Shown: piece after piece, positions 1 through 64,000 of the stretch
Layout of the letters: each line of letters opens with the position of its first letter
How positions within the stretch are numbered: position 1 is the first letter of the stretch
Source of the DNA: a virus
DNA length: 64,000 nucleotides
Strand: one strand, 5' to 3'
IMG/VR virus record: IMGVR_UViG_3300045988_180880
Span: 224,001 to 288,000 of that record
The notes under the pieces: generated by a model
The model's input: only the letters and a program-made list of their open reading frames with translations
Told to the model about the DNA's origin: nothing
Databases searched by the model: none
Program-made: the position numbers and the translations under genes

Positions 1-447
1 ACTGAAAAAATTTCTCAAGAATCCGAGGCGAGAAAAACGGCTGATCAAGATTTTAAGGAAAACTTGAATACTGAAACTCAAGAAAGAACTACCGAAGATA
101 TTGCTATAAGAGAATATATAGACTCTACAAAATCAGAGTTAAATGAAAAGATAGATAAACTTATTGGTTCAGGAGGAGAGACTGAAGGAGGATTAGCTGC
201 AGAAGTGGAAGCTAGAAAACAAGGAGATAAATATAACTTCGATCTCTTAAAATTTGCAATTCAGAGAGTAAATTCATCTGCTGGTTTTGAAGATCCTGAT
301 CCCGATGATGACAGTATTTATAGTAATTTCCCAGATCTTTCAGATACACATTACCTAAGAGGGCAGAGCAATTTAGTAGGATGTCTTAAGGTTCTTGACC
401 AGAAAATTTATGAACTAGAACAAGCATTAACCATTAAAACACTCTAA
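1..447 (+). CDS. tail-fibre-like protein, C-terminal part (5' end outside window)
   Basis: The frame of the listed 64..447 ORF stays open back to nt 1. Repeated E-x-EARK-x-[AG]D-x-x-F units and coiled-coil-like composition resemble fibre shafts. Inference only. Confidence 0.5.
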   Translation, partial: TEKISQESEARKTADQDFKENLNTETQERTTEDIAIREYIDSTKSELNEKIDKLIGSGGETEGGLAAEVEARKQGDKYNFDLLKFAIQRVNSSAGFEDPDPDDDSIYSNFPDLSDTHYLRGQSNLVGCLKVLDQKIYELEQALTIKTL

Positions 448-450
448 TAT

Positions 451-663
451 ATGGCATTAACTAATTTTTATAAAGGACCTGAAGCTGAATATTCTAGAGA
501 GAAACATATTAATGGTATCTATATGAGCACTGATTCTAGAAAGCTTTGGATATTCGGACAACCAACACAAGAATTATCAGATATTATAGAAAAAACTGAT
601 TATGATGCTCTTGAATCTAAAGATCCGAATTTAATATATATCGTAAAATTATCAGAAGAATGA
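451..663 (+). CDS. hypothetical protein
   Basis: 70-aa ORF, 3 nt after the upstream stop, with an ATGA overlap into the next gene. Confidence 0.55.
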   Translation: MALTNFYKGPEAEYSREKHINGIYMSTDSRKLWIFGQPTQELSDIIEKTDYDALESKDPNLIYIVKLSEE

Positions 664-974
664 AAAAATTAATTCTAACCCTGATCACTACTCTATTAAT
701 TATTTCTTGTGGTACTACTCGAAAATTTAATACTACTTTTTATGAAGGCTTTTCGATAGAACCACAAAGAATAGTAGATAGTATAACTACAGCAAATTTA
801 CTTCCAGCGTCTATAGAATATCAAGAATGGCCTAAGTTGATGTACTTTACTAGTGATTCAGTTATAACTACACAGTATACGACTATAACCACTAAAGAAG
901 ATACGACTTATATATTCTCGATAACTGAATCCGCTGGAGATAGTATATACTTAATTAAATTTAGAAAAGAATAA
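660..974 (+). CDS. lipoprotein
   Basis: N-terminal MKKLILTLITTLLIISC gives a signal peptide plus lipobox Cys. Confidence 0.7.
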   Translation: MKKLILTLITTLLIISCGTTRKFNTTFYEGFSIEPQRIVDSITTANLLPASIEYQEWPKLMYFTSDSVITTQYTTITTKEDTTYIFSITESAGDSIYLIKFRKE

Positions 975-979
975 TAGTT

Positions 980-1285
980 ATGGATTTTGTATCAGTATTT
1001 TCAACATTAGCTGCTTTAGTGGCTGGTGTTCCTGTTGTTACACAGGCAATTAAGAAACTTATAGGTAAAGAACTTCCAGGGTGGGCTAATCAATTAATTT
1101 CTTGGATAGTTGCCATTGGATTATGTATGTTCGGTTGGTTTTTCGATCTTGGATGTCTTGCTGAAGCTTCTTGGTGGCAATCTCTCATAGTAGGCGCTGG
1201 TGTTGGATTAGCTAGTAACGGTGTATTTGATATCGCTCTAGTTCAGGGAATACTTGAACTTATATTCGGAAAAATAAAAAAGTAA
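980..1285 (+). CDS. holin-like small membrane protein
   Basis: 101 aa with about three hydrophobic segments and a basic C-terminus, 2 nt upstream of a peptidase gene. Call rests on position and topology only. Confidence 0.45.
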   Translation: MDFVSVFSTLAALVAGVPVVTQAIKKLIGKELPGWANQLISWIVAIGLCMFGWFFDLGCLAEASWWQSLIVGAGVGLASNGVFDIALVQGILELIFGKIKK

Positions 1286-1287
1286 TT

Positions 1288-1869
1288 ATGAGATCTTACG
1301 GTTATATTAAAACAGAAAACCTAGAAAGTTACTCAGAATATAAACCACAACCTATCACACTTCCGGCCGAATATAAACTCAAAGATATCGGCAAAGTGTG
1401 GGATCAAGGTAGTGTCGGAAGCTGTGTTAGTCATTCAATAGCAGAAATGTATAATTTTTATCAGCTAAGTCATGGAAAAACTCTAGAGAAAAAGCCTGAT
1501 TGGTTATACTATCTTAGAGCTGATAAAACAATAGATGGAATGATGCCTGCTGAAGGTTTCGAGTTAATGAAAACGGCCGGAGAAATAAAAATCTTCTCAA
1601 GAATATCAACTATCGAAGGAATTAAACATGCAGTAATAACAAATGGACCTGCACTTATAGCTGTTATTGTAAGAAACGGAGAACGTGATGATTTCTGGAA
1701 TGGTTCTGAAAACTTAGGAGGACATGCGATAAGTATTGTTGGTTTCTCTAGAGATGGATTTATGATAAAAAATTCTTGGGGTTATGGATATGCAGAGTCC
1801 GGTTTTTCTGAGATGAGCTATGAAGATGCTGGAAAAGTAATTCGAGAAGCTTGGACTATAATAGAATAA
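1288..1869 (+). CDS. papain-family (C1) cysteine peptidase, candidate lysis enzyme
   Basis: Catalytic motifs QGSVGSC (Cys), GGHAISIVGF (His) and IKNSWG (Asn-Ser-Trp-Gly). Confidence 0.8.
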   Translation: MRSYGYIKTENLESYSEYKPQPITLPAEYKLKDIGKVWDQGSVGSCVSHSIAEMYNFYQLSHGKTLEKKPDWLYYLRADKTIDGMMPAEGFELMKTAGEIKIFSRISTIEGIKHAVITNGPALIAVIVRNGERDDFWNGSENLGGHAISIVGFSRDGFMIKNSWGYGYAESGFSEMSYEDAGKVIREAWTIIE

Positions 1870-1872
1870 AAA

Positions 1873-1920
1873 AAGAGACTAGTAAAGGGTTTAATTTTCC
1901 CAATACTAGTCTTTTATTTT
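1873..1920. terminator. bidirectional hairpin terminator between convergent genes
   Basis: AAGAGACTAGTA (1873-1884) pairs with TACTAGTCTTTT (1905-1916), with an A-run before and a T-run after. Confidence 0.7.
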
Positions 1921-1922
1921 CT

Positions 1923-2603
1923 TTATATCCTCTCTATAAATACCTCATAATCATCTTTACAATACCAACTTGGACATGTATGAGGATTTCCATGTCTATT
2001 TCCTTTTCCTCGGTTTATATAACTTTTCCATCTATATATTGTATCAGATTTCTTAAGAGCTTTCCACCAAACATCAAGTGTCGTTTTTATCCATGAACCT
2101 TTCTCGGCTATTATGTCTGATGGATTAACTAAAGGTTTATTATTATCGTAGTCTCTCAAGTGATGCCAAATATAAGGTCCAGTATATACAAATTTCTTCG
2201 GCCTTGGAGAATATACGGCGATGAATTTTTGGTCGTCAGAATAATCATCATCTCCTGTGTAACAAAAATCTACTTGAATCTCTTTTATCCCGACCCTCCT
2301 TAGTATCGCCGTTTTTTCATCAGGCCGTAAATTATAATACTCATCTCTTATTATCTTTTTCCCAGTCAAATCTCTAAGATAAAAGAATCTACCATTACCT
2401 TCTTTCCCAGGGATCATATCTTTAGGAGACTTACCTAATAAAAAAGTTTCAATATAACCTTTGGGAAATGCATAAAATCCCTTCCTAACTGGAGCTGTAT
2501 GAAATCCTCGAAAAGGTGAATCCCCAGGGAGTGATCCCTCTTTATGATCCTGTGGAGATAAAGTACCCCACCTAAAAAATTCATAACTATTCCTCTTTTT
2601 CAT
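1923..2603 (-). CDS. hypothetical protein
   Basis: 226-aa ORF with no recognisable motif. Confidence 0.6.
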   Translation of the reverse strand: MKKRNSYEFFRWGTLSPQDHKEGSLPGDSPFRGFHTAPVRKGFYAFPKGYIETFLLGKSPKDMIPGKEGNGRFFYLRDLTGKKIIRDEYYNLRPDEKTAILRRVGIKEIQVDFCYTGDDDYSDDQKFIAVYSPRPKKFVYTGPYIWHHLRDYDNNKPLVNPSDIIAEKGSWIKTTLDVWWKALKKSDTIYRWKSYINRGKGNRHGNPHTCPSWYCKDDYEVFIERI

Positions 2604-2910
2604 AAACTCTATTTTTAAAAGTTACAGCCGAAAATCTCTTCTTTACTACTTTTAAGACTTTTTTCTCCAAAGATCGATACTCATTAGAAGAATAATCACG
2701 TTTTAATTCAATATATTCCCAAGGCTCGTCATAAATAAATTCCCAATCAGATGTGCACTTAATTAATTCAGCTGTCCATGGATCTGAATGTCTCCACCTA
2801 AGATAAATACAATAACCTTGAGATGAAATCGGATCAAGAAAATAATAATAACATTGACTTGGACACCATATTAAATCCTCTATCCAATAACCTAATAATT
2901 GTTCGTTCAT
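2587..2910 (-). CDS. hypothetical protein
   Basis: 107-aa ORF overlapping the downstream gene by 17 nt. Promoter-like motif lies upstream. Confidence 0.6.
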   Translation of the reverse strand: MNEQLLGYWIEDLIWCPSQCYYYFLDPISSQGYCIYLRWRHSDPWTAELIKCTSDWEFIYDEPWEYIELKRDYSSNEYRSLEKKVLKVVKKRFSAVTFKNRVYEKEE

Positions 2911-2934
2911 ATATAATATACTGTTTTTTCATTA

Positions 2935-2949
2935 ACATATATAAGGAAA
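2935..2949 (-). promoter_or_regulatory. recurrent promoter-like motif (TTTCCTTATATATGT on the - strand)
   Basis: Member of the CYTTAWWRATGTA family, found 20-35 nt upstream of many start codons in this window. Confidence 0.45.
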
Positions 2950-2969
2950 TAAACGTTCCTTTAAATCAG
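2945..2969 (+). repeat. cassette-junction site 1 (GGAAATAAACGTTCCTTTAAATCAG)
   Basis: Perfect 25-nt inverted copy at 3614-3638. The 15-nt core TAAACGTTCCTTTAA is also present at 7628-7648 and 8315-8335. Confidence 0.9.
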
Positions 2970-3272
2970 GATGGTAGTCACAGAACTGTACAAATATCTT
3001 TAACTCCAGTATCTGCTTCAGATTGGATATTATCCGGAAATGTTAATGGAATCTTATTCACTATAAATTCTCCCGAAATATCTACCTCTGTAGATTTATC
3101 AAACACTATACCAAAGGAAATTAATGTACGTGTAATTGCAACCTATTCTTACAGAAGTAATTCTGGTGGGATAGGTAAATGGATGGTAGGTTCTGCTGAG
3201 TCAAATAGTGTATCATTTTCTCAAGGGGAAACAGGAAGTAAAACGATTTCAGTTATTGGAAGACCTTATTAA
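2949..3272 (+). CDS. start-codon-less cassette ORF A (107 codons, begins I-N-V-P-L-N-Q)
   Basis: Open frame from the junction site to TAA at 3270-3272. The only upstream ATG (2823) lies antisense inside gene 2587..2910. Composition is beta-rich. Confidence 0.45.
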   Translation: MNVPLNQDGSHRTVQISLTPVSASDWILSGNVNGILFTINSPEISTSVDLSNTIPKEINVRVIATYSYRSNSGGIGKWMVGSAESNSVSFSQGETGSKTISVIGRPY

Positions 3273-3289
3273 ATTAATTTCCTTCTATT

Positions 3290-3634
3290 CTATAATACTT
3301 TTTCAGTTCTAATATTAATTGTTGTTTCTTTATCTTTAAATATTGTAAAAGTACTATTAATATTTGTAATAATATATTTATTAGGACTTTCTACTGATCC
3401 TCCATCTATTATTCTATAAGTTCCAACTCTTAATGTATGGGTACTAGAGTAACTAGAAGAACCCTCTTCATTAGTGATTGGTGTAGTAATTTCAGATTGT
3501 ATGCCATCATCTTCATTTTTTATAATAATAAATAGATGAATGTATTCTTCTATATCTATATTAAACCATTTCCAGTCTATATTTAAAGTTCCTAAATTTA
3601 AAATCTTACCACTCTGATTTAAAGGAACGTTTAT
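3290..3634 (-). CDS. start-codon-less cassette ORF B (114 codons, begins I-N-V-P-L-N-Q)
   Basis: Manual translation finds no in-frame ATG, GTG or TTG anywhere. An in-frame TGA (3643-3641) lies three codons upstream of the motif. Stop TAG at 3292-3290. Confidence 0.45.
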   Translation of the reverse strand: MNVPLNQSGKILNLGTLNIDWKWFNIDIEEYIHLFIIIKNEDDGIQSEITTPITNEEGSSSYSSTHTLRVGTYRIIDGGSVESPNKYIITNINSTFTIFKDKETTINIRTEKVL

Positions 3635-3638
3635 TTCC
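3614..3638 (-). repeat. cassette-junction site 2 (inverted copy of site 1)
   Basis: 25/25 reverse-complement identity with 2945-2969. Confidence 0.9.
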
Positions 3639-3644
3639 GATCAA

Positions 3645-3660
3645 TTCCTTATTAATGTAT
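3645..3660 (+). promoter_or_regulatory. promoter-like motif TTCCTTATTAATGTAT
   Basis: Lies 25 nt upstream of the ATG at 3685. Same motif family as elsewhere in the window. Confidence 0.45.
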
Positions 3661-3684
3661 ATTAAAATTAAATAAATTAATCAT

Positions 3685-4413
3685 ATGAAGACAGGAATTG
3701 AAACATTAATTTCAGAGGTTGGAAAAAGAATTACTAACAAAACCCAAGTAGAAGGAGGAATTATTTCTGGTTTAGGAATAAATAAAACTAATGGAAAAGA
3801 ATACGTTATTATAAGCGTTTGTGGATCATCGAACATGACGAAAGATCAACTTAATGATCTTTGCGATATTAAAATTATTACTGAAAAACTTATTACAGAG
3901 ACATTCGATTCTAATGGAATTCCAATGTTTTCTTATTGTACAATAGACGAATTCTTTAATTATTGGAATATCGTTAATGATGAAGAAATTAAAAGTTCGA
4001 TAAATTTAACTTTTAAAGAAGCAAAAGAATTATTTTCCTCAACAATATCTTGGGATATAAAAGAGAAGATCTTAAAAATTTATTCAAGAAGACAACTTGA
4101 AGGTCTTCCAGAAAAAATAGAATATCCAAAAGTACCACAAGATTATCCAGCTGAAAAATTTAGAGATAGTGCTAGAGCTTTTAAGGAACTAATTTGGTTA
4201 GTTAAAGAATATACCAAAGCATCAGCTCTTCAAGAACCTAACTGGAATGATTACTCACAAAATAAATTTGCTATTGTGAGATGTGGTGAAGCAGTAATGA
4301 TTTCGAAAGAAAAAACTTTCTTTCCAATAGCCTTTCTCTCTAAAGAAGTTGCTCAAGTATTCTTAGAAGATCATAAAGAGTTATTAGAAGAATATTATAT
4401 GATTGGAAAATGA
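3685..4413 (+). CDS. hypothetical protein
   Basis: 242-aa ORF. Confidence 0.65.
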   Translation: MKTGIETLISEVGKRITNKTQVEGGIISGLGINKTNGKEYVIISVCGSSNMTKDQLNDLCDIKIITEKLITETFDSNGIPMFSYCTIDEFFNYWNIVNDEEIKSSINLTFKEAKELFSSTISWDIKEKILKIYSRRQLEGLPEKIEYPKVPQDYPAEKFRDSARAFKELIWLVKEYTKASALQEPNWNDYSQNKFAIVRCGEAVMISKEKTFFPIAFLSKEVAQVFLEDHKELLEEYYMIGK

Positions 4414-4625
4414 AAAAATTATTGATTATCCTAATTTTAATATTAGTTTCCAGTTGTGAAGTAGATCTAGAAGAGTATTCTGGATGGATTATTAAAGAAA
4501 AACGTCGAGAACCTTTAGGACTTAATTTTATTATTAGTGATCCAAACAATAATAAAAATTGGAAAATTTTAATAGTTCAAAATTATACATATAAAAAATA
4601 TAATATTGGAGATACAATAAAATGA
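4410..4625 (+). CDS. small lipoprotein
   Basis: MKKLLIILILILVSSC gives a signal peptide plus lipobox. ATGA overlaps on both sides. Confidence 0.6.
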   Translation: MKKLLIILILILVSSCEVDLEEYSGWIIKEKRREPLGLNFIISDPNNNKNWKILIVQNYTYKKYNIGDTIK

Positions 4626-5467
4626 AAGAATTAAAAACAGCTTCCCTCTCAGAAATTCCAGAGAGATTAGAAAAATCATTAACTCCGGAAAATGGGTATT
4701 CACGAAAAACAAAGAATATCCTAGTAAGATATGCTAGATGGTCGTTAACTTATAATAAGATAATGATGAAGTCTGATACTAAGTATATAAATTTTGAATA
4801 TAGTGTTGTTGGAGTTTATCCGTATATTTATCTTATCCCAATTATTAAAGTATATAAGTTAGATCGAATAATTGGAAATAACCTAGTTTATTCAGTTATC
4901 GATACTATAAAAGATCCGAAAGTTTGTTTTGATATCCCGGCTCTTATAGAATTAGGAGAAAAGCATGGAGTAGAGTTTAGACAATATCGTGGAAAAGGTC
5001 CAAATAAAAAACCCATGGCGAGAGTAATGCTAAGAAAATTCACGGATATAGAGAGCTCGTATTTTTACCTTGAAGATTACATTTCAACAGATGATATAAT
5101 AATTGAAACTTTCGATGGACTTAAGAGCTCAGAACAACGTGATATATTCTTAGAACTAGGAACGCCATGTTTTTGTATGACGTTAGATTCTGAAACAAAA
5201 GAATGGATTTTTTCTCTTAATCCTACTATTGGATCCTTTCCTGAAGATATAAATTTTCAAGGATATCCAGATGATTGGTCAAACGAGGGAATAATTCAGA
5301 GATATCAAGAATTTTCCGAAGATCTTCAGAAACCACGTCAAAAAGTAACTCCAGAATCGGTAGCTGAAGAAAAACGATTGGAGATGGAGAGAAGAAAAGA
5401 ACAGAAACGTACTAAAAATAGGAATAATGATAGATCTAAGAAAATATGCAATATTTCCGGAAAGTAA
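4622..5467 (+). CDS. hypothetical protein with basic C-terminal tail
   Basis: 281-aa ORF with a K/R/E-rich C-terminus. Confidence 0.65.
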   Translation: MKELKTASLSEIPERLEKSLTPENGYSRKTKNILVRYARWSLTYNKIMMKSDTKYINFEYSVVGVYPYIYLIPIIKVYKLDRIIGNNLVYSVIDTIKDPKVCFDIPALIELGEKHGVEFRQYRGKGPNKKPMARVMLRKFTDIESSYFYLEDYISTDDIIIETFDGLKSSEQRDIFLELGTPCFCMTLDSETKEWIFSLNPTIGSFPEDINFQGYPDDWSNEGIIQRYQEFSEDLQKPRQKVTPESVAEEKRLEMERRKEQKRTKNRNNDRSKKICNISGK

Positions 5468-5609
5468 TAATTTTTTGGATAGTAGTACTCCAGGGTTAGA
5501 AGAATTAGAAAGATTTAATAAGATCATGGAAGAAACGCAGAAAAATTTGAATATAAAATCAGGATCAAGAAATGATATAATTTATGAAAAAGAAGCTGAC
5601 AAAAAATAA
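5427..5609 (+). CDS. possible small ORF (start uncertain)
   Basis: 60-aa ORF overlapping both neighbours. Weak support. Confidence 0.3.
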   Translation: MIDLRKYAIFPESNNFLDSSTPGLEELERFNKIMEETQKNLNIKSGSRNDIIYEKEADKK

Positions 5610-6123
5610 ATGGATAACTTCAAAAGGTGAGGAATTATCTTTAGAAGAAATGAACAGTTCTCATATATTAAATGCAATCAGAAAAATAAAATCTTCAACA
5701 GGATGGAGAGAAGATTGGCTTCCTATCTTAGAAGCAGAACTAACTAGAAGAAGTATGATAGCAAGAACAGATGATTATGAGAAAAAGATCATAACTGATG
5801 AGGAAAAAATGTATTTCTTATGTACTTCATGTGAATACCAAATGTTATCTGTTGAAGGTGGTAGTTTATCTGATATACTGAATATTACTATTAATGATCA
5901 AGTAAAAAGTTATATAAGAGATAATATTTTTTGTATACCTCTTGAACAATCTAAGGAAAATTTTATTTCGGAGATGGATAAATTAATAAGAAAAACTAGA
6001 AGTAATTCTAAAGAAGATGCTGAGAAATTTATGAGTTATTATGAAAAATATCTTCTAATTAATGTCTTTTCAAAAGAATGGAGTAATTTTATGAACTTAA
6101 TGTTAGGTCGTCATGGAAAGTAG
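5584..6123 (+). CDS. hypothetical protein
   Basis: 179-aa ORF. Confidence 0.6.
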   Translation: MKKKLTKNKWITSKGEELSLEEMNSSHILNAIRKIKSSTGWREDWLPILEAELTRRSMIARTDDYEKKIITDEEKMYFLCTSCEYQMLSVEGGSLSDILNITINDQVKSYIRDNIFCIPLEQSKENFISEMDKLIRKTRSNSKEDAEKFMSYYEKYLLINVFSKEWSNFMNLMLGRHGK

Positions 6124-6349
6124 AATCAAAGAATCAATTATTAAACACTTAGAGTATCAAAAAAGTATTGCTAAAGATCCCGAAGGACCGTTTATATGTT
6201 GTCCTATGCCTGGTAAAAATTCATGGACCATTTCTGAAATAATAGAGGAAGTAAGAAAAGAGACAGAATTTGGAGAGGAATTTGCAGATGATGTTATAGG
6301 ATTAGCTATTGATATTTTATGTCGAAAGAATCAATCAATGAATGGATAA
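6113..6349 (+). CDS. hypothetical protein
   Basis: 78-aa ORF in a tightly packed + strand array. Confidence 0.55.
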   Translation: MESRIKESIIKHLEYQKSIAKDPEGPFICCPMPGKNSWTISEIIEEVRKETEFGEEFADDVIGLAIDILCRKNQSMNG

Positions 6350-6534
6350 ACTCTCAAGAACTAACAACCGAAGATCTTGATTTTATGTGGGATTTTTGTA
6401 TAGTTTTCGGTCATCCTGTAATATCTAAACTTGGAATGGCTTCTTGGAAAGATTTACGTCCAGACTTAATTAAACAAATTCCGAACGAATATGAGAAGAT
6501 GGTAGAAAAAGTAATATATAATAATAAGGAATAA
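6319..6534 (+). CDS. hypothetical protein
   Basis: 71-aa ORF. Confidence 0.5.
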   Translation: MSKESINEWINSQELTTEDLDFMWDFCIVFGHPVISKLGMASWKDLRPDLIKQIPNEYEKMVEKVIYNNKE

Positions 6535-6992
6535 TGAAATTATTGAATTTAGAGGAATATTTAACTCCAGAAAGTATAAAAGTACATGATATTAATCAAT
6601 GGGATTCATTTTTATTTAACTTACTTGAAGAAGAAAATATATATCCACCTAAACTTACTGGACAATGGATAACAGATAAAAATAGATTTTATGAAAAGTT
6701 TGTATGTTTGAAAGAAGTAACTGAGAATACTTATTATCCTATGTATTGTAGACAATATAATCCAATTGAAATTACTATATATCATGAAAAGAATGGATTA
6801 TATGATTTTAAATGTATGTTAATAAGTATTGACGATACAGCTTTTGGGTTTGGATGGGAAAATTTAGAAAGACTTAGCATAGATAAATATGTTCTAGAAA
6901 TTATATCTTGGATTGATAAAGTAGATAAATTAGATCATGAAGAATTAATTAAATATGGACTTTCTTTAGGTGCAGAAGATTTAAGTTGGTAA
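6534..6992 (+). CDS. hypothetical protein
   Basis: 152-aa ORF. Confidence 0.6.
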   Translation: MKLLNLEEYLTPESIKVHDINQWDSFLFNLLEEENIYPPKLTGQWITDKNRFYEKFVCLKEVTENTYYPMYCRQYNPIEITIYHEKNGLYDFKCMLISIDDTAFGFGWENLERLSIDKYVLEIISWIDKVDKLDHEELIKYGLSLGAEDLSW

Positions 6993-7004
6993 TTAAATAT
7001 AAAC

Positions 7005-7118
7005 ATGAATGATTTTAAAATAAAAGATATAGTAAAAGGATTAATGATTTGTACTTTTATTTCAGGGTTTTTAATAGGTATCTTATCAGTTTTAATTTTA
7101 ATTTATTCAACAATATGA
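7005..7118 (+). CDS. small single-pass membrane protein (37 aa)
   Basis: ATG at 7005, hydrophobic core ICTFISGFLIGILSVLILIY, and an ATGA overlap with the next gene. Below the ORF-track size cutoff. Confidence 0.45.
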   Translation: MNDFKIKDIVKGLMICTFISGFLIGILSVLILIYSTI

Positions 7119-7576
7119 AGAAAGAATTATATGATGAGTATGTAAAAGCTTGGGATATTTGGAAGAAAAGAACTGATGAATATTTTCAAAAAAGAGTTGA
7201 AATAATTAAAGATAAAACTCTCTCCGAAGAATCTCAATCAAAACTTTTAGACACATTAGCAGAGAATTTTGATAGAAAAGGTTTTACAGAAGAATATTTT
7301 GGACCTTGGACGGAAATAAGAGATGTTACTGATCTATTAAATCCTGACTTCATTTTACCAGGAATAGGCAAGAATTATTCAGAACTTCAAATAGCGAAAG
7401 ATGATGTTCCAGGAAATTGGGGTAAGATTGCTAGAGATTGTTATGATCCTAAAAGATATGGAAAAATAATTGGACTTGGATATGATTCCGGAGATTATTA
7501 TCTTATTATAGAAAACCCTGATACTGGAGAAGAATCAACAATCTTAATGAATACTAAGTATACTATTGATTCATAA
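7115..7576 (+). CDS. hypothetical protein
   Basis: The listed 7049 start is a TTG. The ATG at 7115 (MKKELYDEY...) is coupled to the upstream small ORF and is more likely. Confidence 0.6.
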   Translation: MKKELYDEYVKAWDIWKKRTDEYFQKRVEIIKDKTLSEESQSKLLDTLAENFDRKGFTEEYFGPWTEIRDVTDLLNPDFILPGIGKNYSELQIAKDDVPGNWGKIARDCYDPKRYGKIIGLGYDSGDYYLIIENPDTGEESTILMNTKYTIDS

Positions 7577-7584
7577 AAGAATAT

Positions 7585-7619
7585 AAGACTAGGATTTTAT
7601 TTTCCTAGTCTTATTTTTC
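7585..7619 (+). terminator. rho-independent terminator
   Basis: AAGACTAGGA (7585-7594) pairs with TCCTAGTCTT (7603-7612), followed by a T-run. Confidence 0.75.
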
Positions 7620-7627
7620 TCTTACCA

Positions 7628-7648
7628 TTAAACGTTCCTTTAAGTCAA
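7628..7648 (+). repeat. cassette-junction site 3 (TTAAACGTTCCTTTAAGTCAA)
   Basis: Shares the 15-nt core with sites 1, 2 and 4. Inverted partner at 8315-8335 differs at one position. Confidence 0.85.
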
Positions 7649-7963
7649 TATGCAAAAGCTGTTTATGTTAATCTCATTGTTACTTGGAGTGGAGATCCAA
7701 GTAGACCTTATGGAGCACACTTTACTTTAACTAGTAATGGTTTTGTACACGGTTTTCAAGAAATATCTAGTTCCGGTGTTCTTCCAGGAGATACAGAAAC
7801 TTTCTCAATACAAATAATAAATGATTATAATGTTTTTTCGTGGAGTTCTTCTGGTGTTTGGTATGCATATCACGATGATCTAAAACAAATACAATCTACA
7901 ATTAGTCCTAGTTCTGGAAATTTTAGCGCTAATAATGACATATACATAACTTTTAATACATAA
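7628..7963 (+). CDS. start-codon-less cassette ORF C (111 codons, begins L-N-V-P-L-S-Q)
   Basis: Manual translation finds no in-frame ATG, GTG or TTG. It starts 8 nt after a terminator and ends at TAA 7961-7963. Confidence 0.45.
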   Translation, partial: LNVPLSQYAKAVYVNLIVTWSGDPSRPYGAHFTLTSNGFVHGFQEISSSGVLPGDTETFSIQIINDYNVFSWSSSGVWYAYHDDLKQIQSTISPSSGNFSANNDIYITFNT

Positions 7964-7984
7964 AATTAAAGATAAAAATAATTT

Positions 7985-8335
7985 TTAATTGTTCTCTGGA
8001 AGTATTGGAAGACGAATATCTATATAAAAAACTTGTTCAGACTCTGAAAGAGTTATATTACTAGGAGTACATACTCCCAATTGACTATATAGACTTCCAG
8101 CCGAGTATAAAAATTCAAGATAATTTGATCCAAAAAATTCTGAATCTATTTTTTGAATTTTAGTATCCGTATATGCACTTCCCATTCCAGATCCTTTAAA
8201 TTCAAAAGAAGGTATTCCAACTTTTCTTAAAGTTAACATCCAATTAATTTGTCTTCCATTACTAGAAGAAGGTATATTTATTTTAAATGTCCAGTATTTA
8301 ATTCTTTCACCCTCTTGATTTAAAGGAACGTTTAA
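7985..8335 (-). CDS. start-codon-less cassette ORF D (116 codons, begins L-N-V-P-L-N-Q)
   Basis: The frame of the listed 7985..8239 ORF stays open 32 codons further up to the junction site. An in-frame TAA lies at 8365-8363. Confidence 0.45.
   Translation of the reverse strand, partial: LNVPLNQEGERIKYWTFKINIPSSSNGRQINWMLTLRKVGIPSFEFKGSGMGSAYTDTKIQKIDSEFFGSNYLEFLYSAGSLYSQLGVCTPSNITLSESEQVFYIDIRLPILPENN
8315..8335 (-). repeat. cassette-junction site 4
   Basis: The reverse complement reads TTAAACGTTCCTTTAAATCAA. Confidence 0.85.
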
Positions 8336-8341
8336 AGTAAA

Positions 8342-8378
8342 AGAAAAATAAGAGATAGGATTTTATTTCCTATCTCTT
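8342..8378 (-). terminator. rho-independent terminator of gene 8370..8876
   Basis: AAGAGATAGGA (8350-8360) pairs with TCCTATCTCTT (8368-8378), with a T-run on the - strand. Confidence 0.7.
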
Positions 8379-8876
8379 TTTCACACTCTCCGAAATAACC
8401 TCTTCTAATTCACCTTCTGTAATATAATCCATTAAAGTTTCTTCGAATTCTACATTTATCCAAGCTTGCAACATAGCTGTATTTTCAAAATCTTCATAAC
8501 TCAGATTTCTTAACTTAACTATCTGATCTACGGCATGTCTTGTTTCGTGATAAAATGTAGTTTTGATATTCTTAACCAAACTTTTATAATCCTTTTTGGC
8601 AATAAAAGGTCTATTTCTTCTAGAGTCAATGTTTACTATTACTACTACTTGATCGAATCCTGTTGTTTTATTAATAATTCTATAAGTAGATGTTCCGGAT
8701 GTTGAACTTATTGTTTCTATAAGTTCTTCTGCTCTTGAATTTTTCTTTACCGGAATTTCCATTTTATGATTCTTTACAAACTTAGTAGTAAACCACCTCG
8801 TCATTTCTTTCTGTGTTCCAATTCCAAAATTAATTTCTACTCTATAAGAATCATGTTTTAATTTACTTATTTTCAT
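8370..8876 (-). CDS. HExxH-motif protein (putative zinc metallopeptidase)
   Basis: FYHETRHAVD motif, 168 aa. Confidence 0.5.
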   Translation of the reverse strand: MKISKLKHDSYRVEINFGIGTQKEMTRWFTTKFVKNHKMEIPVKKNSRAEELIETISSTSGTSTYRIINKTTGFDQVVVIVNIDSRRNRPFIAKKDYKSLVKNIKTTFYHETRHAVDQIVKLRNLSYEDFENTAMLQAWINVEFEETLMDYITEGELEEVISESVKKR

Positions 8877-8950
8877 ATTCTTAAAAATTTAAACTCCTTA
8901 AGCTTTTTATTATTGCTTAAGGAGTATTGTTTTACATTATTTATTTTCTC

Positions 8951-9367
8951 TCATGTATAAGGCTTTAAAGCTCTCTGAAAACGACTATACAAATAAATAT
9001 ATAGTTCATCAGCTAAATTAAATCTACTTAAGTCAGCTTCTATATTCTTTTGAATCTTAACTAAATAATAGATCAGATCAAGCCGAGTACGAGTTTCCTG
9101 AAGTTGAAATCTAAGTATATCTCTAAAAGTGAAGATACTTATATAATCGATCTTAATTCCATATAAATCTTTAAACTTATCAACAGTCATAGTTCCTCTT
9201 TTTATTCCAGAGTTATTAATAAAATCAACTACTTCTGGGATATAATAAGAAATTACAAAGTTTGATAAATTATCTATAGGAAGTTTCGAAGTAAATGCTA
9301 TAAATGTATGAAGAACTAAACCTCTTAGACTTATAGTATTATATATTACCTTATCTTCATAATCCAT
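8951..9367 (-). CDS. hypothetical protein
   Basis: 138-aa ORF. Confidence 0.6.
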   Translation of the reverse strand: MDYEDKVIYNTISLRGLVLHTFIAFTSKLPIDNLSNFVISYYIPEVVDFINNSGIKRGTMTVDKFKDLYGIKIDYISIFTFRDILRFQLQETRTRLDLIYYLVKIQKNIEADLSRFNLADELYIYLYSRFQRALKPYT

Positions 9368-9368
9368 C

Positions 9369-11270
9369 TTAACTTACTGTAGTATGTTTTGTTTTTATTA
9401 CTTTGGTTTTCACTATTTCATTCAAAAGTTTCGGCATTTCCTCTAAGTTATATCCGATATCTATATAAGTATCAAACATATCTTCAACACCGTAAACAGC
9501 ATCTATACTAATCTGAATTATTCCGAATCCAAGTTTTTCTGCTTCTTTTACTTTTGCGGCAGTATCTTTTATTGCTGGAATTCCTCCATATCCATTTGCA
9601 CAAGGGCTACCATCAGATATCACAAACATAATACAATTCTCTTTTGTGAACTTTCTAACTCTCTTTGCTACTTCTAGAATTGCATCTCCATCTCGATTTT
9701 GGGATTTTGCACAACTCTTAGATAATGAAAACTTAGGATTATAATGACTTCCTTCTCGATACACACTCAGATTTATATATCCGATCGAACCAATATCTGC
9801 AGTATGTCCATAAATATATAGATCAACTCCCAAACTTTTTCCGAAGGTTTCATTTAGAAGTATTGCAGCCTGTCTCGCTAGGATTTCCTTTTTTCCACCC
9901 ATAGATCCAGACTCATCAATAAGAACACATATAGTTGATTTATTGGTTCTAACATGTCCCTGTCTTAGGTAAACTTGTGGAACTCCTTGATATGCTTCTG
10001 CAAGTTTTGTCGTATCTAGAATTCCAGACCTACAACCTTGGATATTAAAATCATAGTTCTTATCTGTTCCTGTCAATATCTTTTTTAATCTAGGAACATA
10101 TTTTTGAACTGCTCTCACATCACATAAATAACTATTTCTATCCCCTTTTGGTTTTTCAAAGAATACCTTATCAGAATCACCACGTTCTACTGTTCCCTCT
10201 AAGATTTTCATTGTTAGGCTGTCCTTTAATGATAATAACCTAGATACTTTAGACTTATCTATCTTTCTTCCAGAATCTAAGTCAACTCCATACATTATAC
10301 TAGTTATAGATTCAGTATCATTAATTAAGAATAATATTTTTTTTAATTCCGCCGGATCTATATCAGATAATTTCTTCTCCTTAATTATCTTAAATATACT
10401 TTCAGAAACACTACAAATATCTTTAAGATTTTCTGGATATGGAGTTATCTTTTCTTGAACTTCTTTGTATACCTCAGAATACTCCTCAAGAATCTCCTCT
10501 TCTATTAATCCAGGAAATCTAAGTATCCCTATTAATGTTTTAAAGAAAAGAATCAACTTCCTCTCCCTCATCATATTAAGTCTTCCCTCTAGAGTCTTAG
10601 AATTATAACTTTTCGCACAATCAATAAAATCTTGAAATCCTGGTCGTTCTGTTAGTAATAAATCCTCAACTCTATTATCCTCAAGAAGATTTATGAAAAT
10701 TTTAATAATCTCTCCTTCTTCAGAAGTATATTTTCCACTTATAAAACTAAGAAAATTCAAATAAACTCTTAAGTAGGTATATCTTAAGTGTGCAGCCTCA
10801 TGAAGACCAAATCCACAGAAGGCATTTATTTTTGTTTCATTATCTTCGGTGGAGTCAAATATCTTAGAAGGGACTGCTATTCTTCTTTCGGAATTATCTC
10901 TTTTCTCTTCTGAAAAATAATCTGAATACGAACTACTTTCATCACTACTCTCATTTAAATTTACTTTAATCGGGAAAGGAAAATCCATTATAGTTATCAT
11001 ATCTTTTACAGAACTATAAGCCTTTTCAATTAACTTAGATAATTGTGCATCCTCTTCCTTTCCAACAGATGAATATGAATAATAACTTTCTCCATACCAA
11101 GAGCTTCTATTTATAGTTCTACTTAGCTCTCCAGAATTTCCGACAGATGATTTATAGGATTTTCTAAATATACTCCTACCCCATCTACCATCATCTTCGT
11201 CATCATAGTAATCATCATAATCCTTTCTTTTCCACCAAGGATAATATGAGGTTGAAAAATGTTTACTCAT
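9369..11270 (-). CDS. VWA-domain protein (CobT-like partner of the AAA ATPase)
   Basis: MIDAS motif VLIDESGSMGG in the C-terminal third, plus an HEAAH motif in the N-terminal half. Adjacent to a MoxR/CobS-like ATPase. Confidence 0.7.
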   Translation of the reverse strand: MSKHFSTSYYPWWKRKDYDDYYDDEDDGRWGRSIFRKSYKSSVGNSGELSRTINRSSWYGESYYSYSSVGKEEDAQLSKLIEKAYSSVKDMITIMDFPFPIKVNLNESSDESSSYSDYFSEEKRDNSERRIAVPSKIFDSTEDNETKINAFCGFGLHEAAHLRYTYLRVYLNFLSFISGKYTSEEGEIIKIFINLLEDNRVEDLLLTERPGFQDFIDCAKSYNSKTLEGRLNMMRERKLILFFKTLIGILRFPGLIEEEILEEYSEVYKEVQEKITPYPENLKDICSVSESIFKIIKEKKLSDIDPAELKKILFLINDTESITSIMYGVDLDSGRKIDKSKVSRLLSLKDSLTMKILEGTVERGDSDKVFFEKPKGDRNSYLCDVRAVQKYVPRLKKILTGTDKNYDFNIQGCRSGILDTTKLAEAYQGVPQVYLRQGHVRTNKSTICVLIDESGSMGGKKEILARQAAILLNETFGKSLGVDLYIYGHTADIGSIGYINLSVYREGSHYNPKFSLSKSCAKSQNRDGDAILEVAKRVRKFTKENCIMFVISDGSPCANGYGGIPAIKDTAAKVKEAEKLGFGIIQISIDAVYGVEDMFDTYIDIGYNLEEMPKLLNEIVKTKVIKTKHTTVS

Positions 11271-11276
11271 AGTCTA

Positions 11277-12431
11277 TTAATAAGATAATATTGTTTTATA
11301 TACTGTACTTCTTTCTCCTTCCAAATTAGTTCCTTCATAGATTGGAAGATATACCATTTCCATAGCACTTTTCACACTCCAACCATCTGATACTAACTCT
11401 GAGATCATTAGTGTTTCTCGAATTGATATAGAAGTTGAGATCTCCTGTTTCTTTGAGAGTGATCTAATATTATTCGCTATCTTCACAATTGATCTAGCTA
11501 CTTCTTCATCAATTCCCGTTCTATTAACCAAAACATTTACTTCTTCTGTATCTGGTATAATATTAAGTTCAAGAGGAAAAAATCGATTAAGAAGTGCTCG
11601 GTCTATCATATTAGTTCCAGTATATTCAGAACCTATATTAGCTGTTGCAATAAATGTTACCTCTGGATGAATTTTAATACTTCTAACTCCTTTCCCACAA
11701 GCTATTTCAACATTCAATTCCCGTCTATCATCTAAACAAGGAAACAATACATTATTAGCCCCAAGAGAAGAACGATTTAACTCATCTAAGAGAATTACAC
11801 ACGGTTCTTGAATTACTTTAGTGAACTTAGCATAATCAAATATACTTTTTCCATCTTCTAAGCGATGAACTCCAAGTAAATTTGAAATAGGATCAATCAT
11901 AGAACCCATATCAAACACATGAAGAGGTATACCCATTCTAGAACAAACTTCTTTTACACAACTTGTCTTTCCAGAACCTGTAGGCCCTATAATCATCGTA
12001 TTAACATGTTTTTTTATATTTCTCACTAAGATTCTCCAATTATCAGGGGTCATATAAAATCCATCCTTTGTAGAACTTGGAGAAATTAGTGATGCATCTT
12101 TAAGAATTGTTTCGAGAATCGTATCTTTCTTTAAGGGATCTACGAAATCAATTCCAGTCAGAGTTTTATATTCTTTTTTAGCTTCTTCATCTTTATATGT
12201 TAATCTTTGAAATCCCTTTTGTGTATAAAACTTTCCACCTGAAGAACTAAGATTAAGAAAAGTTGAGATAAATATAGTACCTTCTGAATAAACATCTCTT
12301 ATCTTCTTAGGGCATTGTACATAAAGACTTGTAGATACATTAGAACCATCCTTCAATTTTTGTCCAGGGAGTGCTTTTACTTTCAAATTTCCTTTAACTA
12401 ATACTGTCTCTAAAAAATAATACTTACTCAT
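11277..12431 (-). CDS. AAA+ ATPase, MoxR/CobS-like
   Basis: Walker A GPTGSGKTS and Walker B VILLDELNR. Confidence 0.75.
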   Translation of the reverse strand: MSKYYFLETVLVKGNLKVKALPGQKLKDGSNVSTSLYVQCPKKIRDVYSEGTIFISTFLNLSSSGGKFYTQKGFQRLTYKDEEAKKEYKTLTGIDFVDPLKKDTILETILKDASLISPSSTKDGFYMTPDNWRILVRNIKKHVNTMIIGPTGSGKTSCVKEVCSRMGIPLHVFDMGSMIDPISNLLGVHRLEDGKSIFDYAKFTKVIQEPCVILLDELNRSSLGANNVLFPCLDDRRELNVEIACGKGVRSIKIHPEVTFIATANIGSEYTGTNMIDRALLNRFFPLELNIIPDTEEVNVLVNRTGIDEEVARSIVKIANNIRSLSKKQEISTSISIRETLMISELVSDGWSVKSAMEMVYLPIYEGTNLEGERSTVYKTILSY

Positions 12432-12683
12432 AATAATTTTTTCTTATAATAAATTAATATTTCTTTTATAATGAGATCAAGAACTACACAATAAAAATTC
12501 TTGATCATTAATAAGGATTATAGGGTTCGAAATATTTTCTTGAGGACTAAGGAACCTGGATTGAACAAGAGAGTAATTGAAAAAACCTATAGGAAGTATA
12601 AATAGAAAATAAAAAGATAATATAGAATAAGAATTGAATAAAGAGATATTAGGATTTTTAAAGAAGGATTGAAAGGAGAGATA

Positions 12684-12898
12684 GTGGTTCTTAAAAAGTA
12701 TCTAGTCCTAGCTCTTCCGAGTGTGAACGAGGTAAAGAGCGTTATGGACGATATCTTTTTAAGGTTCACGATAAATATGAATATAATATTAGGTTTAAAT
12801 TTTAATCTATCGTGAACCTCCTATAAGAGACGGCTTTTACGCCTTTCCCTAACGGGAGGCGAAGCCTCTCACTATGTTCGCTCTTATAGAAGAACCAC
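12684..12898. ncRNA. candidate large structured RNA (strand unresolved) inside a 668-nt non-coding region
   Basis: Nested helices 12684-12692/12890-12898 (9 bp), 12763-12773/12808-12818 (11 bp) and 12821-12829/12881-12889 (9 bp), plus GC-rich hairpins at 12832-12869. Confidence 0.4.
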
Positions 12899-13099
12899 TA
12901 CAGAACTTTTTTAATAGATTAAATACTACTTTATGTTTGTATGTCATATTTCCTTTTAAAGTTCTGTTTTGCTCTTCTTATCCTTTCAAACTCTAATAAA
13001 TGAAGTTAAGGTATCCTTAGTCTTCGATTTTATGTAACTGAACTCTGTATTGATGAGTTTAATAATTAGTTTAGTATAATAATAAAAAAATTAAATAAC

Positions 13100-15124
13100 A
13101 TGAATAATAAAATGTATAGGGAAAAAGTAATAGTTCCTAGAGGTATTAGATTTATTTCAGAATGGAGTGAATTTAATTTTAGCAAATTTCCAGGGAAGTG
13201 TATAATAAATAAGCAATTACCTGGTTGTGGATTTACTGAATACTGTATTAGAAGTGGTGAAAATATTATTCTATGTAGTCCAAGAAAAATGTTACTTAAG
13301 AATAAATGGAGTCAACATAAGAATGAAGTTTACTTAGTAGTAAATGAAATGGATAAAGATTCTAATATTGATAAAGATTTATCCAAAATCGATAAGAGCG
13401 TAGTAATAGATAATTTAGTTAAGGAAGAAATATCTACTAATTCTGAAATCTATAAAAGATTATATCATGAAATAGAAGAATATTGTATGAATAGACCTTA
13501 TGGATTAGGTAAGAAGATATTAGTTACTTACGATTCTTATAGGATAGTGAAGGATATCTTAGAAAAGTTAGGATGGTTTAATAGATTTATTACAGTTATA
13601 GATGAATTTCAGAGTATCTTACATGATGCTAGATTCAAAAGTGATACTGAATTAAAATTTATGGAATACCTTAAACAGTCCCCCACTGCATATTTTGTAT
13701 CTGCTACTCCAATGATGGATGAGTACCTAGAAATGTTAGATGAATTTAAAGATTTACCTTATTATGAATTAGATTGGGGAAGTGAAGACACAACAAGAAT
13801 TATTAAGCCTGATTTAGATGTATATTTAATGAGAACGGTTGGTGAAAAGGCGTCTGAAATTATTCAAAAATATCTTAATAATGATTTTGAAAGTGTAGTA
13901 GTTCTTAGAAATGGTATTCCAACTAGGATAATATCAGATGAGGCTGTATTTTATGTAAACAGTGTGAATCATATTACATCTATTATAAAAAAGAATAACC
14001 TTACCCCTGAACAATGTAATATATTATGTTCAGATACAGAAGATAATAAAAAGAAAATTCAGAGAAGACTTGGAAAATCTTTTACAATAGGAGAAGTACC
14101 GTTGAAAGGAGTTAAACCTAAGATGTTTACATTCTGTACTAGGACTGTATATCTTGGGGCTGATTTTTATAGTTTATGTGCAAGGAGTTTCATATTCTCA
14201 GATTCTAATATAGACAGTTTAGCTGTTGATATTAGTGAAGATCTTCCCCAAATACTAGGTCGTCAAAGACTTTTCGAAAATCCTTGGAGTAATAGTGCAA
14301 TATTCTATTATAGATCTACTGCTAACTATAGAGAGATGAAGGAAGAAGATTTTAAAAATATAATAGAATCTAAGAAAAAATCTACTGAAAATCTATTATT
14401 AGCATACAATACTACCTTAGACACTGTTAAGTATGATTTAGCAAAGAATTATCAAAAAGTTGCTAAATCTTATAACTACAAAGATGATTATGTAGCAGTA
14501 AATAAAATTCAAACACGGGATGGAAATATAATACTTAAACCTGTTCTTAACAATTTAGTATTAGTAAATGAGATTAGGGCATTTAAAATACAACAAATAG
14601 ATTATAAAGATAGATTTAGTGTATTTTCCACTATTCATAATACTTTATCTCCAGATGATATAGTTAATCAGGAGGTATCAGAATTTCTTAGAGTATATAC
14701 TAAATTAAGTACTATACATGATAAACTAAAAATGCTGTGTGAGTATGGTTTATCTAGTGATGCAATTGATATAGTTCTTGGACAGATAGCTGATTCTGAT
14801 GAAATTAAGTCTTATTATACTACATTGGGCTCTAGTAAGCTTAAATCACTATCTTATAATAGTGCTAAAATAAAAAATCATCTAGGGGTAGTAACATTTA
14901 GTCAAGAACTTCTAGAATCTAGTATTTATTCGGAATTTAAAGTAGGGGATAAAATAACACTATCTGATATAAAATCTAGACTTGAGGTGTTATATAAGTC
15001 CATTAATTACGACAAAGTAGCCAAAGCAAAGGATTTAGAAAACTATTTTGAAGTTAAGAATTCTAGTATTTATGAAAATGGAAAGAAAGTAAAATGTTAT
15101 ATTATTATTAAAAAGAAAGAATAA
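13100..15124 (+). CDS. SF2-helicase-like protein, paralogue 1
   Basis: Motif II VIDEFQ, motif III SATP and motif VI QILGRQRL. The motif I position reads LPGCGFTE, with no P-loop lysine. By eye, more than half of residues look identical to 52727..54766. Confidence 0.6.
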   Translation: MNNKMYREKVIVPRGIRFISEWSEFNFSKFPGKCIINKQLPGCGFTEYCIRSGENIILCSPRKMLLKNKWSQHKNEVYLVVNEMDKDSNIDKDLSKIDKSVVIDNLVKEEISTNSEIYKRLYHEIEEYCMNRPYGLGKKILVTYDSYRIVKDILEKLGWFNRFITVIDEFQSILHDARFKSDTELKFMEYLKQSPTAYFVSATPMMDEYLEMLDEFKDLPYYELDWGSEDTTRIIKPDLDVYLMRTVGEKASEIIQKYLNNDFESVVVLRNGIPTRIISDEAVFYVNSVNHITSIIKKNNLTPEQCNILCSDTEDNKKKIQRRLGKSFTIGEVPLKGVKPKMFTFCTRTVYLGADFYSLCARSFIFSDSNIDSLAVDISEDLPQILGRQRLFENPWSNSAIFYYRSTANYREMKEEDFKNIIESKKKSTENLLLAYNTTLDTVKYDLAKNYQKVAKSYNYKDDYVAVNKIQTRDGNIILKPVLNNLVLVNEIRAFKIQQIDYKDRFSVFSTIHNTLSPDDIVNQEVSEFLRVYTKLSTIHDKLKMLCEYGLSSDAIDIVLGQIADSDEIKSYYTTLGSSKLKSLSYNSAKIKNHLGVVTFSQELLESSIYSEFKVGDKITLSDIKSRLEVLYKSINYDKVAKAKDLENYFEVKNSSIYENGKKVKCYIIIKKKE

Positions 15125-15201
15125 TTAATCAATGAAATATATAAAAATATTCAATTATTTTTCACTTAAAACTCTAATAAATGAATAAAAAATAAATAAT
15201 T

Positions 15202-15684
15202 ATGGAGAATATAATAAATAGCTTTTTTATTAAGCAGAGCAGGATTACGGAACTTACTTTTGAATTTACAGAGAGATTATGGATTCAGTCAGTTCAATAT
15301 GAAGTTAGTACAGTAGAGCATATTCCTTACATAGTAACAACAGGAGGACGAAATAAACTTTACAAACTAGAAGAAAATCCGGATGTTACAAAATATGGAG
15401 AGGATTTATATCATATTAGAAGTATTATGAAAGATTCTATAACGGCCGAAGATGTAGAGATAAACGTTATGTACCAGATTGATAAAGCAACGAGAAATGT
15501 TTTTAAGGTTTCTCACTTATACGTTGCTTTTGAAGATGGTACAAAGAAAATACTCTACAATGAAACGGCCGAAACTTATATGTGTATCTTGAGAACTCTT
15601 CAAACTAGATTTCCAGAGTTAGTTTCAGGATTATTTGTTAAGATTGGAAATGATTATAAGTATTTCTTAGATATTGAACTATGA
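15202..15684 (+). CDS. hypothetical protein
   Basis: 160-aa ORF. Confidence 0.6.
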   Translation: MENIINSFFIKQSRITELTFEFTERLWIQSVQYEVSTVEHIPYIVTTGGRNKLYKLEENPDVTKYGEDLYHIRSIMKDSITAEDVEINVMYQIDKATRNVFKVSHLYVAFEDGTKKILYNETAETYMCILRTLQTRFPELVSGLFVKIGNDYKYFLDIEL

Positions 15685-16208
15685 AAGTAATATTATCTAG
15701 TCATCTTCCTGGAGTTATTGATATCCTAATTCCGATTGCATTGCCTTTTAGAAATGTAGTAGAATTAGCAGGAGATTTACAGACAACCATGAAATATATA
15801 GAAGAGAGGGATTGGTTAGCTCAAGGATATTATCTTAGTTTATCAGATAAGACTTGGAAGTGTTCTGATAGAGATAGAGTACTGTTTGTTCAGAATAATA
15901 AACTTCCTGATATAGCTTGTAAGAAGATAGGAATTAAACGATTATCAGATCTATTGTATGATAAATTTCTAGATAAACGTGGTCTTGATATTACTACAGT
16001 TGATAATCCTATGACTATTGAAAGTCTCTCTAAAAAAGAATATCACATCGGAAAATATAACCTCAAGAATGCAGATATAATGAGAGATTATCGTAGTGAT
16101 ATTTCCAGAGAAGAATTCGAAACTAGATCTATAACTGATAAACTTATTATAACTATAATATTAAAGGTTATAGATAAACATGGAGTAGATAAATTCTTTG
16201 TAGGGTAG
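15681..16208 (+). CDS. hypothetical protein
   Basis: 175-aa ORF with an ATGA overlap. Confidence 0.6.
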   Translation: MKVILSSHLPGVIDILIPIALPFRNVVELAGDLQTTMKYIEERDWLAQGYYLSLSDKTWKCSDRDRVLFVQNNKLPDIACKKIGIKRLSDLLYDKFLDKRGLDITTVDNPMTIESLSKKEYHIGKYNLKNADIMRDYRSDISREEFETRSITDKLIITIILKVIDKHGVDKFFVG

Positions 16209-16435
16209 AAAAACGATGGGTTTGAAAAGACGTTAAATTCTTATATATGAGAAAATAAATTCTTTAAGATCAAAATTCATACACAAATACAACTATACAA
16301 AAACAAAGAAAATAATGAATTTTGATCATTAATTTTTCGCCGTTAAAAATCGAATGGTTTAGAAAACGGTAAAAGCCTTATAAGAGATAAGATAACAAAA
16401 ATATTAACAAATTATTTTTCTAAAGAACAAGAATT

Positions 16436-16780
16436 ATGGAAAAAGAAGAAACTAAAAAAGAAAAAAAATCTGGTTGGTTTAGTAGAAATAAATACACAAT
16501 CGGAGGAGTTGCCGTTGGAATGGTACTTGGTGGAATAATAGTTAAATACCACAAACCAATAATATCCACTGGCAAGGGTATAGGAAATGCAGCTATAGGT
16601 CTTTTAAAGAGAAAGAAATCAGTTGCAACAACAGTTACCGGTATAGGAGAATCGGATATGATTCCTGAAGTAAAGCCGGAAATAACATCAGCCCCTACAA
16701 ATGGAGGCAATGGTGGTTACAAGAACGGTGGTTACAGAAGTCTCAACAGCCACCAAAGAGTAAATAATGTTAACTTATAA
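16436..16780 (+). CDS. membrane protein with Gly-rich tail
   Basis: TM segment GGVAVGMVLGGIIV and C-terminal NGGNGGYKNGGY. Confidence 0.55.
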   Translation: MEKEETKKEKKSGWFSRNKYTIGGVAVGMVLGGIIVKYHKPIISTGKGIGNAAIGLLKRKKSVATTVTGIGESDMIPEVKPEITSAPTNGGNGGYKNGGYRSLNSHQRVNNVNL

Positions 16781-16796
16781 GAAGGAGGATAAGAAA

Positions 16797-16970
16797 ATGA
16801 AATTGACAAATTTTTTATATCTTGCAGTAGGATTTGGAACCGGAATAGCAGCAGTTAAGCTAGAACAGAAGTACGGTTACTGTGAAAAATTGATTGGAGA
16901 CGTCAAAAAGAAGATCACTGGTGACGGTATTGAAGAAGTCGAAGAAATTCCCGCTGAGGAAAAGAAATAA
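16797..16970 (+). CDS. small membrane protein
   Basis: ATG preceded by GAAGGAGGATAAGAAA (strong SD). TM segment LAVGFGTGIAAV. The listed 16767 start is less likely. Confidence 0.55.
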   Translation: MKLTNFLYLAVGFGTGIAAVKLEQKYGYCEKLIGDVKKKITGDGIEEVEEIPAEEKK

Positions 16971-17287
16971 ATTTTCCTTCTTTTAAGTTTAGAGTATAGA
17001 GGTATTGAATTGCTTCTATACTCTTTTTCTTTATTTAGGTTATGAAAAACACAATGATGAAAATAGAAGATGATGAAGAAAAAGAAGTAGAAGTAGAAAT
17101 AGAACAAAAACATAATTCTTGTTTATTGTTATCTCAGGGGAGGGTTCTGGAGGTCCATCCAGTTCCCTTCTTATAAAGAGATATTAAACAAGACAGATGA
17201 GTCAGCATCTATAAATAGCATATTAAGCTGACTGCGTTAAATAAAGAATTATAAACTTAAATATTAACAATAAAACTTAAAAGAAAA

Positions 17288-17467
17288 ATGGACATTAAAA
17301 AAAGAGAAAAAATAGCGATGGGGAGTTACTCAGTAGCTAATGTATGTCTCCGTGGTATAAAGATAGGTAGTCAAATTATAGCTCTTATATACGTAATAGG
17401 ATTCGGAGCTTCACTTATTGGAGACTTTCAAACAAAGAAAATTAGAAAAATTAATTCAAAAAGATAA
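17288..17467 (+). CDS. small membrane protein (59 aa)
   Basis: ATG at 17288, hydrophobic IIALIYVIGFGASLIG. Below the track cutoff. Confidence 0.45.
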   Translation: MDIKKREKIAMGSYSVANVCLRGIKIGSQIIALIYVIGFGASLIGDFQTKKIRKINSKR

Positions 17468-17471
17468 AAAT

Positions 17472-17753
17472 ATGATAAATATTGGTTCGTTACTTGGTGT
17501 ACAGAAAACAAGTACTACATTTTTAAAAGATAATAATAGTACTAAAACAATAACAGCTGAGTATTCAGAAAAAAGTTCTAAGATAATGATAGGAGTTGCG
17601 ATGCTTAGCATTTTAGGAGTAACATTATTAGGTGTAGGAAGTGCACTATTTTCTAAAAACGGATCTATTGGTAAACCTCAGGGAGGAGGAAATAATAGAC
17701 CCCCCAAAAAAGGAGGAATGGTTCGTGGGATTAGCAGTGGACAAAGGGGATAA
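17472..17753 (+). CDS. membrane protein with Gly/Pro/basic tail
   Basis: ATG at 17472 (the listed 17418 start is a TTG). TM segment IGVAMLSILGVTLLGVGSALF. Confidence 0.55.
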   Translation: MINIGSLLGVQKTSTTFLKDNNSTKTITAEYSEKSSKIMIGVAMLSILGVTLLGVGSALFSKNGSIGKPQGGGNNRPPKKGGMVRGISSGQRG

Positions 17754-17791
17754 AAAGAAGAATAAACAAACTTAAAAGAAAAGAAAAAGAA

Positions 17792-19099
17792 ATGAAACCT
17801 AAAAAATTAATACTAATTGGTTTAGGATTAGCCCTTGGTGGTTATCTGCTAGCCAGAGAAACAAAAAAAGAAATAAAAAAATTAGAAAAACAGAAAAAAC
17901 AAGTCGATGATGCACTTGAAGGTCTTGGAATTTCTTCAGATATATTAAGAGAAAAATCTAATGAAATTGTCAATTCCTTCGAAGAATATAGCGAAGTCGA
18001 CGAAGAAAATGACGAAAGTGATAACTTAGTACTAGCAATGTATAACGTTATCCAATTCGGCGATAGAAAGGGAAAGGTCAGTCCATGGGATCTTGATCTT
18101 ATTCGTATTCGCAATATAGTAGAAGAAGATAGATGGGGTAAAAAAAGGATAGTTAAGCAGGGATTATTGGATTGCGAGAACATCATTCACGTAAGTCAAT
18201 CTGACACTAGGTTTGGAAAAAGGAAATTAGAATTTATTTTCGAAATTCCAACAACTGCTTATAATAGAAATCTATCTGGTTATCCAAAGATAAATGATTA
18301 TAAAGATACGTTTAGTGAATTAGGAGATACCTTAAATCAAGAGTTTATAGGTACAGAAGATGAAAACATTGACCGTTTCTTTGTTGGATATTATATACTT
18401 TCTTATAAAATAAAGGGAGTAACGTATACAAAAGTAGTAAATGAAGAGACTGATGAAACTCGTACTTATGAAAAAGTATTTCAGGCAGCAGTGGAGATTC
18501 CTAAGAGAGATTATGAATCTTATAATGTTTATTGGCCTGATGGAAGACTTAAATATAATGGTTTTTCAGAGTTTATGCAAGACTTATTCGATTATACAGA
18601 TGGACGTAAGAGTCTGAGTAAAAAACTTACAGGTCATATTTTCGAGAATATTGCATTTTTCAGTAAGGAACTAAATGATCTTGGAAAAACTCAAGAAGAT
18701 GTATATGATGTAAAAATAGCATCTACATTTTTAGGGTATAAATTAAGATTTCCGATGAAGGATGAAATTGACGATGAACCTGGAGTAGATTTATATACAG
18801 CTCTTGATATGCTTCATTATGTAACTATTCCTGAAAACTTAACAATCTATAAGAGAAGGAGTAATTTGCATGGAACATATTCAACAAAATATAATCACGT
18901 AATGTTTCAAGCAAGAGATACAAATCCAGTGTATAAAGATCTTGGGTTTGATATCATGCTTTACTATACTGTGGATATAGAAGATGAGGATAAGAAGGAT
19001 TTTGTAAATCGAAAGATAGATATCGAATCCATGGAGTATGAACTTGGAGAAGAAAAGTCCCTGGAAGAAAAAGCCGAAGATGAGGAAAAGAAAAAATAA
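17792..19099 (+). CDS. N-terminally anchored protein, function unknown
   Basis: 435 aa with an N-terminal TM segment LILIGLGLALGGYLLA. Confidence 0.65.
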   Translation: MKPKKLILIGLGLALGGYLLARETKKEIKKLEKQKKQVDDALEGLGISSDILREKSNEIVNSFEEYSEVDEENDESDNLVLAMYNVIQFGDRKGKVSPWDLDLIRIRNIVEEDRWGKKRIVKQGLLDCENIIHVSQSDTRFGKRKLEFIFEIPTTAYNRNLSGYPKINDYKDTFSELGDTLNQEFIGTEDENIDRFFVGYYILSYKIKGVTYTKVVNEETDETRTYEKVFQAAVEIPKRDYESYNVYWPDGRLKYNGFSEFMQDLFDYTDGRKSLSKKLTGHIFENIAFFSKELNDLGKTQEDVYDVKIASTFLGYKLRFPMKDEIDDEPGVDLYTALDMLHYVTIPENLTIYKRRSNLHGTYSTKYNHVMFQARDTNPVYKDLGFDIMLYYTVDIEDEDKKDFVNRKIDIESMEYELGEEKSLEEKAEDEEKKK

Positions 19100-19110
19100 A
19101 ATAAAAATTA

Positions 19111-19145
19111 AACTAGATAGAGGTAAAATTCTATCTAGTTTTTTA
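19111..19145. terminator. bidirectional terminator
   Basis: AACTAGATAG pairs with CTATCTAGTT, followed by a T-run, between convergent genes. Confidence 0.75.
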
Positions 19146-19162
19146 TTCTATAACTGAGAAAA

Positions 19163-19792
19163 TCAATTATCAAAAGAGATCTCATTTATTTTATTATCAC
19201 TTTCTTCTTTTAGTCTTTCTCCTGGATCCTTTAATTCTTCTTTTATATACTGATTATCTATAAAAGAGAATACATCAAGAGGATATTTTCCAACAGATCC
19301 ACTATCTTTATATTCTTTGATAGCATTACTTAGAGAATAAAGTGGATCTTCTTTCTTTTTGTTCCTAATATTTTCAAAAAATTTAGATATAATTTTCCTT
19401 AGAGTTCTTACTTCTTTATGAAATCTAAAATCTTGTTTCTTCTCTTGGACTATTATTTCTATGATTTTATTAATAATTACTATAACAGAATCTCCTGCAG
19501 TTAACTTTTTATTTCTAAGTCTTTTGAATTCTTTCTTAAGAAATGGTTTATAAAGGTATAATATTCTTCCATAAATTTCTATATCTTCAGGTCGAACAGA
19601 TTGATCTATCCTTTCAATAGTTAACTTAACAGTATGAATATAGGATTTAGTAATACCTATATACCGATGTTCATTTTCTAGAAATTGTGTTAACTCACTA
19701 AATAAAAATCCAGTTATATCAAGTAATCCTTCTAAGTACATATCCTCAGGAACTTGGATATTCTCAGCTATTCTTTTTTCAATATCTTTCAT
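19163..19792 (-). CDS. hypothetical protein
   Basis: 209-aa ORF. Confidence 0.6.
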   Translation of the reverse strand: MKDIEKRIAENIQVPEDMYLEGLLDITGFLFSELTQFLENEHRYIGITKSYIHTVKLTIERIDQSVRPEDIEIYGRILYLYKPFLKKEFKRLRNKKLTAGDSVIVIINKIIEIIVQEKKQDFRFHKEVRTLRKIISKFFENIRNKKKEDPLYSLSNAIKEYKDSGSVGKYPLDVFSFIDNQYIKEELKDPGERLKEESDNKINEISFDN

Positions 19793-19848
19793 ATTAGTAT
19801 AATTTTAGTTTTACATAATTAAGATTTAGGACCTTTTATAGTAGCAAA

Positions 19849-19864
19849 ATCCTTATTAATGTAG
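19849..19864 (+). promoter_or_regulatory. promoter-like motif ATCCTTATTAATGTAG
   Basis: Lies 23 nt upstream of the ATG at 19887. Confidence 0.45.
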
Positions 19865-19886
19865 TAATGTAAAAAATAAAACGATT

Positions 19887-20438
19887 ATGGCATTAACTAG
19901 AAGTCAGAGAGAAATAATAATTAATGAAGTAAAAAAATTGTATATTAAAGAGTTTGATGAAAGTAAAAAACTACATAATGAATTAGTAGATTTTATTTTT
20001 GATGCGATCTTAGAATGTTTAACTCCAGAAGAAAAAGAGTTTACATTGAAGTATCAAGATTATTTAAATAGTGTTCAAGTATTTGATTTTACAGGAGATG
20101 GAGTATTAAAAAAAGAATTTCCTGAAGAAAATATAAACTGTTTAAATTGGGGGGATAATCTTTATTATTTTTCTAAAGGAATAAGAATTGAAAAACGAAT
20201 AGATGGGAATTTGATTTCTGCTCCTAGTCTATTTAAAGGTAATGAGTGGAGTAGTTTTAAACATCAAAGTCCTGAATTATATAAAGAAGCTTTGGAAAAA
20301 CTTAGAGAATATGTAGTAGTTTCTAAAAGAGCATGTAATAAGTTATTCGAGTTAGAAGAAACTTTGGAAAATAAAAACTTAACTCTAACTGCTTTGAAAA
20401 CTAATTTTATAGAACTTTATAATATATTAAAATCATGA
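19887..20438 (+). CDS. hypothetical protein
   Basis: 183-aa ORF. Confidence 0.6.
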   Translation: MALTRSQREIIINEVKKLYIKEFDESKKLHNELVDFIFDAILECLTPEEKEFTLKYQDYLNSVQVFDFTGDGVLKKEFPEENINCLNWGDNLYYFSKGIRIEKRIDGNLISAPSLFKGNEWSSFKHQSPELYKEALEKLREYVVVSKRACNKLFELEETLENKNLTLTALKTNFIELYNILKS

Positions 20439-21136
20439 TTCTAGATAAAGACAAAAGTAAATTAATTTCGAGAGATATCTTATTATCAACTTATAAAGAA
20501 CTTTTAGATAACTCAGGTCTTAAGAAAAAATTAGCAAGATTAGAAAAACTAATTAAAGAATTAGTAGTTGAACTTTATAGAAAGTATGTATTTTCCGACG
20601 AGTTATTACAGTTATTTGATAAATCTAAGAAAATTGCAAAAACTATGAGATCTATTGATGTAAATTTTCAAGTTCTAGGATTATGTGACTCTCCTCAAGG
20701 TTACTATCCTAATAAGATATTAACATTAGATTCTGGAACACCTATTGGATTTGTTGTAAGTATAAACAGGTGGGTAAATATAGAAGATGATTATTTAGAG
20801 AGTTTGCCTATGTGTGGTGATGATACTTATAAGTTAATGAATGTTATAGATAAGTTTACACCAGAAGAAGTAGATGTTCTTAAAAATGCTTATATAGATC
20901 TCTTTAAAGCAACTTATGCAATAAGAAACTTTAAAGGTGGGCAAGATAAATACCTTCCAGAAAATATAAAAACTTATGGACAACTACATGATTATGATCT
21001 AGAAATTTTTGAAATAGCTTATAATAAATTCATACAACAAAGGGATGAATTAAAAGTAAAAAATAATGAATCACACTTAGATAGAAATGATATTCCTGGA
21101 AGTTTACAACGACTTAAAAGAATACTTGAACTCTAA
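20435..21136 (+). CDS. hypothetical protein
   Basis: 233-aa ORF with an ATGA overlap. Confidence 0.6.
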   Translation: MILDKDKSKLISRDILLSTYKELLDNSGLKKKLARLEKLIKELVVELYRKYVFSDELLQLFDKSKKIAKTMRSIDVNFQVLGLCDSPQGYYPNKILTLDSGTPIGFVVSINRWVNIEDDYLESLPMCGDDTYKLMNVIDKFTPEEVDVLKNAYIDLFKATYAIRNFKGGQDKYLPENIKTYGQLHDYDLEIFEIAYNKFIQQRDELKVKNNESHLDRNDIPGSLQRLKRILEL

Positions 21137-21185
21137 GAAGAAAATAAAAAGAGAGAAACCTATTAAGGCCTCTCTTTATTTTTTT

Positions 21186-21503
21186 TTAATCTAGACTATT
21201 ACTACTAAGTATGACTCTAGTAATCGCTTCATCATCTACATCTCTATCAATTCTTGGATAATGAATTACTTCTACTGCATAAAAGTACATAGTCCCTGAG
21301 TTTTTGTCTAATGACATGGATATAATATCTGCATATTCTTCTGCATTCTCCACATCATTTGTCATATTTTCTCTTACATACTCTGCAATGTTTCTGCTGA
21401 GTACTACCTTATCCCCTTTTCTTGGGATGTTTTCAAATTCTAGGGTGATGTGGATAAAACATTCTCCACTAATTCCCATAAATGAACAGTCTATTCTTTT
21501 CAT
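21186..21503 (-). CDS. hypothetical protein
   Basis: 105-aa ORF. The antisense 21304..21525 ORF is rejected. Confidence 0.55.
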   Translation of the reverse strand: MKRIDCSFMGISGECFIHITLEFENIPRKGDKVVLSRNIAEYVRENMTNDVENAEEYADIISMSLDKNSGTMYFYAVEVIHYPRIDRDVDDEAITRVILSSNSLD

Positions 21504-21574
21504 AATTTCTTGTTTTTCTCAATAATAAGGCTTTGAAGGTAAAACTCTTATAGATGTAATAAAAATTAAAGAAT

Positions 21575-21934
21575 ATGAATGAAAACTATGTATTAGTAAG
21601 ATGGCCAGAATCACAAGAATTTATGGAATGTGATTGGTTTAGAGATGAAGCAATTTTAGCTTTGGGACATGAAGATCAGACTGGAAGTAGTGCATATTTT
21701 ATTCCAGAATCTAGAATCTTAACTAAAGAGTATGTTCAACAAAGAGTAGCAGAACTTTGTAGAGATTATGAAGTTACACCAGAAGAAGAGGATTATTCTA
21801 GTAAACAATGGTGTGATGAGGCTTTCCCATATGAAGGTGGAATGTCTTTAAAAGAATTAATTGTAGAAATTGCTCTATTAGTAAGAAAAAGATCAACTCT
21901 TCAAGACGATAAAAAATACGACGGAGAGATGTAA
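21575..21934 (+). CDS. hypothetical protein
   Basis: 119-aa acidic ORF with a promoter-like motif at 21544-21560. Confidence 0.55.
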   Translation: MNENYVLVRWPESQEFMECDWFRDEAILALGHEDQTGSSAYFIPESRILTKEYVQQRVAELCRDYEVTPEEEDYSSKQWCDEAFPYEGGMSLKELIVEIALLVRKRSTLQDDKKYDGEM

Positions 21935-21979
21935 AAAAAATTGAGAGGAACCTATTTGAATGGTATCCTCTCTTTATTT

Positions 21980-22186
21980 TTATCCTACTTTTCCAGTTCT
22001 AAATGCTCTGGACTTTAAAATTTTACAACCTTTCTCTCCATGATAAACAATTAAATCGAATTTATCAAGATCCGGTCCAGTAAAATTTGTATGACTCAGG
22101 TTCATCATAGACAAAGTTACTTCACCTGTCTTACAATGTAGGTCATCATCTCCTAAAATTAATGTGTTAAGTACAAATTTATTCAT
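21980..22186 (-). CDS. hypothetical protein
   Basis: 68-aa ORF overlapping the thioredoxin gene stop. Confidence 0.45.
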   Translation of the reverse strand: MNKFVLNTLILGDDDLHCKTGEVTLSMMNLSHTNFTGPDLDKFDLIVYHGEKGCKILKSRAFRTGKVG

Positions 22187-22502
22187 TTCCTGATTCTGAT
22201 ATTAGTAAATCTAGATTTTCTCTAATTGTTTTCTCTGGATGTGAACCTACTAATCGATTCTGAAGTACTCCATCTTTAAAGAATAGTAGTGTTGGAATGT
22301 TTCTTATACCAAATTCTGATGTAAGTTCTGCACATTCATCAACATCACATCCGTAAATATTAACTTTCCCTTCATATTCGGTTGCTAATTTTTCAACGAT
22401 TGGTTTAATTACTTGACAACCACCACACCATTCAGCAGAATAATCTACTACTACAAGTCCTTCATTAATCAGGTTTCTTTCACTGTCTTTTAACTCTTTC
22501 AT
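22179..22502 (-). CDS. thioredoxin
   Basis: Active-site AEWCGGCQ (a CGGC variant of CGPC), followed by the NIPTLLFF element of the thioredoxin fold. Confidence 0.8.
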   Translation of the reverse strand: MKELKDSERNLINEGLVVVDYSAEWCGGCQVIKPIVEKLATEYEGKVNIYGCDVDECAELTSEFGIRNIPTLLFFKDGVLQNRLVGSHPEKTIRENLDLLISESGNE

Positions 22503-22819
22503 AACTCTAGTTTATATAATAATTCTAATTGTAATCTAGTTAATACAAATACTTTAGTTTCGTTCTCTACCTCTCTACATATTAAGTCTTTTTTTGAACC
22601 TAATCTGATAAGAGGAGATGTACCTGTGGAATCTATAATCTCTACTCCACCTGTACTAGTATCATGAGTTTCTAATGTTACATTACCAAGACCATCTATA
22701 AATGTAACTTTACTCTTATCTGAAATCCAATCAGGCACAGATCCAACTCCATATTCCCAAACTTCTATATATTCTGGATAAGCTGAATTTCTTCCTGATT
22801 GTTTATATCTTTTAGTCAT
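22499..22819 (-). CDS. hypothetical protein
   Basis: 106-aa ORF. Confidence 0.55.
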   Translation of the reverse strand: MTKRYKQSGRNSAYPEYIEVWEYGVGSVPDWISDKSKVTFIDGLGNVTLETHDTSTGGVEIIDSTGTSPLIRLGSKKDLICREVENETKVFVLTRLQLELLYKLEL

Positions 22820-23622
22820 AATTTTCCAATATCTAAATCCTCTATATTATAATCTAAACAATCTATTCCATTTTTCTTAACTAATCCAGCAAAAAGATAT
22901 CTAGGATCCGGATCAGTAAAAGTATCAATAAATTCTTTATCTACTTTTTCCAAGAATATTCCGATTGTTGTGTTTCTGAAATAAAGTACTGAAGAGTTAG
23001 ATCCCCAAGTACAATATCTACAATCTATATAATCGGCAGGATCAGGAACATCTACTCTAGTCCATGGAAAAATAACAGACTTCAGAATATGTCTATGATA
23101 AAAATATAAACATTCATCAAAAATACATTTCCATTTCTTCTTTCTTTTTTCTTCAGACGGTGTATAGTAGAAGTTATATAGTTCTGTTGATGATAATCTA
23201 CGAATCTTAAACACTGGCTTAATAATTCTAGACTGATTTATTTTTTCTAGGTTTTCAAAAAGTTTAGGTGTAGATTCTTGTAAATCCTGACATCTAGATA
23301 TTGTTATTCCGATGTGCTTCCCAAATATTTCTTTATCATATTGTAGAGCCTTAAATATAGTTCTCGGTAAATTTTCAGAACTATCTATAAAAGCACAAGC
23401 CTGATAAAGAGTTGTTATCTTTTCTTTACTAATTTTAGAGTTGTCGAAATGGGAATCAGAGAATATGAATACTATATCACTAATCTCAGAAAGTTTACAT
23501 AATCCAGTATGTATATTATCTGGAAGAGGGTAGTAATCATAATCCATTAATATAATTGATATCATAAGATGACGTGGCTGATTAACTACGTACATCTCTT
23601 CTTTTGTTGGTTTCTTAATCAT
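22816..23622 (-). CDS. hypothetical protein
   Basis: 268-aa ORF. Confidence 0.6.
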   Translation of the reverse strand: MIKKPTKEEMYVVNQPRHLMISIILMDYDYYPLPDNIHTGLCKLSEISDIVFIFSDSHFDNSKISKEKITTLYQACAFIDSSENLPRTIFKALQYDKEIFGKHIGITISRCQDLQESTPKLFENLEKINQSRIIKPVFKIRRLSSTELYNFYYTPSEEKRKKKWKCIFDECLYFYHRHILKSVIFPWTRVDVPDPADYIDCRYCTWGSNSSVLYFRNTTIGIFLEKVDKEFIDTFTDPDPRYLFAGLVKKNGIDCLDYNIEDLDIGKL

Positions 23623-23977
23623 AAAATACTTGTCTAACTTTTTCCCAATCTACATAAGGTCTATCACTAAAATCTGGATTATATATAAGAGGACATCCAA
23701 GAGCAGCATCATCTATATAAAGATCTGCATGTACTTTTGGAGAACTAGTCCATCTTCTTTGTCCAGGATCTTGATTAACTCCATATAAAGGGATATCATT
23801 TTCTTTAAACCATTCAACTGCATCTTCGAGTTCTTTCCCTGATCTCATAGTATTTAAGATCAATTTATGACCTCTTTCTACTAGCTCTTTAAGAACAGGA
23901 ACCGCACCAATATCCTTTCCAATTCTAGGATAATCATGAGTAACACAGGTTCCATCAAAATCTACTGCTAATTTCAT
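23615..23977 (-). CDS. HAD-superfamily phosphatase-like protein
   Basis: N-terminal DFDGT (DxDGT) motif and C-terminal YIDD. Confidence 0.6.
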   Translation of the reverse strand: MKLAVDFDGTCVTHDYPRIGKDIGAVPVLKELVERGHKLILNTMRSGKELEDAVEWFKENDIPLYGVNQDPGQRRWTSSPKVHADLYIDDAALGCPLIYNPDFSDRPYVDWEKVRQVFYD

Positions 23978-24654
23978 AATAATTCTTTTATAGTTTGTTC
24001 ATTAATATCTAGAATAAAACATTTTCTACAATCAAGACATGCAAAGGTAGTTCCAAAATACTCCTTTGATAATTGAGTATGACCGAATATCTGATGAACT
24101 CCGGAGTACTGATTTACAAACTCTCGTACATCTGACCATACACAAGATCCATATTGACAGTATCCTCCCCTAATTGTAGATATATCCCAAAGATGATCAT
24201 AGGCTAAATCTTGGTTTCGAAGTAATGCACTTAGGACTACACAATCACATTCCTTTACCATCCAATCTCTAATTACTCCTGCATGAGAGAATAAATATTT
24301 ATCAGTTTTATATAATAACTGGAAAAGATCTTTATTATCTTTAAAAATCTCTTCTATTCTCTTAGCATTTCTATGGTCATATCTACTACAAGGAGTTATA
24401 TGTATTGATAAATCTGAGTAGTGACAATCATGATTCCCGTAGAGAAGAATAACTTTATCATTATAATTTTTCTTAAACTCTATTATTTCTTCGAACTCCT
24501 TAATAGCATCTTCAGTTGTTATTCCCTCGGCCGGATAAGGATCTAAATAATCCCCTAAGAATACAATTTTATCTACTTCATCTACTTTTTCTTTAGCTAA
24601 TCTCCAAAATGTTCGGCCGTGAACATCTGGAACTATTATTACTTTATTTATCAT
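23974..24654 (-). CDS. calcineurin-like metallophosphoesterase (Ser/Thr phosphatase type)
   Basis: Motifs PDVHG, GDYLD, GNHD and FGHT. Confidence 0.75.
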   Translation of the reverse strand: MINKVIIVPDVHGRTFWRLAKEKVDEVDKIVFLGDYLDPYPAEGITTEDAIKEFEEIIEFKKNYNDKVILLYGNHDCHYSDLSIHITPCSRYDHRNAKRIEEIFKDNKDLFQLLYKTDKYLFSHAGVIRDWMVKECDCVVLSALLRNQDLAYDHLWDISTIRGGYCQYGSCVWSDVREFVNQYSGVHQIFGHTQLSKEYFGTTFACLDCRKCFILDINEQTIKELL

Positions 24655-25358
24655 AACTTATTAATTAAACTCCAAATCCAATATTTTCCATTCTCAGTCC
24701 ACTTCTTTTTATTAGATACATGCTTATTTCCGTGTTTATCAATTACTACTACGGAGACTAATTTAGTATAACCTAATTTATCATAAGGACTGGATAAGAA
24801 CCAACCTTTAGCCCCACGTCTTCTATAAATAAACTTATTATCCTCTAATTTCTTAAGAAGGGTTTTTGCACTATACCCTAAATTCATATCCTTACAGATC
24901 TGTTCAGTAGAGTATAGATTTTTAGAATAAGTTAGAACCTCATCACAATAATTAGCTTGAGGTAGAAGAGAGTTATATCTATCTCTTTCTTCCTGAAGAG
25001 CAGTAGTAAATCCTGTTCTTAAGAGCTCATCGATTTTCATATTACACCAGATAGCAAATCCAGGATCTAACCATCTAGCAAATTCTAAAGCTACCCATCT
25101 ATGCATCCATGTTCCCTGTCTAGTACCATCTGAATAATTACCTTTAACTGTTAGTACAGGAGTGATACCTGAAAATCTGGTATCACTTTTAAATGCTTCT
25201 AGATAAGATTTAGTACTAGGAAGTGAAAACCAGTCGTTGGGTCTTTTTCTAAATAGTTTTGCCATTTCTGTAGCATTAATCATAGTATCAAATCCATCTG
25301 ATTGAGTAAGTTGAATAAATGCTCCATTAAATTCTAATTCACTAATAATTGTTTTCAT
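24651..25358 (-). CDS. KilA-N domain protein with antirepressor-like C-terminal domain
   Basis: The N-terminal half matches the KilA-N pattern (INATEMAKLF...WMHRWVALEFARWL). Confidence 0.65.
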   Translation of the reverse strand: MKTIISELEFNGAFIQLTQSDGFDTMINATEMAKLFRKRPNDWFSLPSTKSYLEAFKSDTRFSGITPVLTVKGNYSDGTRQGTWMHRWVALEFARWLDPGFAIWCNMKIDELLRTGFTTALQEERDRYNSLLPQANYCDEVLTYSKNLYSTEQICKDMNLGYSAKTLLKKLEDNKFIYRRRGAKGWFLSSPYDKLGYTKLVSVVVIDKHGNKHVSNKKKWTENGKYWIWSLINKL

Positions 25359-25455
25359 TTTTAATTGTTTTTTACTACATTATTAAGGAAATCGAATTAA
25401 CAGGACAGAAAAATAAGACCCTAAGGAATTCTCACTCCCTAGGATCTTTTTTTAT

Positions 25456-25947
25456 TTAATCTAATCTTTCATCATTATATTTACTCTTTATTAGATTACC
25501 ATTAATATTATGCCATATAGTTTGATTAGAAGATCCTCTAAATCTAAGTTTTCTATCTTTTAATTCATCTATATATCTTCCATCAACTATATAATCACAC
25601 AAATTAATAACTTTCATTTGTTCTTCAGTTAATTCAGAAATATAAAATCCAGTCCATAACCAAATCTCTTTTTCTGGCCAAGTTTCCTTTATTTCTTTTA
25701 ATAATTCACTAAGTTCTGTAGCTTGAAGTAAAGGTTCTCCACCTAAAATAGAAACTCTCTTTACTCCTTCTATTAATTCAAAAAATTCTTTTTTTTCTTT
25801 CTCAGTAAATTCTTTTCCTCCATCCAAAGGCCAAGCTACTTGATTGAAACAATTCTTACAATGGAATAAACATCCTTGTAAAAATAATGAAACTCCAATG
25901 TAAGGTCCATTAGATATATCTATTTTTCTAATAGTTGCGTATCTCAT
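25456..25947 (-). CDS. nrdG: anaerobic ribonucleotide reductase activating protein
   Basis: Radical-SAM CLFHCKNC (CX3CX2C) motif. Lies immediately downstream of nrdD. Confidence 0.85.
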   Translation of the reverse strand: MRYATIRKIDISNGPYIGVSLFLQGCLFHCKNCFNQVAWPLDGGKEFTEKEKKEFFELIEGVKRVSILGGEPLLQATELSELLKEIKETWPEKEIWLWTGFYISELTEEQMKVINLCDYIVDGRYIDELKDRKLRFRGSSNQTIWHNINGNLIKSKYNDERLD

Positions 25948-25961
25948 AGTTTTCAGGGATT

Positions 25962-28900
25962 TTATAATTCATGATCATCTAGATGAGTGTATCTATCTCG
26001 TATCTCGGCTGTACGCCCTTGATTCCAAAAATTGGAACCAATATCAATAATTACTATATTATTTATATAGTTTAAGACTATATCTTTTAATAAAATTTTT
26101 ATTAATTATTATACTTAGTCGTTGAACAAGTTTATTTTTACTTGATGCCGATTTATATTAATATCTTTCCGGCAATTTTAATAATTTAACGTGAGCTAAA
26201 TTTAACCCACACGTACGTCTAGATACATGAAGTTTGTGTTGATCTTCACAGCCACATTGAGGACACCTCCAAGACAATTTATTATCCTCATCTATAATTT
26301 CTATCTCACCATCATATCCACAGTTAGAACAATAATCTGATTTTGTATTTAACTCTGCATAAGAAATATTATCATAGATGAACTTTATAACTTCTAAAAC
26401 TGCTTCGATGTTAGTACTGATATCTGCAGACTCTATGTAAGATATCATACCACCAGAACTATATGGTTGAAGTTCTGCCTCAAATTTTAACTTATCAAGA
26501 GGATTAATTTCTTCTTTTACATTAATATGATAACTGTTAGTAATATAAGATTCATCAGTTATGTTCGGTATAACTCCGAATCTATTCTTAAGACACTTTG
26601 CAAATTTATAAGTTGTACTTTCAATTGGAGATCCGTATACACTATATCCAAGACCATTCTCCTCAGATTTCCACTTATTACAAGCATCATTTAATCTTTG
26701 CATAATTTGTTTTGCAAGATCGATATGTTTTGTATGAGATTCCCCAGTTAATGCCATAACGCACTCATATAAACCAGCATAACCTAGAGAAATTGTACTA
26801 TACCCACCAAATAATAATGGATCAATCACTTCTCCTGGTTTTAATCTTGCAAAAGCTCCATGTTGCCATAATATAGGAGCTACATCTGATTTAATTCCAA
26901 GTAAACGTTTATGTCTAATTTGTAATGCTTTATGACATAATTCCAAACGTTCATCTAGAATTTCCCAGAACTTATCAATATCTCCTTCTGCAGATAATCC
27001 TGCATCAGGAAGTGATACTGTTACAACACCTTGATTTAGACGACCATAGAATTTATAATTTCCATTTTCATCTTTCCAAGGTGATAAGAAACTGCGACAT
27101 CCCCAAAGTTAATAATTATTAACTTTTAGACTATATCATATTCTTATTGCTATTACCACAAATAAGAACCCTACCATTTCAGAATTTATTATTAATAATA
27201 AATTCTTACGATACTCATTTCCATATTAGTATTTCTCTAATATTTATTTTCTCTAGTCGTTAGGCTTTTATATTAAATATAATAAATATCTTTTATTTTA
27301 TACTTACGAAAACCTTTATTTTTCTTTTGTAACCAGTACTTAACAGTTACTCTAGAAATTCCTAGTAATTTTGATAAGTCTTCTTTAAAATTATAAATTT
27401 CTTCAAGTCCATTATCATAAATTATCTTAAAAGGTTTATAATTTTTATGTTTAGATCCACCAACTTTATAAGAATGACGTTCGTTTTGTTTTCTAGTACA
27501 CCACTCTAAGTTATTTACATTACTATTTAATTTATTTCCATCGATATGATTAACTTCAAGATAATTATTTGGATTAGGTATGAATAATAAAGCTACTAAT
27601 CTATGTCTAAAGAATCTTTCCTTCTTTATAGAATTATTTTTATTATATAGATAAATTCTTGGATAACCTGCATTATTAGTATCTCCAATGATTAGTTTCT
27701 TTGTTATTTTATTTCTAACTTCTCCAAGTTCATTTATTTCATAATAATTTTCCCAATTAGGTATATCTTTCCACATAAAAATATTTTATATTTAATAATT
27801 TAGCACGGTAAGTTAGCAATTAATGCCTTCTCCGTTTAAGTAGGTTTTTCGAGTAACATCACTGTTACAAGGCACAGGATACTCTATGCTCGGGAAACAG
27901 TTTCCTTCTTTAAGTTCCTTCATTTTCTTTTCAGAAATATAATCAGGAACTAATCGTTTAGCTGAACACTTAGCAGCGAGTTTAGTAAGATACCAATATT
28001 TACTATTTTCATGTATATTATCTTCCTCAAGAGCATATATCAATTTAGGAAATGCAGGAGTTACAAATACTCCATCTTCATTAGGCATTCCTTGGATACG
28101 TTGTTCTAGGAATTCTTGAATTAACATGGCTAATTCTTCTTTATATTCTGAAGTTTCGCCTAGATACATAAATACTGTTAAAAATGGGGACTGCATTTCC
28201 CCCGAATTAGACTATATCATCAACCACTATTAAATGGTTGGAGAGCGCTTCGGAATAAGGAATTTCGCCTTAAACCTACTCCTTTCGGATAGTCGTTTGA
28301 CCTTCTAGAAACTTATTCATTTTCTAGCTTGGCACAGGATTAGATTTTAATCTTTCCCTGTTAGCAAAATTTTAAACTATCATTTCCTATAGTTCCGTAT
28401 TATTTACGTAAATTTTACACCTAAGATTTCTTAGTTCACTCTCTACATTGAAAAATATTACTACTTTCCCGGGCCAGTAAAATTCGACCATTTGTGTTTG
28501 TCATACTATTAATTTGATAATTAAAAGTTTGAACTGAGTCTTTAACTTCTTTTTTCAAATCAATAGTTGCTAATTTCTCGCTAAGTTCTTCATCTAATCC
28601 AGCATCTTTATATTTTTTCAGATAACCATTATAACTATCTCTTACAAAAGGTGCTAGATGTGTTAATGTTATTGTACATCCCAAATATATGAAATTTGTA
28701 TTTTTCATATAACTAGACTATTTCTTATTGAGTTTATGTTCTCAATCAACCCGTTTCAATAATTAGGAATTTCACCAAATTATTTACGTCAAAATGACTA
28801 GTCGTTACAATTAATAAATAAATTTAAATGTATGATCTGAACAATTAGTTTCTCCATTTATGTATCTACTTATTTGAGTTTCAGATTTACCCAAAAATTT

Positions 28901-30546
28901 CGCTAAGGCAACTATTGTTTTAAATTCATACTTATCATCTAGAATTATTTTTCTCCATTTACCTCTTTTAGTAAATGCTTTGGATTTTGCTTTCCCTTTT
29001 TTATAAGCTAATTTATTATTATCTCCCATAGACACCCACATAAGATTTGATGCTTTATTATTAGTTACATCATTATCAATATGCTCTATAGTATTTTTTT
29101 CCTCACTATGGCCATCCAGAAAAGCAAAACCAACTAACCTAGACACTTGAAGTCCTTTTTCCTTAATTTTAATATAAACTCTGCCAGTTTTCGAATTTAT
29201 ATTTAAAGATAATAGTACATACTTATCATATGTTTTTATATATCTTTTAACACGTCCCATATTTGAAATATAATAACTGGAGTATCCCAAAATCTCTTTC
29301 CATTCTTCATCAGGTAATTCTTCCCAATCATAATTTAATGAGGATTTTTCTACTAACTGATTTTTTCTTTCTTGAGCATTTATTTTCTGTCTATTAATAT
29401 AATCAATTTTGTGCTCATTTAATTCAGGAACTTTCTTTATTATATTACTCAAATATTCTGAGGTTACTTTTAATTCATTAGCTATTTCTGAAATTGAAAT
29501 ATCATTATCAAGTTTACTAATAATTAGATTTTTATTTTTATTAGCAAATTTTTGATTAGATGGTGTTAAGTAAGATACATTACCTTTTTCTAATTTCCAG
29601 TCTTCGTTGATAGCTTTTATTAAAGTTTTCCTATCTACTTCTAGTAATCTAGATATATAACTCTTAGATCTTCCTTCGTTACAATACAATTTAATAATTG
29701 TATTTTTTAATAATTCAATTTTTTCTCTTTCAGTCATTTCCAAACTTTTTTATTTATTAATCACGAGATCAGACTTTTCCATTCCTTCCTCGTTAGCCTT
29801 GATAAGCAAGACACCCACTTTTGTGGTTAGGGTTGTTTTAATACGGCAGATATATTTTATAAACCGTATTGACTGCTTGATACTGCAGTAATTATCTGCG
29901 TTGCAATTGTAGTAGCTGTAATTAATTTATGAGGTTTAAATATTTTTGTCTTATTTATACATGTTCCATTTTGAAGCATGTCCTCAAGATTAATCAAACA
30001 GCAATTATTCATCGCAAGTTGGCCTATATAGTCAAGATCGTGTATGTGAATCAGGCCTTCATCATGAGCTTGGATAATTTCAGGAGGGAATATTTTTCGT
30101 CTAGCCATATCTATACTAACAATTCCAGCCATATAGTCTCTCTGAACTGTTAAGAGCATAGAATCTTTATTAGAATTTTCAGACTTCCAATATTCACTAT
30201 CTCCTGCTAATAATTCATTTATTTGTTCATCGATAGTATTAGATTGTCGTTGAAATTCTCTAACACTTCGATATCCTTCATAAGCTTTTGCAGTTAACTT
30301 ATGTCCTTTCTTTATTAACTTGTCATATACTAAATTTTCAATCTCATCAATAGTACATGAACCTTTTTCTTTTAATTCTTCTTCAATTTCTTTAGAGATA
30401 TTAAAAGCTACTTTTGGACTTTTAATACCACTAGATTTCATTGCATTAAGAATTGCTTTTTCTATTTTTTCAGAATTAAATTTTTCAGATTTACCATTCC
30501 TTTTAGCAACTAGTAAATCTGATACTGTATTTACATCTTCACTCAT
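25962..30546 (-). CDS. nrdD: anaerobic ribonucleoside-triphosphate reductase, five exons
   Basis: Exons (complement) are 29863..30546, 28487..28681, 27886..28193, 26205..27103 and 25962..26044. Their sum is 2169 nt, or 723 codons. The junctions rebuild SSQYG-GCTITL, NTNG-QSPF, FPS-M-GCRSFL and the glycyl-radical motif RRTCG-Y-IG. Confidence 0.85.
26045..26204 (-). mobile_element. group I intron 4 of nrdD (ORF-less, 160 nt)
   Basis: 5' splice site after GUGGGU, paired to GCUCAC with a U-G wobble. P7-type elements are AACGACTAAG and ATATAGTCTT. The intron ends in TTG. Confidence 0.7.
27104..27885 (-). mobile_element. group I intron 3 of nrdD with HNH endonuclease ORF
   Basis: td-like core CTTAAACGGAG...CCGTGCTAAATT, CCTAACGACTA and GATATAGTCTAA. 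P1 is GCAU/GUGC. The intron ends in TTG. Confidence 0.8.
27273..27776 (-). CDS. intron-encoded HNH homing endonuclease
   Basis: NHIDGNKLNSNVNNLEWCTRKQN motif. Located inside intron 3. Confidence 0.8.
   Translation of the reverse strand: MWKDIPNWENYYEINELGEVRNKITKKLIIGDTNNAGYPRIYLYNKNNSIKKERFFRHRLVALLFIPNPNNYLEVNHIDGNKLNSNVNNLEWCTRKQNERHSYKVGGSKHKNYKPFKIIYDNGLEEIYNFKEDLSKLLGISRVTVKYWLQKKNKGFRKYKIKDIYYI
28194..28486 (-). mobile_element. group I intron 2 of nrdD (ORF-less, 293 nt)
   Basis: Core CTAACAGGG...CCTGTGCCAAG, AACGACTATCCGAAAGGAGTAGG and GATATAGTCTAAT. The intron ends in ATG just before the exon codon CAG. Confidence 0.8.
28682..29862 (-). mobile_element. group I intron 1 of nrdD with HNH endonuclease ORF
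   Basis: P1 is UACGGU/GCCGUA with a U-G wobble at the splice site. P7 elements are TAACGACTAG and AATAGTCTAG. The intron ends in TTG. Confidence 0.8.
28811..29743 (-). CDS. intron-encoded HNH-type homing endonuclease with N-terminal HTH modules
   Basis: IEHIDNDVTNNKASNLMWV motif. Located inside intron 1. Confidence 0.75.
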   Translation of the reverse strand: MEMTEREKIELLKNTIIKLYCNEGRSKSYISRLLEVDRKTLIKAINEDWKLEKGNVSYLTPSNQKFANKNKNLIISKLDNDISISEIANELKVTSEYLSNIIKKVPELNEHKIDYINRQKINAQERKNQLVEKSSLNYDWEELPDEEWKEILGYSSYYISNMGRVKRYIKTYDKYVLLSLNINSKTGRVYIKIKEKGLQVSRLVGFAFLDGHSEEKNTIEHIDNDVTNNKASNLMWVSMGDNNKLAYKKGKAKSKAFTKRGKWRKIILDDKYEFKTIVALAKFLGKSETQISRYINGETNCSDHTFKFIY

Positions 30547-30569
30547 ATGTTTTTATTTTTCTTTATTTG

Positions 30570-31178
30570 TTATTTCTTACTAGGATCAAATTCAAATCCC
30601 AAGTCATTTACATATTTTTCTGCATCTTTAATATTAATAACTTCATCAATTTTATTATACTTTTGTGTAAATTCAACATATGCATCTTGATGTTCCATAT
30701 ATTCTTGAACCCCTCCTGGAAATTCTTTTGCTCGGGTAGGTTCTCTAAGAATAACATCTCTAACAAAATCAAAATCTTTCTGAACTAATAATATTCTCCT
30801 TGGTGTATAGTACGAATTTTGCTCACATAAGATATCTTCTTCATGAACTACATCCTTAATCCATTTCGAATTTTCACCGATTTCTCTATTATTCTTGTAG
30901 TAATAATAAAGCATATCGGATACTCCCCTTTCTACTAAGAGGTTATTCACTCCAGGAGGCCAGTTATTTTTTATAGCATTCCTCAAGTTACAAAGATGAA
31001 GAATAGCATAATTTCGATCATCTTGCTGTGTTCCTAAGATATTTTCCCAACGTTTCCAAGGTTTAATATCAGACCACATAACATTATACAGTCCAGGGCA
31101 TCTTGTTAATATTGATTCTATGGTTGTTGCTTTAAATGTACCAGAACATCCATAATACATAGTTATAAATCTAAACAT
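30570..31178 (-). CDS. nucleoside/nucleotide-kinase-like protein (tentative)
   Basis: P-loop-like YYGCSGTFKAT and VERGVSD resemble deoxynucleoside kinase motifs. Weak support. Confidence 0.4.
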   Translation of the reverse strand: MFRFITMYYGCSGTFKATTIESILTRCPGLYNVMWSDIKPWKRWENILGTQQDDRNYAILHLCNLRNAIKNNWPPGVNNLLVERGVSDMLYYYYKNNREIGENSKWIKDVVHEEDILCEQNSYYTPRRILLVQKDFDFVRDVILREPTRAKEFPGGVQEYMEHQDAYVEFTQKYNKIDEVINIKDAEKYVNDLGFEFDPSKK

Positions 31179-31393
31179 AACGTAAATTTTCTTAAAAAAT
31201 CTTTCTTTTCTCTTACAAATATTTTTCTTTCACTCTCAGGAACTTCTACATAACCTTCAGGAGTACAGTGTTTATACTCTTGATAGATAATACAGTTTTC
31301 CCATTCTCTTGTTTCTGGATTTTTCATTATCGCATTTTCTTGAAGTACTATATAATGATTCTTAGTACCTTCATATTCTACTATTTTTTCCAT
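31163..31393 (-). CDS. small hypothetical protein (start revised to the ATG at 31393)
   Basis: The upstream part of the listed ORF covers a terminator hairpin and a promoter-like TTCCTTATTTATG motif. Confidence 0.5.
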   Translation of the reverse strand: MEKIVEYEGTKNHYIVLQENAIMKNPETREWENCIIYQEYKHCTPEGYVEVPESERKIFVREKKDFLRKFTLCLDL

Positions 31394-31552
31394 ATTTACT
31401 ATTTGTTTTAGAAATAAATTGGGAACCCACACAACACGAATCCCCTTTGCATAAATAAGGAAGTCACGGGTCGAGAGATCACTTTTCATCGATTTGGAGG
31501 AAAGATAAAAAAGAGACTGGATTTTCTCCAATCTCTTAATGTATAGTATATA

Positions 31553-31996
31553 TTAACTTTCATATTTAAGAATATAATAACCTCTTATAGATTTCGCGCC
31601 GTACAATTTAGCTCCCGATCTGGATAGCTTTTGTGTTACGTGAAAATATGTGCTACCTCCTCCCGAACTAACTCTTACTTTCTTAGGTTGATTCGGCGCG
31701 GGAGTCACAAGGTCTTTTTTCTGATACCCTGGCGCTACTACATTCCAAGGTCCATTCTTAAATACATTATAGTAACCTTTATTATGATTTTCATTTTTGA
31801 ATTCATAGACACCTGGAACTGGTACATTTAGTTCAGTTCTCTTGCCTTTCATCATATTCCCAACAAATTTACTGTCTGGGAGTGAATTATAAGCTTTATC
31901 TCTTCGGTATATTGCATATCCTGCTGCAACACCAAGAGATAATACTGTTATGATTTTTAATCCAAAAATCAATCTATCTTTTGTTTTCTTTTTCAT
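31553..31996 (-). CDS. membrane-anchored protein
   Basis: N-terminal TM segment LIFGLKIITVLSLGVAAGYAIY. Confidence 0.6.
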   Translation of the reverse strand: MKKKTKDRLIFGLKIITVLSLGVAAGYAIYRRDKAYNSLPDSKFVGNMMKGKRTELNVPVPGVYEFKNENHNKGYYNVFKNGPWNVVAPGYQKKDLVTPAPNQPKKVRVSSGGGSTYFHVTQKLSRSGAKLYGAKSIRGYYILKYES

Positions 31997-32003
31997 TCAT
32001 TTA

Positions 32004-32252
32004 TTATTTATTATCATTTATAAGGCTTTCAGGGTTCTCTTTTTCCTTCTCTTCGAGATATTCTATAACTCTCCAAAGAACATAATAAGTCAATACCGCT
32101 AAAGAAAATACTATTAAGATAGCAAGAGTAATCTTTATATTTTTTATTTCACTATTTAATGAAAAGAAAGCAACTAAATCAACTGGAATTAAATAAAATA
32201 ATATTGTTGCTTTTATTTCTTCTCTTACGATTTCTCTAATTTTCTTTTTCAT
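32004..32252 (-). CDS. small two-TM membrane protein
   Basis: 82 aa with two hydrophobic segments. Confidence 0.55.
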   Translation of the reverse strand: MKKKIREIVREEIKATILFYLIPVDLVAFFSLNSEIKNIKITLAILIVFSLAVLTYYVLWRVIEYLEEKEKENPESLINDNK

Positions 32253-32334
32253 AATTTTCTATTTAAATTTTAGTTTTACATAAATAAGGTTGTCAATCCC
32301 TTATATTTGCAATGAAAATTTAATTTTATATATT

Positions 32335-33687
32335 ATGGTAAATAGCGAAAATTTTATTATTCCAAAGAAAATTAACGTCGGATATCAAGAGAGATCTGAC
32401 TGTTATACTAAAAAACTTGGATTCATTACTTACACAGACTCTTCGACAGGGATTTTGAAAAAAGAAAAATCTTGGAATTCTTGGAGAGATCATAAAATCA
32501 AAGATGATGAATTTGAGAATGTTCCGATGGAAGGTTTTATAGTGAATCGTTCTGTTGGTGGTGGAAAAGTAGGTTGGAATTATAGACAAGCTTATTGTAG
32601 AATTTGGGATCCAAGGGGGTTTGAGATTGAAATAGGAATTGATAATTTCTTATGGATATTAGATTATTGTGATAGCTTGGCTGGAAAGAAAATAATCGGA
32701 AAATGTGTTTATTCTTGGATAGGGACAGAATTAGTTCTCCTTCCGATTAATACAGAGGAATATAGAATTTCTTCTGAGATAATGAAGAAACGAGAAGTAA
32801 TAACAAAAGATCTTAAACCCGCCGAACTTAAACCTGGATCTTTATACAAACTTAAAAAACTACCTTGGAAATATTCAGGAATTTCTAAAAACTATGAAGA
32901 AAGGAAAGCAATATTTATTGGAGAAGCTAAGTTTGGAAAAGAACTAGGGAAGAAATATGAAACTAAACTTTTATTTTATGATCCAGGGAGTATAGAAAAA
33001 GAGGATTTTGTATTCACTGAAAGTATTAAAAGTGTAGAATTCGAAGTTTGTCCTAGGGTATTATCAGATGGAGAGATTAAAGAAATCATGGATCGTTTTG
33101 AAATGACAGCTTATTCTTGGAAATTCTGGAATAGCCCTATAGGATTTATTGAAGAATTTTATCGTCAAGATTCAGCCTTAGAGAGTCGATTAAAGAATGA
33201 TCATGAAGCTGCTGAGAAGAAATGTCATGTTTATATAGATGATCTTGGAAAAACTATTAATTTCTATAAATCATATATTCAATACTACAATGATAATTCA
33301 GGATATACCTATAGTAGTTATATCAGGACAAAGAATATTTCAGACAAATATTTATCTTATAAGTTTGATTTTTCTGGTGGTAATATAAAAGTTTCTGAAA
33401 AAATTTTAGACTTGGGAAAAATCTTTAATGAATATTGGAATTATTATGGATTTAGAACAGTTCCATTGAATAAAACAGTATATCCAGAAGCTACAGAAGA
33501 AGATTGGATTAATTTAGGTGAGAATTTAAAAAATTCGGAAGAAATTCCTAAGACTTATATATTTTATAAGACAATATCTGGATATTATTCAGAATCCCTT
33601 CAAAAAGTTCTTTCTCAAGAAGCAATAACCTCTGGAAAGTCCTTAGTTAGATCAGATCTTATTATTTATCTTCCTATTAAAAAATGA
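32335..33687 (+). CDS. hypothetical protein
   Basis: ATG at 32335, about 22 nt downstream of the TCCCTTATATTTGCAAT motif. The listed 32290 start is a TTG. Confidence 0.65.
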   Translation: MVNSENFIIPKKINVGYQERSDCYTKKLGFITYTDSSTGILKKEKSWNSWRDHKIKDDEFENVPMEGFIVNRSVGGGKVGWNYRQAYCRIWDPRGFEIEIGIDNFLWILDYCDSLAGKKIIGKCVYSWIGTELVLLPINTEEYRISSEIMKKREVITKDLKPAELKPGSLYKLKKLPWKYSGISKNYEERKAIFIGEAKFGKELGKKYETKLLFYDPGSIEKEDFVFTESIKSVEFEVCPRVLSDGEIKEIMDRFEMTAYSWKFWNSPIGFIEEFYRQDSALESRLKNDHEAAEKKCHVYIDDLGKTINFYKSYIQYYNDNSGYTYSSYIRTKNISDKYLSYKFDFSGGNIKVSEKILDLGKIFNEYWNYYGFRTVPLNKTVYPEATEEDWINLGENLKNSEEIPKTYIFYKTISGYYSESLQKVLSQEAITSGKSLVRSDLIIYLPIKK

Positions 33688-34196
33688 AAAAACCAAAACT
33701 ATATTGTTACAGTCATACAGAATTTGATATGATGTGCAGTTCTTGTGGGTGGAATGATGATAATCTTCCGAGTAATAGTTGTTTTATATCTATCATTGGG
33801 ACTCCTGAATGTCAAAAATATTATTTAGAAGAGGATGAATTACATTGGTTTAAGAAAGATAATTCCTCGGTTGTATTAAATCTAGAGTTTGATGATATAC
33901 CTTCTCAAGAAATAGAATGGAAAGGTCATAAATTTTTAGGAATAACTCAAGAACAGGCAGCCGAAGTAGTAGATTTTATAGAGTCGAATCTAGGAAAAGA
34001 CATATATGTTCATTGTAAGGCTGGAAGATCAAGATCTCAGGGAGTAGTTAGATTTATTCTTGATATGTACCCTGAGATTTATGATGAATCTTGTACTCGG
34101 CCGGAAAATAAATGTGTCTCTCCTAATATATATGTAGTTGGAGAACTTAAACGGGCTTATTATAAAAAACATGAATTATATGAAACAGATAATTAA
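33684..34196 (+). CDS. dual-specificity / tyrosine phosphatase-like protein
   Basis: HCKAGRSRS matches the CX5R(S/T) signature. Confidence 0.75.
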   Translation: MKKPKLYCYSHTEFDMMCSSCGWNDDNLPSNSCFISIIGTPECQKYYLEEDELHWFKKDNSSVVLNLEFDDIPSQEIEWKGHKFLGITQEQAAEVVDFIESNLGKDIYVHCKAGRSRSQGVVRFILDMYPEIYDESCTRPENKCVSPNIYVVGELKRAYYKKHELYETDN

Positions 34197-34587
34197 AAAC
34201 GTTAGAGATTGTTATAACCACATCCCCTATACTTGGAAACATTGGATTGCATTTATGAAAACAGAGAAAAAACTTCTTGGATATCATTCACACTGGTTTC
34301 ATGATTGGGATAAGTTGATACTATTTATATTCTTTCCATTCCTAGGTGAGAAAATAATAAATAATTTTCATCGACAAATTCAATCTCATCATCCAACTTA
34401 CTATGAAGATGATATTTTATTTAGAAAATGTCCAGTTGAAGTAGATTGGGTAGAAGCTGTGATTGATTGGGAATGTGCTCGAATAACAAAACCTGATAAA
34501 CCACTTAATGCTAGACAAACTCTTGAGAAATACTACCCACAATATAGAGAATTTGTTGAACCAATTTTAAAAGAGTTTGAATTATGA
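34171..34587 (+). CDS. hypothetical protein
   Basis: ATG at 34171 (the listed 34138 start is a TTG). His-rich. Confidence 0.55.
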   Translation: MNYMKQIIKNVRDCYNHIPYTWKHWIAFMKTEKKLLGYHSHWFHDWDKLILFIFFPFLGEKIINNFHRQIQSHHPTYYEDDILFRKCPVEVDWVEAVIDWECARITKPDKPLNARQTLEKYYPQYREFVEPILKEFEL

Positions 34588-35033
34588 TAGCATTTTATAT
34601 TGGAATTATAGTATTAATAATATTATACTGTATAATAAAATCTGATATTGATACAAAAGGTTTTATAATAGGAACTTCTCAGTATACTCCAGAGAGAATA
34701 ATAAAAATAGAGAAATATTTTCTCTCTGATCCAAGTACTAGAAAAACAGAAAGGAATTGGGACAGAAGTATTATTTTAGTAAAACCAATAGATGATAATA
34801 AAGAAGGTAAATGGAAGAAAGATGATATCTTAATCTTCAGAAAATATATTGGACAATCAATAAAAAAGAAATACATTATTTTACAAAATCGAAGAAAAGA
34901 AAAGAGGATAGCTTATTGTACAGCTGAATCTCCTGGTTTTCCTCCGATTTTTGATGGCCCAGAAACTTTAATAGAATATGAAATTATTGGAGTTCTTGAG
35001 TCATCCTATACACCTCTAAAGTCTTATAATTGA
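34584..35033 (+). CDS. N-terminally anchored hypothetical protein
   Basis: TM segment AFYIGIIVLIILYCII. Confidence 0.55.
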   Translation: MIAFYIGIIVLIILYCIIKSDIDTKGFIIGTSQYTPERIIKIEKYFLSDPSTRKTERNWDRSIILVKPIDDNKEGKWKKDDILIFRKYIGQSIKKKYIILQNRRKEKRIAYCTAESPGFPPIFDGPETLIEYEIIGVLESSYTPLKSYN

Positions 35034-35165
35034 AGAAAAAATATAATTCTTTATAAATGGTATTAATTTTTATGAAAACCCTACCTGTTCGTGATGAATG
35101 GGTAGGTTTATTTTTCTTCAAAAAAGAATGATAGAAAAAGGAGCTTCTACGCTCCTTTAATTTTT

Positions 35166-37394
35166 TTAAAACTTATTTAATATTTTTTCATACCAATTCT
35201 TTCCTTCTTCGAGTTTAGATGATACATATTTATCAGTTAGCTTGTTTCCATACTTAATAACAAAATCTCTAAACTCATCAGAATTCATAGATCCATTCTC
35301 TCCAAGATATAATGCAACTACTTTTAATAACTCTTTTTCGTCTTTCAAGATATTCACTACATCTTGTCTAAGTTCTGAAAATCTATGAGCTACCATTTCG
35401 TTAAGATATCCATTATATTCTTTATAAGGATGTTTGACATATAAACCTTCATTATCTAAGAATCCAGAAGGTATACCACCTGTACTTTCTTCTGTTAAAT
35501 GATTCGTATATGAATAAGGTTCAAAATACCCACATCTATAAGCCATCTCAGAGAAAAAATCCCATGCGTTTTCAATATCACTTCCAGAACCCATTAAACA
35601 CTTCTCTGGATATTTTCCATAAACTAGATTCTCAGCTTCATAACCAGCGAGACATATCCTAACCTCTGAATCAACATCTCCTCGACTATCAATTTCTCCT
35701 TCTTTTTTTGGATCATAAGTATTACAAAATCCTCCATCTCCGGTAGCGACAGAAACTATATTAACTGGATAAACACCAGTCTCATGTAAGGCTACTATTG
35801 CATGTCCAGCTTCATGTACAGAATTTATAAATCTTGTTAATCTTCTCTCTGGATTCCTTAATTCTCCAAGTTGTAATGGAATTTCTATATTTACTGTTTT
35901 TCTTGATTCGCCAAAAATAATACTTAGTGACGTTTTATCTATTTTTAATTTCTTTTCTGTAAGATCTGTTTCCTTAGTAAGAGTTATCATCACTTCTTTA
36001 TCTTCAGCGATACGATTAATTAAAATATCACTTAGAAGAGGAGTTAATAGAGTTCCAATAGTAGTATAAACCGGTCTTACACCTTGTACTGGAAATACTC
36101 CCTCTGAATACATAAGATCAATTATATTTTCAGCATAATTAATTTTTATTCCTTCAGTTTCTAAAAATTTATCTGCTATTCTAGATAATTCTTTTTTAAT
36201 AATCTTAATAAAATGTTCTTTCTTTAGTGTCGGATATTTTATTAAATTATTTCCAAGTCTAGCTATCTGTTCTGCTCTAAATCTTTGTTTGAGAGCTTCC
36301 TTAATATCTGAAATTGATACTTTACTTGTTTTATCATAGAAAGTATTAGCATCCATATCTGGATCTAAATCAGATTCTACTTTAAAAGCCTCATCTAAAT
36401 TTCCAAGAATAAATACTAATGATCTTGAACAATCTAATTCTTTCGGTTTAGATATAATTATAGAAACTTTTTCAAGAATATGACTAAATTCAGATATATT
36501 TTTAGAGTTATTTAAATTAGTGATTATTTCATACCCGTATCTAGGTTTATAAGCATTGAGTTTTTTTACAATTGTTCTCATATCTCTATCTTCCAAAAGT
36601 CTAAGAGGTCTAAATATATCTTCTTCCTCATCTTCATCATCACTAGTCTTTATGAAGGGTTTTGATACTTTTACTTTAGCAGAATCATCACCATTTAGAA
36701 GCTCTGTTACATTTCTTCCATAATAGAATAATCCAAGATTTTCTAAAACTGTCTTAACTTCTTCTCTAGAGGTTACTTTTCCAGAATCTAATTTTATTTC
36801 TGGATGTTCTTTAGAAAATTGTTTAAAATCTTCTACAAAATTTCCGAAATGTGTTATATCATATCTATACTCTGAAACACTAACTTTTCCATTATCTATA
36901 ATATTCCAAATTGGTCGAAGAGGAGATTTAAGAAGTTCACAACCATTTTCATCTATGGTTCTTGCATATTGAAACTCATCAAATACAAAAACTGCATCTC
37001 CAAGTTTATTTTCCCCTGATGAATTAAGAGAATCAAAATCGTCTTCAATATCAAATACTTCTTCTATTTTATCTGCAATACTTCCTGAAGATGATTCATT
37101 TGCTTCAAGACCACAATCAAAGAAAGCTGTTTTCCCAGTAAGACCAAGAAGTTGAACTAATCTCCGAACTACGCTTGTTTTTCCAGTTCCAGTTAATCCC
37201 CATAATGAAATAACAACTGGTCTCTCTATTATTTCTGGAGTTATATACCAAGGAATTATAGATTTTTTTATATTATCTATAATATCATCTAATCCTACAA
37301 ATTCTGATTTCAATATTGCTACAGCTTCATCTAATTTTTCTTGACGAAGCTCTTTTGTTTTTGGAATTGTCAGGTTTTCTAAATTTTTCTTCAT
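35166..37394 (-). CDS. AAA ATPase fused to an M41(FtsH)-type HEAGH metalloprotease domain, no TM segment
   Basis: Walker A GLTGTGKTS and Walker B VFVFDEFQ, then VHEAGHAIVALHE about 470 residues downstream. Confidence 0.65.
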   Translation of the reverse strand: MKKNLENLTIPKTKELRQEKLDEAVAILKSEFVGLDDIIDNIKKSIIPWYITPEIIERPVVISLWGLTGTGKTSVVRRLVQLLGLTGKTAFFDCGLEANESSSGSIADKIEEVFDIEDDFDSLNSSGENKLGDAVFVFDEFQYARTIDENGCELLKSPLRPIWNIIDNGKVSVSEYRYDITHFGNFVEDFKQFSKEHPEIKLDSGKVTSREEVKTVLENLGLFYYGRNVTELLNGDDSAKVKVSKPFIKTSDDEDEEEDIFRPLRLLEDRDMRTIVKKLNAYKPRYGYEIITNLNNSKNISEFSHILEKVSIIISKPKELDCSRSLVFILGNLDEAFKVESDLDPDMDANTFYDKTSKVSISDIKEALKQRFRAEQIARLGNNLIKYPTLKKEHFIKIIKKELSRIADKFLETEGIKINYAENIIDLMYSEGVFPVQGVRPVYTTIGTLLTPLLSDILINRIAEDKEVMITLTKETDLTEKKLKIDKTSLSIIFGESRKTVNIEIPLQLGELRNPERRLTRFINSVHEAGHAIVALHETGVYPVNIVSVATGDGGFCNTYDPKKEGEIDSRGDVDSEVRICLAGYEAENLVYGKYPEKCLMGSGSDIENAWDFFSEMAYRCGYFEPYSYTNHLTEESTGGIPSGFLDNEGLYVKHPYKEYNGYLNEMVAHRFSELRQDVVNILKDEKELLKVVALYLGENGSMNSDEFRDFVIKYGNKLTDKYVSSKLEEGKNWYEKILNKF

Positions 37395-37491
37395 ATTATA
37401 AGTTTTATATAATCTACATGTATAAGGATTAGAGGTTGAAAGAGGAGAAAAATAAAGAAAGGGATTATATTTCCCTTTCTATTGTTGCTTA

Positions 37492-37953
37492 TTAGTATTC
37501 AGGTATTACTTTCACTCCTTTTCTATTACTAATTCTTGGAGTGGTAATATTATAGAACATTGTGCTTCTGTTCATCTTTTTATAATATCTGCCCCAGTAT
37601 CCATATTCTCTTATTAATATCTCCAATTCTCTTCTATTCTTTGGAGCTTTAGATAACCAATTATAATTTACTACATTAATTATCAATCTCCAAGTAAAAG
37701 ATTGGAAAAATTCATCTGGCTTTTTAATATCTGGATCTTTTAAACAATCATCCAGAATATCTACAATAATTTCCTTAATAGGCTCAACACCATTCACGAT
37801 TTTTGTTCTACTTGAATCTAAAGATAACTGGGATCTTTTTTCTTCTCCTTTTCTTTCATTTTCCTTACCAGTTTTCTCACTAGATTTCAAGGGCTCACTT
37901 GGACGGATTCCTATTATCCACCCAAGGACTTCTGTTAAACTCTTGAGTCTCAT
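37492..37953 (-). CDS. hypothetical protein
   Basis: 153-aa ORF. Confidence 0.55.
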   Translation of the reverse strand: MRLKSLTEVLGWIIGIRPSEPLKSSEKTGKENERKGEEKRSQLSLDSSRTKIVNGVEPIKEIIVDILDDCLKDPDIKKPDEFFQSFTWRLIINVVNYNWLSKAPKNRRELEILIREYGYWGRYYKKMNRSTMFYNITTPRISNRKGVKVIPEY

Positions 37954-37956
37954 AGT

Positions 37957-38424
37957 TCAAATCCTTTTTAAGTAGTTAAACAATTTATATATAGAATATA
38001 GAAATACTATAATAATTGCTAATAATCTTAATAAAATCTCTACATTATTGATCTCAGGTACATATTTCATAAACAATGCCAATCCAATTAAACTTCCTAT
38101 GATTGGTAATACATATTTACAAATTAATAATCCTGTATTCAATGATTTAACTACCCAAAGCAAACCTTCATTTTTAATTCCCCATAATTTTCCTAGATTA
38201 AACATCGCATCTTGACCGTACTTATAAATCCAGAATATTTTTTCTATTCCTAATATAAGTGCTCCAATAAAACATAATGCCATATATATTCCTAGGTGTG
38301 TCATATTACCTGGGGAGGTAACTTTGAACACGTAAATTAAGTAGATACATAAAAAGTAATAAGCAATACTTCTTATACTAAATGTTAATTCAAATTTTTC
38401 ATTTAATTTATTTTTCTTTGTCAT
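37957..38424 (-). CDS. polytopic membrane protein
   Basis: 155 aa with about four hydrophobic segments. Confidence 0.6.
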   Translation of the reverse strand: MTKKNKLNEKFELTFSIRSIAYYFLCIYLIYVFKVTSPGNMTHLGIYMALCFIGALILGIEKIFWIYKYGQDAMFNLGKLWGIKNEGLLWVVKSLNTGLLICKYVLPIIGSLIGLALFMKYVPEINNVEILLRLLAIIIVFLYSIYKLFNYLKRI

Positions 38425-38611
38425 AATTCTTTTGTTATTGTCTTAAGGTTTTTCTGACACTATAGATAATAAATCATAGTGGCACCCTACTCCGAGAGAA
38501 AGCATAACATATAGGAACGCTCATCTCTCATTGCTACATTTAGTTTCACAACTTTAGTGCTAGTTGTCTTCTACACCGCGAAGAGGTAGTAGTTTCGTAG
38601 AAGAAAAAATA

Positions 38612-38746
38612 CTAGGGATATATAAAATCAAACTCTAAGTATTATTTAGTTAATAAATTTTTACTATTCTATCATAAATACATATATGCGCACTAACGTA
38701 TTTAATTAAAAATTTATTAAAGTCTATTTGATTTTATATTCCCTAG
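38612..38746. repeat. 135-nt extended imperfect palindrome in a 572-nt non-coding region
   Basis: Outer arms 38612-38632 and 38727-38746 (about 20 bp with one bulge). Inner arms 38650-38663 and 38707-38720 (14 bp). Confidence 0.8.
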
Positions 38747-38996
38747 TGAACTTTACCTGTTTACCTCGAGAAGATTATACTTTTCGATCTTGATACTCTG
38801 GAAATTGTTACAGTGATCAATTAATTTATACTCATAATTATAATTAGAAGTAACTAATAACATAAGCCAGTTATATCCAAATAAAATTCAATTATTTATT
38901 ATTATATTAATAAGTAGTCTCCGATCAGTACCATATTTTCATCTGATCTTTACTACATATATAAGAATTTGAAGGTTTCTGAGGTATCTTATTTTT

Positions 38997-40008
38997 TTAT
39001 TCATCTAATCTTTCTTGCTTAGACTTCTTAGATATCTCTTCCTCATCCAAATCTCCATAAACTTCCGGAAGCCATCTTTTTAAAATACTGGGAATCAAAT
39101 CATTTCTCACAACATCCTCTAGACCAAATTCAACAATACCTATTTCATCCATATCAGATAATTTTTCCACAGCATATTGTAATCCTTTTTGATTTTTCCC
39201 TGATTTTAAAGAACTCGAATCTAATTGCATTTCATCAGAATTAAAGATATATTTAGAATTAGTTCCTATTCTAGTTAATATCTTAAGAAAAGTATCTCGA
39301 CTGAAGTTCTGGCTCTCAGATATTAAAACAATTGAAGAATCAATATTGTTTCCCCTAAGAAACTGGCTGCCTTTCACTTCTATTTTACCAGCATCTACTA
39401 ACTTTTGAACAATTTCTTTTCCATTTTTTCCTGAAGCATTAAATATCTTCTCCATCGTATAAAAATCTGCTTCTTTATACGGCGCGAGCTTTTCTTGCAA
39501 ATCTCCGCGAAGATCGAATAGGCCTATATTAATTATATAGACTACTAGACTATATCTTAAAAGCGTTTTTATTTTCTTTTCTTCACACATAGTCGTTGAG
39601 AAACTATTTAGGTTAATCTAATTAATAGTTTTTGCTGATTATACTTTAATTTCCAGCATTTCTTGAAGTTTTCCTAAGTTTTATACACCTAGGGGACAAT
39701 CTAACTTATCCAATATTTTCGTCAGGATTAGTAGCTACAGGATAAATAAATACTATTTTTTCATAACCATTATCAGGATTTTTTAATAAATCAAGGGCAG
39801 CGTAAACAGAAACGTATGATTTTCCAGAACCGGCAGGACCCTTAACTATTGTAATTTCGTGATCATAAATAGATTTAAGAAATTCTTTTTGATGCTTAGT
39901 TTTGCATTTAAAATTAATTTTAAAATTCAAAATACTATCTCTTTCTTTTCGAATTAGATCAAGTTCTTCATCTACACTTGATTTAGTAACAGCTTTCTTT
40001 TTAGCCAT
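38997..40008 (-). CDS. phoH: PhoH-like ATPase, two exons
   Basis: Exons are 39708..40008 and 38997..39514 (819 nt, 273 codons). Walker A GPAGSGKS. The junction rebuilds ENIG-Y-LRGDLQEK, matching the PhoH pattern E-x-L-G-F-L-P-G-D-L-x-E-K. Confidence 0.8.
39515..39707 (-). mobile_element. group I intron in phoH (ORF-less, 193 nt)
   Basis: P1 is GGAU/GUCC with a U-G wobble. Contains CTCAACGACTATG, AAGATATAGTCTAG and the shared AAATGCTGGAAA...ATCAGCA hairpin. Ends in TCG. Confidence 0.7.
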
Positions 40009-40017
40009 AGAGTTTAA

Positions 40018-41112
40018 TTATTTTTTATTAATACCAACACTAGATATCTCGGATACAACCTGACATCTAGAATATTTAAAGTCTTCTAGGTCATAGGAAT
40101 TTGTATATGACATTGCTGATCTAAGATAGGAATCCATGTTTTTTGCCCACCCTGCTAATGTATATTCAATTTCTAAGACCACGCTTTTTCCTTCTGAAGT
40201 TTTTAATTTTTCTCTGTCTACGGTTTCTATTGATTTTCCTAAGATTTCTGCTTGTGCTCGTTTAGTTGACATTCCATAATACTCTCGATAAAATTTCTCT
40301 CCTCTGGTTATATCTATACTTTCTGGAAGGGATTCATAATATTCGCCGTAATATTCTCTTAGCACTGGACCGGCCGCTTCTAATGCTTTTCCAAATGTAC
40401 TTCCCATCATAACATAATCTGCTCCAAGTGCTAAGCATTTAATTACGGCCGAAAAAGTGCTAATTCCTCCATCGGCGATAATTTTTGTACGCCCTGAACA
40501 TTCTATCTTAACCTGAAAAGTATCATTAATCAGAGAACCCATAGGATAATGAATACCAGTCTGAGTAGAAGTAATACAACCAGCTCCACCACCTATACCT
40601 ACTCTAAGATAATCAAATCCAGCTTTATCATACAATTTATAGGTCTTAGGGTTAGCTATATTTCCACCCATGATTTTTATTAATGTTCCATATAATTCTC
40701 TAAGAGTTCGACCAAGTTCTATCTGACTCTCCATATGTCCATTAGCTATATCAATTAAGACATATAATCCAGATCCTGTACTTTGTTGATGCTGTTTTAT
40801 AAAATTTTCTTCAATCTCTTTCATAGAAAAAGCACAAAATACTTCAGAACATAATTTGAGTCTTTCAGAAAGAGGTACATTTCTGGGGATAATACATGAA
40901 ATTAGATTATCATGAAAAGTTTTATAATTTTTTGGACTAACCACTGATGCCATAGGTGCTGCAATAACTGGAAGGAATTTGCTATCTTCTCTGCCATCTA
41001 TTCTAGGAACCCATGGAATACATTGAGATCTACTATTTATTCTTGTTACTACTTCTGGAATGATTGTTATCTCTTCAAGTGAATACAAAATAGTTGGTTT
41101 ATTTTCTAACAT
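40018..41112 (-). CDS. IMPDH/GMP-reductase family oxidoreductase (no CBS insert, GMP-reductase-like)
   Basis: Active-site loop VGIGGGAGCITSTQTG, 364 aa. Confidence 0.7.
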   Translation of the reverse strand: MLENKPTILYSLEEITIIPEVVTRINSRSQCIPWVPRIDGREDSKFLPVIAAPMASVVSPKNYKTFHDNLISCIIPRNVPLSERLKLCSEVFCAFSMKEIEENFIKQHQQSTGSGLYVLIDIANGHMESQIELGRTLRELYGTLIKIMGGNIANPKTYKLYDKAGFDYLRVGIGGGAGCITSTQTGIHYPMGSLINDTFQVKIECSGRTKIIADGGISTFSAVIKCLALGADYVMMGSTFGKALEAAGPVLREYYGEYYESLPESIDITRGEKFYREYYGMSTKRAQAEILGKSIETVDREKLKTSEGKSVVLEIEYTLAGWAKNMDSYLRSAMSYTNSYDLEDFKYSRCQVVSEISSVGINKK

Positions 41113-41216
41113 AATTTTATATTAATTTTGGTTTCATATATAAAGCAATTAAGGCATGGGGAGAGCAAAAAGTAAATAACCTTAAGGAATTTCTCTTCCC
41201 TAAGGTTTATCTTACA

Positions 41217-41639
41217 TTACTTTTTTATCTCAATGTCCCAAGAAATAAATAAATATGTACTATTCTTAAATTCTGGAACTCTTTCTTTGTCAAGATAAAA
41301 AGTTTTAAATCCTTTTTCTGTATAGTGAGTTTTTATTAAGTCATAGAGATCTCTTTGATCATCCGGAACAATCAATGCTAATAATCTTTCTTTATGACTA
41401 AATTGAAGCTTACTTGTTATTTGTTCTTCAATTTCTTTAATCTTTTTCTTAGCAATTTCTTCTAGGCTAGAATACCCCTGAAGATTAAACCTGCTAATAA
41501 TATTAGCTTGATCTGCTGTTAATTCTTTCTTTTTTCCGATTGTCATAATTTTTTCTTTAAGTCTTAATAAACTTTTAATCATCCTCACACTATCTTCATC
41601 TTGTTTTTCTAGTACTTTACTTACCGTTATTTCTTTCAT
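41217..41639 (-). CDS. hypothetical protein
   Basis: 140-aa ORF. Confidence 0.55.
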   Translation of the reverse strand: MKEITVSKVLEKQDEDSVRMIKSLLRLKEKIMTIGKKKELTADQANIISRFNLQGYSSLEEIAKKKIKEIEEQITSKLQFSHKERLLALIVPDDQRDLYDLIKTHYTEKGFKTFYLDKERVPEFKNSTYLFISWDIEIKK

Positions 41640-41718
41640 AACTTTTAAGTTTTTTTATTGTTTACACCTATAAGGAATTCAATGGTTCTTAAGATTCTTA
41701 TATATGATAATAAAATAA

Positions 41719-42192
41719 ATGATTATGCAAAAATTTATAATTAGTAAAGAAGGAGAATTAATTTTAGGTAATGTAGAGTTTCACTTTGAATTACTTGGAA
41801 AGAATTACGCTACAGGATGTTGGGGAGGAGGTTTTTGGAGAGTTGATAAAAAATCTAAAACTTTAATCCTTGCCGGAAAATCAACAGACTTCGGACCTCC
41901 TAAGTGGGAATACTTCAAAGAACCTCCTGTAGGGTATGAAGATTATAAAATTACATATGAAGGAAAAGAAGTAATGATCTCTAAAAAAGAAGATCCAGTA
42001 GATAATTATACTAAACATGTAGATAATAAAATATTGGAGGAACTTAAGAAACAAAAATCTTATGATCCAACAAAAGGTTTACTTAATAATTTTAAATTTA
42101 ATGATGGTTATGAAGTCAAAGCAAAAAACAAAAAAGACGCCACTAGAAAACATAACGCTTGGAAAAGAAGAAATAAAAAAGCCGAGAACTAA
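41719..42192 (+). CDS. hypothetical protein with Lys-rich tail
   Basis: 157-aa ORF with a promoter-like motif at 41694-41710. Confidence 0.55.
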   Translation: MIMQKFIISKEGELILGNVEFHFELLGKNYATGCWGGGFWRVDKKSKTLILAGKSTDFGPPKWEYFKEPPVGYEDYKITYEGKEVMISKKEDPVDNYTKHVDNKILEELKKQKSYDPTKGLLNNFKFNDGYEVKAKNKKDATRKHNAWKRRNKKAEN

Positions 42193-42496
42193 ACAAGAAC
42201 GTCTAGCAGCAGGAGAAACGTTTGTAACTTCTGAGAAAGGAAATTCAATGACTCCTCTCATCATGTCTGGTCAAAAACATGTCTTAGAACCTGTTCCTGG
42301 ACTAGATTCAGTAAAAGTTGGAGATATAGTTTACTGTAAAGTTCATGGAAGATTCTTTACACACTTAATTAAAGCAATAGATCCAATTAAAGGTGCTCAG
42401 ATAGGGAATAATCACGGACATATAAATGGTTGGACTAAGAACATTTATGGAAAAGTAATAAAAGTTTTAAAACCAGATGAGAAATGGGAAAAATAA
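42101..42496 (+). CDS. S24 (LexA/UmuD-type) peptidase-domain protein, start uncertain
   Basis: GNSMTPLI ... VGDIVYC ... IYGKVIKV pattern. Overlaps the previous ORF by about 90 nt. Confidence 0.5.
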   Translation: MMVMKSKQKTKKTPLENITLGKEEIKKPRTKQERLAAGETFVTSEKGNSMTPLIMSGQKHVLEPVPGLDSVKVGDIVYCKVHGRFFTHLIKAIDPIKGAQIGNNHGHINGWTKNIYGKVIKVLKPDEKWEK

Positions 42497-42816
42497 CAAA
42501 AGAATCCATTAAAGAGTTTTTAGATTACTTAACCGAAAATTCAGGTTCAGGAGTTAGAATAACAGAAGGTTCAACGAGTGAGATATATACAATTCATTTT
42601 CTTGGAGCAGCTATTGAACAGATTATCTTATATGAAAAATTCTATGGAGTAGAGTTAGCATTTATTACTTTAGAAGATAAATCTGTATATACTCAACACA
42701 AACAGATTACAAATCAAGAATCCCTAGAGAAAGAGGTATTATGTTGGATTCTAAAAACTACTGAAAAAGTGAAACAAAGAAAACGCTTGAAAACCTTATA
42801 TGTGAATGTAAAATAG
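42484..42816 (+). CDS. hypothetical protein
   Basis: 110-aa ORF. Confidence 0.55.
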   Translation: MGKITKESIKEFLDYLTENSGSGVRITEGSTSEIYTIHFLGAAIEQIILYEKFYGVELAFITLEDKSVYTQHKQITNQESLEKEVLCWILKTTEKVKQRKRLKTLYVNVK

Positions 42817-42943
42817 AAACACAACAAATTTTTAAACTCATGAATTATATAGGTTCTGGTCTGTGAAGATCGGAACTTATTTTTTTTATTCACAAGAAAA
42901 AAAAAGAAAGGCCAGGATTAATTTCCTAGTCTTTCTCTTATTT

Positions 42944-43381
42944 TTATTTATTCAATTCTAATAATGATTTTTGAACAATATAATTATTTCTGGTTAGATC
43001 TTTTACATTATATAATAAATCTTCTAAAGGAATATCTATGAATTGTAAAGCTTTTGGATTAGATTCATAAGCATTATGTACTTCATATTTAGATTGTTTT
43101 TTATCAACAAAGTCATCATAACCCGAATATTCATCAAAGTTATTTCTATTAAGTAAGATAAGATTTTTAGTAAGCTTTTTACAAATACTTAATGGAAATT
43201 TAGCAAGAATTAATTCAGCGGTTGTAATTACTTTATCATCTCCTACTAGATTATCCCAAGATTTATTATAATCGAATAGATTTACATCTAATGAATTCTC
43301 TAGTCTAAAAGCTCCTTTATAGACTTTTATTAGTTTAGATACTTTTAGTGAATACTTAGATCGAACTACTTTAAATATCAT
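42944..43381 (-). CDS. hypothetical protein
   Basis: 145-aa ORF. Confidence 0.55.
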   Translation of the reverse strand: MIFKVVRSKYSLKVSKLIKVYKGAFRLENSLDVNLFDYNKSWDNLVGDDKVITTAELILAKFPLSICKKLTKNLILLNRNNFDEYSGYDDFVDKKQSKYEVHNAYESNPKALQFIDIPLEDLLYNVKDLTRNNYIVQKSLLELNK

Positions 43382-43776
43382 AAAATAGTAATTAATCTAG
43401 AGAACATTTTTTCAATTCCAGCAAGATCAAGGAGCAGTGGGTAAGTTTTATTCACTACTTTTTGTCTTTTCCATTGAATTAGTGGTATCTCTGGAGATTC
43501 AGACGTATATAAATCGAGTCTTTTCTGACCTGGAATATATACTAAACATCCAAAAATACTTCTTTTATTTTTTACTAACAAGGCGAGTTTATAAATTGCT
43601 TGACCTTGTGCTACACTTAAAAGAATCTGATCTGCTCCAAGTCCCCAAAGAAGTCTTGTATTATTATAAAGAGTTCGTAAAGGTATCATTTCTTTTGGAT
43701 CCCCTGTTTTAAAAAAGTCTGTAGGATTTTTTACATCTGCAAACTCTAACATATTATATGTTATATCCTGTAACAT
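43378..43776 (-). CDS. hypothetical protein
   Basis: 132-aa ORF. Confidence 0.55.
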   Translation of the reverse strand: MLQDITYNMLEFADVKNPTDFFKTGDPKEMIPLRTLYNNTRLLWGLGADQILLSVAQGQAIYKLALLVKNKRSIFGCLVYIPGQKRLDLYTSESPEIPLIQWKRQKVVNKTYPLLLDLAGIEKMFSRLITIL

Positions 43777-44323
43777 AAGTATTAGTATTATTGGAATTTA
43801 TATTAGTTGGTATTTGTGATGATGCAGAAGATACAACATAATCTGAAGAACATGTAGTTGTTGATACCTGAGAATATGGAACAAATGGGTTAGTTGAAGA
43901 GCCATCATTATACCAAAATTTTCCGGGAACTGTCATAATTGGATTAGTTGTCCACTTTCTATTTGCATCATTCAGTTCTTCCATAAGTTTTTGTAATGTT
44001 TCGCTGTCTAGGTTAATATAGTCTCCGGCATTATAAATATCTTTAATCTTATCTATAATTTCTTCTGGCATCGTAAAATATACCTCAGGACATTCGGGAG
44101 AAACTATAACTAAATAATCTCCTATATTTTGAATAATACCTATCCTAAATTCTTCTACCCAAGCAATGGATTCAGTTTTAAAAATCTTTATTCCACTAGA
44201 AATTAAAGTACCATACTTTGGAGAAGACTGAAATGTTCCTAAAACTCTATATCCAGAAAAATCACTAAACCCATTAAATATTTCCTCTTTTAGAAAATAT
44301 TCTTTTAATTTTTCTTCACTCAT
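43754..44323 (-). CDS. hypothetical protein
   Basis: 189-aa ORF. Confidence 0.55.
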   Translation of the reverse strand: MSEEKLKEYFLKEEIFNGFSDFSGYRVLGTFQSSPKYGTLISSGIKIFKTESIAWVEEFRIGIIQNIGDYLVIVSPECPEVYFTMPEEIIDKIKDIYNAGDYINLDSETLQKLMEELNDANRKWTTNPIMTVPGKFWYNDGSSTNPFVPYSQVSTTTCSSDYVVSSASSQIPTNINSNNTNTYVTGYNI

Positions 44324-44331
44324 CGTATTAA

Positions 44332-47136
44332 TTATTTTATTGTAATATTTGTAACTCCTGAATCATTTAATTCAAGTCTACAAGTTTTATTATTAAATGA
44401 AGTAATAGATTCCATATGACTAGAAATCATAATACATCCAATATTCATACTACTAATCATATCTATACAATTATCATGATTTTCTGGATCTAAGTGCTTC
44501 AAAAATTCATCCATAATAAGCAGTCCCATTCTAGTTACTATCTTACTAAGAAAGTTGATATCTAAAACTGTTTGTTGACCTGAACTACATGCATCATAAG
44601 AGACATAATTTCCATTATTATTAAACCTACTAGTAAGGTCAAGATGATCCTTCTTTCTGAAATTATATGTATCTACTGAATATTTAACTTGATTATCTGT
44701 AAACTGTTCAGCGAGTCTTGTCATAATTTCTTCATAAATCTTTCCTGTAGGTCCTGTAAGCTTAATATACTCCTTAAGATCTACTAAAGCATTCTGAATT
44801 AATCCTAACTCAGATTGTGCCTTTAAAATATTTGCTTCTTCTACAGCCCTATCTTGGATTAATCTTTCATGATCCGTCCAAGCTTTTATTCCAGAATCGA
44901 TCGAACTCATGATTTCCATAAAGTTATCAGGAAGTTCTACTTTTTCTGGTGTTCCTAAGTTATTTAATTGAGTCTTATAATTTTCTAAGAGAACTTCTGT
45001 ATTTTCTATATCTTTAGCTGTCTTAGTAATTTTTTGTTTCTCAGACATCAACATAAATATTTGATTCCCCAAGGTCTTAACTTTTTCAGAGGCAATTGAA
45101 ATTAATGAATCAGCCTGTTGTTTTTTCCCAGACATTCCTCTAAGTTCATCGCCGATTTTTATAGCCTCGGATCTAAGTTCTTCAAGTTTTCCTAGGATTT
45201 CTTGTTTATGACGGTCTAGAGATTCTGTATTTTTCAAAGCCTGACCACAACTAGGACACACTTTACTTTTTTCGAGGCGTTCTAATTCGGCGGTTGTTTT
45301 CTTTCCTTCTGCACATACCTGATTATATCTATCCAACTTTAAAGAATATTCAGATTCTATTGTTCGAAGTTGTGATATTTCTTGATTTTCATTATCTACT
45401 TCGGCCTGAAGATATGCAATTTCTGAATCTATTTCTTGAAGATGTCTGTAAGTAGATTGTTCTTTAATTAATCTCTCCAAAGTTTCAACATAAAGAGAAA
45501 CTTGTGCTTGAAGTTTTCCAGAATCAGCTAAGTAACTCATCCATTCTTTATTTTTTCTTTGTAATTCTAAGCCTTCCGATCTTAGTTGAGTGAGTTCTGT
45601 TTTTGTTTGTCCTGGAAGTTGAATATTAGAAAGATTAGTATCTATATATCTTAAGATTTCTTCTGACTTTTTAATTGCTTCATTCCATACACTTGAGGAT
45701 TTAGTAACTTGATCTAAAAGAATTCCAGCTTCTTTATTATAAGCATCAATTCTATCCATTTTATAGAACTTACTAATTATCTCTGACTTTCTTTCAGGGG
45801 TAATATTTCCAATTAATTTATGATGGTCTGAATCAAATAAGAAAATATCCATATATCCAATAAATGGAAATCTACGATACATATCTTCTTCGAATTCTTT
45901 CTTATTATTATACTTAAGAGGTTCATCATCAATCCAGCATCCATATTTTTTATTACCTCTCTGAATCTTACACTTCTTTCCTTGATACATAAATTCTACT
46001 GCTAAGATACACTCTTTTTCTCCGAACTGTAAATAATCCTTAATATTTCTACACTCTAAGAAAGCATATTTAAGAGCACTAAGCAAAGAACTTTTTCCAG
46101 AACCATTTTTTCCAGTTATCAAGATCTTATCACCATCCTCAAAGTAAATATCAGCTTCGTCTATACTTCTCCAATTTTTACAATATAATCTAAGAAGAGT
46201 AAATCCAAAATCAACTTCTTCAGAATCTACATCTTTAAGATTTCGAAGAACTTCAGAATGAATTCCTTGAAGATTGTTTTCTATTATAATATTATCAATC
46301 AAGTTTCCAATTTCTTCCCATGCTGGAATTTTAATATCTCTTACTCCTCCAGCAATACTTAAGTTTTCCGGTTTATATACACTCCAAGTTCCAGTTCCTT
46401 GATTCCAGCCTTCATCTTCTCTGATAGGTGTATAAACGAATTTCATAAGGTTATCATCTGGATTTAGATCTACCCATTTAAATTGTTTAGTTACACAATC
46501 ATATACAACTCCAGTCGATTTATCATAGTCAGACATTTTACATTTCTGTGGAATACCTATACTAACATATTTTCCAATCTGAGCTGGTCTATGAATATCA
46601 CCACAAATAGCTAATCCAAATTTAGACTCATCCAAAACTTGGGATTGTATTTTATCTGATCCACCATAATTAATAGTAGCATGTGTAAATAAAACATCTA
46701 CTTGTCCTGAAATCCATGAAAGATCAAATTCAGGTCTCCAGTTACTAAATGCTATTCTAGAATTATCAATTACTAACTCTTTCTGATCAGCATAATATAG
46801 ATTAGGGGGTAACATTACAGCAAGACATGAATCAATAAGTTCAGAATCTACTGACTTATTATCTTGATCATGATTCCCCCAAATTATATATCCCTCTTTA
46901 AAGAAACTCATTAAAGTATCAAGGAATAATTTAACTTCTGCTTGAACATAGGGTCGGAGAACTGATTTTTCGATAACATCTCCTGCGATCACAACTCTTT
47001 CAGCTCCTTCAATTGTAGCAGCTTTTATAATATTTTGTGCTACTGTTCTTGCTTGAGTTAAACGTTGTTTATCGTAGGAATTTCTTTGTGGATAATCAAA
47101 AATATGAATATCCGAAATTGCTAATATTTTACTCAT
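44332..47136 (-). CDS. fused Mre11/SbcD-type nuclease and Rad50/SbcC-type ATPase (T4 gp47 plus gp46 equivalents in one ORF)
   Basis: Nuclease motifs are SDIHIFD, AGDVIE, GNHD and GDIHRP. Rad50 Walker A GKNGSGKSS, coiled coil with a CPSCGQ zinc hook, signature SSGQQT and Walker B LLIMDEF. Confidence 0.8.
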   Translation of the reverse strand: MSKILAISDIHIFDYPQRNSYDKQRLTQARTVAQNIIKAATIEGAERVVIAGDVIEKSVLRPYVQAEVKLFLDTLMSFFKEGYIIWGNHDQDNKSVDSELIDSCLAVMLPPNLYYADQKELVIDNSRIAFSNWRPEFDLSWISGQVDVLFTHATINYGGSDKIQSQVLDESKFGLAICGDIHRPAQIGKYVSIGIPQKCKMSDYDKSTGVVYDCVTKQFKWVDLNPDDNLMKFVYTPIREDEGWNQGTGTWSVYKPENLSIAGGVRDIKIPAWEEIGNLIDNIIIENNLQGIHSEVLRNLKDVDSEEVDFGFTLLRLYCKNWRSIDEADIYFEDGDKILITGKNGSGKSSLLSALKYAFLECRNIKDYLQFGEKECILAVEFMYQGKKCKIQRGNKKYGCWIDDEPLKYNNKKEFEEDMYRRFPFIGYMDIFLFDSDHHKLIGNITPERKSEIISKFYKMDRIDAYNKEAGILLDQVTKSSSVWNEAIKKSEEILRYIDTNLSNIQLPGQTKTELTQLRSEGLELQRKNKEWMSYLADSGKLQAQVSLYVETLERLIKEQSTYRHLQEIDSEIAYLQAEVDNENQEISQLRTIESEYSLKLDRYNQVCAEGKKTTAELERLEKSKVCPSCGQALKNTESLDRHKQEILGKLEELRSEAIKIGDELRGMSGKKQQADSLISIASEKVKTLGNQIFMLMSEKQKITKTAKDIENTEVLLENYKTQLNNLGTPEKVELPDNFMEIMSSIDSGIKAWTDHERLIQDRAVEEANILKAQSELGLIQNALVDLKEYIKLTGPTGKIYEEIMTRLAEQFTDNQVKYSVDTYNFRKKDHLDLTSRFNNNGNYVSYDACSSGQQTVLDINFLSKIVTRMGLLIMDEFLKHLDPENHDNCIDMISSMNIGCIMISSHMESITSFNNKTCRLELNDSGVTNITIK

Positions 47137-47140
47137 CTCT

Positions 47141-47485
47141 TCAAAAATAATTAGTCATTATATATTCTACAACAAATTCACTATTTACATAAAACTGATA
47201 ACTCTTATAACAACCATATTGGTAAATAATATCCCAATAGTCATTATTAATCTTATAACCAATAAAACTTTGAATATTAAATCTATTTTCAAATAATGTT
47301 GCTTTGAGTTCATCAGATTCTGAACTATGACACTTGATATCAATCGAAATAACTAAGTGATTTTTTAATCTAGTAAATGTAATATTAGATGGTAACTTAA
47401 ATGAACCAGTATATTTTGCTAATATTACTTCTGTATCTCTACTATCTACTCTAATTAAACTATAATGAGGTTTTAATTCTATCAT
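47141..47485 (-). CDS. hypothetical protein
   Basis: 114-aa ORF. Confidence 0.55.
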   Translation of the reverse strand: MIELKPHYSLIRVDSRDTEVILAKYTGSFKLPSNITFTRLKNHLVISIDIKCHSSESDELKATLFENRFNIQSFIGYKINNDYWDIIYQYGCYKSYQFYVNSEFVVEYIMTNYF

Positions 47486-47490
47486 TAATT

Positions 47491-48024
47491 TTATATAGTT
47501 TTCATTATATTTTGGTAATTATTCACTAGATACTGTAAAGCTGCCATAGAGTGTTTACAAAGTAGAGTTGTTGGCGTTTTATCTTTGGGCGCTTGAGTTA
47601 ATGCTGGACCGAGTTTTATTTTTATACGATCCGACAAAAACAGCGTATTATTCTTGCCCAAAAGATACGCCGATCTAAATTGAAAATCTTTACACTCACA
47701 ATAAACTTTACATTTCGAATTCTTCCATCCACGTATATCATAGTCAGGGGAAGTTTGAATTATGACGTTATAAGTACTACCTGTTTTAGACGTTACTTCA
47801 AATTTAAAAACTAAGTAATAAATCTTAAGTACAGTCTTCCCAAAAAATACAGATCTTAGTTTATCCATGATCGACTCTTCTTTGAGAACATGATATACTT
47901 TTGTCAATCTCACTACACATTCAGAAGCTCTATCTTTTCTTCCTTCATCAATGTTCATAATTTCTTGGATTGAGAGTTGTTTTCCAGTCAATTTTCCAAG
48001 AATTCCTCCTAATAATCCTGCCAT
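47491..48024 (-). CDS. SWIM-type zinc-finger protein
   Basis: CECKDFQFR ... LLCKHSMAAL follows the CxC...CxH pattern. Confidence 0.55.
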   Translation of the reverse strand: MAGLLGGILGKLTGKQLSIQEIMNIDEGRKDRASECVVRLTKVYHVLKEESIMDKLRSVFFGKTVLKIYYLVFKFEVTSKTGSTYNVIIQTSPDYDIRGWKNSKCKVYCECKDFQFRSAYLLGKNNTLFLSDRIKIKLGPALTQAPKDKTPTTLLCKHSMAALQYLVNNYQNIMKTI

Positions 48025-48035
48025 AATTCCTTCTT

Positions 48036-48281
48036 TTAACTTATTGTATTAGGATCTGTCACTGGAGAAATTTTACCATTAAGAGTTAAGATTGAACCTG
48101 TATCTTTGAGTAATATTCCTCCAAAAACCGGCTCCCCTGAACTATCTCCAAGGTAACTATAGACCGGTTCTGCTTGTGATGATGTTAAAACTTGACCTTC
48201 CTTAAATATTCGGCCAGTTCTTTCATCATAACTATATTTTATTCCGCGTAGGGTTACAATATCTTTCATTTTTTTACTCAC
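48036..48281 (-). CDS. hypothetical protein
   Basis: 81-aa ORF. Confidence 0.5.
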   Translation of the reverse strand: MSKKMKDIVTLRGIKYSYDERTGRIFKEGQVLTSSQAEPVYSYLGDSSGEPVFGGILLKDTGSILTLNGKISPVTDPNTIS

Positions 48282-49287
48282 AATATAATTTTTGATCTAA
48301 TCTTCCAATGAACTCTGAATAATAACTATCTGAAATCCCTGGGATATTATAAGTTCTACAAAACATTCTAAATTCAGAAACATCTCCAAGGGAACCACAT
48401 ACTGGAAGGTAGTTGTTAATCGTATCTCTAGCTTCATCAATCCCTGGGTAACTGAATATATCGAAAGTTTTATATTGTTTTTCAAAGAGTTCTAGGTCTG
48501 TTAAGTTCTCGTAGTTTCCTGATAAAACCTCTAAAATTACTTTTTCAGATTTCATTCTAGGTTTTACAGTTTTTCTTAGGTCATTATGTCCATACCCTAG
48601 ACTATCTTTAAGGCTGAGATATTGATATAATCCGATTCCAGCATTTCTAATTGATTCTGGAATTGAATAATACATCTCATCATAAGTTATTATTCTAGGT
48701 TCTTCATTTTTTCCTGGGAGACGAAATAATTGAGTAGCTGGTGATAAACAATACATCCAATCCGAGTCTTTAGTAACAAAAAGACTAGGGAGATCTGTTT
48801 TTCCATAGAGCTCACAACTTAATAGATAAGCCCAATTGTCAGCTTCCCAGCCACTTCTCCCAAGCATCCCGATTCCAAATCTAGGTAACTCAGAGATCAT
48901 TGTATATTTAGCTGTCTGTTTTACTTGATTTTGATATAATTCCCATGCAGCTTTCTTTAGGTCGTCGGGAGAAACGGCCGGATCATTTTTCATACCCTCA
49001 AAAATCGTTTCATCCATATAATGCCTTGTGTCTTTATATTGTCCCCCTAAAAGATAAGATGTATAATAACCTCCTATAGATTCATCCCACTTATCATAAA
49101 CTAGAATCACTTTCCTAGCACTAATACCATAATCCCTAAGAACTTTATTGATCGTCCATATACAGGTTCTGATTAATTCCCCGGCCGTATATTCTCCGAT
49201 GTCTTTTCCTTTACTTATCACGAAGAGGGACCTTGTCAAAATTAGTGAAAAATCTAGGAAACAGTAGAAATATTGTTTATTATTCAT
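48274..49287 (-). CDS. T4 RNase H-like 5'-3' exonuclease / flap endonuclease
   Basis: CFLDFSLI, KVILVYDK, GWEADNWAYLL and VTKDSDWMY parallel the acidic clusters of T4 RNase H as I recall them. ATG at 49287 (the listed start is a TTG). Confidence 0.6.
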   Translation of the reverse strand: MNNKQYFYCFLDFSLILTRSLFVISKGKDIGEYTAGELIRTCIWTINKVLRDYGISARKVILVYDKWDESIGGYYTSYLLGGQYKDTRHYMDETIFEGMKNDPAVSPDDLKKAAWELYQNQVKQTAKYTMISELPRFGIGMLGRSGWEADNWAYLLSCELYGKTDLPSLFVTKDSDWMYCLSPATQLFRLPGKNEEPRIITYDEMYYSIPESIRNAGIGLYQYLSLKDSLGYGHNDLRKTVKPRMKSEKVILEVLSGNYENLTDLELFEKQYKTFDIFSYPGIDEARDTINNYLPVCGSLGDVSEFRMFCRTYNIPGISDSYYSEFIGRLDQKLYCE

Positions 49288-49388
49288 TATTATTATTTCC
49301 AACTTTAAACAAATAAAGGTAGAGGAAATCTGTTAAAATCTCTTCTACCTTTTAGTTTTATTATTTTATATTATTCCTTTTCAGATCA

Positions 49389-50690
49389 TTAAAAAGGTAA
49401 ATCATCTCCACCATTATTACCTCCGAAATTTGGTTTCTGGAAAGGTGCTTGTTGATTACCTTGTCCAAATCCTCCCCACTGTGGCTGTTGTCCACCACCG
49501 AATGGAGATCCTCCACCATTACCTGGATTTACAGGGCTGGCTGTTACGGGATCACTATGATACACGGGAGGAGTCTGAAAAACCTGATCGTTTTTACTCA
49601 GATCAACTTGAGGTGCAGAATTTCCACCTCCAGACAGAGAAGCTAACATCGGATCATTTGTCTGACGAAAACCACTTTTATCTGTCGGAACCTGTTTTGC
49701 AAGAACTTCATTATTAACTCTTGTAACAGCTTCTTTAAAATCTACACTTCCCTGAGATTTAGCGAGTCTGATGCTTGCTAAAATTTCTGACATATATTCA
49801 ATAGACTCTTTAATCAAGGTCGCATTGAATAAACGTTTCTGACCAACAGGAGTATCGTTATCTCTATTAGCCTGCCAAGACATAAATGATTGCAATGGAT
49901 CTGCAGCCAATTCCATATCTTCTTCTGAAATCTGAATTGACTTAAAGTTCTCATTACCAACTTCATGTGTGGCAGTAATAGCAAATCCGGCTGCTCCGTC
50001 TTTCTTCTTTCCGATACTAAACATCAAGAATCCAGAACGTCCTGTAGCATCACGATTATAAACTTCTGAAATCCAGCTATTATCTCCACCTTTCATCAAA
50101 GATTTTTCTTGAATATTATCTTCAACTACTGATGTAAACATTTTAGCTGTCGCAACGAACAATGCCGTAAAATTCTGACGACTAGGGTTACGATTTTCAT
50201 TCGGATCCCATTTATTAAGACAGAATGCATGGAAGATAGTATAATTCTTCAACCGGACTAAGTTTGTTGTTAATTCGTCGCGGTTATTCTTTGCATCCAG
50301 TTCTCGATAAAGTTCATCAAAGATCATATGCGCTTGTGATAATAATTCATCATCTGCGGCGGTCAATGAAGAAACTAATCTACCTGTCATATCTTTCATT
50401 ACATAAGCACTTTTCGGTAGGAGCTTAATCCACGCATTATAAGTGTTTTCAGTTCCATCCGCCGCCATGTTTTTACGAGGGATATTAATTTCACGAGTTC
50501 CGAATAAAGTAACAAACGGAAAGTCAGTTACTACACTATCCAACGGAAATACTTGATATCTACCAAAATTTCCTGGAAAGTTAAGATAAATTTTTTCTAA
50601 TGATCTGTTTTTCTGCTCAAAATTGTTTTCTTTTGCTTTTGGTGCTTGCGCTGCCAATTTACTCAAAAAATCATCTACTCGATTTCCCAT
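49389..50690 (-). CDS. single-stranded DNA-binding protein
   Basis: Gly/Gln/Pro-rich linker ending in the SSB-type acidic tip GGDDLPF. Sits in the replication/recombination neighbourhood. Confidence 0.6.
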   Translation of the reverse strand: MGNRVDDFLSKLAAQAPKAKENNFEQKNRSLEKIYLNFPGNFGRYQVFPLDSVVTDFPFVTLFGTREINIPRKNMAADGTENTYNAWIKLLPKSAYVMKDMTGRLVSSLTAADDELLSQAHMIFDELYRELDAKNNRDELTTNLVRLKNYTIFHAFCLNKWDPNENRNPSRQNFTALFVATAKMFTSVVEDNIQEKSLMKGGDNSWISEVYNRDATGRSGFLMFSIGKKKDGAAGFAITATHEVGNENFKSIQISEEDMELAADPLQSFMSWQANRDNDTPVGQKRLFNATLIKESIEYMSEILASIRLAKSQGSVDFKEAVTRVNNEVLAKQVPTDKSGFRQTNDPMLASLSGGGNSAPQVDLSKNDQVFQTPPVYHSDPVTASPVNPGNGGGSPFGGGQQPQWGGFGQGNQQAPFQKPNFGGNNGGDDLPF

Positions 50691-50893
50691 AATTTAAATA
50701 AAATAATAAATTAAAAATAAATGTTAGTTAAAATATAATATAAAATTTGTATATAATTCCGCGCAACACAATAATACGCGGATCTTTTTTTGAGATTATT
50801 TTATTCCTCTCACATCTATAAGATTCTTAGTGTTTCTGAGAGGAGTATTTTTACTTTCAATTATAAGAACCTCAAGGGGATGGAAGTACCTTT

Positions 50894-51493
50894 TTATTGA
50901 TTAGAAAGAAAATATTCACATAATTTCTCTACCTCATCACTATCACCTAAATTCCAAGACTCTTCAGAATAACATAACAATTGATCTATATTTTCGATAA
51001 TCTCTGTTACTTGTTCATATCCATCTTTATCAATGAAATAACAAAAATAATCTAAATGTAATGACCTGAAAGTACAATCTATTGAATCTGGATTGTGAAG
51101 TCTATTACTATCATTTAGAGCTTTTAACCAATTAATTTGAAAATATTTCTGATTTCTGAAAAAATAGTTTTTAAGTTTTTGTTTTGGATAGCCATAAACA
51201 GGAAAGTCTCCAATAAAATTCATAAAATTTTTTAAACTATCAATTCTACCTGTTCTTGAAATCCAATAAAAAATATTTTCAACACCAATTAATACTTTTC
51301 TATAGAGATCTAGGTCTGATAAAGTAAATAAGTAAATGGAATCATAAAGATTTGATATATGAAAGTTTTTAGAAGATAATACTTTTCTTACACTTTCACT
51401 CATTCGATCTAAAAATAATACATATATTTTCTTTTCTTTAATTATTACTTCAACTAAATAATCTTCTGTACTCTCTTGATAAACTATTTTCAT
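50894..51493 (-). CDS. hypothetical protein
   Basis: 199-aa ORF. Confidence 0.55.
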   Translation of the reverse strand: MKIVYQESTEDYLVEVIIKEKKIYVLFLDRMSESVRKVLSSKNFHISNLYDSIYLFTLSDLDLYRKVLIGVENIFYWISRTGRIDSLKNFMNFIGDFPVYGYPKQKLKNYFFRNQKYFQINWLKALNDSNRLHNPDSIDCTFRSLHLDYFCYFIDKDGYEQVTEIIENIDQLLCYSEESWNLGDSDEVEKLCEYFLSNQ

Positions 51494-51513
51494 TTTATTA
51501 TTATTTTATTTCA

Positions 51514-52212
51514 TTAATTAGAGTTTCGAATTGTATAATTATATTTACTATCTTTATTTGGCGTAATTCTTGTTATTTTGAATGTTTTAAGTTCTGAGGA
51601 TTTTCCACCTACTCTACTTAAATTTATAGCTCTTCCTTTCTTACCTATTCCTCTAATTACTTCTGCAACTCTATCTCCTGCAGCATCTTCTATTTTATCT
51701 CTTTGTTTCTTGAGATTATTTCCTAAACCGTAAACAGCTCCTATTCCAGCTCCAATTGCTGCATACTTTCCAACTTTTTTCACTGGTTTATATAATTTCT
51801 TTCCAGATTTAACTGTCTCGTTTAATTCCTCTAAGGGTTTATCTAAAAATTTCTTTTTATTATCTAGAAATTTTAAACCTATTTCCTTAGATTGATGTTC
51901 ATTTCTCTTAGTTTTCTCAATAAGATCTGATTTCTTTCCAGTAACTATATCTTTTACTGCCTGTTTAGCATTACTATATCTATGCTTCATTTTTAATTTA
52001 TCAGTATCTCGGTTACTTTTCTTTCGATATAATTTCTTTATAGAATCTTCTGTTACCTCTTTTTGAGGATTAAATGCTTTTTCATAGGATAATCTCCCAG
52101 AACCTGCTATCAAAGCACCCATTCCTGCTCCAACGGTTACATCAGAAGTTATATCAGATTTGCTTCTTTCTTGTTTTTCTTCTTTAGAAAATAATTTACG
52201 TCTTATGATCAT
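51514..52212 (-). CDS. Lys-rich glycine-zipper protein with shared N-terminal motif (MIIRRKLFS)
   Basis: GAGMGALIAGSG and AAIGAGIGAVYGLG segments. Its N-terminus belongs to the M-x-I-x-R-x-K-x-[YF]-S family. Confidence 0.6.
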   Translation of the reverse strand: MIIRRKLFSKEEKQERSKSDITSDVTVGAGMGALIAGSGRLSYEKAFNPQKEVTEDSIKKLYRKKSNRDTDKLKMKHRYSNAKQAVKDIVTGKKSDLIEKTKRNEHQSKEIGLKFLDNKKKFLDKPLEELNETVKSGKKLYKPVKKVGKYAAIGAGIGAVYGLGNNLKKQRDKIEDAAGDRVAEVIRGIGKKGRAINLSRVGGKSSELKTFKITRITPNKDSKYNYTIRNSN

Positions 52213-52733
52213 AATAAAATTCTATGTTTAATTTTTATATTTTCAAGTTCTTCTGTTTCAGGCCCATGTAAAAAGATATCCAACACTACACAATTACTTA
52301 TTTTATCTCCTAAAAGAGGATCCTTATAAATCATTGCACAGAGCTCTAAATCATTAAATAACTCATCATATCTTTTCCTATAGTTATCTAGATCTTTCAT
52401 AAGTTGTTCACCTCTTTTACTAGGATCTGAAACTAATTCCGTCATGATTATAGCATCATTTTTATCTCCCTTAATGAGATTCTTAAAATCTTCAATAATT
52501 TGATATTTTTCATATGAAGTAGAATATTTCTGAGTATCATGATTATCTGTAGAAATTAATTTTAAGAATTCATAATTACTTTCATTAAAATCTGATAAAT
52601 ACTCATTAAAGAATTTCTTTTCATATTTTGCCATCTCATTATTCCACTTTACTATCTCTGGATCTTTTCTTGATAAAGTATTCCGAGTAGCTTTAAAAAT
52701 AGCTGATTTAATTTTATCAAACATAATTAACAC
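52209..52733 (-). CDS. hypothetical protein
   Basis: 174-aa ORF. Confidence 0.55.
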   Translation of the reverse strand: MLIMFDKIKSAIFKATRNTLSRKDPEIVKWNNEMAKYEKKFFNEYLSDFNESNYEFLKLISTDNHDTQKYSTSYEKYQIIEDFKNLIKGDKNDAIIMTELVSDPSKRGEQLMKDLDNYRKRYDELFNDLELCAMIYKDPLLGDKISNCVVLDIFLHGPETEELENIKIKHRILL

Positions 52734-54766
52734 ACCTCCTTTCTACTTATTATATTATATATCTTTACCACCTTCTTAACCCCATCTATCTCTACTCTGG
52801 CTGAAGACTCCTTTACATTAAAGTAATTTTCTAAGTCTTTTGCCTTAGGTGTAGCATCGTAATTAATGGACTTATATAACACTTCAAGTCTAGATTTTAT
52901 ATCAGATAATGTTATTTTATCTCCTACTTTAAATTCTGAATATATATTAGACTCTAGAAGTTCTTGACTAAATGTTACTACTCCTAACTCCTTTTCTATA
53001 TACGTTTTATTATATCCAAGAGCTCTAAGCTTTTCGGGACCAAGTGCTAAGTAGTAAGATTTAATATTATCATGTTCTCCAATCTGATCTAATATTATAT
53101 TAGTCATAGTATCATTAAAACTACATTCACAAAGATACTTAAGTTTAGATTTAAATGTTCCAAACTTTTGATATTGCTCTAAAAATCTAGACACTTCTTG
53201 ATTAATAATATCATCTGGAGATAAAGTACTATATATAGTACTAAATACAGTAAATCTATCTTTATAATCTATTTGTTGTATTCTAAAAGCTCTAATCTCA
53301 TTTACTAATACTAAATTATTAAGTACAGGTATCAAAGTTCCACTCTGATGTTCGTTTACTGCTATATAATCATCTTTATAATTCTGTGTTCTAGCTAATG
53401 TTTGGTATCTTTCAGCTACAGTTAATCTTGCTTTTTCCGGAGTAGAATTATAAGAAAGAAGTAAATCATTAGTAGCTTTCTTTTTTCTTTCTATTTCTCT
53501 ATCAAACTCTTCTTGACTAACTTTTCTATAGTCACAAGTAGATCTGTAATAGAAAATGGCTTCATTCTTCCAAGGATTTTCAAAGAGTCTTTGTCTTCCG
53601 AGAATTTGAGGTAAATCTTCACTAATATCAACAGCTAAAGAGTCTATATTAGAATCCGAAAATATAAATGATCTAGCACAGGTAGAATAAAAATCTGCTC
53701 CTAGGTAAACAGTCCTCGTACAAAATGTAAACATTTTAGGTTTAACTCCTTTTAATGGTACCTCTCCGATAGTAAATCTCTTTCCTAACTTCTTTTGTAT
53801 TCTTTTTAAATTTTCGGGAGTATCAGAACAAAGAATATTTACCTCTTCTGGTTGGAGATCACACTTCTTTATAATAGATGTAATATGATTAACAGAGTTT
53901 ACGTAGAATACAGCTTCATCCGATATTACTCTAGTAGGATATCCATTAACCATTCTAATAGCACTTTCAAAATTACCAGATTTATAAGAGTCTATTATCT
54001 CAGGTAATTTAGTTCCTACTGATTTCATTGTTAATACCTTAAGAGAAGGTTTTAATACTCTAGTAGGATCTTGCGAAGCCCAATCCATATTAATATATGG
54101 TAAACCATCAAATTCATCTAACATATTTAAGTATTCCTCTAACATGGGTGTAGCACTAACAAATAGAGCTGAATGAGATTGCTTAAGAATATTTAAAAAT
54201 TCTAATTCTGTATTAGACTTAAACTTAGAATCATGTAGGATAGTTTGAAATTCATCTATTACAGTATAAAAGGATTGAAATATTCCTAAACTTTCTAGAA
54301 TATCTTTTACAATTCTATAAGAATCATATGTTACAAGAATTTTACAAGGTTTATCTCCCAGGTATTTTCTTTCATTTAGATAATCTTTTATTTCATTCAT
54401 TAGTCTATTATAAACTGTATCTTTTCCATGTACTACTTCTTTAAGAGTATCTATAAATACCTGAGATCTAGTTTTATCTACTTTATTTAAATCTTTATCA
54501 ACCGTTAGTTCCTTTTCTAATTCATTTACTACTAAATAAACATCTCTACCGTGTTGATCCTTTTTATTTTCTAATAACATCTTTCTTGGAGAACAGAGTA
54601 TTACATTCTCTGGTCCTCTAAGACAATATTCAGTAAATCCACATCCAGGTAATTGTTTGTTTATAATACACTTTACTGGGAATTTATAAAATCTAAAGTT
54701 TGTTCCTAATTCTGATATAAATCTTATTCCTCTAGGAACAATGTAATCATTTAATTTTTTTATCAT
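52727..54766 (-). CDS. SF2-helicase-like protein, paralogue 2
   Basis: Same motif set as 13100..15124 (LPGCGFTE, IDEFQ, SATP, QILGRQRL). Runs of more than 60 identical residues. About 90 percent nt identity by eye over roughly 130 nt near the 3' end. Confidence 0.6.
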   Translation of the reverse strand: MIKKLNDYIVPRGIRFISELGTNFRFYKFPVKCIINKQLPGCGFTEYCLRGPENVILCSPRKMLLENKKDQHGRDVYLVVNELEKELTVDKDLNKVDKTRSQVFIDTLKEVVHGKDTVYNRLMNEIKDYLNERKYLGDKPCKILVTYDSYRIVKDILESLGIFQSFYTVIDEFQTILHDSKFKSNTELEFLNILKQSHSALFVSATPMLEEYLNMLDEFDGLPYINMDWASQDPTRVLKPSLKVLTMKSVGTKLPEIIDSYKSGNFESAIRMVNGYPTRVISDEAVFYVNSVNHITSIIKKCDLQPEEVNILCSDTPENLKRIQKKLGKRFTIGEVPLKGVKPKMFTFCTRTVYLGADFYSTCARSFIFSDSNIDSLAVDISEDLPQILGRQRLFENPWKNEAIFYYRSTCDYRKVSQEEFDREIERKKKATNDLLLSYNSTPEKARLTVAERYQTLARTQNYKDDYIAVNEHQSGTLIPVLNNLVLVNEIRAFRIQQIDYKDRFTVFSTIYSTLSPDDIINQEVSRFLEQYQKFGTFKSKLKYLCECSFNDTMTNIILDQIGEHDNIKSYYLALGPEKLRALGYNKTYIEKELGVVTFSQELLESNIYSEFKVGDKITLSDIKSRLEVLYKSINYDATPKAKDLENYFNVKESSARVEIDGVKKVVKIYNIISRKEVC

Positions 54767-55507
54767 ATTAATTATATTTTAATTTTTTTATTATCTAATT
54801 ATTATAAATTCTTTTAATACAGAATCCAGTTACATAAAAGTGAAGACATAGGAGTCTCCCTTTTTCATTAATTAGAGTTTGAAGTTATTAGAAGAGCAAA
54901 ATGTAGATTTAAATTCAGATCAATTTGGGAAATAGTAATATAATATAATATATAATAAAAAAGTATACATTTAGTATTTAGATTAGATTCGCCTCCTTGG
55001 AGAGGCGAAAATCAATAATATAAAATCTTTATAAATATCTTCATTTTCTGAGTTTATTTTCTATATATCTTATTCAATGTTTCTTTTCTAAGACACCCCT
55101 AGCGGTAGCGATAAGGGGTGTAATATAAGGGAAGCTCCTGTGTCTTCATAAATAAGTTACCGAATTTTTATCAATTTTGAAGATAAAAAATAAAAGTGGG
55201 TTATTTTGGCTCATTTTAGGGTAAAAAGTAGTAAAAAACATCAAAAATAACCCACCTTTTGAGGGTTAAATTTAATATAAGCCTTATACATGAAATATAA
55301 GGAGAATCTGTGTCCTTCCCTCCTTTCCAAACGTGGTAATTTTGTTTTTCATATCCATATATTACTAATAGCGATTAGTTTTCTACTAAGTAAGTTCTTT
55401 TTCATAGTTGTTAATAATTTGTTTATTTCTCACATATAAATGGACACAGATTCTTCCTTTTATACTAAGAAATCGATATTATATTTTTTAAGATAATAAT
55501 TGTTTTC

Positions 55508-55592
55508 AGGGATTAGGTTCGGCGCTAAAGTTGCTGCGGAGATGGGTTAAGTAGGTTACTTAATTTTGTATCCCGGGACTTAGCTCCGACCT
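55508..55592 (+). promoter_or_regulatory. structured GC-rich leader with a terminator-like helix upstream of 55629
   Basis: CAGGGAT (55508-14) pairs with ATCCCGG (55571-77). AGGTTCGGCGCTAAAGT (55515-31) pairs with GACTTAGCTCCGACCT (55577-92), followed by CTTCTTTTT. The two helices cross each other. Confidence 0.4.
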
Positions 55593-55628
55593 CTTCTTTT
55601 TAGTTCTTTGTAAAAATACTATGTTCAT

Positions 55629-56093
55629 ATGATAATAAAGAGAAAAACAAAAAGTGTCTCCGATCTGTTCTATATATCATCAAGACCAGACTTAGATGGA
55701 GAATATATAAAACCGAAAATTAATTTGTACCCAGATGTAGGATCAGCACTTTCAGGAATATCAGCAGTTCCGGGAGAGGATACGAACATAGAAGGAGCTA
55801 CTTATTATATATACAAGCCGCTAATGGGAAGAGCCGATTCACTAGTAAAACCTGGAATAATAGAATCTCCGAAGGTATTAGTTCTCCCTGATGAATATTG
55901 GTATCTACAAGAACTCCGGCTCAGATTTATAGCGGCAGTTAAAGTCTTGGGGAGAGAAAAACTTATTGGAACTTATAGAACTGGAACTAGACAAACTCCA
56001 TCTAGAGTATATTCTTGGAGTTGGGAAGAAATTTTAGGGAAATATCAGAAGAAAGGTAAGTTAATAGAGACTGATAAAACAAAGAAAACGTGA
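55629..56093 (+). CDS. hypothetical protein with shared N-terminal motif (MIIKRKTKS)
   Basis: 154-aa ORF. Confidence 0.6.
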   Translation: MIIKRKTKSVSDLFYISSRPDLDGEYIKPKINLYPDVGSALSGISAVPGEDTNIEGATYYIYKPLMGRADSLVKPGIIESPKVLVLPDEYWYLQELRLRFIAAVKVLGREKLIGTYRTGTRQTPSRVYSWSWEEILGKYQKKGKLIETDKTKKT

Positions 56094-56162
56094 ATAATTT
56101 ATTTTCTAATATTTTTAAGAAGAGGGAAAAATACTGGGAAACTATAAACAAATTAAATCAAT

Positions 56163-56675
56163 ATGAAAATACTACGAAATAAAACATATTCTGATTCTGA
56201 CAATGAAACTCCAAAGAAAGTCGGAGAAGCTATCGGAACTGCACTAGTCGGAACAGCTGGAACTGTAGGAGCAACAGACTTAATAAAACGTGGGGCTAAG
56301 AAGTATATAACCAGTCAGGAATCAAAGAAAGCAAAAAAAGCATTTAAAGAAGGTATTAAGAAACTTGATTCAACCAGGAAAGCTAATAATTTTAAAGCAG
56401 AAGTAGCTCGTGGTGAAACTAATTCAGGAAGCGCTTTAGATCTAATTTTCCACAAAAGAAAAGTCAAGAAAGCAGATCAAGTATATAAAGCAGCTACCTC
56501 TAAAAATAATGAAGCCTATAAATCAGGTGTTAAAGCTCTTAAGAAAACTTTAATATCTAATAAAGATGCAAATATCGCCAAAAGAACAGGAAGAGTTGGA
56601 AAAATAGCTACGACTGCTGGTTTAATTGGAACAGGTATAGCAGCTGGAATGAAACTTAGAAAGAAAGATAAATAA
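56163..56675 (+). CDS. Lys-rich glycine-zipper protein with shared N-terminal motif (MKILRNKTYS)
   Basis: AIGTALVGTAGTVGA and TTAGLIGTGIAAGM segments. Confidence 0.6.
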   Translation: MKILRNKTYSDSDNETPKKVGEAIGTALVGTAGTVGATDLIKRGAKKYITSQESKKAKKAFKEGIKKLDSTRKANNFKAEVARGETNSGSALDLIFHKRKVKKADQVYKAATSKNNEAYKSGVKALKKTLISNKDANIAKRTGRVGKIATTAGLIGTGIAAGMKLRKKDK

Positions 56676-56681
56676 TAGGAA

Positions 56682-56770
56682 CGGAGATAGTAACCTATAA
56701 TGGAATAGGGACTGCCTGCTAAGCAGATCGATCGTGTTTTACGATTAGAGGTCGGAACTCTACATCTCCG
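56682..56770 (+). ncRNA. tRNA-like five-helix element (possible degenerate class-II tRNA, anticodon-loop-like CUGCUAA = GCU/Ser)
   Basis: A closing stem CGGAGAT/ATCTCCG encloses four hairpins at 56694-56709, 56712-56726, 56731-56745 and 56746-56762. The first loop has a GG. Spacing and the T-loop (GUCGGAA) are non-canonical. Confidence 0.35.
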
Positions 56771-56847
56771 CATTATAAAGAATAAAAATATAATCTATAG
56801 AGTTATTGGTTTAGCTCTATAGAACGACTTAGTGATTATTAGTTAAT

Positions 56848-56919
56848 TTCCCCTTAGTTCAGCGGATAGAACCTGGGATTTCTAATCCCATAACGTGTGT
56901 TCGATTCACACAGGGGAAA
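56848..56919 (+). tRNA. tRNA-Arg (anticodon TCT)
   Basis: Hand-folded cloverleaf. Acceptor TTCCCCT/AGGGGAA, D stem GTTC/GAAC, anticodon arm TGGGA-TTTCTAA-TCCCA, T arm GTGTG-TTCGATT-CACAC. Confidence 0.85.
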
Positions 56920-56970
56920 CAAATAAATATAAATTACAACTAAATTTAACTAATAAAAACTAAATTAATC

Positions 56971-57135
56971 ATGACAACAATTTTTAAGAAAGTAATCTTT
57001 AACCCTCTTAAGAGAGCGGTTAAGTGGTATTTTACTCAGTCTGCTAAAACAGGAAATTATATCTGTATGACTGGAACTTTTCCTCAAGAGTACTATGAAA
57101 TGATGTATGAAAAGAGGAAAGATCAACAAAAGTAA
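56971..57135 (+). CDS. possible small ORF (54 aa)
   Basis: ATG ORF MTTIFKKVIFNPLKRAVKWY... between two tRNAs. Preferred over the low-complexity antisense ORF 56965..57255. Confidence 0.35.
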   Translation: MTTIFKKVIFNPLKRAVKWYFTQSAKTGNYICMTGTFPQEYYEMMYEKRKDQQK

Positions 57136-57219
57136 AAGACAGTAGAAATTTATGGGATATAGGAAATTCCTATATACCCTTCGTTGACTAGGAAGAAAAT
57201 AATTAATAAAAAAATATAT

Positions 57220-57291
57220 CGCAGGATGAAAGAAATGGTATCTGACAAGTTTCATAAGCTTGGGTTGTTCGTTCGAATCGAGCTCCTGCTA
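57220..57291 (+). tRNA. tRNA with CAT anticodon (Met, or Ile2 if lysidine-modified)
   Basis: Anticodon arm CAAGT-TTCATAA-GCTTG, T arm GTTCG-TTCGAAT-CGAGC, 6-bp acceptor with a C1-U72 mismatch. The D arm is imperfect. Confidence 0.65.
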
Positions 57292-57431
57292 CATACATAC
57301 TAACGATGTGATATCGTAAGTTCTTTATTGTATTTATAAAAATATAGAAGAGAGATTTAGTAAGACTCTCTTCTATTAATAAAAAAAAAAGAACTTTAAT
57401 TGATATTACGGGAAGTAGTAAATTTAATTAT

Positions 57432-58160
57432 ATGAATAAGTACAATAAAGATGAATTAGAGAGATTAATTTTTAAAGAAAATTTATCTTATAAAGAAATT
57501 GGCAAAAAATATGGAGTATCTGGAAATACTATTAGAAAGAATGCAAAAAAGTTAGGAATAGTGTTACCTAAGAGAAGAAATATAAATCCTAATGAAACTT
57601 TTAATAAAGGAAAACAGATTCATATAGCTAACAAAAAACAAAATTCTAATAATAGTAAATTAGATCTCATATCTGATAATGATTTTATTGAAATTATCAA
57701 GACAAAGGATAATTGGAAAGATATATTAGTTTCACTTGGATATAATAAACATGGATCTAAATTTATTAGGGATAAAATAAGAAAAAGATGTTCGAATTTG
57801 GGAATAAATTTAAATCTTAAACAAAATCAACTAGATACTGTACCAATTTTATCTGTAACTAAAGGAGATTTATTTAAAAAACGTTCTAATTGGCAGAACG
57901 CTAGATCTAATATTCAAAATTCAGCAAGAAAAATATTTTTTAAGAATTGTCTTGATCCTAAATGTATAGTTTGTGGATATACTAATCATGTGGAAGTAGC
58001 ACATATAAAGGCAGTTAGTAATTTTAGTGAGGATTCATTAATATCAGAAATTAACGATATTTCTAATTTAATAGGTTTATGTCCTAATCATCATTGGGAG
58101 TATGATAATGGATTATTAGATATAAGTAAATACATAAATCATGAAAATAATAAGAAATAA
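57432..58160 (+). CDS. free-standing HNH homing endonuclease
   Basis: CIVCGY...HVEVAHIKAV...LCPNHHWEYDNG. The N-terminal HTH region is paralogous to 59388..60251. Confidence 0.8.
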   Translation: MNKYNKDELERLIFKENLSYKEIGKKYGVSGNTIRKNAKKLGIVLPKRRNINPNETFNKGKQIHIANKKQNSNNSKLDLISDNDFIEIIKTKDNWKDILVSLGYNKHGSKFIRDKIRKRCSNLGINLNLKQNQLDTVPILSVTKGDLFKKRSNWQNARSNIQNSARKIFFKNCLDPKCIVCGYTNHVEVAHIKAVSNFSEDSLISEINDISNLIGLCPNHHWEYDNGLLDISKYINHENNKK

Positions 58161-58497
58161 TATTATTCCTTTTCCAGGCTATAAAGCAGTAAATATCTTT
58201 GGAATTTTATTTGTAAGGAAGAATGCTAATATAAAACCAGAAGACTTAAATCATGAAGAAATACATACAGCACAAATGAAAGAAATGGCTTATATCGGAT
58301 TTTATGTATGGTATTTCTTGGAGTGGTTATTATGTCTCCTAGTTTCAGGATTTAGCTTTGGTTATGCTTATCATGATATTAGTCTTGAGGAAGAAGCACA
58401 CTTAAATGATAAAGACCTGGAATACTTAAAAACCAGAAAACATTATTCTTGGTGGTCCTATATAAAACTAGGAAGTTGGAAGAAAAATAAAAATTAA
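58141..58497 (+). CDS. HExxH-motif membrane protein
   Basis: NHEEIHTAQ motif followed by hydrophobic YIGFYVWYFLEWLLCLLVSGF. The N-terminus MKIIRNN resembles the shared motif. Confidence 0.5.
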   Translation: MKIIRNNIIPFPGYKAVNIFGILFVRKNANIKPEDLNHEEIHTAQMKEMAYIGFYVWYFLEWLLCLLVSGFSFGYAYHDISLEEEAHLNDKDLEYLKTRKHYSWWSYIKLGSWKKNKN

Positions 58498-58518
58498 CCA
58501 TATATACATAAAAAGATT

Positions 58519-58833
58519 ATGATTATACTTAGAAATAAGACCTATTCGCATGAAGAAGAAATTGCGAATATTGCGGCAGCTCCTGGAAGTCCAGAGTATA
58601 GCCATGAAAGAGCCGAAATAGAAAAGAAACCGGCTCAAGAAGCATCAGCAGTTCAAGAAGGTTATGAAAAAGCATCTCAGGAAATTGATAAAACAGTAGA
58701 AGAAGTAGAAATAGTTCCTGAAGCAGCTGAAGAAGCAATCGAAACAGAAGCACGTGAAGCTGGAGATTCTAACCTAGACTCTAGAAATGATGCATTAAAA
58801 ACTCTTAATGATTTCTTAGGTAATATTCATTAA
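58519..58833 (+). CDS. acidic protein with shared N-terminal motif (MIILRNKTYS)
   Basis: 104-aa ORF. Confidence 0.6.
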   Translation: MIILRNKTYSHEEEIANIAAAPGSPEYSHERAEIEKKPAQEASAVQEGYEKASQEIDKTVEEVEIVPEAAEEAIETEAREAGDSNLDSRNDALKTLNDFLGNIH

Positions 58834-58835
58834 TT

Positions 58836-59054
58836 ATGATTATCCTCAGGCAAAAGAATTATTCCGGCCGAGAAAAAGTACCTCAGGCTATAGCAGAGAA
58901 GGCACGAAAATCTGGAGTAGTTCAAAAAGATTCAAATGGTGCCTGGAGAATTATTAGCCTGAAAACTTCTCCGGCCGAATATTGGGATGCACATTATGAT
59001 ACCCGTGAAGATGCTGAAAAAGCTCTAGCCGCTTATCATGCAAATAAACATTAA
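58836..59054 (+). CDS. small protein with shared N-terminal motif (MIILRQKNYS)
   Basis: 72-aa ORF, 2 nt after the upstream stop. Confidence 0.6.
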   Translation: MIILRQKNYSGREKVPQAIAEKARKSGVVQKDSNGAWRIISLKTSPAEYWDAHYDTREDAEKALAAYHANKH

Positions 59055-59168
59055 GAGATTAATTTTAGAAGCGATGAAAATCGGATATTTTGAAAATTTT
59101 TACACTAGTACTTTTATCTCAGAATAAAGGAAATTGAGTAGTTATAGTGTTAGGTTTTTAACGCTTTT

Positions 59169-59251
59169 ACGGGAATGTTGGAATCGGTAGACAAGTAACT
59201 CTTAGAAAGTTATGCTAATTTAGCATGAGGGTTCGAGACCCTCTTCCCGTA
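59169..59251 (+). tRNA. tRNA-Leu (anticodon TAG), class II
   Basis: Acceptor ACGGGAA/TTCCCGT, D arm TTG-GAATCGGTAGA-CAA, anticodon arm TAACT-CTTAGAA-AGTTA, variable arm TGCTAA/TTAGCA, T arm GAGGG-TTCGAGA-CCCTC. Confidence 0.85.
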
Positions 59252-59387
59252 CGATAAGTTAACGATGTGAATCGATTCCTTATTAATTCATTTATATAAA
59301 ATATAGAGAGCTCGACGGGGCTCTCTTTAAGTAGAATTAATAAGATGTTGTTTATGATTCATGGGATGTAACTTAGATTTTATATAA

Positions 59388-60251
59388 ATGAATGAAAGTA
59401 AATTAAGTAATGTAACAAAAGAAGAATTAGAAAAACTAATCTTTGGAGAAAAATTATCCTATGAAGAAATAGGTAGGAGATATGAAGTTTCTGGAAGTGC
59501 TATTAAAAAGAAGGCTAAAAAATTAGGTATAGAACTTCCTAAGAAAAGAGATATAAATTCTAATGAAACTTTTAATAAAGGATACTCTTTTAAGTATAAT
59601 AAGAAAGATTTAGAGAAGTATTTAGGTGAAGGAAAGAGTTATAAAGAGATTGGAAATATTTATGGAGTATCTTCATCATCTATATATAGGGCAGTTAAAA
59701 GTTTTGGATTATCACCTAAGAAAAAATCTCCTAAGAAAAAAGAGTCAAAAAATTTGAATAAACCTAAAATTATAATAAATTCTGTAGATGATAGTGTTTT
59801 TTCAGATTATGTAAAGGATAGTTTATCAATAGCAGAAGTCGCTAGATCAATTGGAATAGATAATAATAAAATTAATACTAGCGTTTATAGAGAAATTCAT
59901 AAAAGAATCGATTCTTTAAAGTTAGATACATCTCATTTTACAGGAGGTGCATGGAATGTAGGAGATAGATTTAGAAAAATAGATAAAGGATTTCCATTAA
60001 GTGAAGTTTTAGTAAAAAACTCATCATATAAATGTACTAATTCTTTAAGGAAAAAGCTATTTAATGAAGGTGTAAAAGAACGAAAGTGTGAATGTTGCGG
60101 TATAACTGAATGGAATGGAAAGCCTGCACCATTACAACTTCATCATATAGATGGAGATAATACTAATAATTCTTTAGAAAATCTTCAAATACTTTGTCCT
60201 AATTGTCATGCTCAAACAGATAATTATTGTAGTAAAAATAAAAACGTCTAA
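59388..60251 (+). CDS. free-standing HNH homing endonuclease
   Basis: CECCG...LQLHHIDGDNTNNSLENLQILCPNCH. Confidence 0.85.
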   Translation: MNESKLSNVTKEELEKLIFGEKLSYEEIGRRYEVSGSAIKKKAKKLGIELPKKRDINSNETFNKGYSFKYNKKDLEKYLGEGKSYKEIGNIYGVSSSSIYRAVKSFGLSPKKKSPKKKESKNLNKPKIIINSVDDSVFSDYVKDSLSIAEVARSIGIDNNKINTSVYREIHKRIDSLKLDTSHFTGGAWNVGDRFRKIDKGFPLSEVLVKNSSYKCTNSLRKKLFNEGVKERKCECCGITEWNGKPAPLQLHHIDGDNTNNSLENLQILCPNCHAQTDNYCSKNKNV

Positions 60252-60335
60252 TATCTATACTAACCTCTTTTCCTCTTAATAATTCTCTCTAAACAAGGGG
60301 GAGGGGTAAAATAATTAACACTTTAAACAATTATT

Positions 60336-61148
60336 ATGTACATAAGAAGAAAAGTATTCTCACTATTACAAGACGGTGAGACAGGAGAAGAGAAGTATTT
60401 TTCTACGACCGATGTAACTTTGGATAATCTTGAAGAAAGAATTTTTAGTATTTCAATTCCAACTGAAGAAGAATTAGAACAAAGAGAATTCGGTGCTAGA
60501 CAGAGAAAACAGAATAGAAAACTAGCTAGATCTATTCACAATGCCGAGATGCAAGCAAATAAAGCAGCTAAGGCACAAGAAAAAGCAGCTAAAATAGTTT
60601 CTAATCCAGCTAATTTAGTTGATGAGAAGAAAATGGAAGAAGCTCAGAAACTTACTAAGAAAGCACAAAAAGCAGTTGAGTCTTCTAATCGTAATGCAGG
60701 TCAAGCTTCTCAACAAGTAAAGAATATCTCTAAAACTAGAAAGTCAGTTGCGACAAATCCGGGAGGTCTTGAAATTAAAAATCAAGGTGCAGGAGATATA
60801 ACTGTTAAGAAAGAAGGTGGTAATGTAACTGCTCATAAAATTGCTTCTAAGAAAAGTGGTCAGACAACAACTACTGTAAGAACAACGTCAACTAAGCCTG
60901 ATGTTGTAGTTGATAAGATGACATCCAAAGGTTCTAAGAAAGTTTCTACAGAGGCAGTAAAGAAATCCGCTGAGAAAACTCAAAAAGTTGCAGAAGTAGC
61001 TCAAAAAACAACAAAAGACTCAAAGAAGATTCTGAATGGGGCTAAAAAATTAATGAACACAAAAGCTGGTAAAATAGCTGGAGGAGTTGCTTTAGCTAGT
61101 GGTGCGATGATCGGGGCTAAAAAGTTATATGATCATAAAAAGAAATAA
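60336..61148 (+). CDS. Lys/Ala-rich protein with C-terminal glycine zipper and shared N-terminal motif (MYIRRKVFS)
   Basis: 270-aa ORF with KIAGGVALASGAMIGAKK at the C-terminus. Confidence 0.6.
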   Translation: MYIRRKVFSLLQDGETGEEKYFSTTDVTLDNLEERIFSISIPTEEELEQREFGARQRKQNRKLARSIHNAEMQANKAAKAQEKAAKIVSNPANLVDEKKMEEAQKLTKKAQKAVESSNRNAGQASQQVKNISKTRKSVATNPGGLEIKNQGAGDITVKKEGGNVTAHKIASKKSGQTTTTVRTTSTKPDVVVDKMTSKGSKKVSTEAVKKSAEKTQKVAEVAQKTTKDSKKILNGAKKLMNTKAGKIAGGVALASGAMIGAKKLYDHKKK

Positions 61149-61215
61149 AAAAGATAATCTATAGAGGTAGTGTAATCAATCTCCTCTATAGAACTTAATA
61201 TAAATATTATAAAAT

Positions 61216-61659
61216 ATGAAATTTAATAAAACTCTTGAAGCTGTAAATATTATGGTTATGGCTTCTTATCCGGCCGCTAGATTCTATGAAGCGCAAGGTA
61301 TACTAATTGAAGAAAATAATAGTTTTATCCCTGAAGTTTCTGGAATGGTAATTGTTTATTCATTACCTCTTGGAAAAACGCTTCTTGTAAATGTTGCGGC
61401 CGAGTCGGAAGAAGCCTATGAATTTAAACTAATCAATGAAAACTGGCTTGAAGATAGATCTATAACTCCTTATGTAGGTATGACTCTAGAAGATGCTTTT
61501 CAAGAATTAGTTAAAGCAGAAAAGATTATTAAATCTAGAAATGTAGTTCTCAGACATCCATTACATCCATCTTATACTCGTCCTGTTTATATATTTGGTG
61601 ATGTTCGGCGAGGAGGTAATAGTGTTGATGTAATGACTGGAGAAATAAGAGAAGAATAA
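61216..61659 (+). CDS. hypothetical protein
   Basis: 147-aa ORF. Confidence 0.55.
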   Translation: MKFNKTLEAVNIMVMASYPAARFYEAQGILIEENNSFIPEVSGMVIVYSLPLGKTLLVNVAAESEEAYEFKLINENWLEDRSITPYVGMTLEDAFQELVKAEKIIKSRNVVLRHPLHPSYTRPVYIFGDVRRGGNSVDVMTGEIREE

Positions 61660-61690
61660 AAAGATTTGCTTTAGATGATTTAATAATATT

Positions 61691-62149
61691 ATGATGAAAG
61701 TTAAAAGATTTTCTCAAACTCAACCAGATATAGAGTGGCATAAAAACAATATAAATCCAAACTCAGGTAGCAATCTGGAAGATGGAAGTACTCTTTATAA
61801 AGCAAAATCTGGAGATTATCTTTATTTGTATAAAGATGGTGAATGGGTTATTATGAATGGTGTTAATAAATTTATGCAGGATTCTAAATTATATCAAATT
61901 TCAAAATTCGATAAAAACATTCATAATAAGATTGGAGCCGCAGGAGCAGTTATTGGTGGTTTTGTTGGGAGTTTGCCTGGATTAGCAATGGGTAATTTAA
62001 AAACAGCTGCTACAGGGGCTGTGATTGGATCAACTATATCTGGATTATATAATAGAAATAAAGCAAAGAAACGTGCTGAAAATATAGTAAAGGATTACGA
62101 GTCTAAGTATGGTAAGAATGCTTATACTACATTTATGAAAAAGAAGTAA
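61691..62149 (+). CDS. glycine-zipper protein with related N-terminus (MMKVKRFS)
   Basis: IGAAGAVIGGFVGSLPGLAMGNLKTAATGAVIGSTISG. Confidence 0.6.
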   Translation: MMKVKRFSQTQPDIEWHKNNINPNSGSNLEDGSTLYKAKSGDYLYLYKDGEWVIMNGVNKFMQDSKLYQISKFDKNIHNKIGAAGAVIGGFVGSLPGLAMGNLKTAATGAVIGSTISGLYNRNKAKKRAENIVKDYESKYGKNAYTTFMKKK

Positions 62150-62252
62150 ACTATCTTTAATTTTAAATTACTTTTACTATAATTGAATACCTATTCCATT
62201 TTAAGGATGTAGTAAGGAATGATATTCAGTTTATTATATATTTCTAATAATA

Positions 62253-62360
62253 AAAAAAATGAGATACACTATTCTCACGAACTATGTATCTCTTGGCAAG
62301 TTACTACAAAAATTAATGTAGCAAGTTTAATCCTCATAAAAAATGAGAATTAATTTTTTA
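62253..62360 (-). ncRNA. sRNA-like unit 1 (promoter-like motif to intrinsic terminator)
   Basis: On the - strand, AAGCCTTATATATG (62364-62377) is followed by hairpin CTACA/TGTAG and then terminator GAGATACA...TGTATCTC (62261-62292) with a T-run. Confidence 0.4.
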
Positions 62361-62537
62361 AATCATATATAAGGCTTTGAAGTGATAAAAATAATACTGT
62401 CTTATTTTCACAAACTGTACTGCCTTTTACGACAAATAATAATAATAAAATTACCTTACATAGGTAATTAGTATAAGTTCCAAGTTTTATTGTAGTAAAA
62501 AACTTATACTGATTTATTCTACTACATACCTTAATGA

Positions 62538-62625
62538 TAAAAAATGAGATACACTATTCTCACGAACCATGTATCTCTGCGTAGCAAATTTAATCAACAC
62601 AGATTGTGAAGATTAAATTCTTATA
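62538..62625 (-). ncRNA. sRNA-like unit 2 (tandem paralogue of unit 1)
   Basis: Same promoter-like motif (62630-62644) and a near-identical terminator hairpin (62546-62577). The internal 9-bp hairpin is AATTTAATC/GATTAAATT. Confidence 0.4.
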
Positions 62626-62663
62626 TTAACATATATAAGGCTTTGAAGTCTTATTAAAAATGT

Positions 62664-62735
62664 GGTCCTATCGTCTATCGGTTAGGACGCGAGATTTTCA
62701 TTCTCGAAAGAGGAGTTCGATTCTCCTTAGGACTA
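62664..62735 (+). tRNA. tRNA-Glu (anticodon TTC)
   Basis: Acceptor GGTCCTA/TAGGACT (G1-U72 wobble), D arm GTCT-ATCGGTTA-GGAC, anticodon arm CGAGA-TTTTCAT-TCTCG, T arm AGGAG-TTCGATT-CTCCT. Confidence 0.85.
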
Positions 62736-62879
62736 CAAAAGTCAACGATGAGATATCGCAAAGACTTATTTAGACATGTTAATAGTGAAAAGGATAGAAT
62801 TAGCTACTCTATCCTCTCACTTTAAATCTAAGTAAGGTTACGTAATAATTGATATCTCGGGAAGTGATAATTAAATAAC

Positions 62880-63451
62880 ATGTCTAAAAATGATAAATTA
62901 TTACCTGTACCATTAAAGTACACCTATCCGGTTGTAATGGAAATTTCTCCAAGTAACAAACCATTGAAAAATTAGACATCTATTGTAATAGGTGTGGAAA
63001 GTTTTTTAAACAAACAGCCTATGATCATGTTTATGGATCTGGATGTCCTGATTGTAATAAATTAGGAGGAAAAAGCGCATTAAATGTATTAAAGTGGTTA
63101 GAAACAAATCAAATTGATTATACAAGGGAATATTCTATAAAATTAAATAATAGGAACATTAGAATAGATTATGTTTTTAATTATAATAATTGTTGTTTGT
63201 GGATAGAGTATAATGGACTACAACATTATAAGAAAGTAGATTATTTTCATAAAACAGATGAAGGTTTTCTTAAACAATTAAATAGAGATAATGAAGTTAG
63301 AAAATATTGTAAAGAGAATAATATCATCCTTATAGAAATTCCGTATACATATAACACTTATGAAAAAGTAGAACAATTATTAAATCGAGTAATTTTAAAT
63401 GGAGAGGATATAAACTCTATTATAGATTATTCAAAATTATATAAAATATGA
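62880..63451 (+). pseudogene. frame-disrupted homing endonuclease (zinc ribbon plus Vsr/PD-(D/E)XK-like IEYNGxQH core)
   Basis: ATG at 62880 runs into TAG at 62973. The rest of the protein (CNRCG...GCPDC...WIEYNGLQHY) continues in the -1 frame from 62957 with no start of its own. Confidence 0.6.
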
Positions 63452-64000
63452 AAAAATCAGAAACAATATTTCAAAAGTTATTTTCAGGAATTAGTTTTGG
63501 AAATTCACGTATACCTTTAATTATGTAGTAGAGGCTTAAGATAGAATAAAATCTTAAGAAAATACCTTAAAATGCTGGAAAATATAAAATATAGATCAGC
63601 ATCTCTATTTATCGATTAAAAATAGAGTTCAACGACTATAGTAGGTACTTAGATAATATAGTCTAAATTTAATAAAATATATTAAAATAAATTGTACGTT
63701 CAAATGTATTTAGTAAAGGTGGGGGAAGAGGGTATTCTGTTATTGGAGGAACTGGAAATGGAAGATTCTTAGATAATGAAAGAAATTCGCCCTTACTTGG
63801 TAATTCACAGCCTTCTTCTAGGTTATCCGGTTATCTTGATAGAATGGCAGAGCTTAGGTCATATTATCTTTTAGATATTACAAAGATGGCTACAAATTTC
63901 TTTTCAGATTATGTAGTTAATTTTATATCTCAAGATACCCAACAAATAGTTTCTGTATTAAATCCTGAAGATTCTACAAATAATGAAGCTGTAACTACTC
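63448..64000 (+). CDS. portal-like protein, N-terminal part, two exons (3' end outside window)
   Basis: Exon 1 is 63448..63517 (MKKSETIFQKLFSGISFGNSRIP). Exon 2 starts at 63695 (L-RSNVFSKGGGRGYSV...). Exon 2 has no start codon of its own. The portal assignment is tentative. Confidence 0.55.
63518..63694 (+). mobile_element. group I intron (ORF-less, 177 nt)
   Basis: P1 is CCUU/GAGG with a U-G wobble at the splice site. Contains TTCAACGACTATAG and AATATAGTCTAA. It shares the AAATGCTGGAAA...ATCAGCA hairpin with the phoH intron. The only G after P7' is at 63694. Confidence 0.7.

Follow-up and report, generated by a model that had tools for sequence, protein, structure and literature searches.

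Organization of the locus

The 64-kb stretch of viral DNA analysed here (the window) contains exactly four copies of the 15-mer TAAACGTTCCTTTAA, as a previous sequence-only reading had claimed, and no others even when up to two mismatches are allowed; the chance baseline at that threshold, obtained from shuffled sequence, is a mean of 0.62 matches. The coordinates of the four exact copies also bear out the orientation given there, +,-,+,-. The sites bound two segments of ~0.7 kb, here called A and B, and the features of the region are listed below in order of position.

2950..2964, + strand: site 1, crossover core, exact copy; left flank of type F0, lying upstream of the divergent gene 2587-2910
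2952..3272, + strand: cassette 1, start-less 106-aa ORF (NVPLNQDGSHRTVQ...), in an apparently silent position
3290..3631, - strand: cassette 2, start-less 113-aa ORF (NVPLNQSGKILNLG...), convergent with cassette 1
3619..3633, - strand: site 2, crossover core, exact copy; flank of type F3, lying upstream of the 4-kb block
3685..7576, + strand: 4-kb block of nine ORFs with no assigned function; outward-facing sites 2 and 3 at its ends
7583..7614, + strand: terminator hairpin of gene 7049-7576, forming the flank of site 3
7629..7643, + strand: site 3, crossover core, exact copy; homology with L229 and L030 ends here
7631..7963, + strand: cassette 3, start-less 110-aa ORF (NVPLSQYAKAVYVN...), in an apparently silent position in the window
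7985..8332, - strand: cassette 4, start-less 115-aa ORF (NVPLNQEGERIKYW...), convergent with cassette 3
8320..8334, - strand: site 4, crossover core, exact copy; homology with L229 and L018 ends here
8350..8378, - strand: terminator hairpin of gene 8370-8876, forming the flank of site 4 (type F2)

All four sites constitute the in-frame 5' end of an ORF that lacks a start codon and whose first residues are (I/L)NVPL(N/S)Q, a property overlooked in the earlier reading. Each segment consists of two such ORFs arranged tail-to-tail, and cassette 2 is preceded by an in-frame TGA three codons 5' of site 2. Segment A, with two promoter-side flanks, is positioned between two divergent genes, and segment B, with two terminator-side flanks, is enclosed by two terminator hairpins and lies downstream of terminators on each side; neither setting had been noted before. 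Pfam and PHROG searches with the nine ORFs of the 4-kb block returned no assignment. An AlphaFold2 model of cassette 1 is all-beta, with 7 strands (pLDDT 71), and has no significant match among PDB folds.

Re-assortment of flanks and cassettes in related phages

Searches with the core alone recovered related contigs from IMG/VR and from human-gut metagenomes in which the same sequence alternates in orientation and occurs 3-10 times per locus; the related large gut-phage contigs (186 to 375 kb across the family) have about 10 sites each. The survey yielded 366 sites with 54 flank types, and adjacent sites alternate in orientation in 241 of 247 pairs. The sequence-only reading had proposed comparing cassette content with the core across related phages, and 70 cassette types were distinguished at these sites. 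Two tail-to-tail cassettes without promoter or start codon fill the interval from a + site to the following - site, and the interval from a - site to the following + site is taken up by ordinary gene blocks, such as the 4-kb block in the window and, in relatives, blocks with DNA polymerase, TerD and others. Across the family, the cassettes encode a beta-rich C-terminal domain of ~100-225 aa that begins with NVPLxQ.

Cassette types seen at least three times occur with a mean of 7.4 flank types, as against 1.4 tail-to-tail partner types. The parts found in the window follow the same pattern: flank F0 of site 1 is seen in relatives with 6 different cassettes, flank F3 of site 2 with 5 and terminator-type flanks of the F2 class with 12, while cassette 3 is found behind 6 different flanks, including an 82-aa constant module in L021, and cassettes 3 and 4 remain paired in L030 and L050 despite different flanks. 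The high identities within site pairs that had been pointed out earlier are correct (25/25 for sites 1 and 2, 20/21 for sites 3 and 4), but their cause is flank class rather than the suggested co-evolution of each pair; in relatives these flanks are combined into other pairs.

Three loci that are 96-99% identical to the window (L034, L049 and L229) are rearranged relative to it with breakpoints at the sites, in agreement with the predicted inversion of the segments and of the 4-kb block. In L034 and L049, this block (96-99% identical) is flipped relative to the left arm of the window and moves as a unit, with site 1 as one breakpoint of the inversion and site 2 as the edge of homology. Such breakpoints, together with the free re-assortment of flanks and cassettes, uphold the central claim of the sequence-only reading, namely that these are crossover sites in alternating orientation. 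Alternative junctions are also present within a single sample, in two samples, although this heterogeneity could likewise be explained by co-existing strains. L034 carries the same cassette three times and has one segment deleted, so inversion is not the sole process at work.

At least three HNH/NUMOD4 ORFs are found in the window, and it had been suggested that the site might be a cleavage or homing target of such an HNH endonuclease, which would drive one-way replacement of cassettes. Yet the rearrangements are reciprocal inversions that retain both junctions and both gene blocks, no endonuclease ORF lies inside or adjoining any segment, and cassette pairs travel as intact units, all of which makes homing hardly credible.

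Constant genes and expression sites

A few flanks in the relatives are the 3' ends of real genes, each closing with ...N-I/L directly before the core (L025, 703-3612; L034; L229, 5937-8717 and 10001-10555); further examples of a constant part that ends at a site are P0002, P0009, P0010 and P0022. The long constant gene encodes a Ser/Thr-rich protein of ~745-770 aa with fn3/BACON repeats (fn3_6 and BACON matches). The other constant parts are the short 82-aa module, which occurs joined to at least 6 different cassettes, and an 'MKI' mini-leader. In P0002 a homologue of cassette 1 follows a constant module as a fusion, and another was called with the MKI leader in P0015. The 581-aa BACON-repeat protein P0022 has a homologue of cassette 3 (48% identical) as its C-terminus, and the junction there reads ...KNI-NVPLEQ. 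We infer that the constant fn3/BACON protein and its cassette together make a receptor- or glycan-binding adhesin at the phage surface. No constant 5' gene ending at a site, that is, no expression locus, was found within the 64-kb window. Since relatives do have flanks that are the 3' ends of real genes, all four cassettes of the window look like silent spares.

The junctions in these proteins also bear on a further suggestion of the sequence-only reading, that the 15-mer is a translation-initiation or RNA-processing signal, which would make the cassettes four independent small genes. It can scarcely be entertained when none of the four window copies has a start codon, a stop lies three codons upstream of cassette 2, terminators precede segment B from each side, an Rfam search gave no match and the motif in relatives is an internal, in-frame junction of proteins of 184-969 aa. 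What speaks for it is the exact coincidence of the ORF starts with the motif and the presence in one flank type of an ATG two codons upstream (MKI-NVPL, in L050 and P0015).

Structure of the core and the point of crossover

The core had been described as short inverted arms around a spacer, TTAAA-CGTTCC-TTTAA. The inverted arms stand, but 6-bp arms with a 2-bp centre, TAAACG-TT-CCTTTA, describe the site better than 5-bp arms with a 6-bp spacer. The host-type site TAAACGTTCGTTTA, considered in the next section, is a perfect dyad, which is broken in most phage cores by C, not G, at position 10; in the left arm only about 6 bp are conserved. Variant bases at positions 3-5 are linked to the flank, and those from position 10 onward to the cassette. 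At positions -6 to 5, variation is accounted for by flank type (conditional entropy of at most 0.11 bit), whereas at positions 10 to +6 it is better accounted for by cassette type. Exchange is therefore placed within core positions 6-9, a region (GTTC) that includes TT, the centre of the dyad. These four positions were fixed because the site filter demanded GTTC, and a resolution of 2 bp was not reached. Strand exchange would accordingly be expected at G-T-T-C, in the centre of TAAACG-TT-CCTTTA. Positions 1, 2 and 11-14 are invariant among the 342 sites analysed, including the third, synonymous bases of the codons for Pro and Leu (that for Val falls inside the filter-fixed positions 6-9).

It might be argued that no dedicated recombinase is involved, the motif being merely a linker peptide, NVPLNQ, and the cassettes being shuffled by general phage or host short-homology recombination or by gene conversion. 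No recombinase gene was found in the DNA searched, an SbcC-like protein is encoded in the window, and the triple cassette and deleted segment of L034 go beyond inversion alone; moreover, terminator-type flanks share ~20 nt beside the core, the last 5 nt of which are swapped between the window and L049. However, the linkage switches sharply, within 4 bp, despite ~10-20 nt of further identity on the cassette side, and positions 10, 15 and +1 mostly stay with the cassette. General recombination also has to face the invariance of synonymous positions and the 241/247 alternation of orientation, and it leaves the near-identity to a known invertase target unexplained. We consider it unlikely.

The markers at positions 5 and 10 separate freely, TAATTG flanks being found with both TTCC and TTCT cassettes. 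This leaves 4 bp for exchange, under the 6-8-bp overlap of the tyrosine type, and tells against an R64-type shufflon in which a phage-encoded Rci-like tyrosine recombinase would use the layout TTAAA-CGTTCC-TTTAA with a 6-bp overlap region. The design is admittedly alike, with multiple inversions and alternative C-termini, and the phage sites are asymmetric, their core and cassette-side arm being conserved and their flank-side arm variable; R64 sfx sites have an asymmetry of similar kind. The gene could also sit in an unread part of the genome. Nevertheless, a search that did detect tyrosine recombinases in the unrelated L033 and L044 gave none for the window or for the family loci, and the core is identical at 14-15 of 15 positions to the target of a serine invertase, Mpi, so that a tyrosine enzyme appears very improbable.

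Similarity to Bacteroidales invertons and the search for the recombinase

Mpi is the master serine invertase by which Bacteroidales flip their capsule-promoter invertons. Its repeat is ARACGTTCGTN, and that of a capsule inverton of B. intestinalis is GTTCGTTTAA (PMC8375218). Genomic examples of the host-type repeat were taken from loci L158 and L137: pairs of TA(A/G)ACGTTCGTTTAA ~190 bp apart precede a NusG/UpxY-like gene of Bacteroides gallinarum and, in a Tannerellaceae MAG, a SusC-like gene. The phage core agrees with the Bacteroidales capsule-promoter inverton repeat at 14 of 15 bases, and the variant cores of L064 and L094 (TAAACGTTCGTTTAA) at all 15. Besides this likeness in crossover sequence (TA(A/G)ACGTTCGTTTAA in the host, TAAACGTTCCTTTAA in the phage), both systems have numerous sites dispersed in the genome and apparently served in trans, and neither has a recombinase gene adjoining them; for Mpi targets, the absence of such a gene is established (Coyne et al. 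2003, cited in PMC8375218). On the other hand, host invertons switch promoters of ~190 bp on and off, whereas inversions in the phage exchange 3' coding cassettes and flip multi-kb blocks, and most phage sites have C10 where the host has G10.

A recombinase or invertase gene, the search for which had been proposed as a check, did not turn up in the window, nor in the ~0.9 Mb of DNA from relatives. No gene of recognisable type was detected in the 64-kb window, 19 IMG/VR family loci, L229 and 105 metagenome loci; the figure of ~0.9 Mb includes redundancy, and the remainder of the 186-375-kb genomes was outside the scope of the search. There was no Hin-like ORF in the window or family loci, the Hin-based locus search matching solely enterobacterial prophages, and no integrase in the parts of the family genomes read. 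The enzyme is therefore unidentified. Because of the near-identity of the core to the Mpi inverton repeat, the most likely catalyst would be an Mpi-family serine invertase acting in trans, either the host's own or one encoded by the phage far from the sites; this is an inference from the site alone, not a demonstrated activity. It is possible, though we put it forward only tentatively and with some doubt, that the phage has no invertase of its own and carries host Mpi targets at about 10 gene boundaries, and that the capsule-promoter enzyme of the host reshuffles adhesin tips during infection. Indirect evidence makes a host among the Bacteroidales probable: the phages come from the gut, they have BACON-like repeats, and CobT finds its best match, at 32%, in a Bacteroides phage.

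Comparison with other inversion systems

We think it probable that the four sites are part of a dispersed, shufflon-like multiple-inversion system in a family of large human-gut phages that swaps adhesin or fibre tips, the action of an Mpi-family enzyme and the adhesin role both being inferred. Recombination at any pair of oppositely oriented sites would invert the DNA between them, which would place a new cassette behind the constant part and so alter the adhesin or fibre tip; cassettes not behind a constant part would serve as silent spares.

As in the G segment of Mu (Gin), the C segment of P1 (Cin) and the Min system of p15B, where inversion picks alternative tail-fibre C-termini, the crossover sites lie within coding sequence where the constant part meets the variable one. 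p15B is said to have six crossover sites and several cassettes (work of Sandmeier, Iida and Arber). Those systems are compact, occupying 3-4 kb, with an adjacent invertase gene and 26-bp sites, whereas the present phages have about 10 sites over >20 kb with essential genes in between, at least two expression sites, 6-bp arms and no Hin-like gene found; sites of the Hin family have 12-bp half-sites, while only ~6 bp per arm are conserved here. The R64/IncI shufflon (pilV) likewise joins one constant N-terminal part to one of several C-terminal cassettes, and has two convergent cassettes per segment and asymmetric sites. In R64, the gene for the tyrosine recombinase Rci adjoins the shufflon, whose segments are contiguous, and sfx does not resemble the phage core in sequence. 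The segments described here are instead split by 3-4-kb gene blocks, the exchange window is 4 bp, and no Rci-like enzyme was found in the DNA searched.

A phage of Bacteroidaceae likewise varies its fibre tip by multi-cassette inversion: in a BV01-like Phocaeicola phage, the carbohydrate-binding tip is diversified in this way (PMC13596623, 2026 preprint). BV01 is temperate and has one 1.7-kb locus with three cassettes, the 10-bp motif TGGGAGAACT and an adjacent recombinase; its authors propose that the fibre shufflon counters capsule phase variation (PMC13596623). The system described here differs in being dispersed, in its different, Mpi-like core, in lacking an adjacent recombinase and in the large size of the genomes. 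Mpi-type capsule phase variation is the chief known route by which gut Bacteroidales escape phages (PMC8375218), and adhesin tips shuffled at capsule-inverton-like sites would directly counter it. The phages may also be a case of a virus that varies its own antigens by means of a site-specific recombinase of its host. If the enzyme is indeed that of the host, receptor-binding diversity would be produced by, and coupled to, the very phase-variation machinery that sets phage susceptibility.

About 70 interchangeable cassettes of ~100 aa with a defined junction, whose role as binding domains is inferred, amount to a ready-made library. The phage genome tolerates programmed inversions of blocks that carry DNA polymerase and other core genes. 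Inversion at the sites also accounts for the fragmented assemblies of these abundant gut phages: metagenome contigs break at the sites, with 31 of 106 contig ends at most 60 nt from a core.

Crossover sites and start-less cassettes in the window

The sequence-only reading had described four copies of one 15-mer and no others, and a scan at up to two mismatches bore this out: the window holds exactly four copies of TAAACGTTCCTTTAA and no additional near-match (shuffles give 0.62). The identities it gave within site pairs were likewise correct on recheck. What it missed is that each site forms the in-frame 5′ end of an open reading frame lacking an ATG, GTG or TTG start. These four ORFs, cassettes 1–4, are 106, 113, 110 and 115 aa long and all open with (I/L)NVPL(N/S)Q, beyond which the four proteins are only 24–32% identical to one another. 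They are convergent, two to each segment of ~0.7 kb, and in the present arrangement none has its own start codon from which it could be translated.

Core sites and cassette segments (window coordinates)
2950, +, site 1, exact core copy
3619, −, site 2, exact core copy
7629, +, site 3, exact core copy
8320, −, site 4, exact core copy
2945–3638, segment A (cassettes 1 and 2), between two divergent genes
7615–8348, segment B (cassettes 3 and 4), between two convergent genes, just beyond their terminator hairpins

Rearrangement at the sites in related phages

Scanning IMG/VR with the 15-mer identified relatives on contigs of 126–375 kb, with three to five sites per locus; a 186-kb ENA contig carries 10 sites within 20.5 kb in strictly alternating orientation, and a human-gut metagenome scan with the core gave at least 105 loci. 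Already in the initial locus set, one cassette stood behind up to six flanks (a flank being the DNA on the other side of the core) and one flank was found with up to 12 cassettes. Over all family DNA, the matches listed comprise 366 sites at 119 loci, falling into 54 types of flank and 70 of cassette, and 241 of the 247 neighbouring site pairs among them are in opposite orientation. Among the matches listed, cassette types that occurred three or more times had a mean of 7.4 flank types against 1.4 tail-to-tail partner types. Many flanks and few partners is the pattern expected from inversion at the sites, since paired cassettes have no site between them.

Breakpoints in close relatives fall at the same places. 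In L034 and L049, two related phage loci with 99% and 96–97% identity to the window, the window's left arm (1–2993) is inverted and lies on the opposite side of the 4-kb block, the nine-ORF DNA between sites 2 and 3, and homology to the window stops at sites 1, 2 and 3. A third relative, L229 (98–99% identical), agrees with the window as far as site 3 and again from site 4, with 15.7 kb in between where the window has segment B. Among the matches listed, 31 of the 106 ends of complete metagenome contigs fall within 60 nt of a core, and in each of two assemblies one cassette occurs on two different flanks. Such re-assortment and breakpoints support the earlier interpretation of these sequences as recombinase crossover sites in alternating orientation; the comparison of related phages that it had proposed found cassettes varying behind flanks while the core was kept, apart from a few variant positions. 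Its appeal to co-evolution of each pair as the cause of the higher within-pair identity needs correcting.

Mapping of strand exchange

Variants of the core allowed the point of exchange to be narrowed. The forms TAACTG, TAATTG, TATATG and TAAATG, which differ at positions 3–5, always track particular flanks, each occurring with many cassettes, while variants at position 10 (TTCT, TTCG), at position 15 (TTTAG) and at the base after the core track particular cassettes across flanks. Among the matches listed (342 junctions), variation from position −6 to 5 is almost wholly explained by flank type (conditional entropy of at most 0.11 bit), and from position 10 onward it is better explained by cassette type. 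Exchange is therefore confined to G6-T7-T8-C9, within the limit that the site filter itself demanded GTTC at positions 6–9. This region is the centre of the dyad TAAACG-TT-CCTTTA, a layout that revises the previously proposed one of 5-bp arms around a 6-bp spacer.

Terminator-side flanks (window 7615–7628 and 8335–8348; L049 2563–2607 and 7471–7515) have ~20 nt in common (CTYTTATTTTTCTYTTACTT) adjoining the core, and the final five bases of each (accat or tactt) are exchanged between flank types when the window is compared with L049. This swap may reflect a second, homology-driven exchange, or a longer flank-side arm for the recombinase in flanks of the terminator class.

Match to Mpi targets and the likely recombinase

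The inverted repeat of the Bacteroides intestinalis capsule-promoter inverton is GTTCGTTTAA, and promoters controlled by Mpi, the master serine invertase of Bacteroidales, carry the inverted repeat ARACGTTCGTN in B. fragilis (PMC8375218). The phage core differs from the host repeat only in having C10 for G10, by which codon 3 becomes Pro (CCT) rather than Arg (CGT), and some copies of the phage core are identical to the host form. The latter, TAAACG-TT-CGTTTA, forms a perfect dyad, and the exchange window mapped above falls at its centre. A scan of a genome collection gave mostly chance matches, and among the matches listed only three bacterial loci (L137, L158 and L111) were informative. In that collection, Bacteroides gallinarum carries TAGACGTTCGTTTAA and TAAACGTTCGTTTAA 189 bp apart immediately upstream of a NusG/UpxY-like gene, and a perfect pair of repeats, 186 bp apart, precedes a SusC-like gene in a Tannerellaceae MAG.

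The search for a recombinase gene, which the sequence-only reading had called for, was negative: neither the window nor any family locus listed yielded a serine or tyrosine recombinase, though the same searches did detect such genes in unrelated loci. A Hin/γδ alignment used as an IMG/VR locus query returned only Hin-like enterobacterial prophages. Most likely the catalyst is a serine invertase of the Mpi family, and its supply by the host or its encoding in unread phage DNA are both possible.

Two candidates were rejected: the block ORF at 6113–6349, whose match to a Lutibacter serine recombinase (10 bits over 32 aa, no NCBIfam match) is spurious, and a B. fragilis plasmid recombinase (L420), which at 59 bits against a cut-off of 272 falls outside the Mpi family. 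In L111 (4717–5396), from a Lutibacter MAG, a 218-aa serine recombinase with a weak Mpi-family NCBIfam match (48.8 bits) has TAAACGTTCGTTTAA 9 nt (8 intervening bases) upstream of its start codon; this arrangement is another link of TAAACGTTCGTTTAA to serine recombinases in Bacteroidota. Literature searches with the literal Mpi consensus gave no match, those with ACGTTCGT returned only primer noise, and Rfam offered no credible match.

What the cassettes encode

In relatives, a 744–751-aa Ser/Thr-rich protein with fn3_6 and weak BACON matches continues into a cassette (L025 703–3612; L034; L229 5937–8717), its constant part ending in ...SSNI or ...SSL immediately before NVPL. At least six different cassettes, window cassette 3 (in L021) among them, occur fused to a shorter module of 82 aa (MEHNLLLMGG...PSPSNI), and one flank places ATG-AAA right before the core to give MKI-NVPL. 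P0022, a distant 581-aa relative, carries a 48% homologue of cassette 3 at its C-terminal end, with the junction ...KNI-NVPLEQ. Since some relatives' flanks are coding sequence running into cassettes, the cassettes are C-terminal domains that a repeat-rich surface protein can exchange; in the window, all four look like silent spares. A role of the cassette-bearing protein as an adhesin or in receptor binding is inferred from the types of domain it has and from the nearby tail-fibre genes. The predicted structure of cassette 1 has seven β-strands (pLDDT 71) and is a generic β-sandwich without a significant PDB match (best E 0.018, TM-score ≤0.49), so binding specificity cannot be inferred from the fold.

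In L034 (at 107 (−), 3564 (+) and 8346–8413), the cassette DGIV(V)IGTYNVSFDD is present three times: the long constant gene and the short module each carry a copy, and the third is a 23-codon remnant. The contig also has two sites with only a 53-nt ‘empty’ segment between them. Besides inversion, duplication and deletion therefore take place.

Comparison with known systems

The system shares its logic with Mu Gin/G, P1 Cin/C, p15B Min, the R64 shufflon and the recently described BV01-like tail-fibre shufflon. Unlike these five, it has ~10 sites spread over more than 20 kb at both promoter-side and terminator-side gene boundaries, inverted blocks with DNA polymerase among their genes, two or three expression sites, and no adjacent recombinase gene, with a core that matches the host Mpi target. 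A systematic survey of gene-altering inversions left viruses unscanned (PMC9881135), and within the limited literature searched we found no paper on Mpi-type sites in a phage. The possible use of a host phase-variation enzyme by a phage is what makes the system of interest.

The phage and other features of the window

The window has a GC content of 29% and encodes CobS/CobT, an SbcC-like protein, NrdD/NrdG, PhoH, sigma-factor-like proteins, several HNH endonucleases and four tRNAs. Neither megablast with the region nor tblastn with the constant protein and CobT turned up a close GenBank phage; the best match of CobT, at 32%, is to a Bacteroides phage. The left window end was matched only on contigs of at most 6.6 kb. 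Tail-fibre-like proteins are encoded at 64–1285 and just outside the window (contigs L230–L232), the set comprising a weak Phage_tail_C match, a protein with a Peptidase_S74 chaperone domain and a 567-aa protein; the shufflon region therefore adjoins a tail-fibre module.

The anaerobic ribonucleotide reductase gene nrdD is broken into pieces (25456–30546, −), with four NRDD-matching ORFs, and the interruptions are probably intron or homing-endonuclease insertions.

The interrupted nrdD region (window coordinates)
29857–30546, −, nrdD piece, ATP-cone and NRDD positions 1–104
28811–29743 and 27273–27776, −, HNH/NUMOD4 endonuclease ORFs between nrdD pieces
26158–26946, −, nrdD piece, NRDD positions 309–541 and glycyl-radical domain
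25456–25947, −, nrdG-like activase after the nrdD pieces

The near-palindromic motif CATATATAAG is enriched in the window, with 30 matches at up to one mismatch against 14.6 ± 3.7 in shuffles (for example at 2936–2945, 16240–16249, 38956–38965, 41697–41706, 62364–62373 and 62630–62639). Copies precede start codons (13 nt before 41719, 26 nt before 2910) and tRNA-Glu by a few tens of bases and occur in the promoter-side flanks of many sites too; the motif is a candidate phage promoter element.

Follow-up and report, generated by a model that had tools for sequence, protein, structure and literature searches.

A pair of start-less cassettes as a probable invertible unit of a multi-site DNA shufflon in a human-gut jumbo phage clade

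Results

Two convergent reading frames between inverted sites

The window analysed here is a stretch of 64,000 nucleotides of viral DNA (IMG/VR record IMGVR_UViG_3300045988_180880, positions 224,001 to 288,000). Segment 2, the subject of this report, occupies positions 7628-8335 of the window, the 708 bp bounded by two inverted copies of one site. The sequence TTAAACGTTCCTTTAA is found exactly at 7628-7643 on the + strand and at 8320-8335 on the - strand. The full sites are TTAAACGTTCCTTTAAGTCAA on the left (7628-7648, +) and, read on the - strand, TTAAACGTTCCTTTAAATCAA on the right (8315-8335, -). The arms of the inverted repeat reach 34 nt at 79% identity (7615-7648 and 8315-8348) because they also have the T-tract of the flanking terminators in common. 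The most frequent 14-mer of the window, and the only one present in high copy, is AAACGTTCCTTTAA; two of its four copies are the sites of segment 2 and the others lie at 2949 (+) and 3634 (-).

Two open reading frames converge within the segment. ORF C, here also called cassette C, spans 7628-7963 on the + strand (111 codons and a TAA stop); ORF D, or cassette D, spans 7985-8335 on the - strand (116 codons and TAA). Only 21 nt (7964-7984) separate their stop codons. At the base composition of the window, the chance of 111 codons free of stops is about 1e-4. C begins with the residues LNVPLSQ and D with LNVPLNQ, and beyond this opening peptide BLASTP found C and D unlike each other and unlike ORFs A and B of a neighbouring segment. 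ORF C contains no in-frame ATG, GTG or TTG, and the earliest ATG in ORF D is codon 33.

Each frame lies just behind a putative terminator. On the left, a terminator-like hairpin on the + strand (7583-7614; a 12-bp stem with 4 GC pairs, then TTTTCTCTTA) ends the operon at 3685-7576, whose last co-directional gene is at 7049-7576 (+), and its T-tract continues into the left repeat arm. On the right, a hairpin on the - strand (8350-8378; an 11-bp stem, then ATTTTTCTTT) ends the co-directional gene at 8370-8876 (-). The distance from the end of the stem to the first base of the site is 13 nt on the left and 14 nt on the right. An initial annotation of this DNA had described the bounding sites, the lengths and spacing of the two ORFs, their shared start and lack of further relationship, the missing start codon of C, a first Met 32 codons into D and a mirror layout of co-directional gene, terminator and site. 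The coordinates, counts and sequence were all reproduced here, BLASTP agreed on the relationships and hairpins were found on both sides.

Segment 1 and the neighbouring blocks

Segment 1 (2949-3634) belongs to the same system. It has sites at 2949-2969 (+) and 3634-3614 (-) and two cassettes, A (2949-3272, +) and B (3634-3290, -), which recur at 98% identity behind different flanks in a related locus (L060). The four sites of the window thus stand in the order +,-,+,-. Block II (3635-7627, +) fills the space between the two segments and is a self-contained operon with a site at each end. Its promoter-like motif, CCTTATTAATG, stands at 3647-3657, its genes occupy 3685-7576 and its terminator is the hairpin at 7583-7614 already described. 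At the edge of Block I, on the far side of segment 1, the promoter-like motif CCTTATATATG at 2936-2946 (-) lies upstream of an outward gene at 2587-2910 (-). Block III begins beyond segment 2 and includes the gene at 8370-8876. The promoter-like motif was counted 28 times where 11.9 were expected, and 0 of 100 shuffles attained that number.

Megablast of window positions 1-12000 against GenBank phages gave no match, Rfam found no known RNA family in the same 1-12000 interval, and Pfam and PHROGs gave no useful match for A-D and six neighbouring genes. Operons between sites include those for DNA polymerase A and a P-type ATPase.

Recurrence and rearrangement in related genomes

In related contigs from IMG/VR and from human-gut metagenomes the core motif occurs about 350 times, and every one of these roughly 350 sites opens an ORF of about 100-226 aa in one constant frame. 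A 19-mer was found in 37 IMG/VR stretches and at least 105 metagenome stretches, nearly all from the human gut. The carrier contigs are 230-380 kb long with about 29% GC and represent uncultured human-gut jumbo phages. A genome contains up to 20 sites. The system is not, then, a matter of two local segments: about 20 sites per genome are spread over about 29 kb. The layout of segment 2 is not a product of chance, given that its site is the most frequent 14-mer, given the length of its ORFs and given its recurrence in hundreds of related loci.

How are the parts combined? About 60 cassette classes are joined to some 50-66 flank classes, and 141 segments show 121 distinct pairs of flanks; the first set of loci alone held about 20 unrelated cassette families. 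Every site has as its neighbour one of three elements: the terminator of a gene that reads inward, the promoter-like motif of one that reads outward, or a long expression gene's 3' end. The C-D pair is intact in more than 15 other contigs; there it stands behind 10 or more different flanks, relative to which both of its orientations occur. Conversely, other contigs have the left flank type of segment 2 (T2/F20/F31) in front of many different cassettes, and the right flank type (T1/F00) is found elsewhere in front of at least 7 different cassette classes. Because the cassettes are mutually unrelated and not near-repeats, and because no RT family appeared in any Pfam scan, a diversity-generating retroelement was rejected as their source.

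The blocks move as well. With 90-99% identity, Blocks I, II and III are found elsewhere in changed order and orientation, and the break points are at sites; relative to Block I, Block II is inverted with respect to the window in two loci (L008 and L011) and oriented as in the window in a third (L013). Among genomes that are 96-99% identical, blocks are reshuffled and inverted with breaks exactly at sites. Neighbouring sites are opposite in orientation in 261 of 266 cases. No more than 4 sites are present in the window itself, and the arms on either side of them stand 29 kb apart in a related genome; for this reason the large-scale arrangement of the window, the 5.4-kb path of Block I, segment 1, Block II, segment 2 and Block III, may be an assembly shortcut or a deletion.

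All of this rearrangement is observed between samples; isomers coexisting in one sample were not shown. In no assembly did two contigs match at 98% identity or more as far as a site and diverge beyond it, and only a few ambiguous cases placed one flank with different cassettes inside one assembly. Contig ends are enriched at sites (64 of 184). This clustering is ambiguous, since repeats made of a terminator or flank plus the core, longer than the assembly k-mer, could produce it.

A 708-bp unit with inverted terminal repeats of 21-34 nt, resembling other units with like ends and different cargo at many positions, calls to mind a small MITE- or IS-like mobile element with variable cargo. We find this barely credible. 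Neither a transposase nor target-site duplications were found for the unit, its 'terminal repeats' are in-frame coding junctions that are present also at the ends of long genes, and Blocks I and II are rearranged at identical points, which unit transposition would not lead one to expect.

Fused forms and selection

A shufflon needs a constant 5' gene part and fused products. The window contains no expression gene; both requirements are met in related contigs only. At least two long genes, paralogues of each other, run exactly as far as a copy of the site and meet it in an identical codon phase. They have a common N-terminus (MADLLIATKAFCNTLKAG...), BACON/Ig-like repeats and 470-870 aa before the site. 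In all, 66 sites have long in-frame upstream ORFs, and these are joined to more than 25 different cassettes, C and D among them. Cassettes form the C-termini of proteins of 580-890 aa. D is fused in frame behind a 770-aa fibre-like ORF with BACON/Ig repeats in locus L117 and behind at least 689 aa (689+) in L025, where the ORF is cut by the end of the locus. In L005 it is C that follows a paralogous long ORF, fibre paralogue 2, as a fusion. A C-like domain (48% identical) also forms the C-terminus of the 581-aa protein P0019, with the junction NINVPLEQ, a fused form from a more distant relative. A fibre or receptor-binding role for the long genes is inferred from architecture only and lacks support from family homology: the long ORFs have marginal Pfam matches alone (BACON at 24.3 bits, with a cut-off of 25, and fn3_6), no PHROG match and no PDB sequence match.

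Could C and D instead be ordinary small genes, translated from a non-canonical start or by stop read-through, with the 5' motif as a signal or N-terminal peptide? C is in frame with the upstream gene at 7049-7576 across a single TAA, and gene callers assign D homologues short upstream starts (MK ahead of INVPL, for example, from one flank type). D, however, is out of frame, and in other contigs the flank equivalent to that of C sits in a different frame; read-through into C was rejected because this frame relation is not conserved. Strong terminators stand directly before the cassettes, and identical cassettes occur behind unrelated flanks, including antisense promoter regions. Ordinary genes would also have to account for the cassettes being the C-termini of the large proteins just described, and for 14 nt of DNA identity across unrelated cassettes, more than the peptide motif needs. 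We regard this explanation as very unlikely.

Cassettes C and D are under purifying selection. dN/dS is 0.12-0.15 for C, compared with the L002/L006 allele, and 0.37 for D, compared with L038, and the reading frame of each is intact in every copy. Neutral decay, which the initial annotation had named as an outcome that would refute its reading, is ruled out by these low ratios and preserved frames. Low-confidence AF2 models predict that after the junction peptide both cassettes are all-beta domains of about 105 aa: the model of C (pLDDT 65) has 8 strands, with residues 1-7 disordered, and the model of D (pLDDT 62) has 7. Foldseek searches with the two models against PDB and BFVD returned nothing at E<=1e-3, and the cassettes had no Pfam or PHROG match. 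The earlier reading of C and D as silent shufflon cassettes is thus strongly supported, so far as sequence comparison can support it, by the mobility of the cassettes, the fused forms, purifying selection and the general placement of terminators.

The crossover site

Where in the site does exchange occur? Among 352 related sites, core positions 1, 4, 5 and 6 are linked to the flank (H given flank <=0.05), and positions from 11 onward are linked to the cassette. Crossovers appear to be concentrated at GTTC, since markers to the right of position 11 are mainly cassette-linked. By this mapping of sequence markers, exchange is placed at the invariant GTTC within the 10-bp common core GTTC[C/G/T]TTTAA. 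In segment 2, the inferred exchange interval is G7-C10 of the left site (7634-7637, with the central TT at 7635-7636) and 8329-8326 of the right site. A further 49 sites have a degenerate left arm (xTAxxTG); they have 24 of 27 cassette classes in common with canonical sites and are identical to these over only 10 nt, GTTCCTTTAA. A single cassette class can combine the right-arm polymorphisms (positions 11, 17 and 21-24) in several ways, so that a share of exchange, or gene conversion, to the right of GTTC remains possible.

The hix and gix sites of serine invertases have an asymmetric central dinucleotide. The phage site can be written as the dyad TAAACG-TT-C[C/G]TTTA, which is symmetric at 5/6 positions, or at 6/6 in the G variant; with terminator-type flanks the site has a 12+2+12 layout in which 9/12 positions are symmetric. 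The exchange interval GTTC includes the asymmetric TT centre. By analogy, this geometry, a palindrome with an asymmetric TT centre, is that of serine-invertase sites; the cleavage chemistry is inferred.

The core also matches a known invertase site. In B. intestinalis, the inverted repeat on either side of capsule promoters is GTTCGTTTAA, and it overlaps with ARACGTTCGTN, the repeat of Mpi in B. fragilis (PMC8375218, the source of the Mpi consensus used here). Mpi belongs to the serine recombinases and, acting in trans, inverts 13 distant regions (PMC4747536). The phage core, AAACGTTC[C/G/T]TTTAA, corresponds to both repeats (PMC8375218), and the phage variant sites AAACGTTCGTTTAA contain GTTCGTTTAA and ARACGTTCGTN exactly. 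The commonest phage site is one mismatch from the Mpi repeat, one core base being different (C for G), and the G variant (34 of the 352 sites) is an exact match.

A tyrosine recombinase in the style of R64 Rci/sfx or bifidophage Rin/rix would act on an asymmetric site in which the right arm is conserved and the left is free to vary. One-conserved-arm asymmetry is a hallmark of sfx sites, and the left arm of the phage site is conserved over only about 6 nt, the right arm over about 20-30 nt. Phage-borne tyrosine-invertase shufflons are known, too: Rin has an 11-bp rix site (PMC6109161). Four invariant bases, GTTC, between the flank-linked position 6 and the mostly cassette-linked position 11 nevertheless fall below the usual 6-8-bp overlap, and the palindromic core with its asymmetric TT matches a serine invertase site. 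Much of the right-arm conservation, moreover, can be accounted for by the coding of the linker peptide, and no Phage_integrase match was obtained in window ORFs or in representatives from related loci. A tyrosine enzyme therefore seems quite unlikely to us, and a serine invertase remains the class that we infer.

The search for a recombinase

No ORF of at least 75 aa in the window (30 + 47 ORFs) matched the recombinase Pfams Resolvase, Phage_integrase, DDE or IS110, and neither did any of 47 + 8 cluster representatives of ORFs of at least 120-130 aa from related loci. Phmmer with Hin, Gin and gamma-delta resolvase found no match among the six-frame ORFs of 1.04 Mb of related loci. These searches covered the window and related loci; about 250-300 kb of each genome lay outside their scope. 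Bacterial contigs scanned with AAACGTTCSTTTAARTCA gave 108 single matches in unrelated taxa, close to the roughly 70 that chance would give and so uninformative about the host, and the extended right arm of the phage site was not enriched in bacterial genomes.

The absence of a recombinase gene from the window and from about 1 Mb of related loci is what one would expect if no dedicated site-specific invertase existed. Phage machinery or co-infecting relatives would then use the 15-30-bp junction as a portable linker for general, microhomology-driven recombination or gene conversion, and modules would shuffle evolutionarily between strains, without programmed switching in one genome. The window does encode SbcC/SbcD-like recombination nucleases, which speaks for this explanation (none of the relatives that tblastn found for the 934-aa SbcC-like protein exceeded 28% identity), as do the varied combinations of right-arm polymorphisms in one cassette class and the fact that rearrangement was seen only between samples, no isomers having been found within an assembly. 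On the other hand, 24 cassette classes were exchanged across only 10 identical nt, which is too short for RecA/UvsX-type recombination, and the crossovers are concentrated at GTTC. General recombination does not explain the near-perfect alternation of sites or the insulation of blocks by promoters and terminators, which looks made for inversion, and the core equals a known invertase site. We consider general recombination unlikely, and favour site-specific inversion.

Discussion

Proposed site-specific inversion in a phage

Segment 2 is, very probably, one invertible unit of a multi-site DNA shufflon in a clade of human-gut jumbo phages. In the mechanism that we propose, the unit holds C and D as convergent 3' gene cassettes without promoter or start, each made of the junction peptide (I/L)NVPL(N/S)Q and a predicted all-beta domain. 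The site at the end of a long gene would recombine with an oppositely oriented cassette site, and the DNA between them would be inverted. Inversion would splice the cassette onto the long gene and so swap its C-terminal domain, presumably a receptor- or glycan-binding tip. We observe that cassettes, flanks and blocks have been exchanged at the sites, and infer that each exchange proceeds by inversion. Strand exchange would take place inside GTTC, in the full site AAACG-TT-C[G/C]TTT.

What keeps the genome functional through such inversions? The blocks between sites appear to be self-contained, bounded on one side by an outward promoter and on the opposite side by a terminator. Given this organisation, inversion would leave the genes of a block working and the unselected cassettes untranscribed. 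It would also explain why C and D each stand directly after a terminator, silent in the arrangement of the window.

The catalyst is most likely an Mpi-family serine invertase acting in trans, with its gene far off in the phage genome or in a Bacteroidales host. No such gene was found in the searches described above, and its action on these sites is inferred. Alternatively, the phage may have no invertase, and its roughly 20 sites may be substrates of the host's own master invertase Mpi, the enzyme that flips Bacteroidales capsule promoters. We hold this to be possible, if doubtful. That the crossover core is the core of a capsule-switching invertase of Bacteroides points to the host clade, which is likewise inferred, and suggests that phage receptor-binding and host capsule variation may be driven by a like, even identical, enzyme. 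If host Mpi were the catalyst, the surface-variation enzyme of the infected cell would also reshuffle the receptor-binding tips of the phage and invert its operons, and diversification of phage host range would be coupled to phase variation of the host.

Comparison with known inversion systems

Systems that invert the ends of tail-fibre genes have been textbook material since Mu and P1, and the known ones are small and local and lie beside their own invertase. The system described here is an unusually large, genome-dispersed variant of the known cassette-swapping inversion systems. Min of the P1-like plasmid prophage p15B, Gin (the Mu G segment) and Cin (the P1 C segment) likewise have convergent, start-less 3' ends of a fibre gene and short sites inside coding sequence that fuse a constant 5' part to a variable 3' part, and they use a serine invertase, the class inferred for the phage system (PMC6109161). 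They are, however, compact: 3-4 kb, 2-6 sites, one fibre operon and an invertase gene adjoining the segment. The phage system has about 20 sites over about 29 kb and at least two paralogous expression genes, inversion of its cassettes carries housekeeping operons (DNA polymerase A, P-type ATPase) with it, and no invertase gene was found in the region.

The comparison with Mpi of Bacteroides rests on the core match and on mode of action. The lack of a local recombinase in the phage is consistent with the way in which Mpi reaches many distant sites in trans (PMC4747536). The purposes differ: Mpi invertons flip promoter segments of about 200 bp and so turn transcription on or off, whereas in the phage it is protein domains that are swapped, at sites within coding sequence.

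The R64/IncI shufflon is alike in having segments with two convergent start-less 3' ends, a constant 5' gene, inversions only, and an asymmetric site with one conserved arm. It differs in its adjacently encoded tyrosine recombinase, Rci, in its compact 2-kb locus without intervening operons and in serving a plasmid pilus adhesin (pilV), not a phage protein. The PilV shufflon is cited in PMC9881135.

Rin of Bifidobacterium prophages and the tail-fibre shufflon of BV01-like Phocaeicola phages also diversify receptor-binding proteins of gut phages, through inversion of multiple cassettes at repeats of 10-11 bp (PMC6109161; PMC13596623). Unlike the jumbo-phage system, these measure from 1.7 kb to a few kb, have 3-5 cassettes and their own flanking recombinase, and belong to temperate phages. 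Their site sequences (TTCCCTAACCC and TGGGAGAACT) are unrelated to the phage site.

The vsa and hsd loci of Mycoplasma pulmonis offer a parallel to the dispersed organisation. There, silent genes that lack a 5' end begin at the site and are dispersed among other genes, expression follows only after inversion to an expression site, and one recombinase serves several loci. In contrast to the phage system, they lie on a bacterial chromosome, use the tyrosine recombinase HvsR and have a single expression site that supplies promoter and signal peptide; the long structural genes of the phage supply more than 80% of the protein.

We found no description of a jumbo-phage shufflon in the literature searched. 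Two features set the system apart. The first is scale: with some 20 crossover sites in each genome, and with dozens of C-terminal cassettes that are unrelated to one another and serve several paralogous fibre-like genes, the combinatorial repertoire goes far beyond any described phage shufflon. The second is that whole operons, including one with a DNA polymerase gene, lie between sites and are built as insulated invertible blocks. The shufflon would account for assembly breaks in this region of these genomes, and it predicts that one assembled sequence is not enough to tell the host range of such a phage. The clade of phages that carries the system is abundant in the human gut and remains uncultured.

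Segment 2 contains two start-less cassettes

The junction site that bounds segment 2 (7628-8335) is the 16-mer TTAAACGTTCCTTTAA. It occurs in exact copies at 7628 (+) and 8335 (-) and, with one mismatch, at 2949 (+) and 3634 (-), the ends of segment 1 (2949-3634). The commonest 14-mer of the entire 64-kb window is this same site. A repeat finder places it in longer inverted-repeat arms: 7615-7648 / 8315-8348 in segment 2 (34 nt, 79%) and 2945-2976 / 3607-3638 in segment 1 (32 nt, 94%).

Translation from the sites yields four cassettes: A (2949-3272, +, 107 aa), B (3634-3290, -, 114 aa), C (7628-7963, +, 111 aa) and D (8335-7985, -, 116 aa). All four open with (I/L)NVPL(N/S)Q. At the window's base composition, 111 codons without a stop have a chance of ~1e-4. 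C and D converge, their stop codons 21 nt apart; C has no in-frame ATG, GTG or TTG, and the first ATG of D is codon 33. A terminator-like hairpin stands outside each site, directly 3' of a co-directional gene: 7583-7614 (+) after the gene at 7049-7576, and 8378-8350 (-) after the gene at 8370-8876. The initial annotation had described segment 2 in these terms, as convergent ORFs of 111 and 116 codons with missing or late starts, bounded by inverted junction sites in a mirror-symmetric order of gene, terminator and site. Every element of that description is real.

The same annotation allowed that the ORFs might be decaying neutrally, with frames broken in close relatives. The copies contradict this: all 21 complete copies of C (≥86% identity) and all 13 of D (≥75% identity) retain frame and length. 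Between the window's C and the allele in related loci L002 and L006, dS is ~0.55 and dN ~0.07 (dN/dS 0.12-0.15); between its D and the ENA allele L038, dS is 0.44 and dN 0.16 (dN/dS 0.37). C and D are thus real coding sequence. AF2 predicts both, at low confidence (pLDDT 65 for C, 62 for D), as all-beta folds of 7-8 strands behind a disordered junction peptide. Foldseek found no significant neighbour of either model, so a binding function for the cassettes is inferred from position only.

Cassettes and flanks are exchanged at the site

The motif stands at the start of an ORF of ~100-226 aa in every related locus, and the codon phase is always the same. Once their first 10 residues are trimmed, the cassettes from the first 37 loci sort into ~20 families that share no detectable similarity with one another. 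What decides the case is that an identical cassette lies behind differing flanks (the DNA upstream of the site) in different contigs, and an identical flank lies before differing cassettes. The first set of loci gave ~35 cassette classes and 28 flank classes; the enlarged set, 352 sites, gave 61 and 66. For each of the four flanks in the window, 9-11 different partners were seen. Across all loci, adjacent sites point in opposite directions in 261 of 266 cases, and the 141 two-site segments show 121 distinct flank pairs. Cassettes A and B have no counterpart among the IMG/VR loci. Both are carried at 98% identity by a gut contig, L060, where A follows the type of flank found ahead of B in the window. 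A also shows 49% identity with a cassette that L054 and L077 carry fused to long ORFs.

There are three kinds of flank. The first, on both sides of segment 2, is a terminator hairpin that ends an inward-pointing gene. The second, on both sides of segment 1, carries the promoter-like motif CCTTATWWATG ~20-40 nt upstream of an outward-pointing gene. The third is the 3' end of a long ORF that reads in frame into the site. The window has 28 copies of CCTTATWWATG where 11.9 are expected, and 0 of 100 shuffles give as many; the motif is probably a phage-specific promoter element. Often lengthened to CTTCAAAGCCTTATATATG, it lies ~20-40 nt upstream of gene starts in matching orientation, for example at 2936, 3647, 8952, 12506, 19851, 21520, 25378, 32015, 37417, 41135, 41696, 62364 and 62630.

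Long fibre-like genes end at the site

Where could a start-less cassette be expressed? Upstream of 66 sites lies an in-frame ORF of 55 codons or more, and many of these ORFs run to 470-870 codons. The long ones are paralogues that have their first ~290 residues in common (MADLLIATKAFCNTLKAGSFTGDTT...) and then diverge into different S/T-rich repeat sets with marginal BACON and fn3_6 matches. Just before INVPL/LNVPL they end in ...ESDSSN, ...TSDDSS, ...QSDSSS or ...SWPSPSN. Taken together, they carry more than 25 different cassettes, including D (a 770-aa form in L117 and a form of 689+ aa in L025, truncated by the locus end) and C (the ...SWPSPSN paralogue in L005). When C was searched exhaustively against 1.8 billion representative proteins, it matched P0019, a 581-aa protein from a more distant relative. 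The last 110 residues of P0019 have 48% identity to C and follow an N-terminal part of the same kind, with ...ESGKNINVPLEQ... at the junction. The window itself contains none of the long genes. The homologues of D in a collection of 5.8 billion proteins are all 72-138 aa, which argues that D is silent in most assemblies and that gene callers invented short upstream starts.

Two further features of the flanks were seen. In a promoter-type flank (F16; for example L023 6394, L038 2927, L012 5287) ATG AAA directly precedes the site, and gene calls there present the cassettes as free-standing 'MK-INVPL...' proteins of ~118 aa (P0002, P0004, P0005). A second fibre paralogue has an in-frame TGA in L016 (~4460), L031 (~370) and L005 (~1560), and TGG (Trp) in L035 and L008. 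This is either a nonsense mutation that the three loci share or TGA-to-Trp recoding in late genes; 17 of the window's 77 long ORFs end in TGA, so any recoding would be local.

The crossover lies within a dyad core

We numbered the core A/T1 T2 A3 A4 A5 C6 G7 T8 T9 C10 C11 T12 T13 T14 A15 A16. Across the 352 sites, variable positions 1, 4, 5 and 6 are fully predicted by flank class (conditional entropy ≤0.05 bit), and cassette class is much the better predictor of positions 11, 16-18 and 21 onward. At 49 sites the left arm is degenerate (ATAACTG, ATAATTG, CTATATG or TTATATG); of the 27 cassette classes joined to these sites, 24 are also seen with canonical arms. Because degenerate and canonical arms trade cassettes, the partners share only GTTC[C/G/T]TTTAA, and exchange falls within G7-C10. 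Ten nucleotides in common are too few for homologous recombination, which argues for a site-specific enzyme.

The site TAAACG-TT-C(C/G)TTTA is a dyad with an asymmetric TT centre, and terminator-type flanks extend it to 12+2+12 (TTACTTTAAACG TT CCTTTAAATCAA, 9/12 symmetric). A dyad around an asymmetric central dinucleotide is the characteristic geometry of serine-invertase sites such as hix and gix. According to Shkoporov et al. (PMC8375218), the inverted repeat GTTCGTTTAA lies on both sides of capsule promoters in Bacteroides intestinalis and overlaps ARACGTTCGTN, the repeat of Mpi-controlled promoters in B. fragilis. The G-variant phage sites (34 of 352) match both exactly; the main form is 1 base off. 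Mpi, a serine recombinase, acts in trans to invert 13 dispersed regions (PMC4747536). The Mpi-like core, the action of Mpi in trans and the BACON-like repeats point, on sequence resemblance alone, to a putative Bacteroidales host and an Mpi-type enzyme. In the most novel of the possible readings, the host's own capsule invertase would drive the shuffling.

We found no recombinase among window ORFs of at least 75 aa or among cluster representatives of ORFs of at least 120-130 aa from loci L001-L143, and phmmer with three serine recombinases matched none of the six-frame ORFs of at least 50 aa in 1.04 Mb. The enzyme is thus not encoded in or beside the shufflon region; ~250-300 kb per genome lay outside the search. 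A search for active switching within one population found no pair of contigs from the same assembly that share a flank and diverge at the site. Contigs end at sites in excess (64 of 184 ends, including 7 of 9 ends of contigs >200 kb), an excess that could alternatively come from terminator-plus-core repeats longer than the assembly k-mer.

Intervening blocks also differ in order and orientation

The segments divide the window into Block I (1-2976), Block II (3603-7650, between segments 1 and 2) and Block III (8305 onward). In other contigs these blocks recur at 90-99% identity in altered order and orientation, with break points exactly at sites. Block II is inverted relative to Block I in L008 and L011, and L013 has the window's orientation; a single inversion between 3634 (-) and 7628 (+) interconverts the two arrangements. 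In L023 the Block I flank adjoins D, the expected product of inversion between 2949 (+) and 8335 (-). Each block has its own promoter-like motif and terminator, so inverted genes stay functional and unselected cassettes stay untranscribed. This insulation accounts for the mirror-symmetric layout around segment 2.

Only 5.4 kb separates Blocks I and III in the window, versus 29 kb in a relative, contig 3300045988_180568 (41.4-86.3 kb), and the fibre gene and DNA polymerase A are absent between them in the window. That contig has 20 sites in 29 kb, with fibre-like genes, a family-A DNA polymerase and a P-type ATPase in the same stretch. The window's large-scale arrangement is odd and could reflect a shortcut in the assembly or a deletion between directly oriented sites. 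Individual flank-core-cassette junctions can be trusted, since the shared core is shorter than any assembly k-mer.

Some blocks and segments are very short. In L008, only ~70 bp separates back-to-back sites at 8345 (+) and 8414 (-), an 'empty' or collapsed segment through which the terminator flank of Block II meets the promoter flank of Block I. Minimal 'blocks' of ~55 bp, with only a bidirectional terminator hairpin between adjacent segments, occur in L004 (11296 (-) / 11352 (+)), L025 (10677 (-) / 10731 (+)) and L016 (5432 (-) / 5486 (+)). Their sites have degenerate left arms (ATAAYTG, CTATATG) and still exchange cassettes with canonical sites.

Comparison with known inversion systems

The phage system works like Gin and Cin tail-fibre inversion, especially the multi-site Min of p15B, and like the R64 shufflon and Mycoplasma vsa. 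The defining anatomical features of a shufflon are met, but an adjacent recombinase is missing: one adjoins the locus in Mu, P1, p15B, R64, Rin and BV01-like phages, and none does so in the shufflon region of this phage. It also differs in its larger scale (~20 sites, dozens of cassette families), in the dispersal of sites among insulated housekeeping operons, in serving several paralogous genes, in its Mpi-like crossover core and in its host element, a virulent-type jumbo phage. In the literature searched, we found no description of such a jumbo-phage system.

The phage and the spread of the motif

The window (GC ~29%) has the gene content of a large virulent phage: NrdD split by an HNH endonuclease, NrdG, thioredoxin, PhoH, an IMPDH/GMP-reductase-like protein, a MoxR AAA+ protein with a VWA partner, SbcC/SbcD-like proteins, KilA-N/ANT and four tRNA genes. 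No GenBank phage is a near relative. The 19-mer TAAACGTTCCTTTAARTCA is present in 37 IMG/VR stretches, mostly on contigs of 230-380 kb, and in at least 105 public-metagenome stretches, nearly all labelled human gut.

Other repeats and insertions were noted in the window. The nrdD gene (26158-30546, -) lies in separate ORFs (29857-30546, 26158-26946 and more pieces between) with an HNH/NUMOD4 endonuclease ORF at 28811-29743, and looks like the result of homing-endonuclease or intron insertions. The tRNA cluster (56848-62736; Arg-tct, Met, Leu-tag, Glu) is interleaved with two related HNH + sigma70-region-4-like genes (57432-58160 and 59388-60251) that have a direct repeat in common (57447-57611 / 59418-59582, 81%). 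Two paralogous genes, 13100-15124 (+) and 52727-54766 (-), encode 674 and 679 aa at 71-86% DNA identity; neither matched Pfam or PDB, and a VIDEFQS motif hints at a helicase-like protein. They lie ~38 kb apart in inverted orientation, with the repeat also present upstream (12955-13004 / 54864-54913), and inverted repeats of this length could on their own allow the 38-kb region to invert.

What the first reader, a model, noticed from the sequence alone, without database searches (positions are those of the whole stretch)
51514..62149. At least seven otherwise dissimilar proteins share an N-terminal decapeptide M-[IK]-I-[LIKR]-R-[NKQ]-K-x-[YF]-S
- The N-termini are MIIRRKLFSK (51514..52212, -), MIIKRKTKSV (55629), MKILRNKTYS (56163), MIILRNKTYS (58519), MIILRQKNYS (58836), MYIRRKVFSL (60336) and MMKVKRFSQT (61691).
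- MKIIRNNIIP (58141) is a weaker match.
- Codons differ between copies (CTT/CTC/CTA for Leu, AGA/AGG/CGA/CGT for Arg). Conservation therefore acts on the peptide, not the DNA.
- An acidic patch usually follows within about 15 residues.
- Several members are Lys-rich with glycine-zipper segments.
- The genes cluster next to the portal-like gene.
- This resembles a shared targeting or propeptide signal. As I recall, the capsid targeting sequence of the T4 internal proteins, removed by the prohead protease after Glu, is a precedent.
Basis: partly seen in the sequence, partly recalled or inferred. Interest (0 to 1): 0.65.

Follow-up and report, generated by a model that had tools for sequence, protein, structure and literature searches.

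The report
Shared head-protein leader in gut jumbo phage
A nine-to-ten-residue N-terminal tag shared by unrelated small proteins of a huge Bacteroides gut phage is most likely the mark of proteins that a T4-like capsid protease recognises and that are loaded into the phage head, using a sequence unlike any described head-targeting or cleavage signal.

Summary
Six window genes start with M-x(1-3)-[RK]-x-K-x-[FY]-S, against 0.06 expected. All six lie at 51.5-62.2 kb, and BLASTP finds no other similarity between them. Conservation is on the peptide, not the DNA.

The window belongs to a ~375-kb, 29% GC phage that lacks Shine-Dalgarno sites. It is very probably a "Jug" jumbo gut phage.

- It occurs in at least 15 protein families.
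- It starts up to 14 of 25 genes in a conserved module.
- That module encodes a protease whose model best matches T4 gp21.
- The motif also recurs 17-20 times inside an acidic scaffold-like protein and twice in the N-terminal 63 residues of the probable major capsid protein.
- It occurs 4-5 times in the protease's disordered linker, and at the junctions of fused proteins.

Best reading (about 0.6): this is a prohead-core targeting and maturation-cleavage signal, analogous to the T4 capsid targeting sequence but with aromatic-Ser where T4 has Glu. The window genes would then be internal-protein-like cargo. Packaging and cleavage are inferred, not shown.

The neighbouring 679-aa gene is helicase-like, not a portal.

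The parts
51514..52212 (-). Gene for a 232-aa Lys-rich (18% K, pI 10.1) protein with two glycine-zipper segments. The leader MIIRRKLFS is encoded at 52186-52212.
   Evidence: Paralogues with MIIKRKLFS, MVIKRKLFS or MKIKRKLYS lie downstream of each helicase-like paralogue in related genomes. In fused homologues the same module follows an internal ..IMRRKLFS.. junction.
55629..56093 (+). Gene for a 154-aa protein that starts MIIKRKTKSV (55629-55658). It is a partial member: it has the MIIxRK start but no [FY]-S.
   Evidence: Of the 38 homologous representatives whose sequences were read, about 30 start with M, two hydrophobic or basic residues, x, then R/K. Longer homologues are fusions in which this domain is joined to other modules through a motif site such as KEKEFG, EQKEFG, MRRKLFS or VIKRFS.
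56163..56675 (+). Gene for a 170-aa Lys-rich (19% K, pI 10.3) protein with two glycine zippers. The leader MKILRNKTYS is encoded at 56163-56192.
   Evidence: It is conserved in 9-10 related loci.
58519..58833 (+). Gene for a 104-aa acidic protein (24% D+E, pI 4.4). The leader MIILRNKTYS is encoded at 58519-58548.
58836..59054 (+). Gene for a 72-aa basic protein. The leader MIILRQKNYS is encoded at 58836-58865.
   Evidence: An identical decapeptide starts an unrelated 177-aa protein in the head-module locus of a diverged relative (L164 20176).
60336..61148 (+). Gene for a 270-aa Lys-rich protein with a C-terminal glycine zipper. It has an extended leader (60336-60494) holding four motif copies: RRKVFS, EEKYFS, EERIFS and QREFG.
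   Evidence: The N-terminal 50-90 residues match proteins encoded in the head-module loci of relatives, whose remaining sequence was not aligned by BLASTP (L155, L158, L160; E down to 1e-11).
61691..62149 (+). Gene for a 152-aa protein with glycine zippers. The short leader MMKVKRFS is encoded at 61691-61714.
   Evidence: Compare MMIVKRFSQTK, MILKRFSSTK and MIIKRFSATK on small head-module proteins.
58141..58497 (+). Small HExxH zincin protease (118 aa). It is context only and not a motif member.
   Evidence: It matches phrog_15610 at E = 4e-37. It is 48% identical to crAssphage gp56 from residue 1 onward.
52727..54766 (-). It is context only.
   Evidence: It is 67% identical to the window gene at 13100-15124. 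There are 5-6 paralogues per related genome. The distant GenBank match is annotated 'DEAD-like helicase'.
56848..62736 (+). tRNA genes and two HNH homing-endonuclease genes interspersed with the motif genes, forming a plastic region. The tRNAs are Arg-TCT 56848-56920, Met-CAT 57220-57292, Leu-TAG 59169-59252 and Glu-TTC 62664-62736. The HNH genes are at 57432-58160 and 59388-60251.

Best explanation
The decapeptide is the N-terminal form of a short linear motif: two hydrophobic residues, [RK], x, K, x, [FY], [ST], with the aromatic residue at position 8 or 9 of the protein.

In this clade of ~375-kb Bacteroides/Phocaeicola gut phages, the motif marks proteins handled by a T4-type prohead assembly and maturation system.

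Proposed mechanism:
1. The leader directs the protein into the scaffolding core of the assembling prohead.
2. The gp21-like prohead protease then cuts at or next to the [FY]-[ST] site.
3. The same protease cuts the scaffold into small pieces and removes the N-terminal segment of the major capsid protein.
4. It also processes its own linker and separates the modules of fused proteins.

On this reading the window genes at 51.5-62.2 kb are counterparts of the T4 internal proteins. They would be mostly basic, Lys-rich proteins packed with the DNA and probably ejected into the host.

Shown:
- The motif, its statistics and its peptide-level conservation.
- Its concentration in the protease module.
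- The gp21-like fold of the protease.
- The motif's positions in scaffold-like, capsid-like, protease and fusion proteins.

Inferred: targeting, cleavage, the exact scissile bond, and packaging and ejection of the window proteins.
For: 1. The motif is non-random and specific to N-termini.
   - Window: 6 observed against 0.06 expected.
   - 1.43 Mb of related loci: 107 of 110 six-frame hits are the first Met of an ORF of at least 50 aa.
2. Selection acts on the peptide, not the DNA.
3. The motif is specific to this clade.
   - The MIIKRKLFS codon pattern gave at least 58 stretches in IMG/VR, 56 of them on contigs that also appear in the clade's other scans. The two from other samples encode clade-type proteins.
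   - It gave only 15 scattered matches in 596 Gb of cellular genomes, 13 of them in ORFs of 12-44 aa.
   - crAssphage has none.
4. It concentrates in one conserved module.
   - The relaxed motif starts 14 of 25, 11 of 27 and 11 of 24 genes in L155, L164 and L158, against about 0.7-1.1 expected.
   - By eye it starts about 20 of 27 genes in a relative whose protease is only 37% identical.
5. That module encodes a protease of the T4 gp21 type.
   - His51 and Ser137 are invariant across 55 homologues.
   - The AlphaFold2 model has pLDDT 76.8.
   - The top PDB match is T4 gp21, 5jbl_A, with probability 0.99 and TM 0.49.
   - 24 BFVD matches at E <= 1e-3 include proteins named T4 prohead protease, Peptidase U9, and prohead core scaffolding protein and protease.
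   - The local sequence alignment places LGGLTH and AGxxPGVS opposite the LGELNH and AGWIPGVS stretches of gp21 (z = 3.5).
6. The motif recurs where T4 gp21 has its substrates (substrate list from PMC5694885).
   - A 715-785-aa protein with 27% D+E holds 17-20 FS sites in [KRE]-x-F-S-[DE] context.
   - The most conserved protein (482 aa) has invariant YAKMFS(40) and QKTFS(63). It shows weak gp23-like signals, IPNL and GIYY (z = 3.7).
   - The protease's predicted-disordered linker keeps 4-5 near-invariant K-x-F-[ST] sites in every subgroup checked.
   - FS dipeptides are 2.2-2.6 times over expectation in module loci, against 0.9 times in crAssphage.
7. In fused homologues of the 55629 protein, a motif site lies at the junction of the modules in nearly every case. 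Sometimes the downstream gene's Met is retained (..IMRRKLFS....DMKRRKLFS..).
8. The window proteins are mostly basic, with pI 9.5-10.3 against a window median of 6.5. This is as expected for DNA-associated internal proteins (PMC3012670).
Against: - There is no direct evidence that any of these proteins is in virions or is cut.
- The motif has no Glu at a fixed position. T4-type proteases with known specificity cut after Glu, so a change of specificity has to be assumed.
- The identity of the 482-aa protein as major capsid protein rests on weak sequence signals. Its AlphaFold2 model failed (pLDDT 50.8) and its Foldseek matches were meaningless.
- Neither portal nor scaffold was identified by homology.
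- Some motif carriers look like enzymes whose packaging is not obviously needed. One resembles a GNAT acetyltransferase; others are HExxH proteins or give a weak T5orf172 hint.
- The protease's own N-terminus varies (..KLFS..KILS..RCCS). It is probably a structural strand, not a site.
- The motif is also common next to helicase-like paralogues, far from the head module.
Confidence: 0.6

Rival explanations
1. The motif is a docking motif only. It binds the scaffold, the capsid interior or the protease and so recruits proteins into the prohead, but it is not itself cut. Cleavage, if any, happens elsewhere, for example after a nearby Glu.
For: - The aromatic residue is at position 8 or 9 in 96 of 106 distinct N-terminal instances, so the free N-terminus may be part of what is recognised.
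- Acidic residues are enriched at +4 and +5. Sites such as FS-K-E and YS-H-E resemble the [LIV]-x-E and S/A/G-x-E sites of known gp21-type proteases (PMC5694885).
- A multivalent scaffold with about 20 copies could bind the shell.
Against: - Conserved sites in the protease's own disordered linker are easier to explain as cut sites. So are the sites at the junctions of fused modules.
- No Glu lies at a constant distance from the motif.
Confidence: 0.17
2. The motif has a function unrelated to the virion. It could be an N-terminal degron or regulatory tag read by a host or phage AAA+ protease, or a tag that sets timing or localisation of host-takeover proteins.
For: - The window encodes an FtsH-like protein with AAA+ and Peptidase_M41 domains at 35166-37394.
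- Many carriers lie outside the head module, next to helicase-like paralogues and tRNA genes.
- Some carriers look like enzymes.
Against: - It does not explain the concentration of the motif in the protease module.
- It does not explain the 17-20 internal copies in an acidic scaffold-like protein, or the invariant copies in the N-terminal 63 residues of the most conserved structural-module protein.
- T4 internal-protein genes also lie outside the head gene cluster (my knowledge of the T4 map).
Confidence: 0.1
3. The motif is a secretion or membrane-insertion signal: a basic n-region followed later by glycine-zipper membrane segments, or a Tat-like RRKLFS.
For: - The N-terminus is basic.
- RRKLFS loosely resembles the twin-arginine consensus S/T-R-R-x-F-L-K (my knowledge).
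- Several carriers have glycine-zipper hydrophobic segments.
Against: - No hydrophobic core follows the basic stretch. Charged residues follow directly.
- Most copies have a single Arg.
- Carriers include a strongly acidic soluble protein.
- Internal copies in the scaffold-like and capsid-like proteins make no sense for export.
- The codon pattern is at chance level in cellular genomes.
Confidence: 0.03
4. The motif is an artefact. It could reflect A-rich codon bias at 5' gene ends in an organism without Shine-Dalgarno sites, or a repeated DNA element such as a promoter or gene-start cassette.
For: - Genes here lack Shine-Dalgarno sequences, and N-termini are rich in K, I, N and R.
Against: - Shuffling each N-terminus gives 0.05 expected against 6 observed.
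- Identity at third codon positions and in upstream DNA is at background level.
- crAssphage, with the same GC and the same host phylum, has no hits.
- Internal copies occur in many different sequence contexts.
Confidence: 0.01

Closest known systems
T4 capsid targeting sequence (CTS) of the internal proteins IPI-III and Alt, processed by the prohead protease gp21
   Same: - A short N-terminal sequence is the only thing shared by otherwise diverse small, often basic proteins.
- The genome encodes a gp21-fold protease.
- The recurring sites fall where gp21 has its substrates: scaffold, capsid-protein N-terminus and the protease itself.
- The carrier genes lie in a plastic region with tRNA and homing-endonuclease genes.
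- T4 facts are taken from PMC3012670 and PMC5694885.
   Different: - There is no sequence similarity to the T4 CTS.
- The conserved core is [RK]-x-K-x-[FY]-[ST], not a [LI]-x-E site.
- There are far more carrier families (at least 15, and at least 23 genes in the third of one genome that I held).
- The motif also sits at fusion junctions.
- Nothing has been shown experimentally.
Propeptides of phiKZ / 201phi2-1 / SPN3US giant-phage head proteins (cleavage motif A/S/G-x-E)
   Same: - They occur in jumbo phages with a gp21-related protease.
- Many head and ejection proteins are processed, with several sites per propeptide.
- The protease cuts its own C-terminal part.
- Conserved N-termini occur on diverged paralogues, such as SPN3US gp53 and gp54 (PMC5694885).
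   Different: - Those propeptides are mostly longer than 100 residues and end in x-E.
- Here the leader is 8-10 residues with aromatic-Ser.
- No relation was detected outside the protease fold.
Encapsulin cargo-loading peptides
   Same: A short conserved terminal peptide directs unrelated cargo enzymes into an HK97-fold shell (my knowledge).
   Different: - Those peptides are usually C-terminal and are not cleaved.
- They act in a bacterial nanocompartment, not a virus.
- The sequence is different.
Viral polyprotein processing sites
   Same: A short recurring site lies at the boundaries between functional modules in fused proteins.
   Different: Here most modules are separate genes and the site is then N-terminal. 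No polyprotein strategy is known for tailed-phage head cargo.

Membership tests
T4-type CTS / gp21-processed prohead core proteins | A short (10-20 aa) N-terminal sequence is shared by otherwise unrelated proteins | tested here: met
   There are 6 strict members in the window with no other BLASTP similarity. At least 15 families carry it in relatives.
T4-type CTS / gp21-processed prohead core proteins | The leader ends in the gp21 site [LI]-x-E, or resembles the T4 CTS sequence | tested here: not met
   In 106 distinct instances the conserved positions are hydrophobic at -6 and -5, R/K at -4, K at -2, F/Y at 0 and S/T at +1. Glu is only enriched, at +4 to +6, and is not fixed.
T4-type CTS / gp21-processed prohead core proteins | The genome encodes a gp21-fold (Peptidase S77/U9) prohead protease | tested here: met
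   The AlphaFold2 model has pLDDT 76.8. The top PDB match is 5jbl_A, T4 gp21. The named matches among the 24 BFVD hits at E <= 1e-3 are prohead or capsid-maturation proteases. His51 and Ser137 are invariant. Pfam and PDB sequence searches did not detect it.
T4-type CTS / gp21-processed prohead core proteins | The same site recurs in the scaffold, the capsid-protein N-terminal segment and the protease itself | tested here: met
   The site recurs in all three at sequence level. The scaffold and capsid identities themselves are only probable.
T4-type CTS / gp21-processed prohead core proteins | The carriers are present in virions with the leader removed, and the leader is sufficient to package a foreign protein | not testable with these tools
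   This needs virion proteomics or genetics. No isolate or proteome was found in the literature searches.
phiKZ/SPN3US-type giant-phage propeptides | The cleavage motif is A/S/G-x-E, and propeptides are mostly longer than 100 aa | tested here: not met
   The leaders are 8-10 aa. S-x-E follows the motif in only some members, such as FSKE and YSHE.
Sec/Tat/lipoprotein signal peptides | A basic n-region is followed directly by a hydrophobic core of 7-15 residues (Tat: S/T-R-R-x-F-L-K) | tested here: not met
   Charged or polar residues follow the motif. Most copies have a single Arg. The pattern is at chance level in cellular genomes.
Small zincin protease, phrog_15610 / crAssphage gp56 (for 58141-58497 only) | Full-length similarity, including the HExxH motif | tested here: met
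   PHROG E = 4e-37. It is 48% identical to gp56 over residues 1-114. Its N-terminus is therefore part of that family and not an instance of the leader.

The most novel reading that the evidence does not exclude
Jug-type jumbo gut phages may use a gp21-fold protease whose specificity has moved from Glu to an aromatic-Ser site. The matching 8-10-residue leader would then serve as a universal loading-and-release tag for dozens of cargo families. These include Lys-rich glycine-zipper proteins, HExxH proteins and an acetyltransferase, and some are made as fused multi-module precursors that are cut apart inside the prohead. That would define a large injected-protein arsenal in one of the most abundant human gut phages. 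It would also give a portable tag for loading proteins into Bacteroides phage capsids.
Probability: 0.4. Interest if true: 0.78.

Novelty: new variant of a known kind. Interest (0 to 1): 0.64.

Why it matters
According to the paper that describes them, Jug phages make up about 1% of reads in human gut metagenomes. Most of their roughly 500 genes have no annotation (PMC12880540). That paper does not mention the motif.

If the reading is right, one short sequence rule assigns a role to dozens of hypothetical proteins per genome: prohead core, cargo or ejected protein. It also predicts the mature ends of the capsid protein and the scaffold fragments.

It would document a new substrate specificity in the gp21 protease family. 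It would also offer a small tag for loading foreign proteins into phages of Bacteroides.

All of these predictions can be tested directly against virion or stool metaproteomes.

Tried and rejected
**Homology and literature searches that gave nothing**
- Megablast of the region and tblastn of module proteins against GenBank phages gave no match.
- Pfam and PHROG scans of the motif proteins and of the module proteins gave almost nothing.
- My impressions of a YoeB-like and a T5orf172-like carrier got no support or only weak support. I do not rely on them.
- PDB sequence searches with profiles of the 482-aa, the 670-793-aa and the protease families gave nothing.
- The first homologue search for the protease, using the 150-aa fragment, found only 4 proteins.
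- Cluster look-ups gave no informative names.
- The supplementary tables of the Jug paper are not held.

**Weak or failed structure and profile comparisons**
- hhalign against T4 gp21 and gp23 gave only weak, locally sensible matches, at E about 0.04.
- hhalign of the 670-793-aa protein against the T4 portal gave nothing.
- The AlphaFold2 model of the 482-aa protein was poor (pLDDT 50.8), so its Foldseek matches are meaningless.

**Inconclusive**
- Looking for a shared promoter upstream of the motif genes was inconclusive in this AT-rich DNA.

**Ideas rejected**
- Composition or translation-start bias.
- A repeated DNA element.
- A signal recognised by the host.
- The 58141 protease as a member of the set.
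- The 679-aa gene as a portal.

Full report
**1. The observation**

The pattern as literally written fits three proteins: MKILRNKTYS, MIILRNKTYS and MIILRQKNYS. The others fit after a register shift of one or two residues.

I therefore used the form M-x(1-3)-[RK]-x-K-x-[FYW]-S.
- A six-frame scan of the 64-kb window finds this form six times.
- Each hit is the first Met of an ORF of 72-270 aa, and all lie between 51.5 and 62.2 kb.
- Among 90 provisional genes the expected number is 0.06 from pooled N-terminal composition.
- It is 0.05 when residues 2-12 of each protein are shuffled. No run of 20,000 reached six.
- None of 275 internal Met positions match. The clustering has P = 1.5e-4.
- BLASTP without composition correction finds no similarity between the six proteins.

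Conservation is on the peptide.
- Identity between copies is 0.78-0.90 at codon positions 1 and 2.
- It is 0.20-0.67 at position 3 and 0.35-0.57 in the 40 nt upstream.
- The only DNA repeat is the 32-nt motif-coding stretch itself, at 78% identity.

Two listed members differ from the rest.
- MIIKRKTKSV (55629) is a partial member.
- MKIIRNNIIP (58141) belongs to a small zincin protease. Its N-terminus is conserved in crAssphage gp56, so it is not a member.

**2. What genome this is**

The window has 29% GC and essentially no Shine-Dalgarno sites. It carries NrdG, SbcC-like, CobS/CobT-like and FtsH-like genes, tRNAs and HNH endonucleases.

Relatives in IMG/VR are contigs of 230-378 kb. GenBank phages hold nothing similar.

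Several features fit the 'Jug' jumbo gut phages of Bacteroides/Phocaeicola described in 2026 (PMC12880540):
- genome size and GC content;
- the composition of the sequence, which points to a Bacteroidota host and fits the gut origin given for Jug phages;
- genes split by endonucleases;
- a fragmented prohead protease gene.

That paper does not contain the word 'N-terminal', so the motif is not described there. I could not confirm the assignment by sequence, because no Jug genome was available to the tools.

**3. The motif is much wider than the finding**
- In 1.43 Mb of 71 related loci the strict form occurs 110 times in six frames. Of these, 107 are the first Met of an ORF of at least 50 aa.
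- Allowing the variants seen there gives at least 15 protein families that are unrelated after the leader. The variants are MII[KLRAV]R[KNQY].. followed after 0-8 residues by [KRQ]-x-[FY]-[STGN].
- In 106 distinct N-terminal instances the aromatic residue is at position 8 or 9 in 96. Positions -6 and -5 are hydrophobic, -4 is R/K and -2 is K. Positions +4 and +5 are enriched in D/E.
- One genome has at least 23 carrier genes in the 35% of it that I held.

The motif is specific to this clade.
- The codon pattern for MIIKRKLFS hit at least 58 stretches of IMG/VR. Fifty-six are on contigs that also appear in the clade's other scans.
- The two from other samples encode clade-type proteins.
- It gave only 15 scattered matches in 596 Gb of cellular genomes. 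Thirteen of those lie in ORFs of 12-44 aa.
- crAssphage has the same GC and the same host phylum, and has no strict hit.

**4. Where the motif concentrates**

A stretch with higher GC is almost identical among the close relatives (L131), and diverged versions exist (L155, L158, L160, L164, L166). It holds a run of co-directional genes, most of which start with the motif.
- The relaxed motif starts 14 of 25, 11 of 27 and 11 of 24 genes in L155, L164 and L158. About 0.7-1.1 are expected.
- By eye it starts about 20 of 27 genes in L166, whose protease is only 37% identical.

Gene order in L164 is:
1. several small motif proteins;
2. a 431-aa protein;
3. a 214-297-aa protein with two to four tandem copies at its N-terminus, for example MERRKLFE-TRERRKLFS-..NIKLFS-..QRVFS;
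4. a 715-785-aa protein with 27% D+E;
5. a 482-aa protein;
6. about ten small motif proteins;
7. a 670-793-aa protein of unknown identity.

**5. The 431-aa protein is a gp21-type prohead protease**
- Profile libraries miss it.
- A family of 146 homologues with 35-98% identity has invariant Asp18, Ser20, His51, Arg54, Asp74 and Ser137.
- The AlphaFold2 model is good, with pLDDT 76.8. Residues 1-190 are confident and the linker at 195-219 and 249-277 is disordered.
- The best PDB match is the T4 capsid assembly protease gp21, 5jbl_A, with probability 0.99 and TM 0.49 on the target. It is ten-fold ahead of the next match.
- Twenty-four BFVD matches at E <= 1e-3 include proteins named T4 prohead protease, Peptidase U9, and prohead core scaffolding protein and protease of Tenacibaculum phage PTm1.
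- A local sequence alignment puts LGGLTH and AGxxPGVS opposite the LGELNH and AGWIPGVS stretches of gp21 (z = 3.5).
- hhalign, at E about 0.04, independently aligned the AG..PGVS stretch.

**6. The motif sits where such a protease has its substrates**

In T4, gp21 cuts the scaffold and core proteins into fragments. [quoted passage not shown] The 10-20-residue propeptides are the capsid targeting sequences (PMC5694885, PMC3012670).

Here the parallels are:
- The acidic 715-785-aa protein has 17-20 FS dipeptides, almost all as [KRE]-x-F-S-[DE].
- The 482-aa protein is the most conserved of the module, at 80-100% identity. It has invariant ..YAKMFS(40) and ..QKTFS(63) in its N-terminal segment.
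- That protein shows weak similarity to T4 gp23 at the IPNL and GIYY stretches (z = 3.7).
- The protease's disordered linker keeps four or five near-invariant K-x-F-[ST] sites in all eight family members inspected, drawn from different N-terminal subgroups. The sites are EKxFSE, VKVKxFSD, LKAKxFS and QKEFTQ.
- FS dipeptides occur at 2.2-2.6 times expectation in module loci. The ratio is 1.2 in the window and 0.9 in crAssphage.

The capsid identity is only probable. The structure model of the 482-aa protein failed.

**7. Fusion junctions**

The 154-aa window protein (55629) has 39 representative homologues.
- Of the 38 whose sequences I read, about 30 start with M, two hydrophobic or basic residues, x, then R/K.
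- The longer ones are fusions of this domain to other carrier modules, either Lys-rich glycine-zipper modules or HExxH modules.
- A regular expression for the domain end captured ten fusions. Eight were flagged automatically and the other two also have a site that straddles the boundary. By eye, the further fusions that the expression missed also show one.
- Examples are ..GKLKEKEFG-IVSD....LPEQKEFG....IMRRKLFS-VEEE....DMKRRKLFS-EKQ.. and ..MVIKRFS-EKK...
- So the sequence that starts a stand-alone gene marks the module boundary in a fused one. That is what is expected of a processing site.
- Likewise, the N-terminal 50-90 residues of the 60336 protein hold four copies of the motif. They recur on proteins encoded in the head-module loci of relatives, whose remaining sequence BLASTP did not align.

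**8. Interpretation**

The most economical reading is that the motif is the recognition element of the prohead assembly and maturation system. As an N-terminal leader it brings proteins into the scaffolding core, and the gp21-like protease then cuts at or beside [FY]-[ST].

The window genes are mostly basic, with pI 9.5-10.3 against a window median of 6.5. They lie in a tRNA and homing-endonuclease region. They would be counterparts of the T4 internal proteins.

Targeting, cleavage, the scissile bond and ejection are inferences.

The main alternative is a docking motif without cleavage, with cleavage perhaps at nearby Glu residues. Degron, export-signal and artefact readings fit the data poorly; see the rival explanations.

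**9. Comparison and novelty**

The system works like the T4 CTS/gp21 system and like giant-phage propeptide processing, but it fails the sequence criteria of both.
- There is no [LI]-x-E or A/S/G-x-E site.
- The leader is 8-10 residues.
- The conserved core is basic residues plus aromatic-Ser.

I therefore file it as a new variant of a known kind. It occurs in an abundant, uncultured phage group, and the predictions are testable on existing proteome data.

**10.

The 679-aa neighbour is helicase-like. It has 5-6 diverged paralogues per genome, and a carrier gene lies within 6 kb downstream in 47 of the 58 full-length loci examined. It is not a portal.

Noticed in passing
window 52727-54766 (-) and 13100-15124 (+); loci L001-L071: Each ~375-kb genome holds 5-6 diverged paralogues (62-96% aa identity) of this 679-aa DExQ helicase-like gene, spaced 50-110 kb apart. 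In 47 of 58 full-length loci a motif-bearing gene lies within 6 kb downstream. The reason for this repeated helicase-plus-carrier arrangement is unknown.
   Followed up: partly
window 35166-37394 (-): A 742-aa protein has AAA+ and ClpB-D2-small regions and a Peptidase_M41 (FtsH-type) domain (Pfam E = 3e-10). A phage-encoded FtsH-like protease is unusual.
   Followed up: no
L131 5013-5471, 5868-6266, 6468-6641 versus L164 5874-7169: In the window's own subclade the prohead protease gene is in three separate ORFs. In diverged relatives it is one 431-aa ORF. This fits the 'fragmented' remark in the Jug phage paper. An intron or a genuine split was not resolved.
   Followed up: partly
window 56784-56808 and 61148-61172: A 25-nt repeat, AAAAA[TG]ATAATCTATAGAG, lies just after the stop codons of two motif genes (56163-56675 and 60336-61148). 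The second copy is part of a hairpin, ctatagagg..cctctatag. It may be a terminator or a regulatory site.
   Followed up: no
window 58141-58497 (+); L168 (crAssphage gp56): The crAssphage homologue of the small zincin protease starts MRVIKTKHFPF. That resembles the motif more than the window copy MKIIRNNIIPF does. It is probably a coincidence of a basic beta-strand, since the crAssphage genome has no strict hit.
   Followed up: partly
window 51514-51650 (-); L044 13183: The C-terminal ~45 residues of the 232-aa window protein (GRAINLSRVGGKSSELKTFKITRITPNKDSKYNYTIRNSN) are shared with an otherwise different 252-aa carrier that starts MILLRYKYFNEG-type leader MIILRYKYFNEG. This points to shuffling of C-terminal modules as well.
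   Followed up: no
related loci (families F0, F1 and F3; P0280, P0284, P0305, P0308, P0309, P0312): Three carrier families hold an HExxH motif followed by a conserved E..NAS stretch. Pfam gives only a weak hint (Zn_peptidase_2, E = 0.025). They may be a new group of packaged metallopeptidases.
   Followed up: partly
window 42944-43381 (-), 7985-8239 (-), 5427-5609 (+): There are near-motif N-termini outside the cluster: MIFKVVRSKYS, MLTLRKVGIPSFEF and MIDLRKYAIF. It is unclear whether they are diverged members.
   Followed up: no
window 57220-57292 (+): ARAGORN calls a tRNA-Met(CAT) here, but Rfam does not report it at gathering threshold. The overlapping ORF 56965-57255 (-) looks spurious.
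   Followed up: no
window 26158-29743 (-): Two related ORFs, 27273-27776 and 28811-29743, are 28% identical over 158 aa. They sit among short gene fragments next to NrdG (25456-25947). This is consistent with the endonuclease-interrupted nrdD described for Jug phages.
   Followed up: no
window 49389-50690 (-): A 433-aa protein has a long G/Q/N-rich tail ending in ..DDLPF. This looks like a single-stranded-DNA-binding protein with the usual acidic tip. Pfam gave no match.
   Followed up: no
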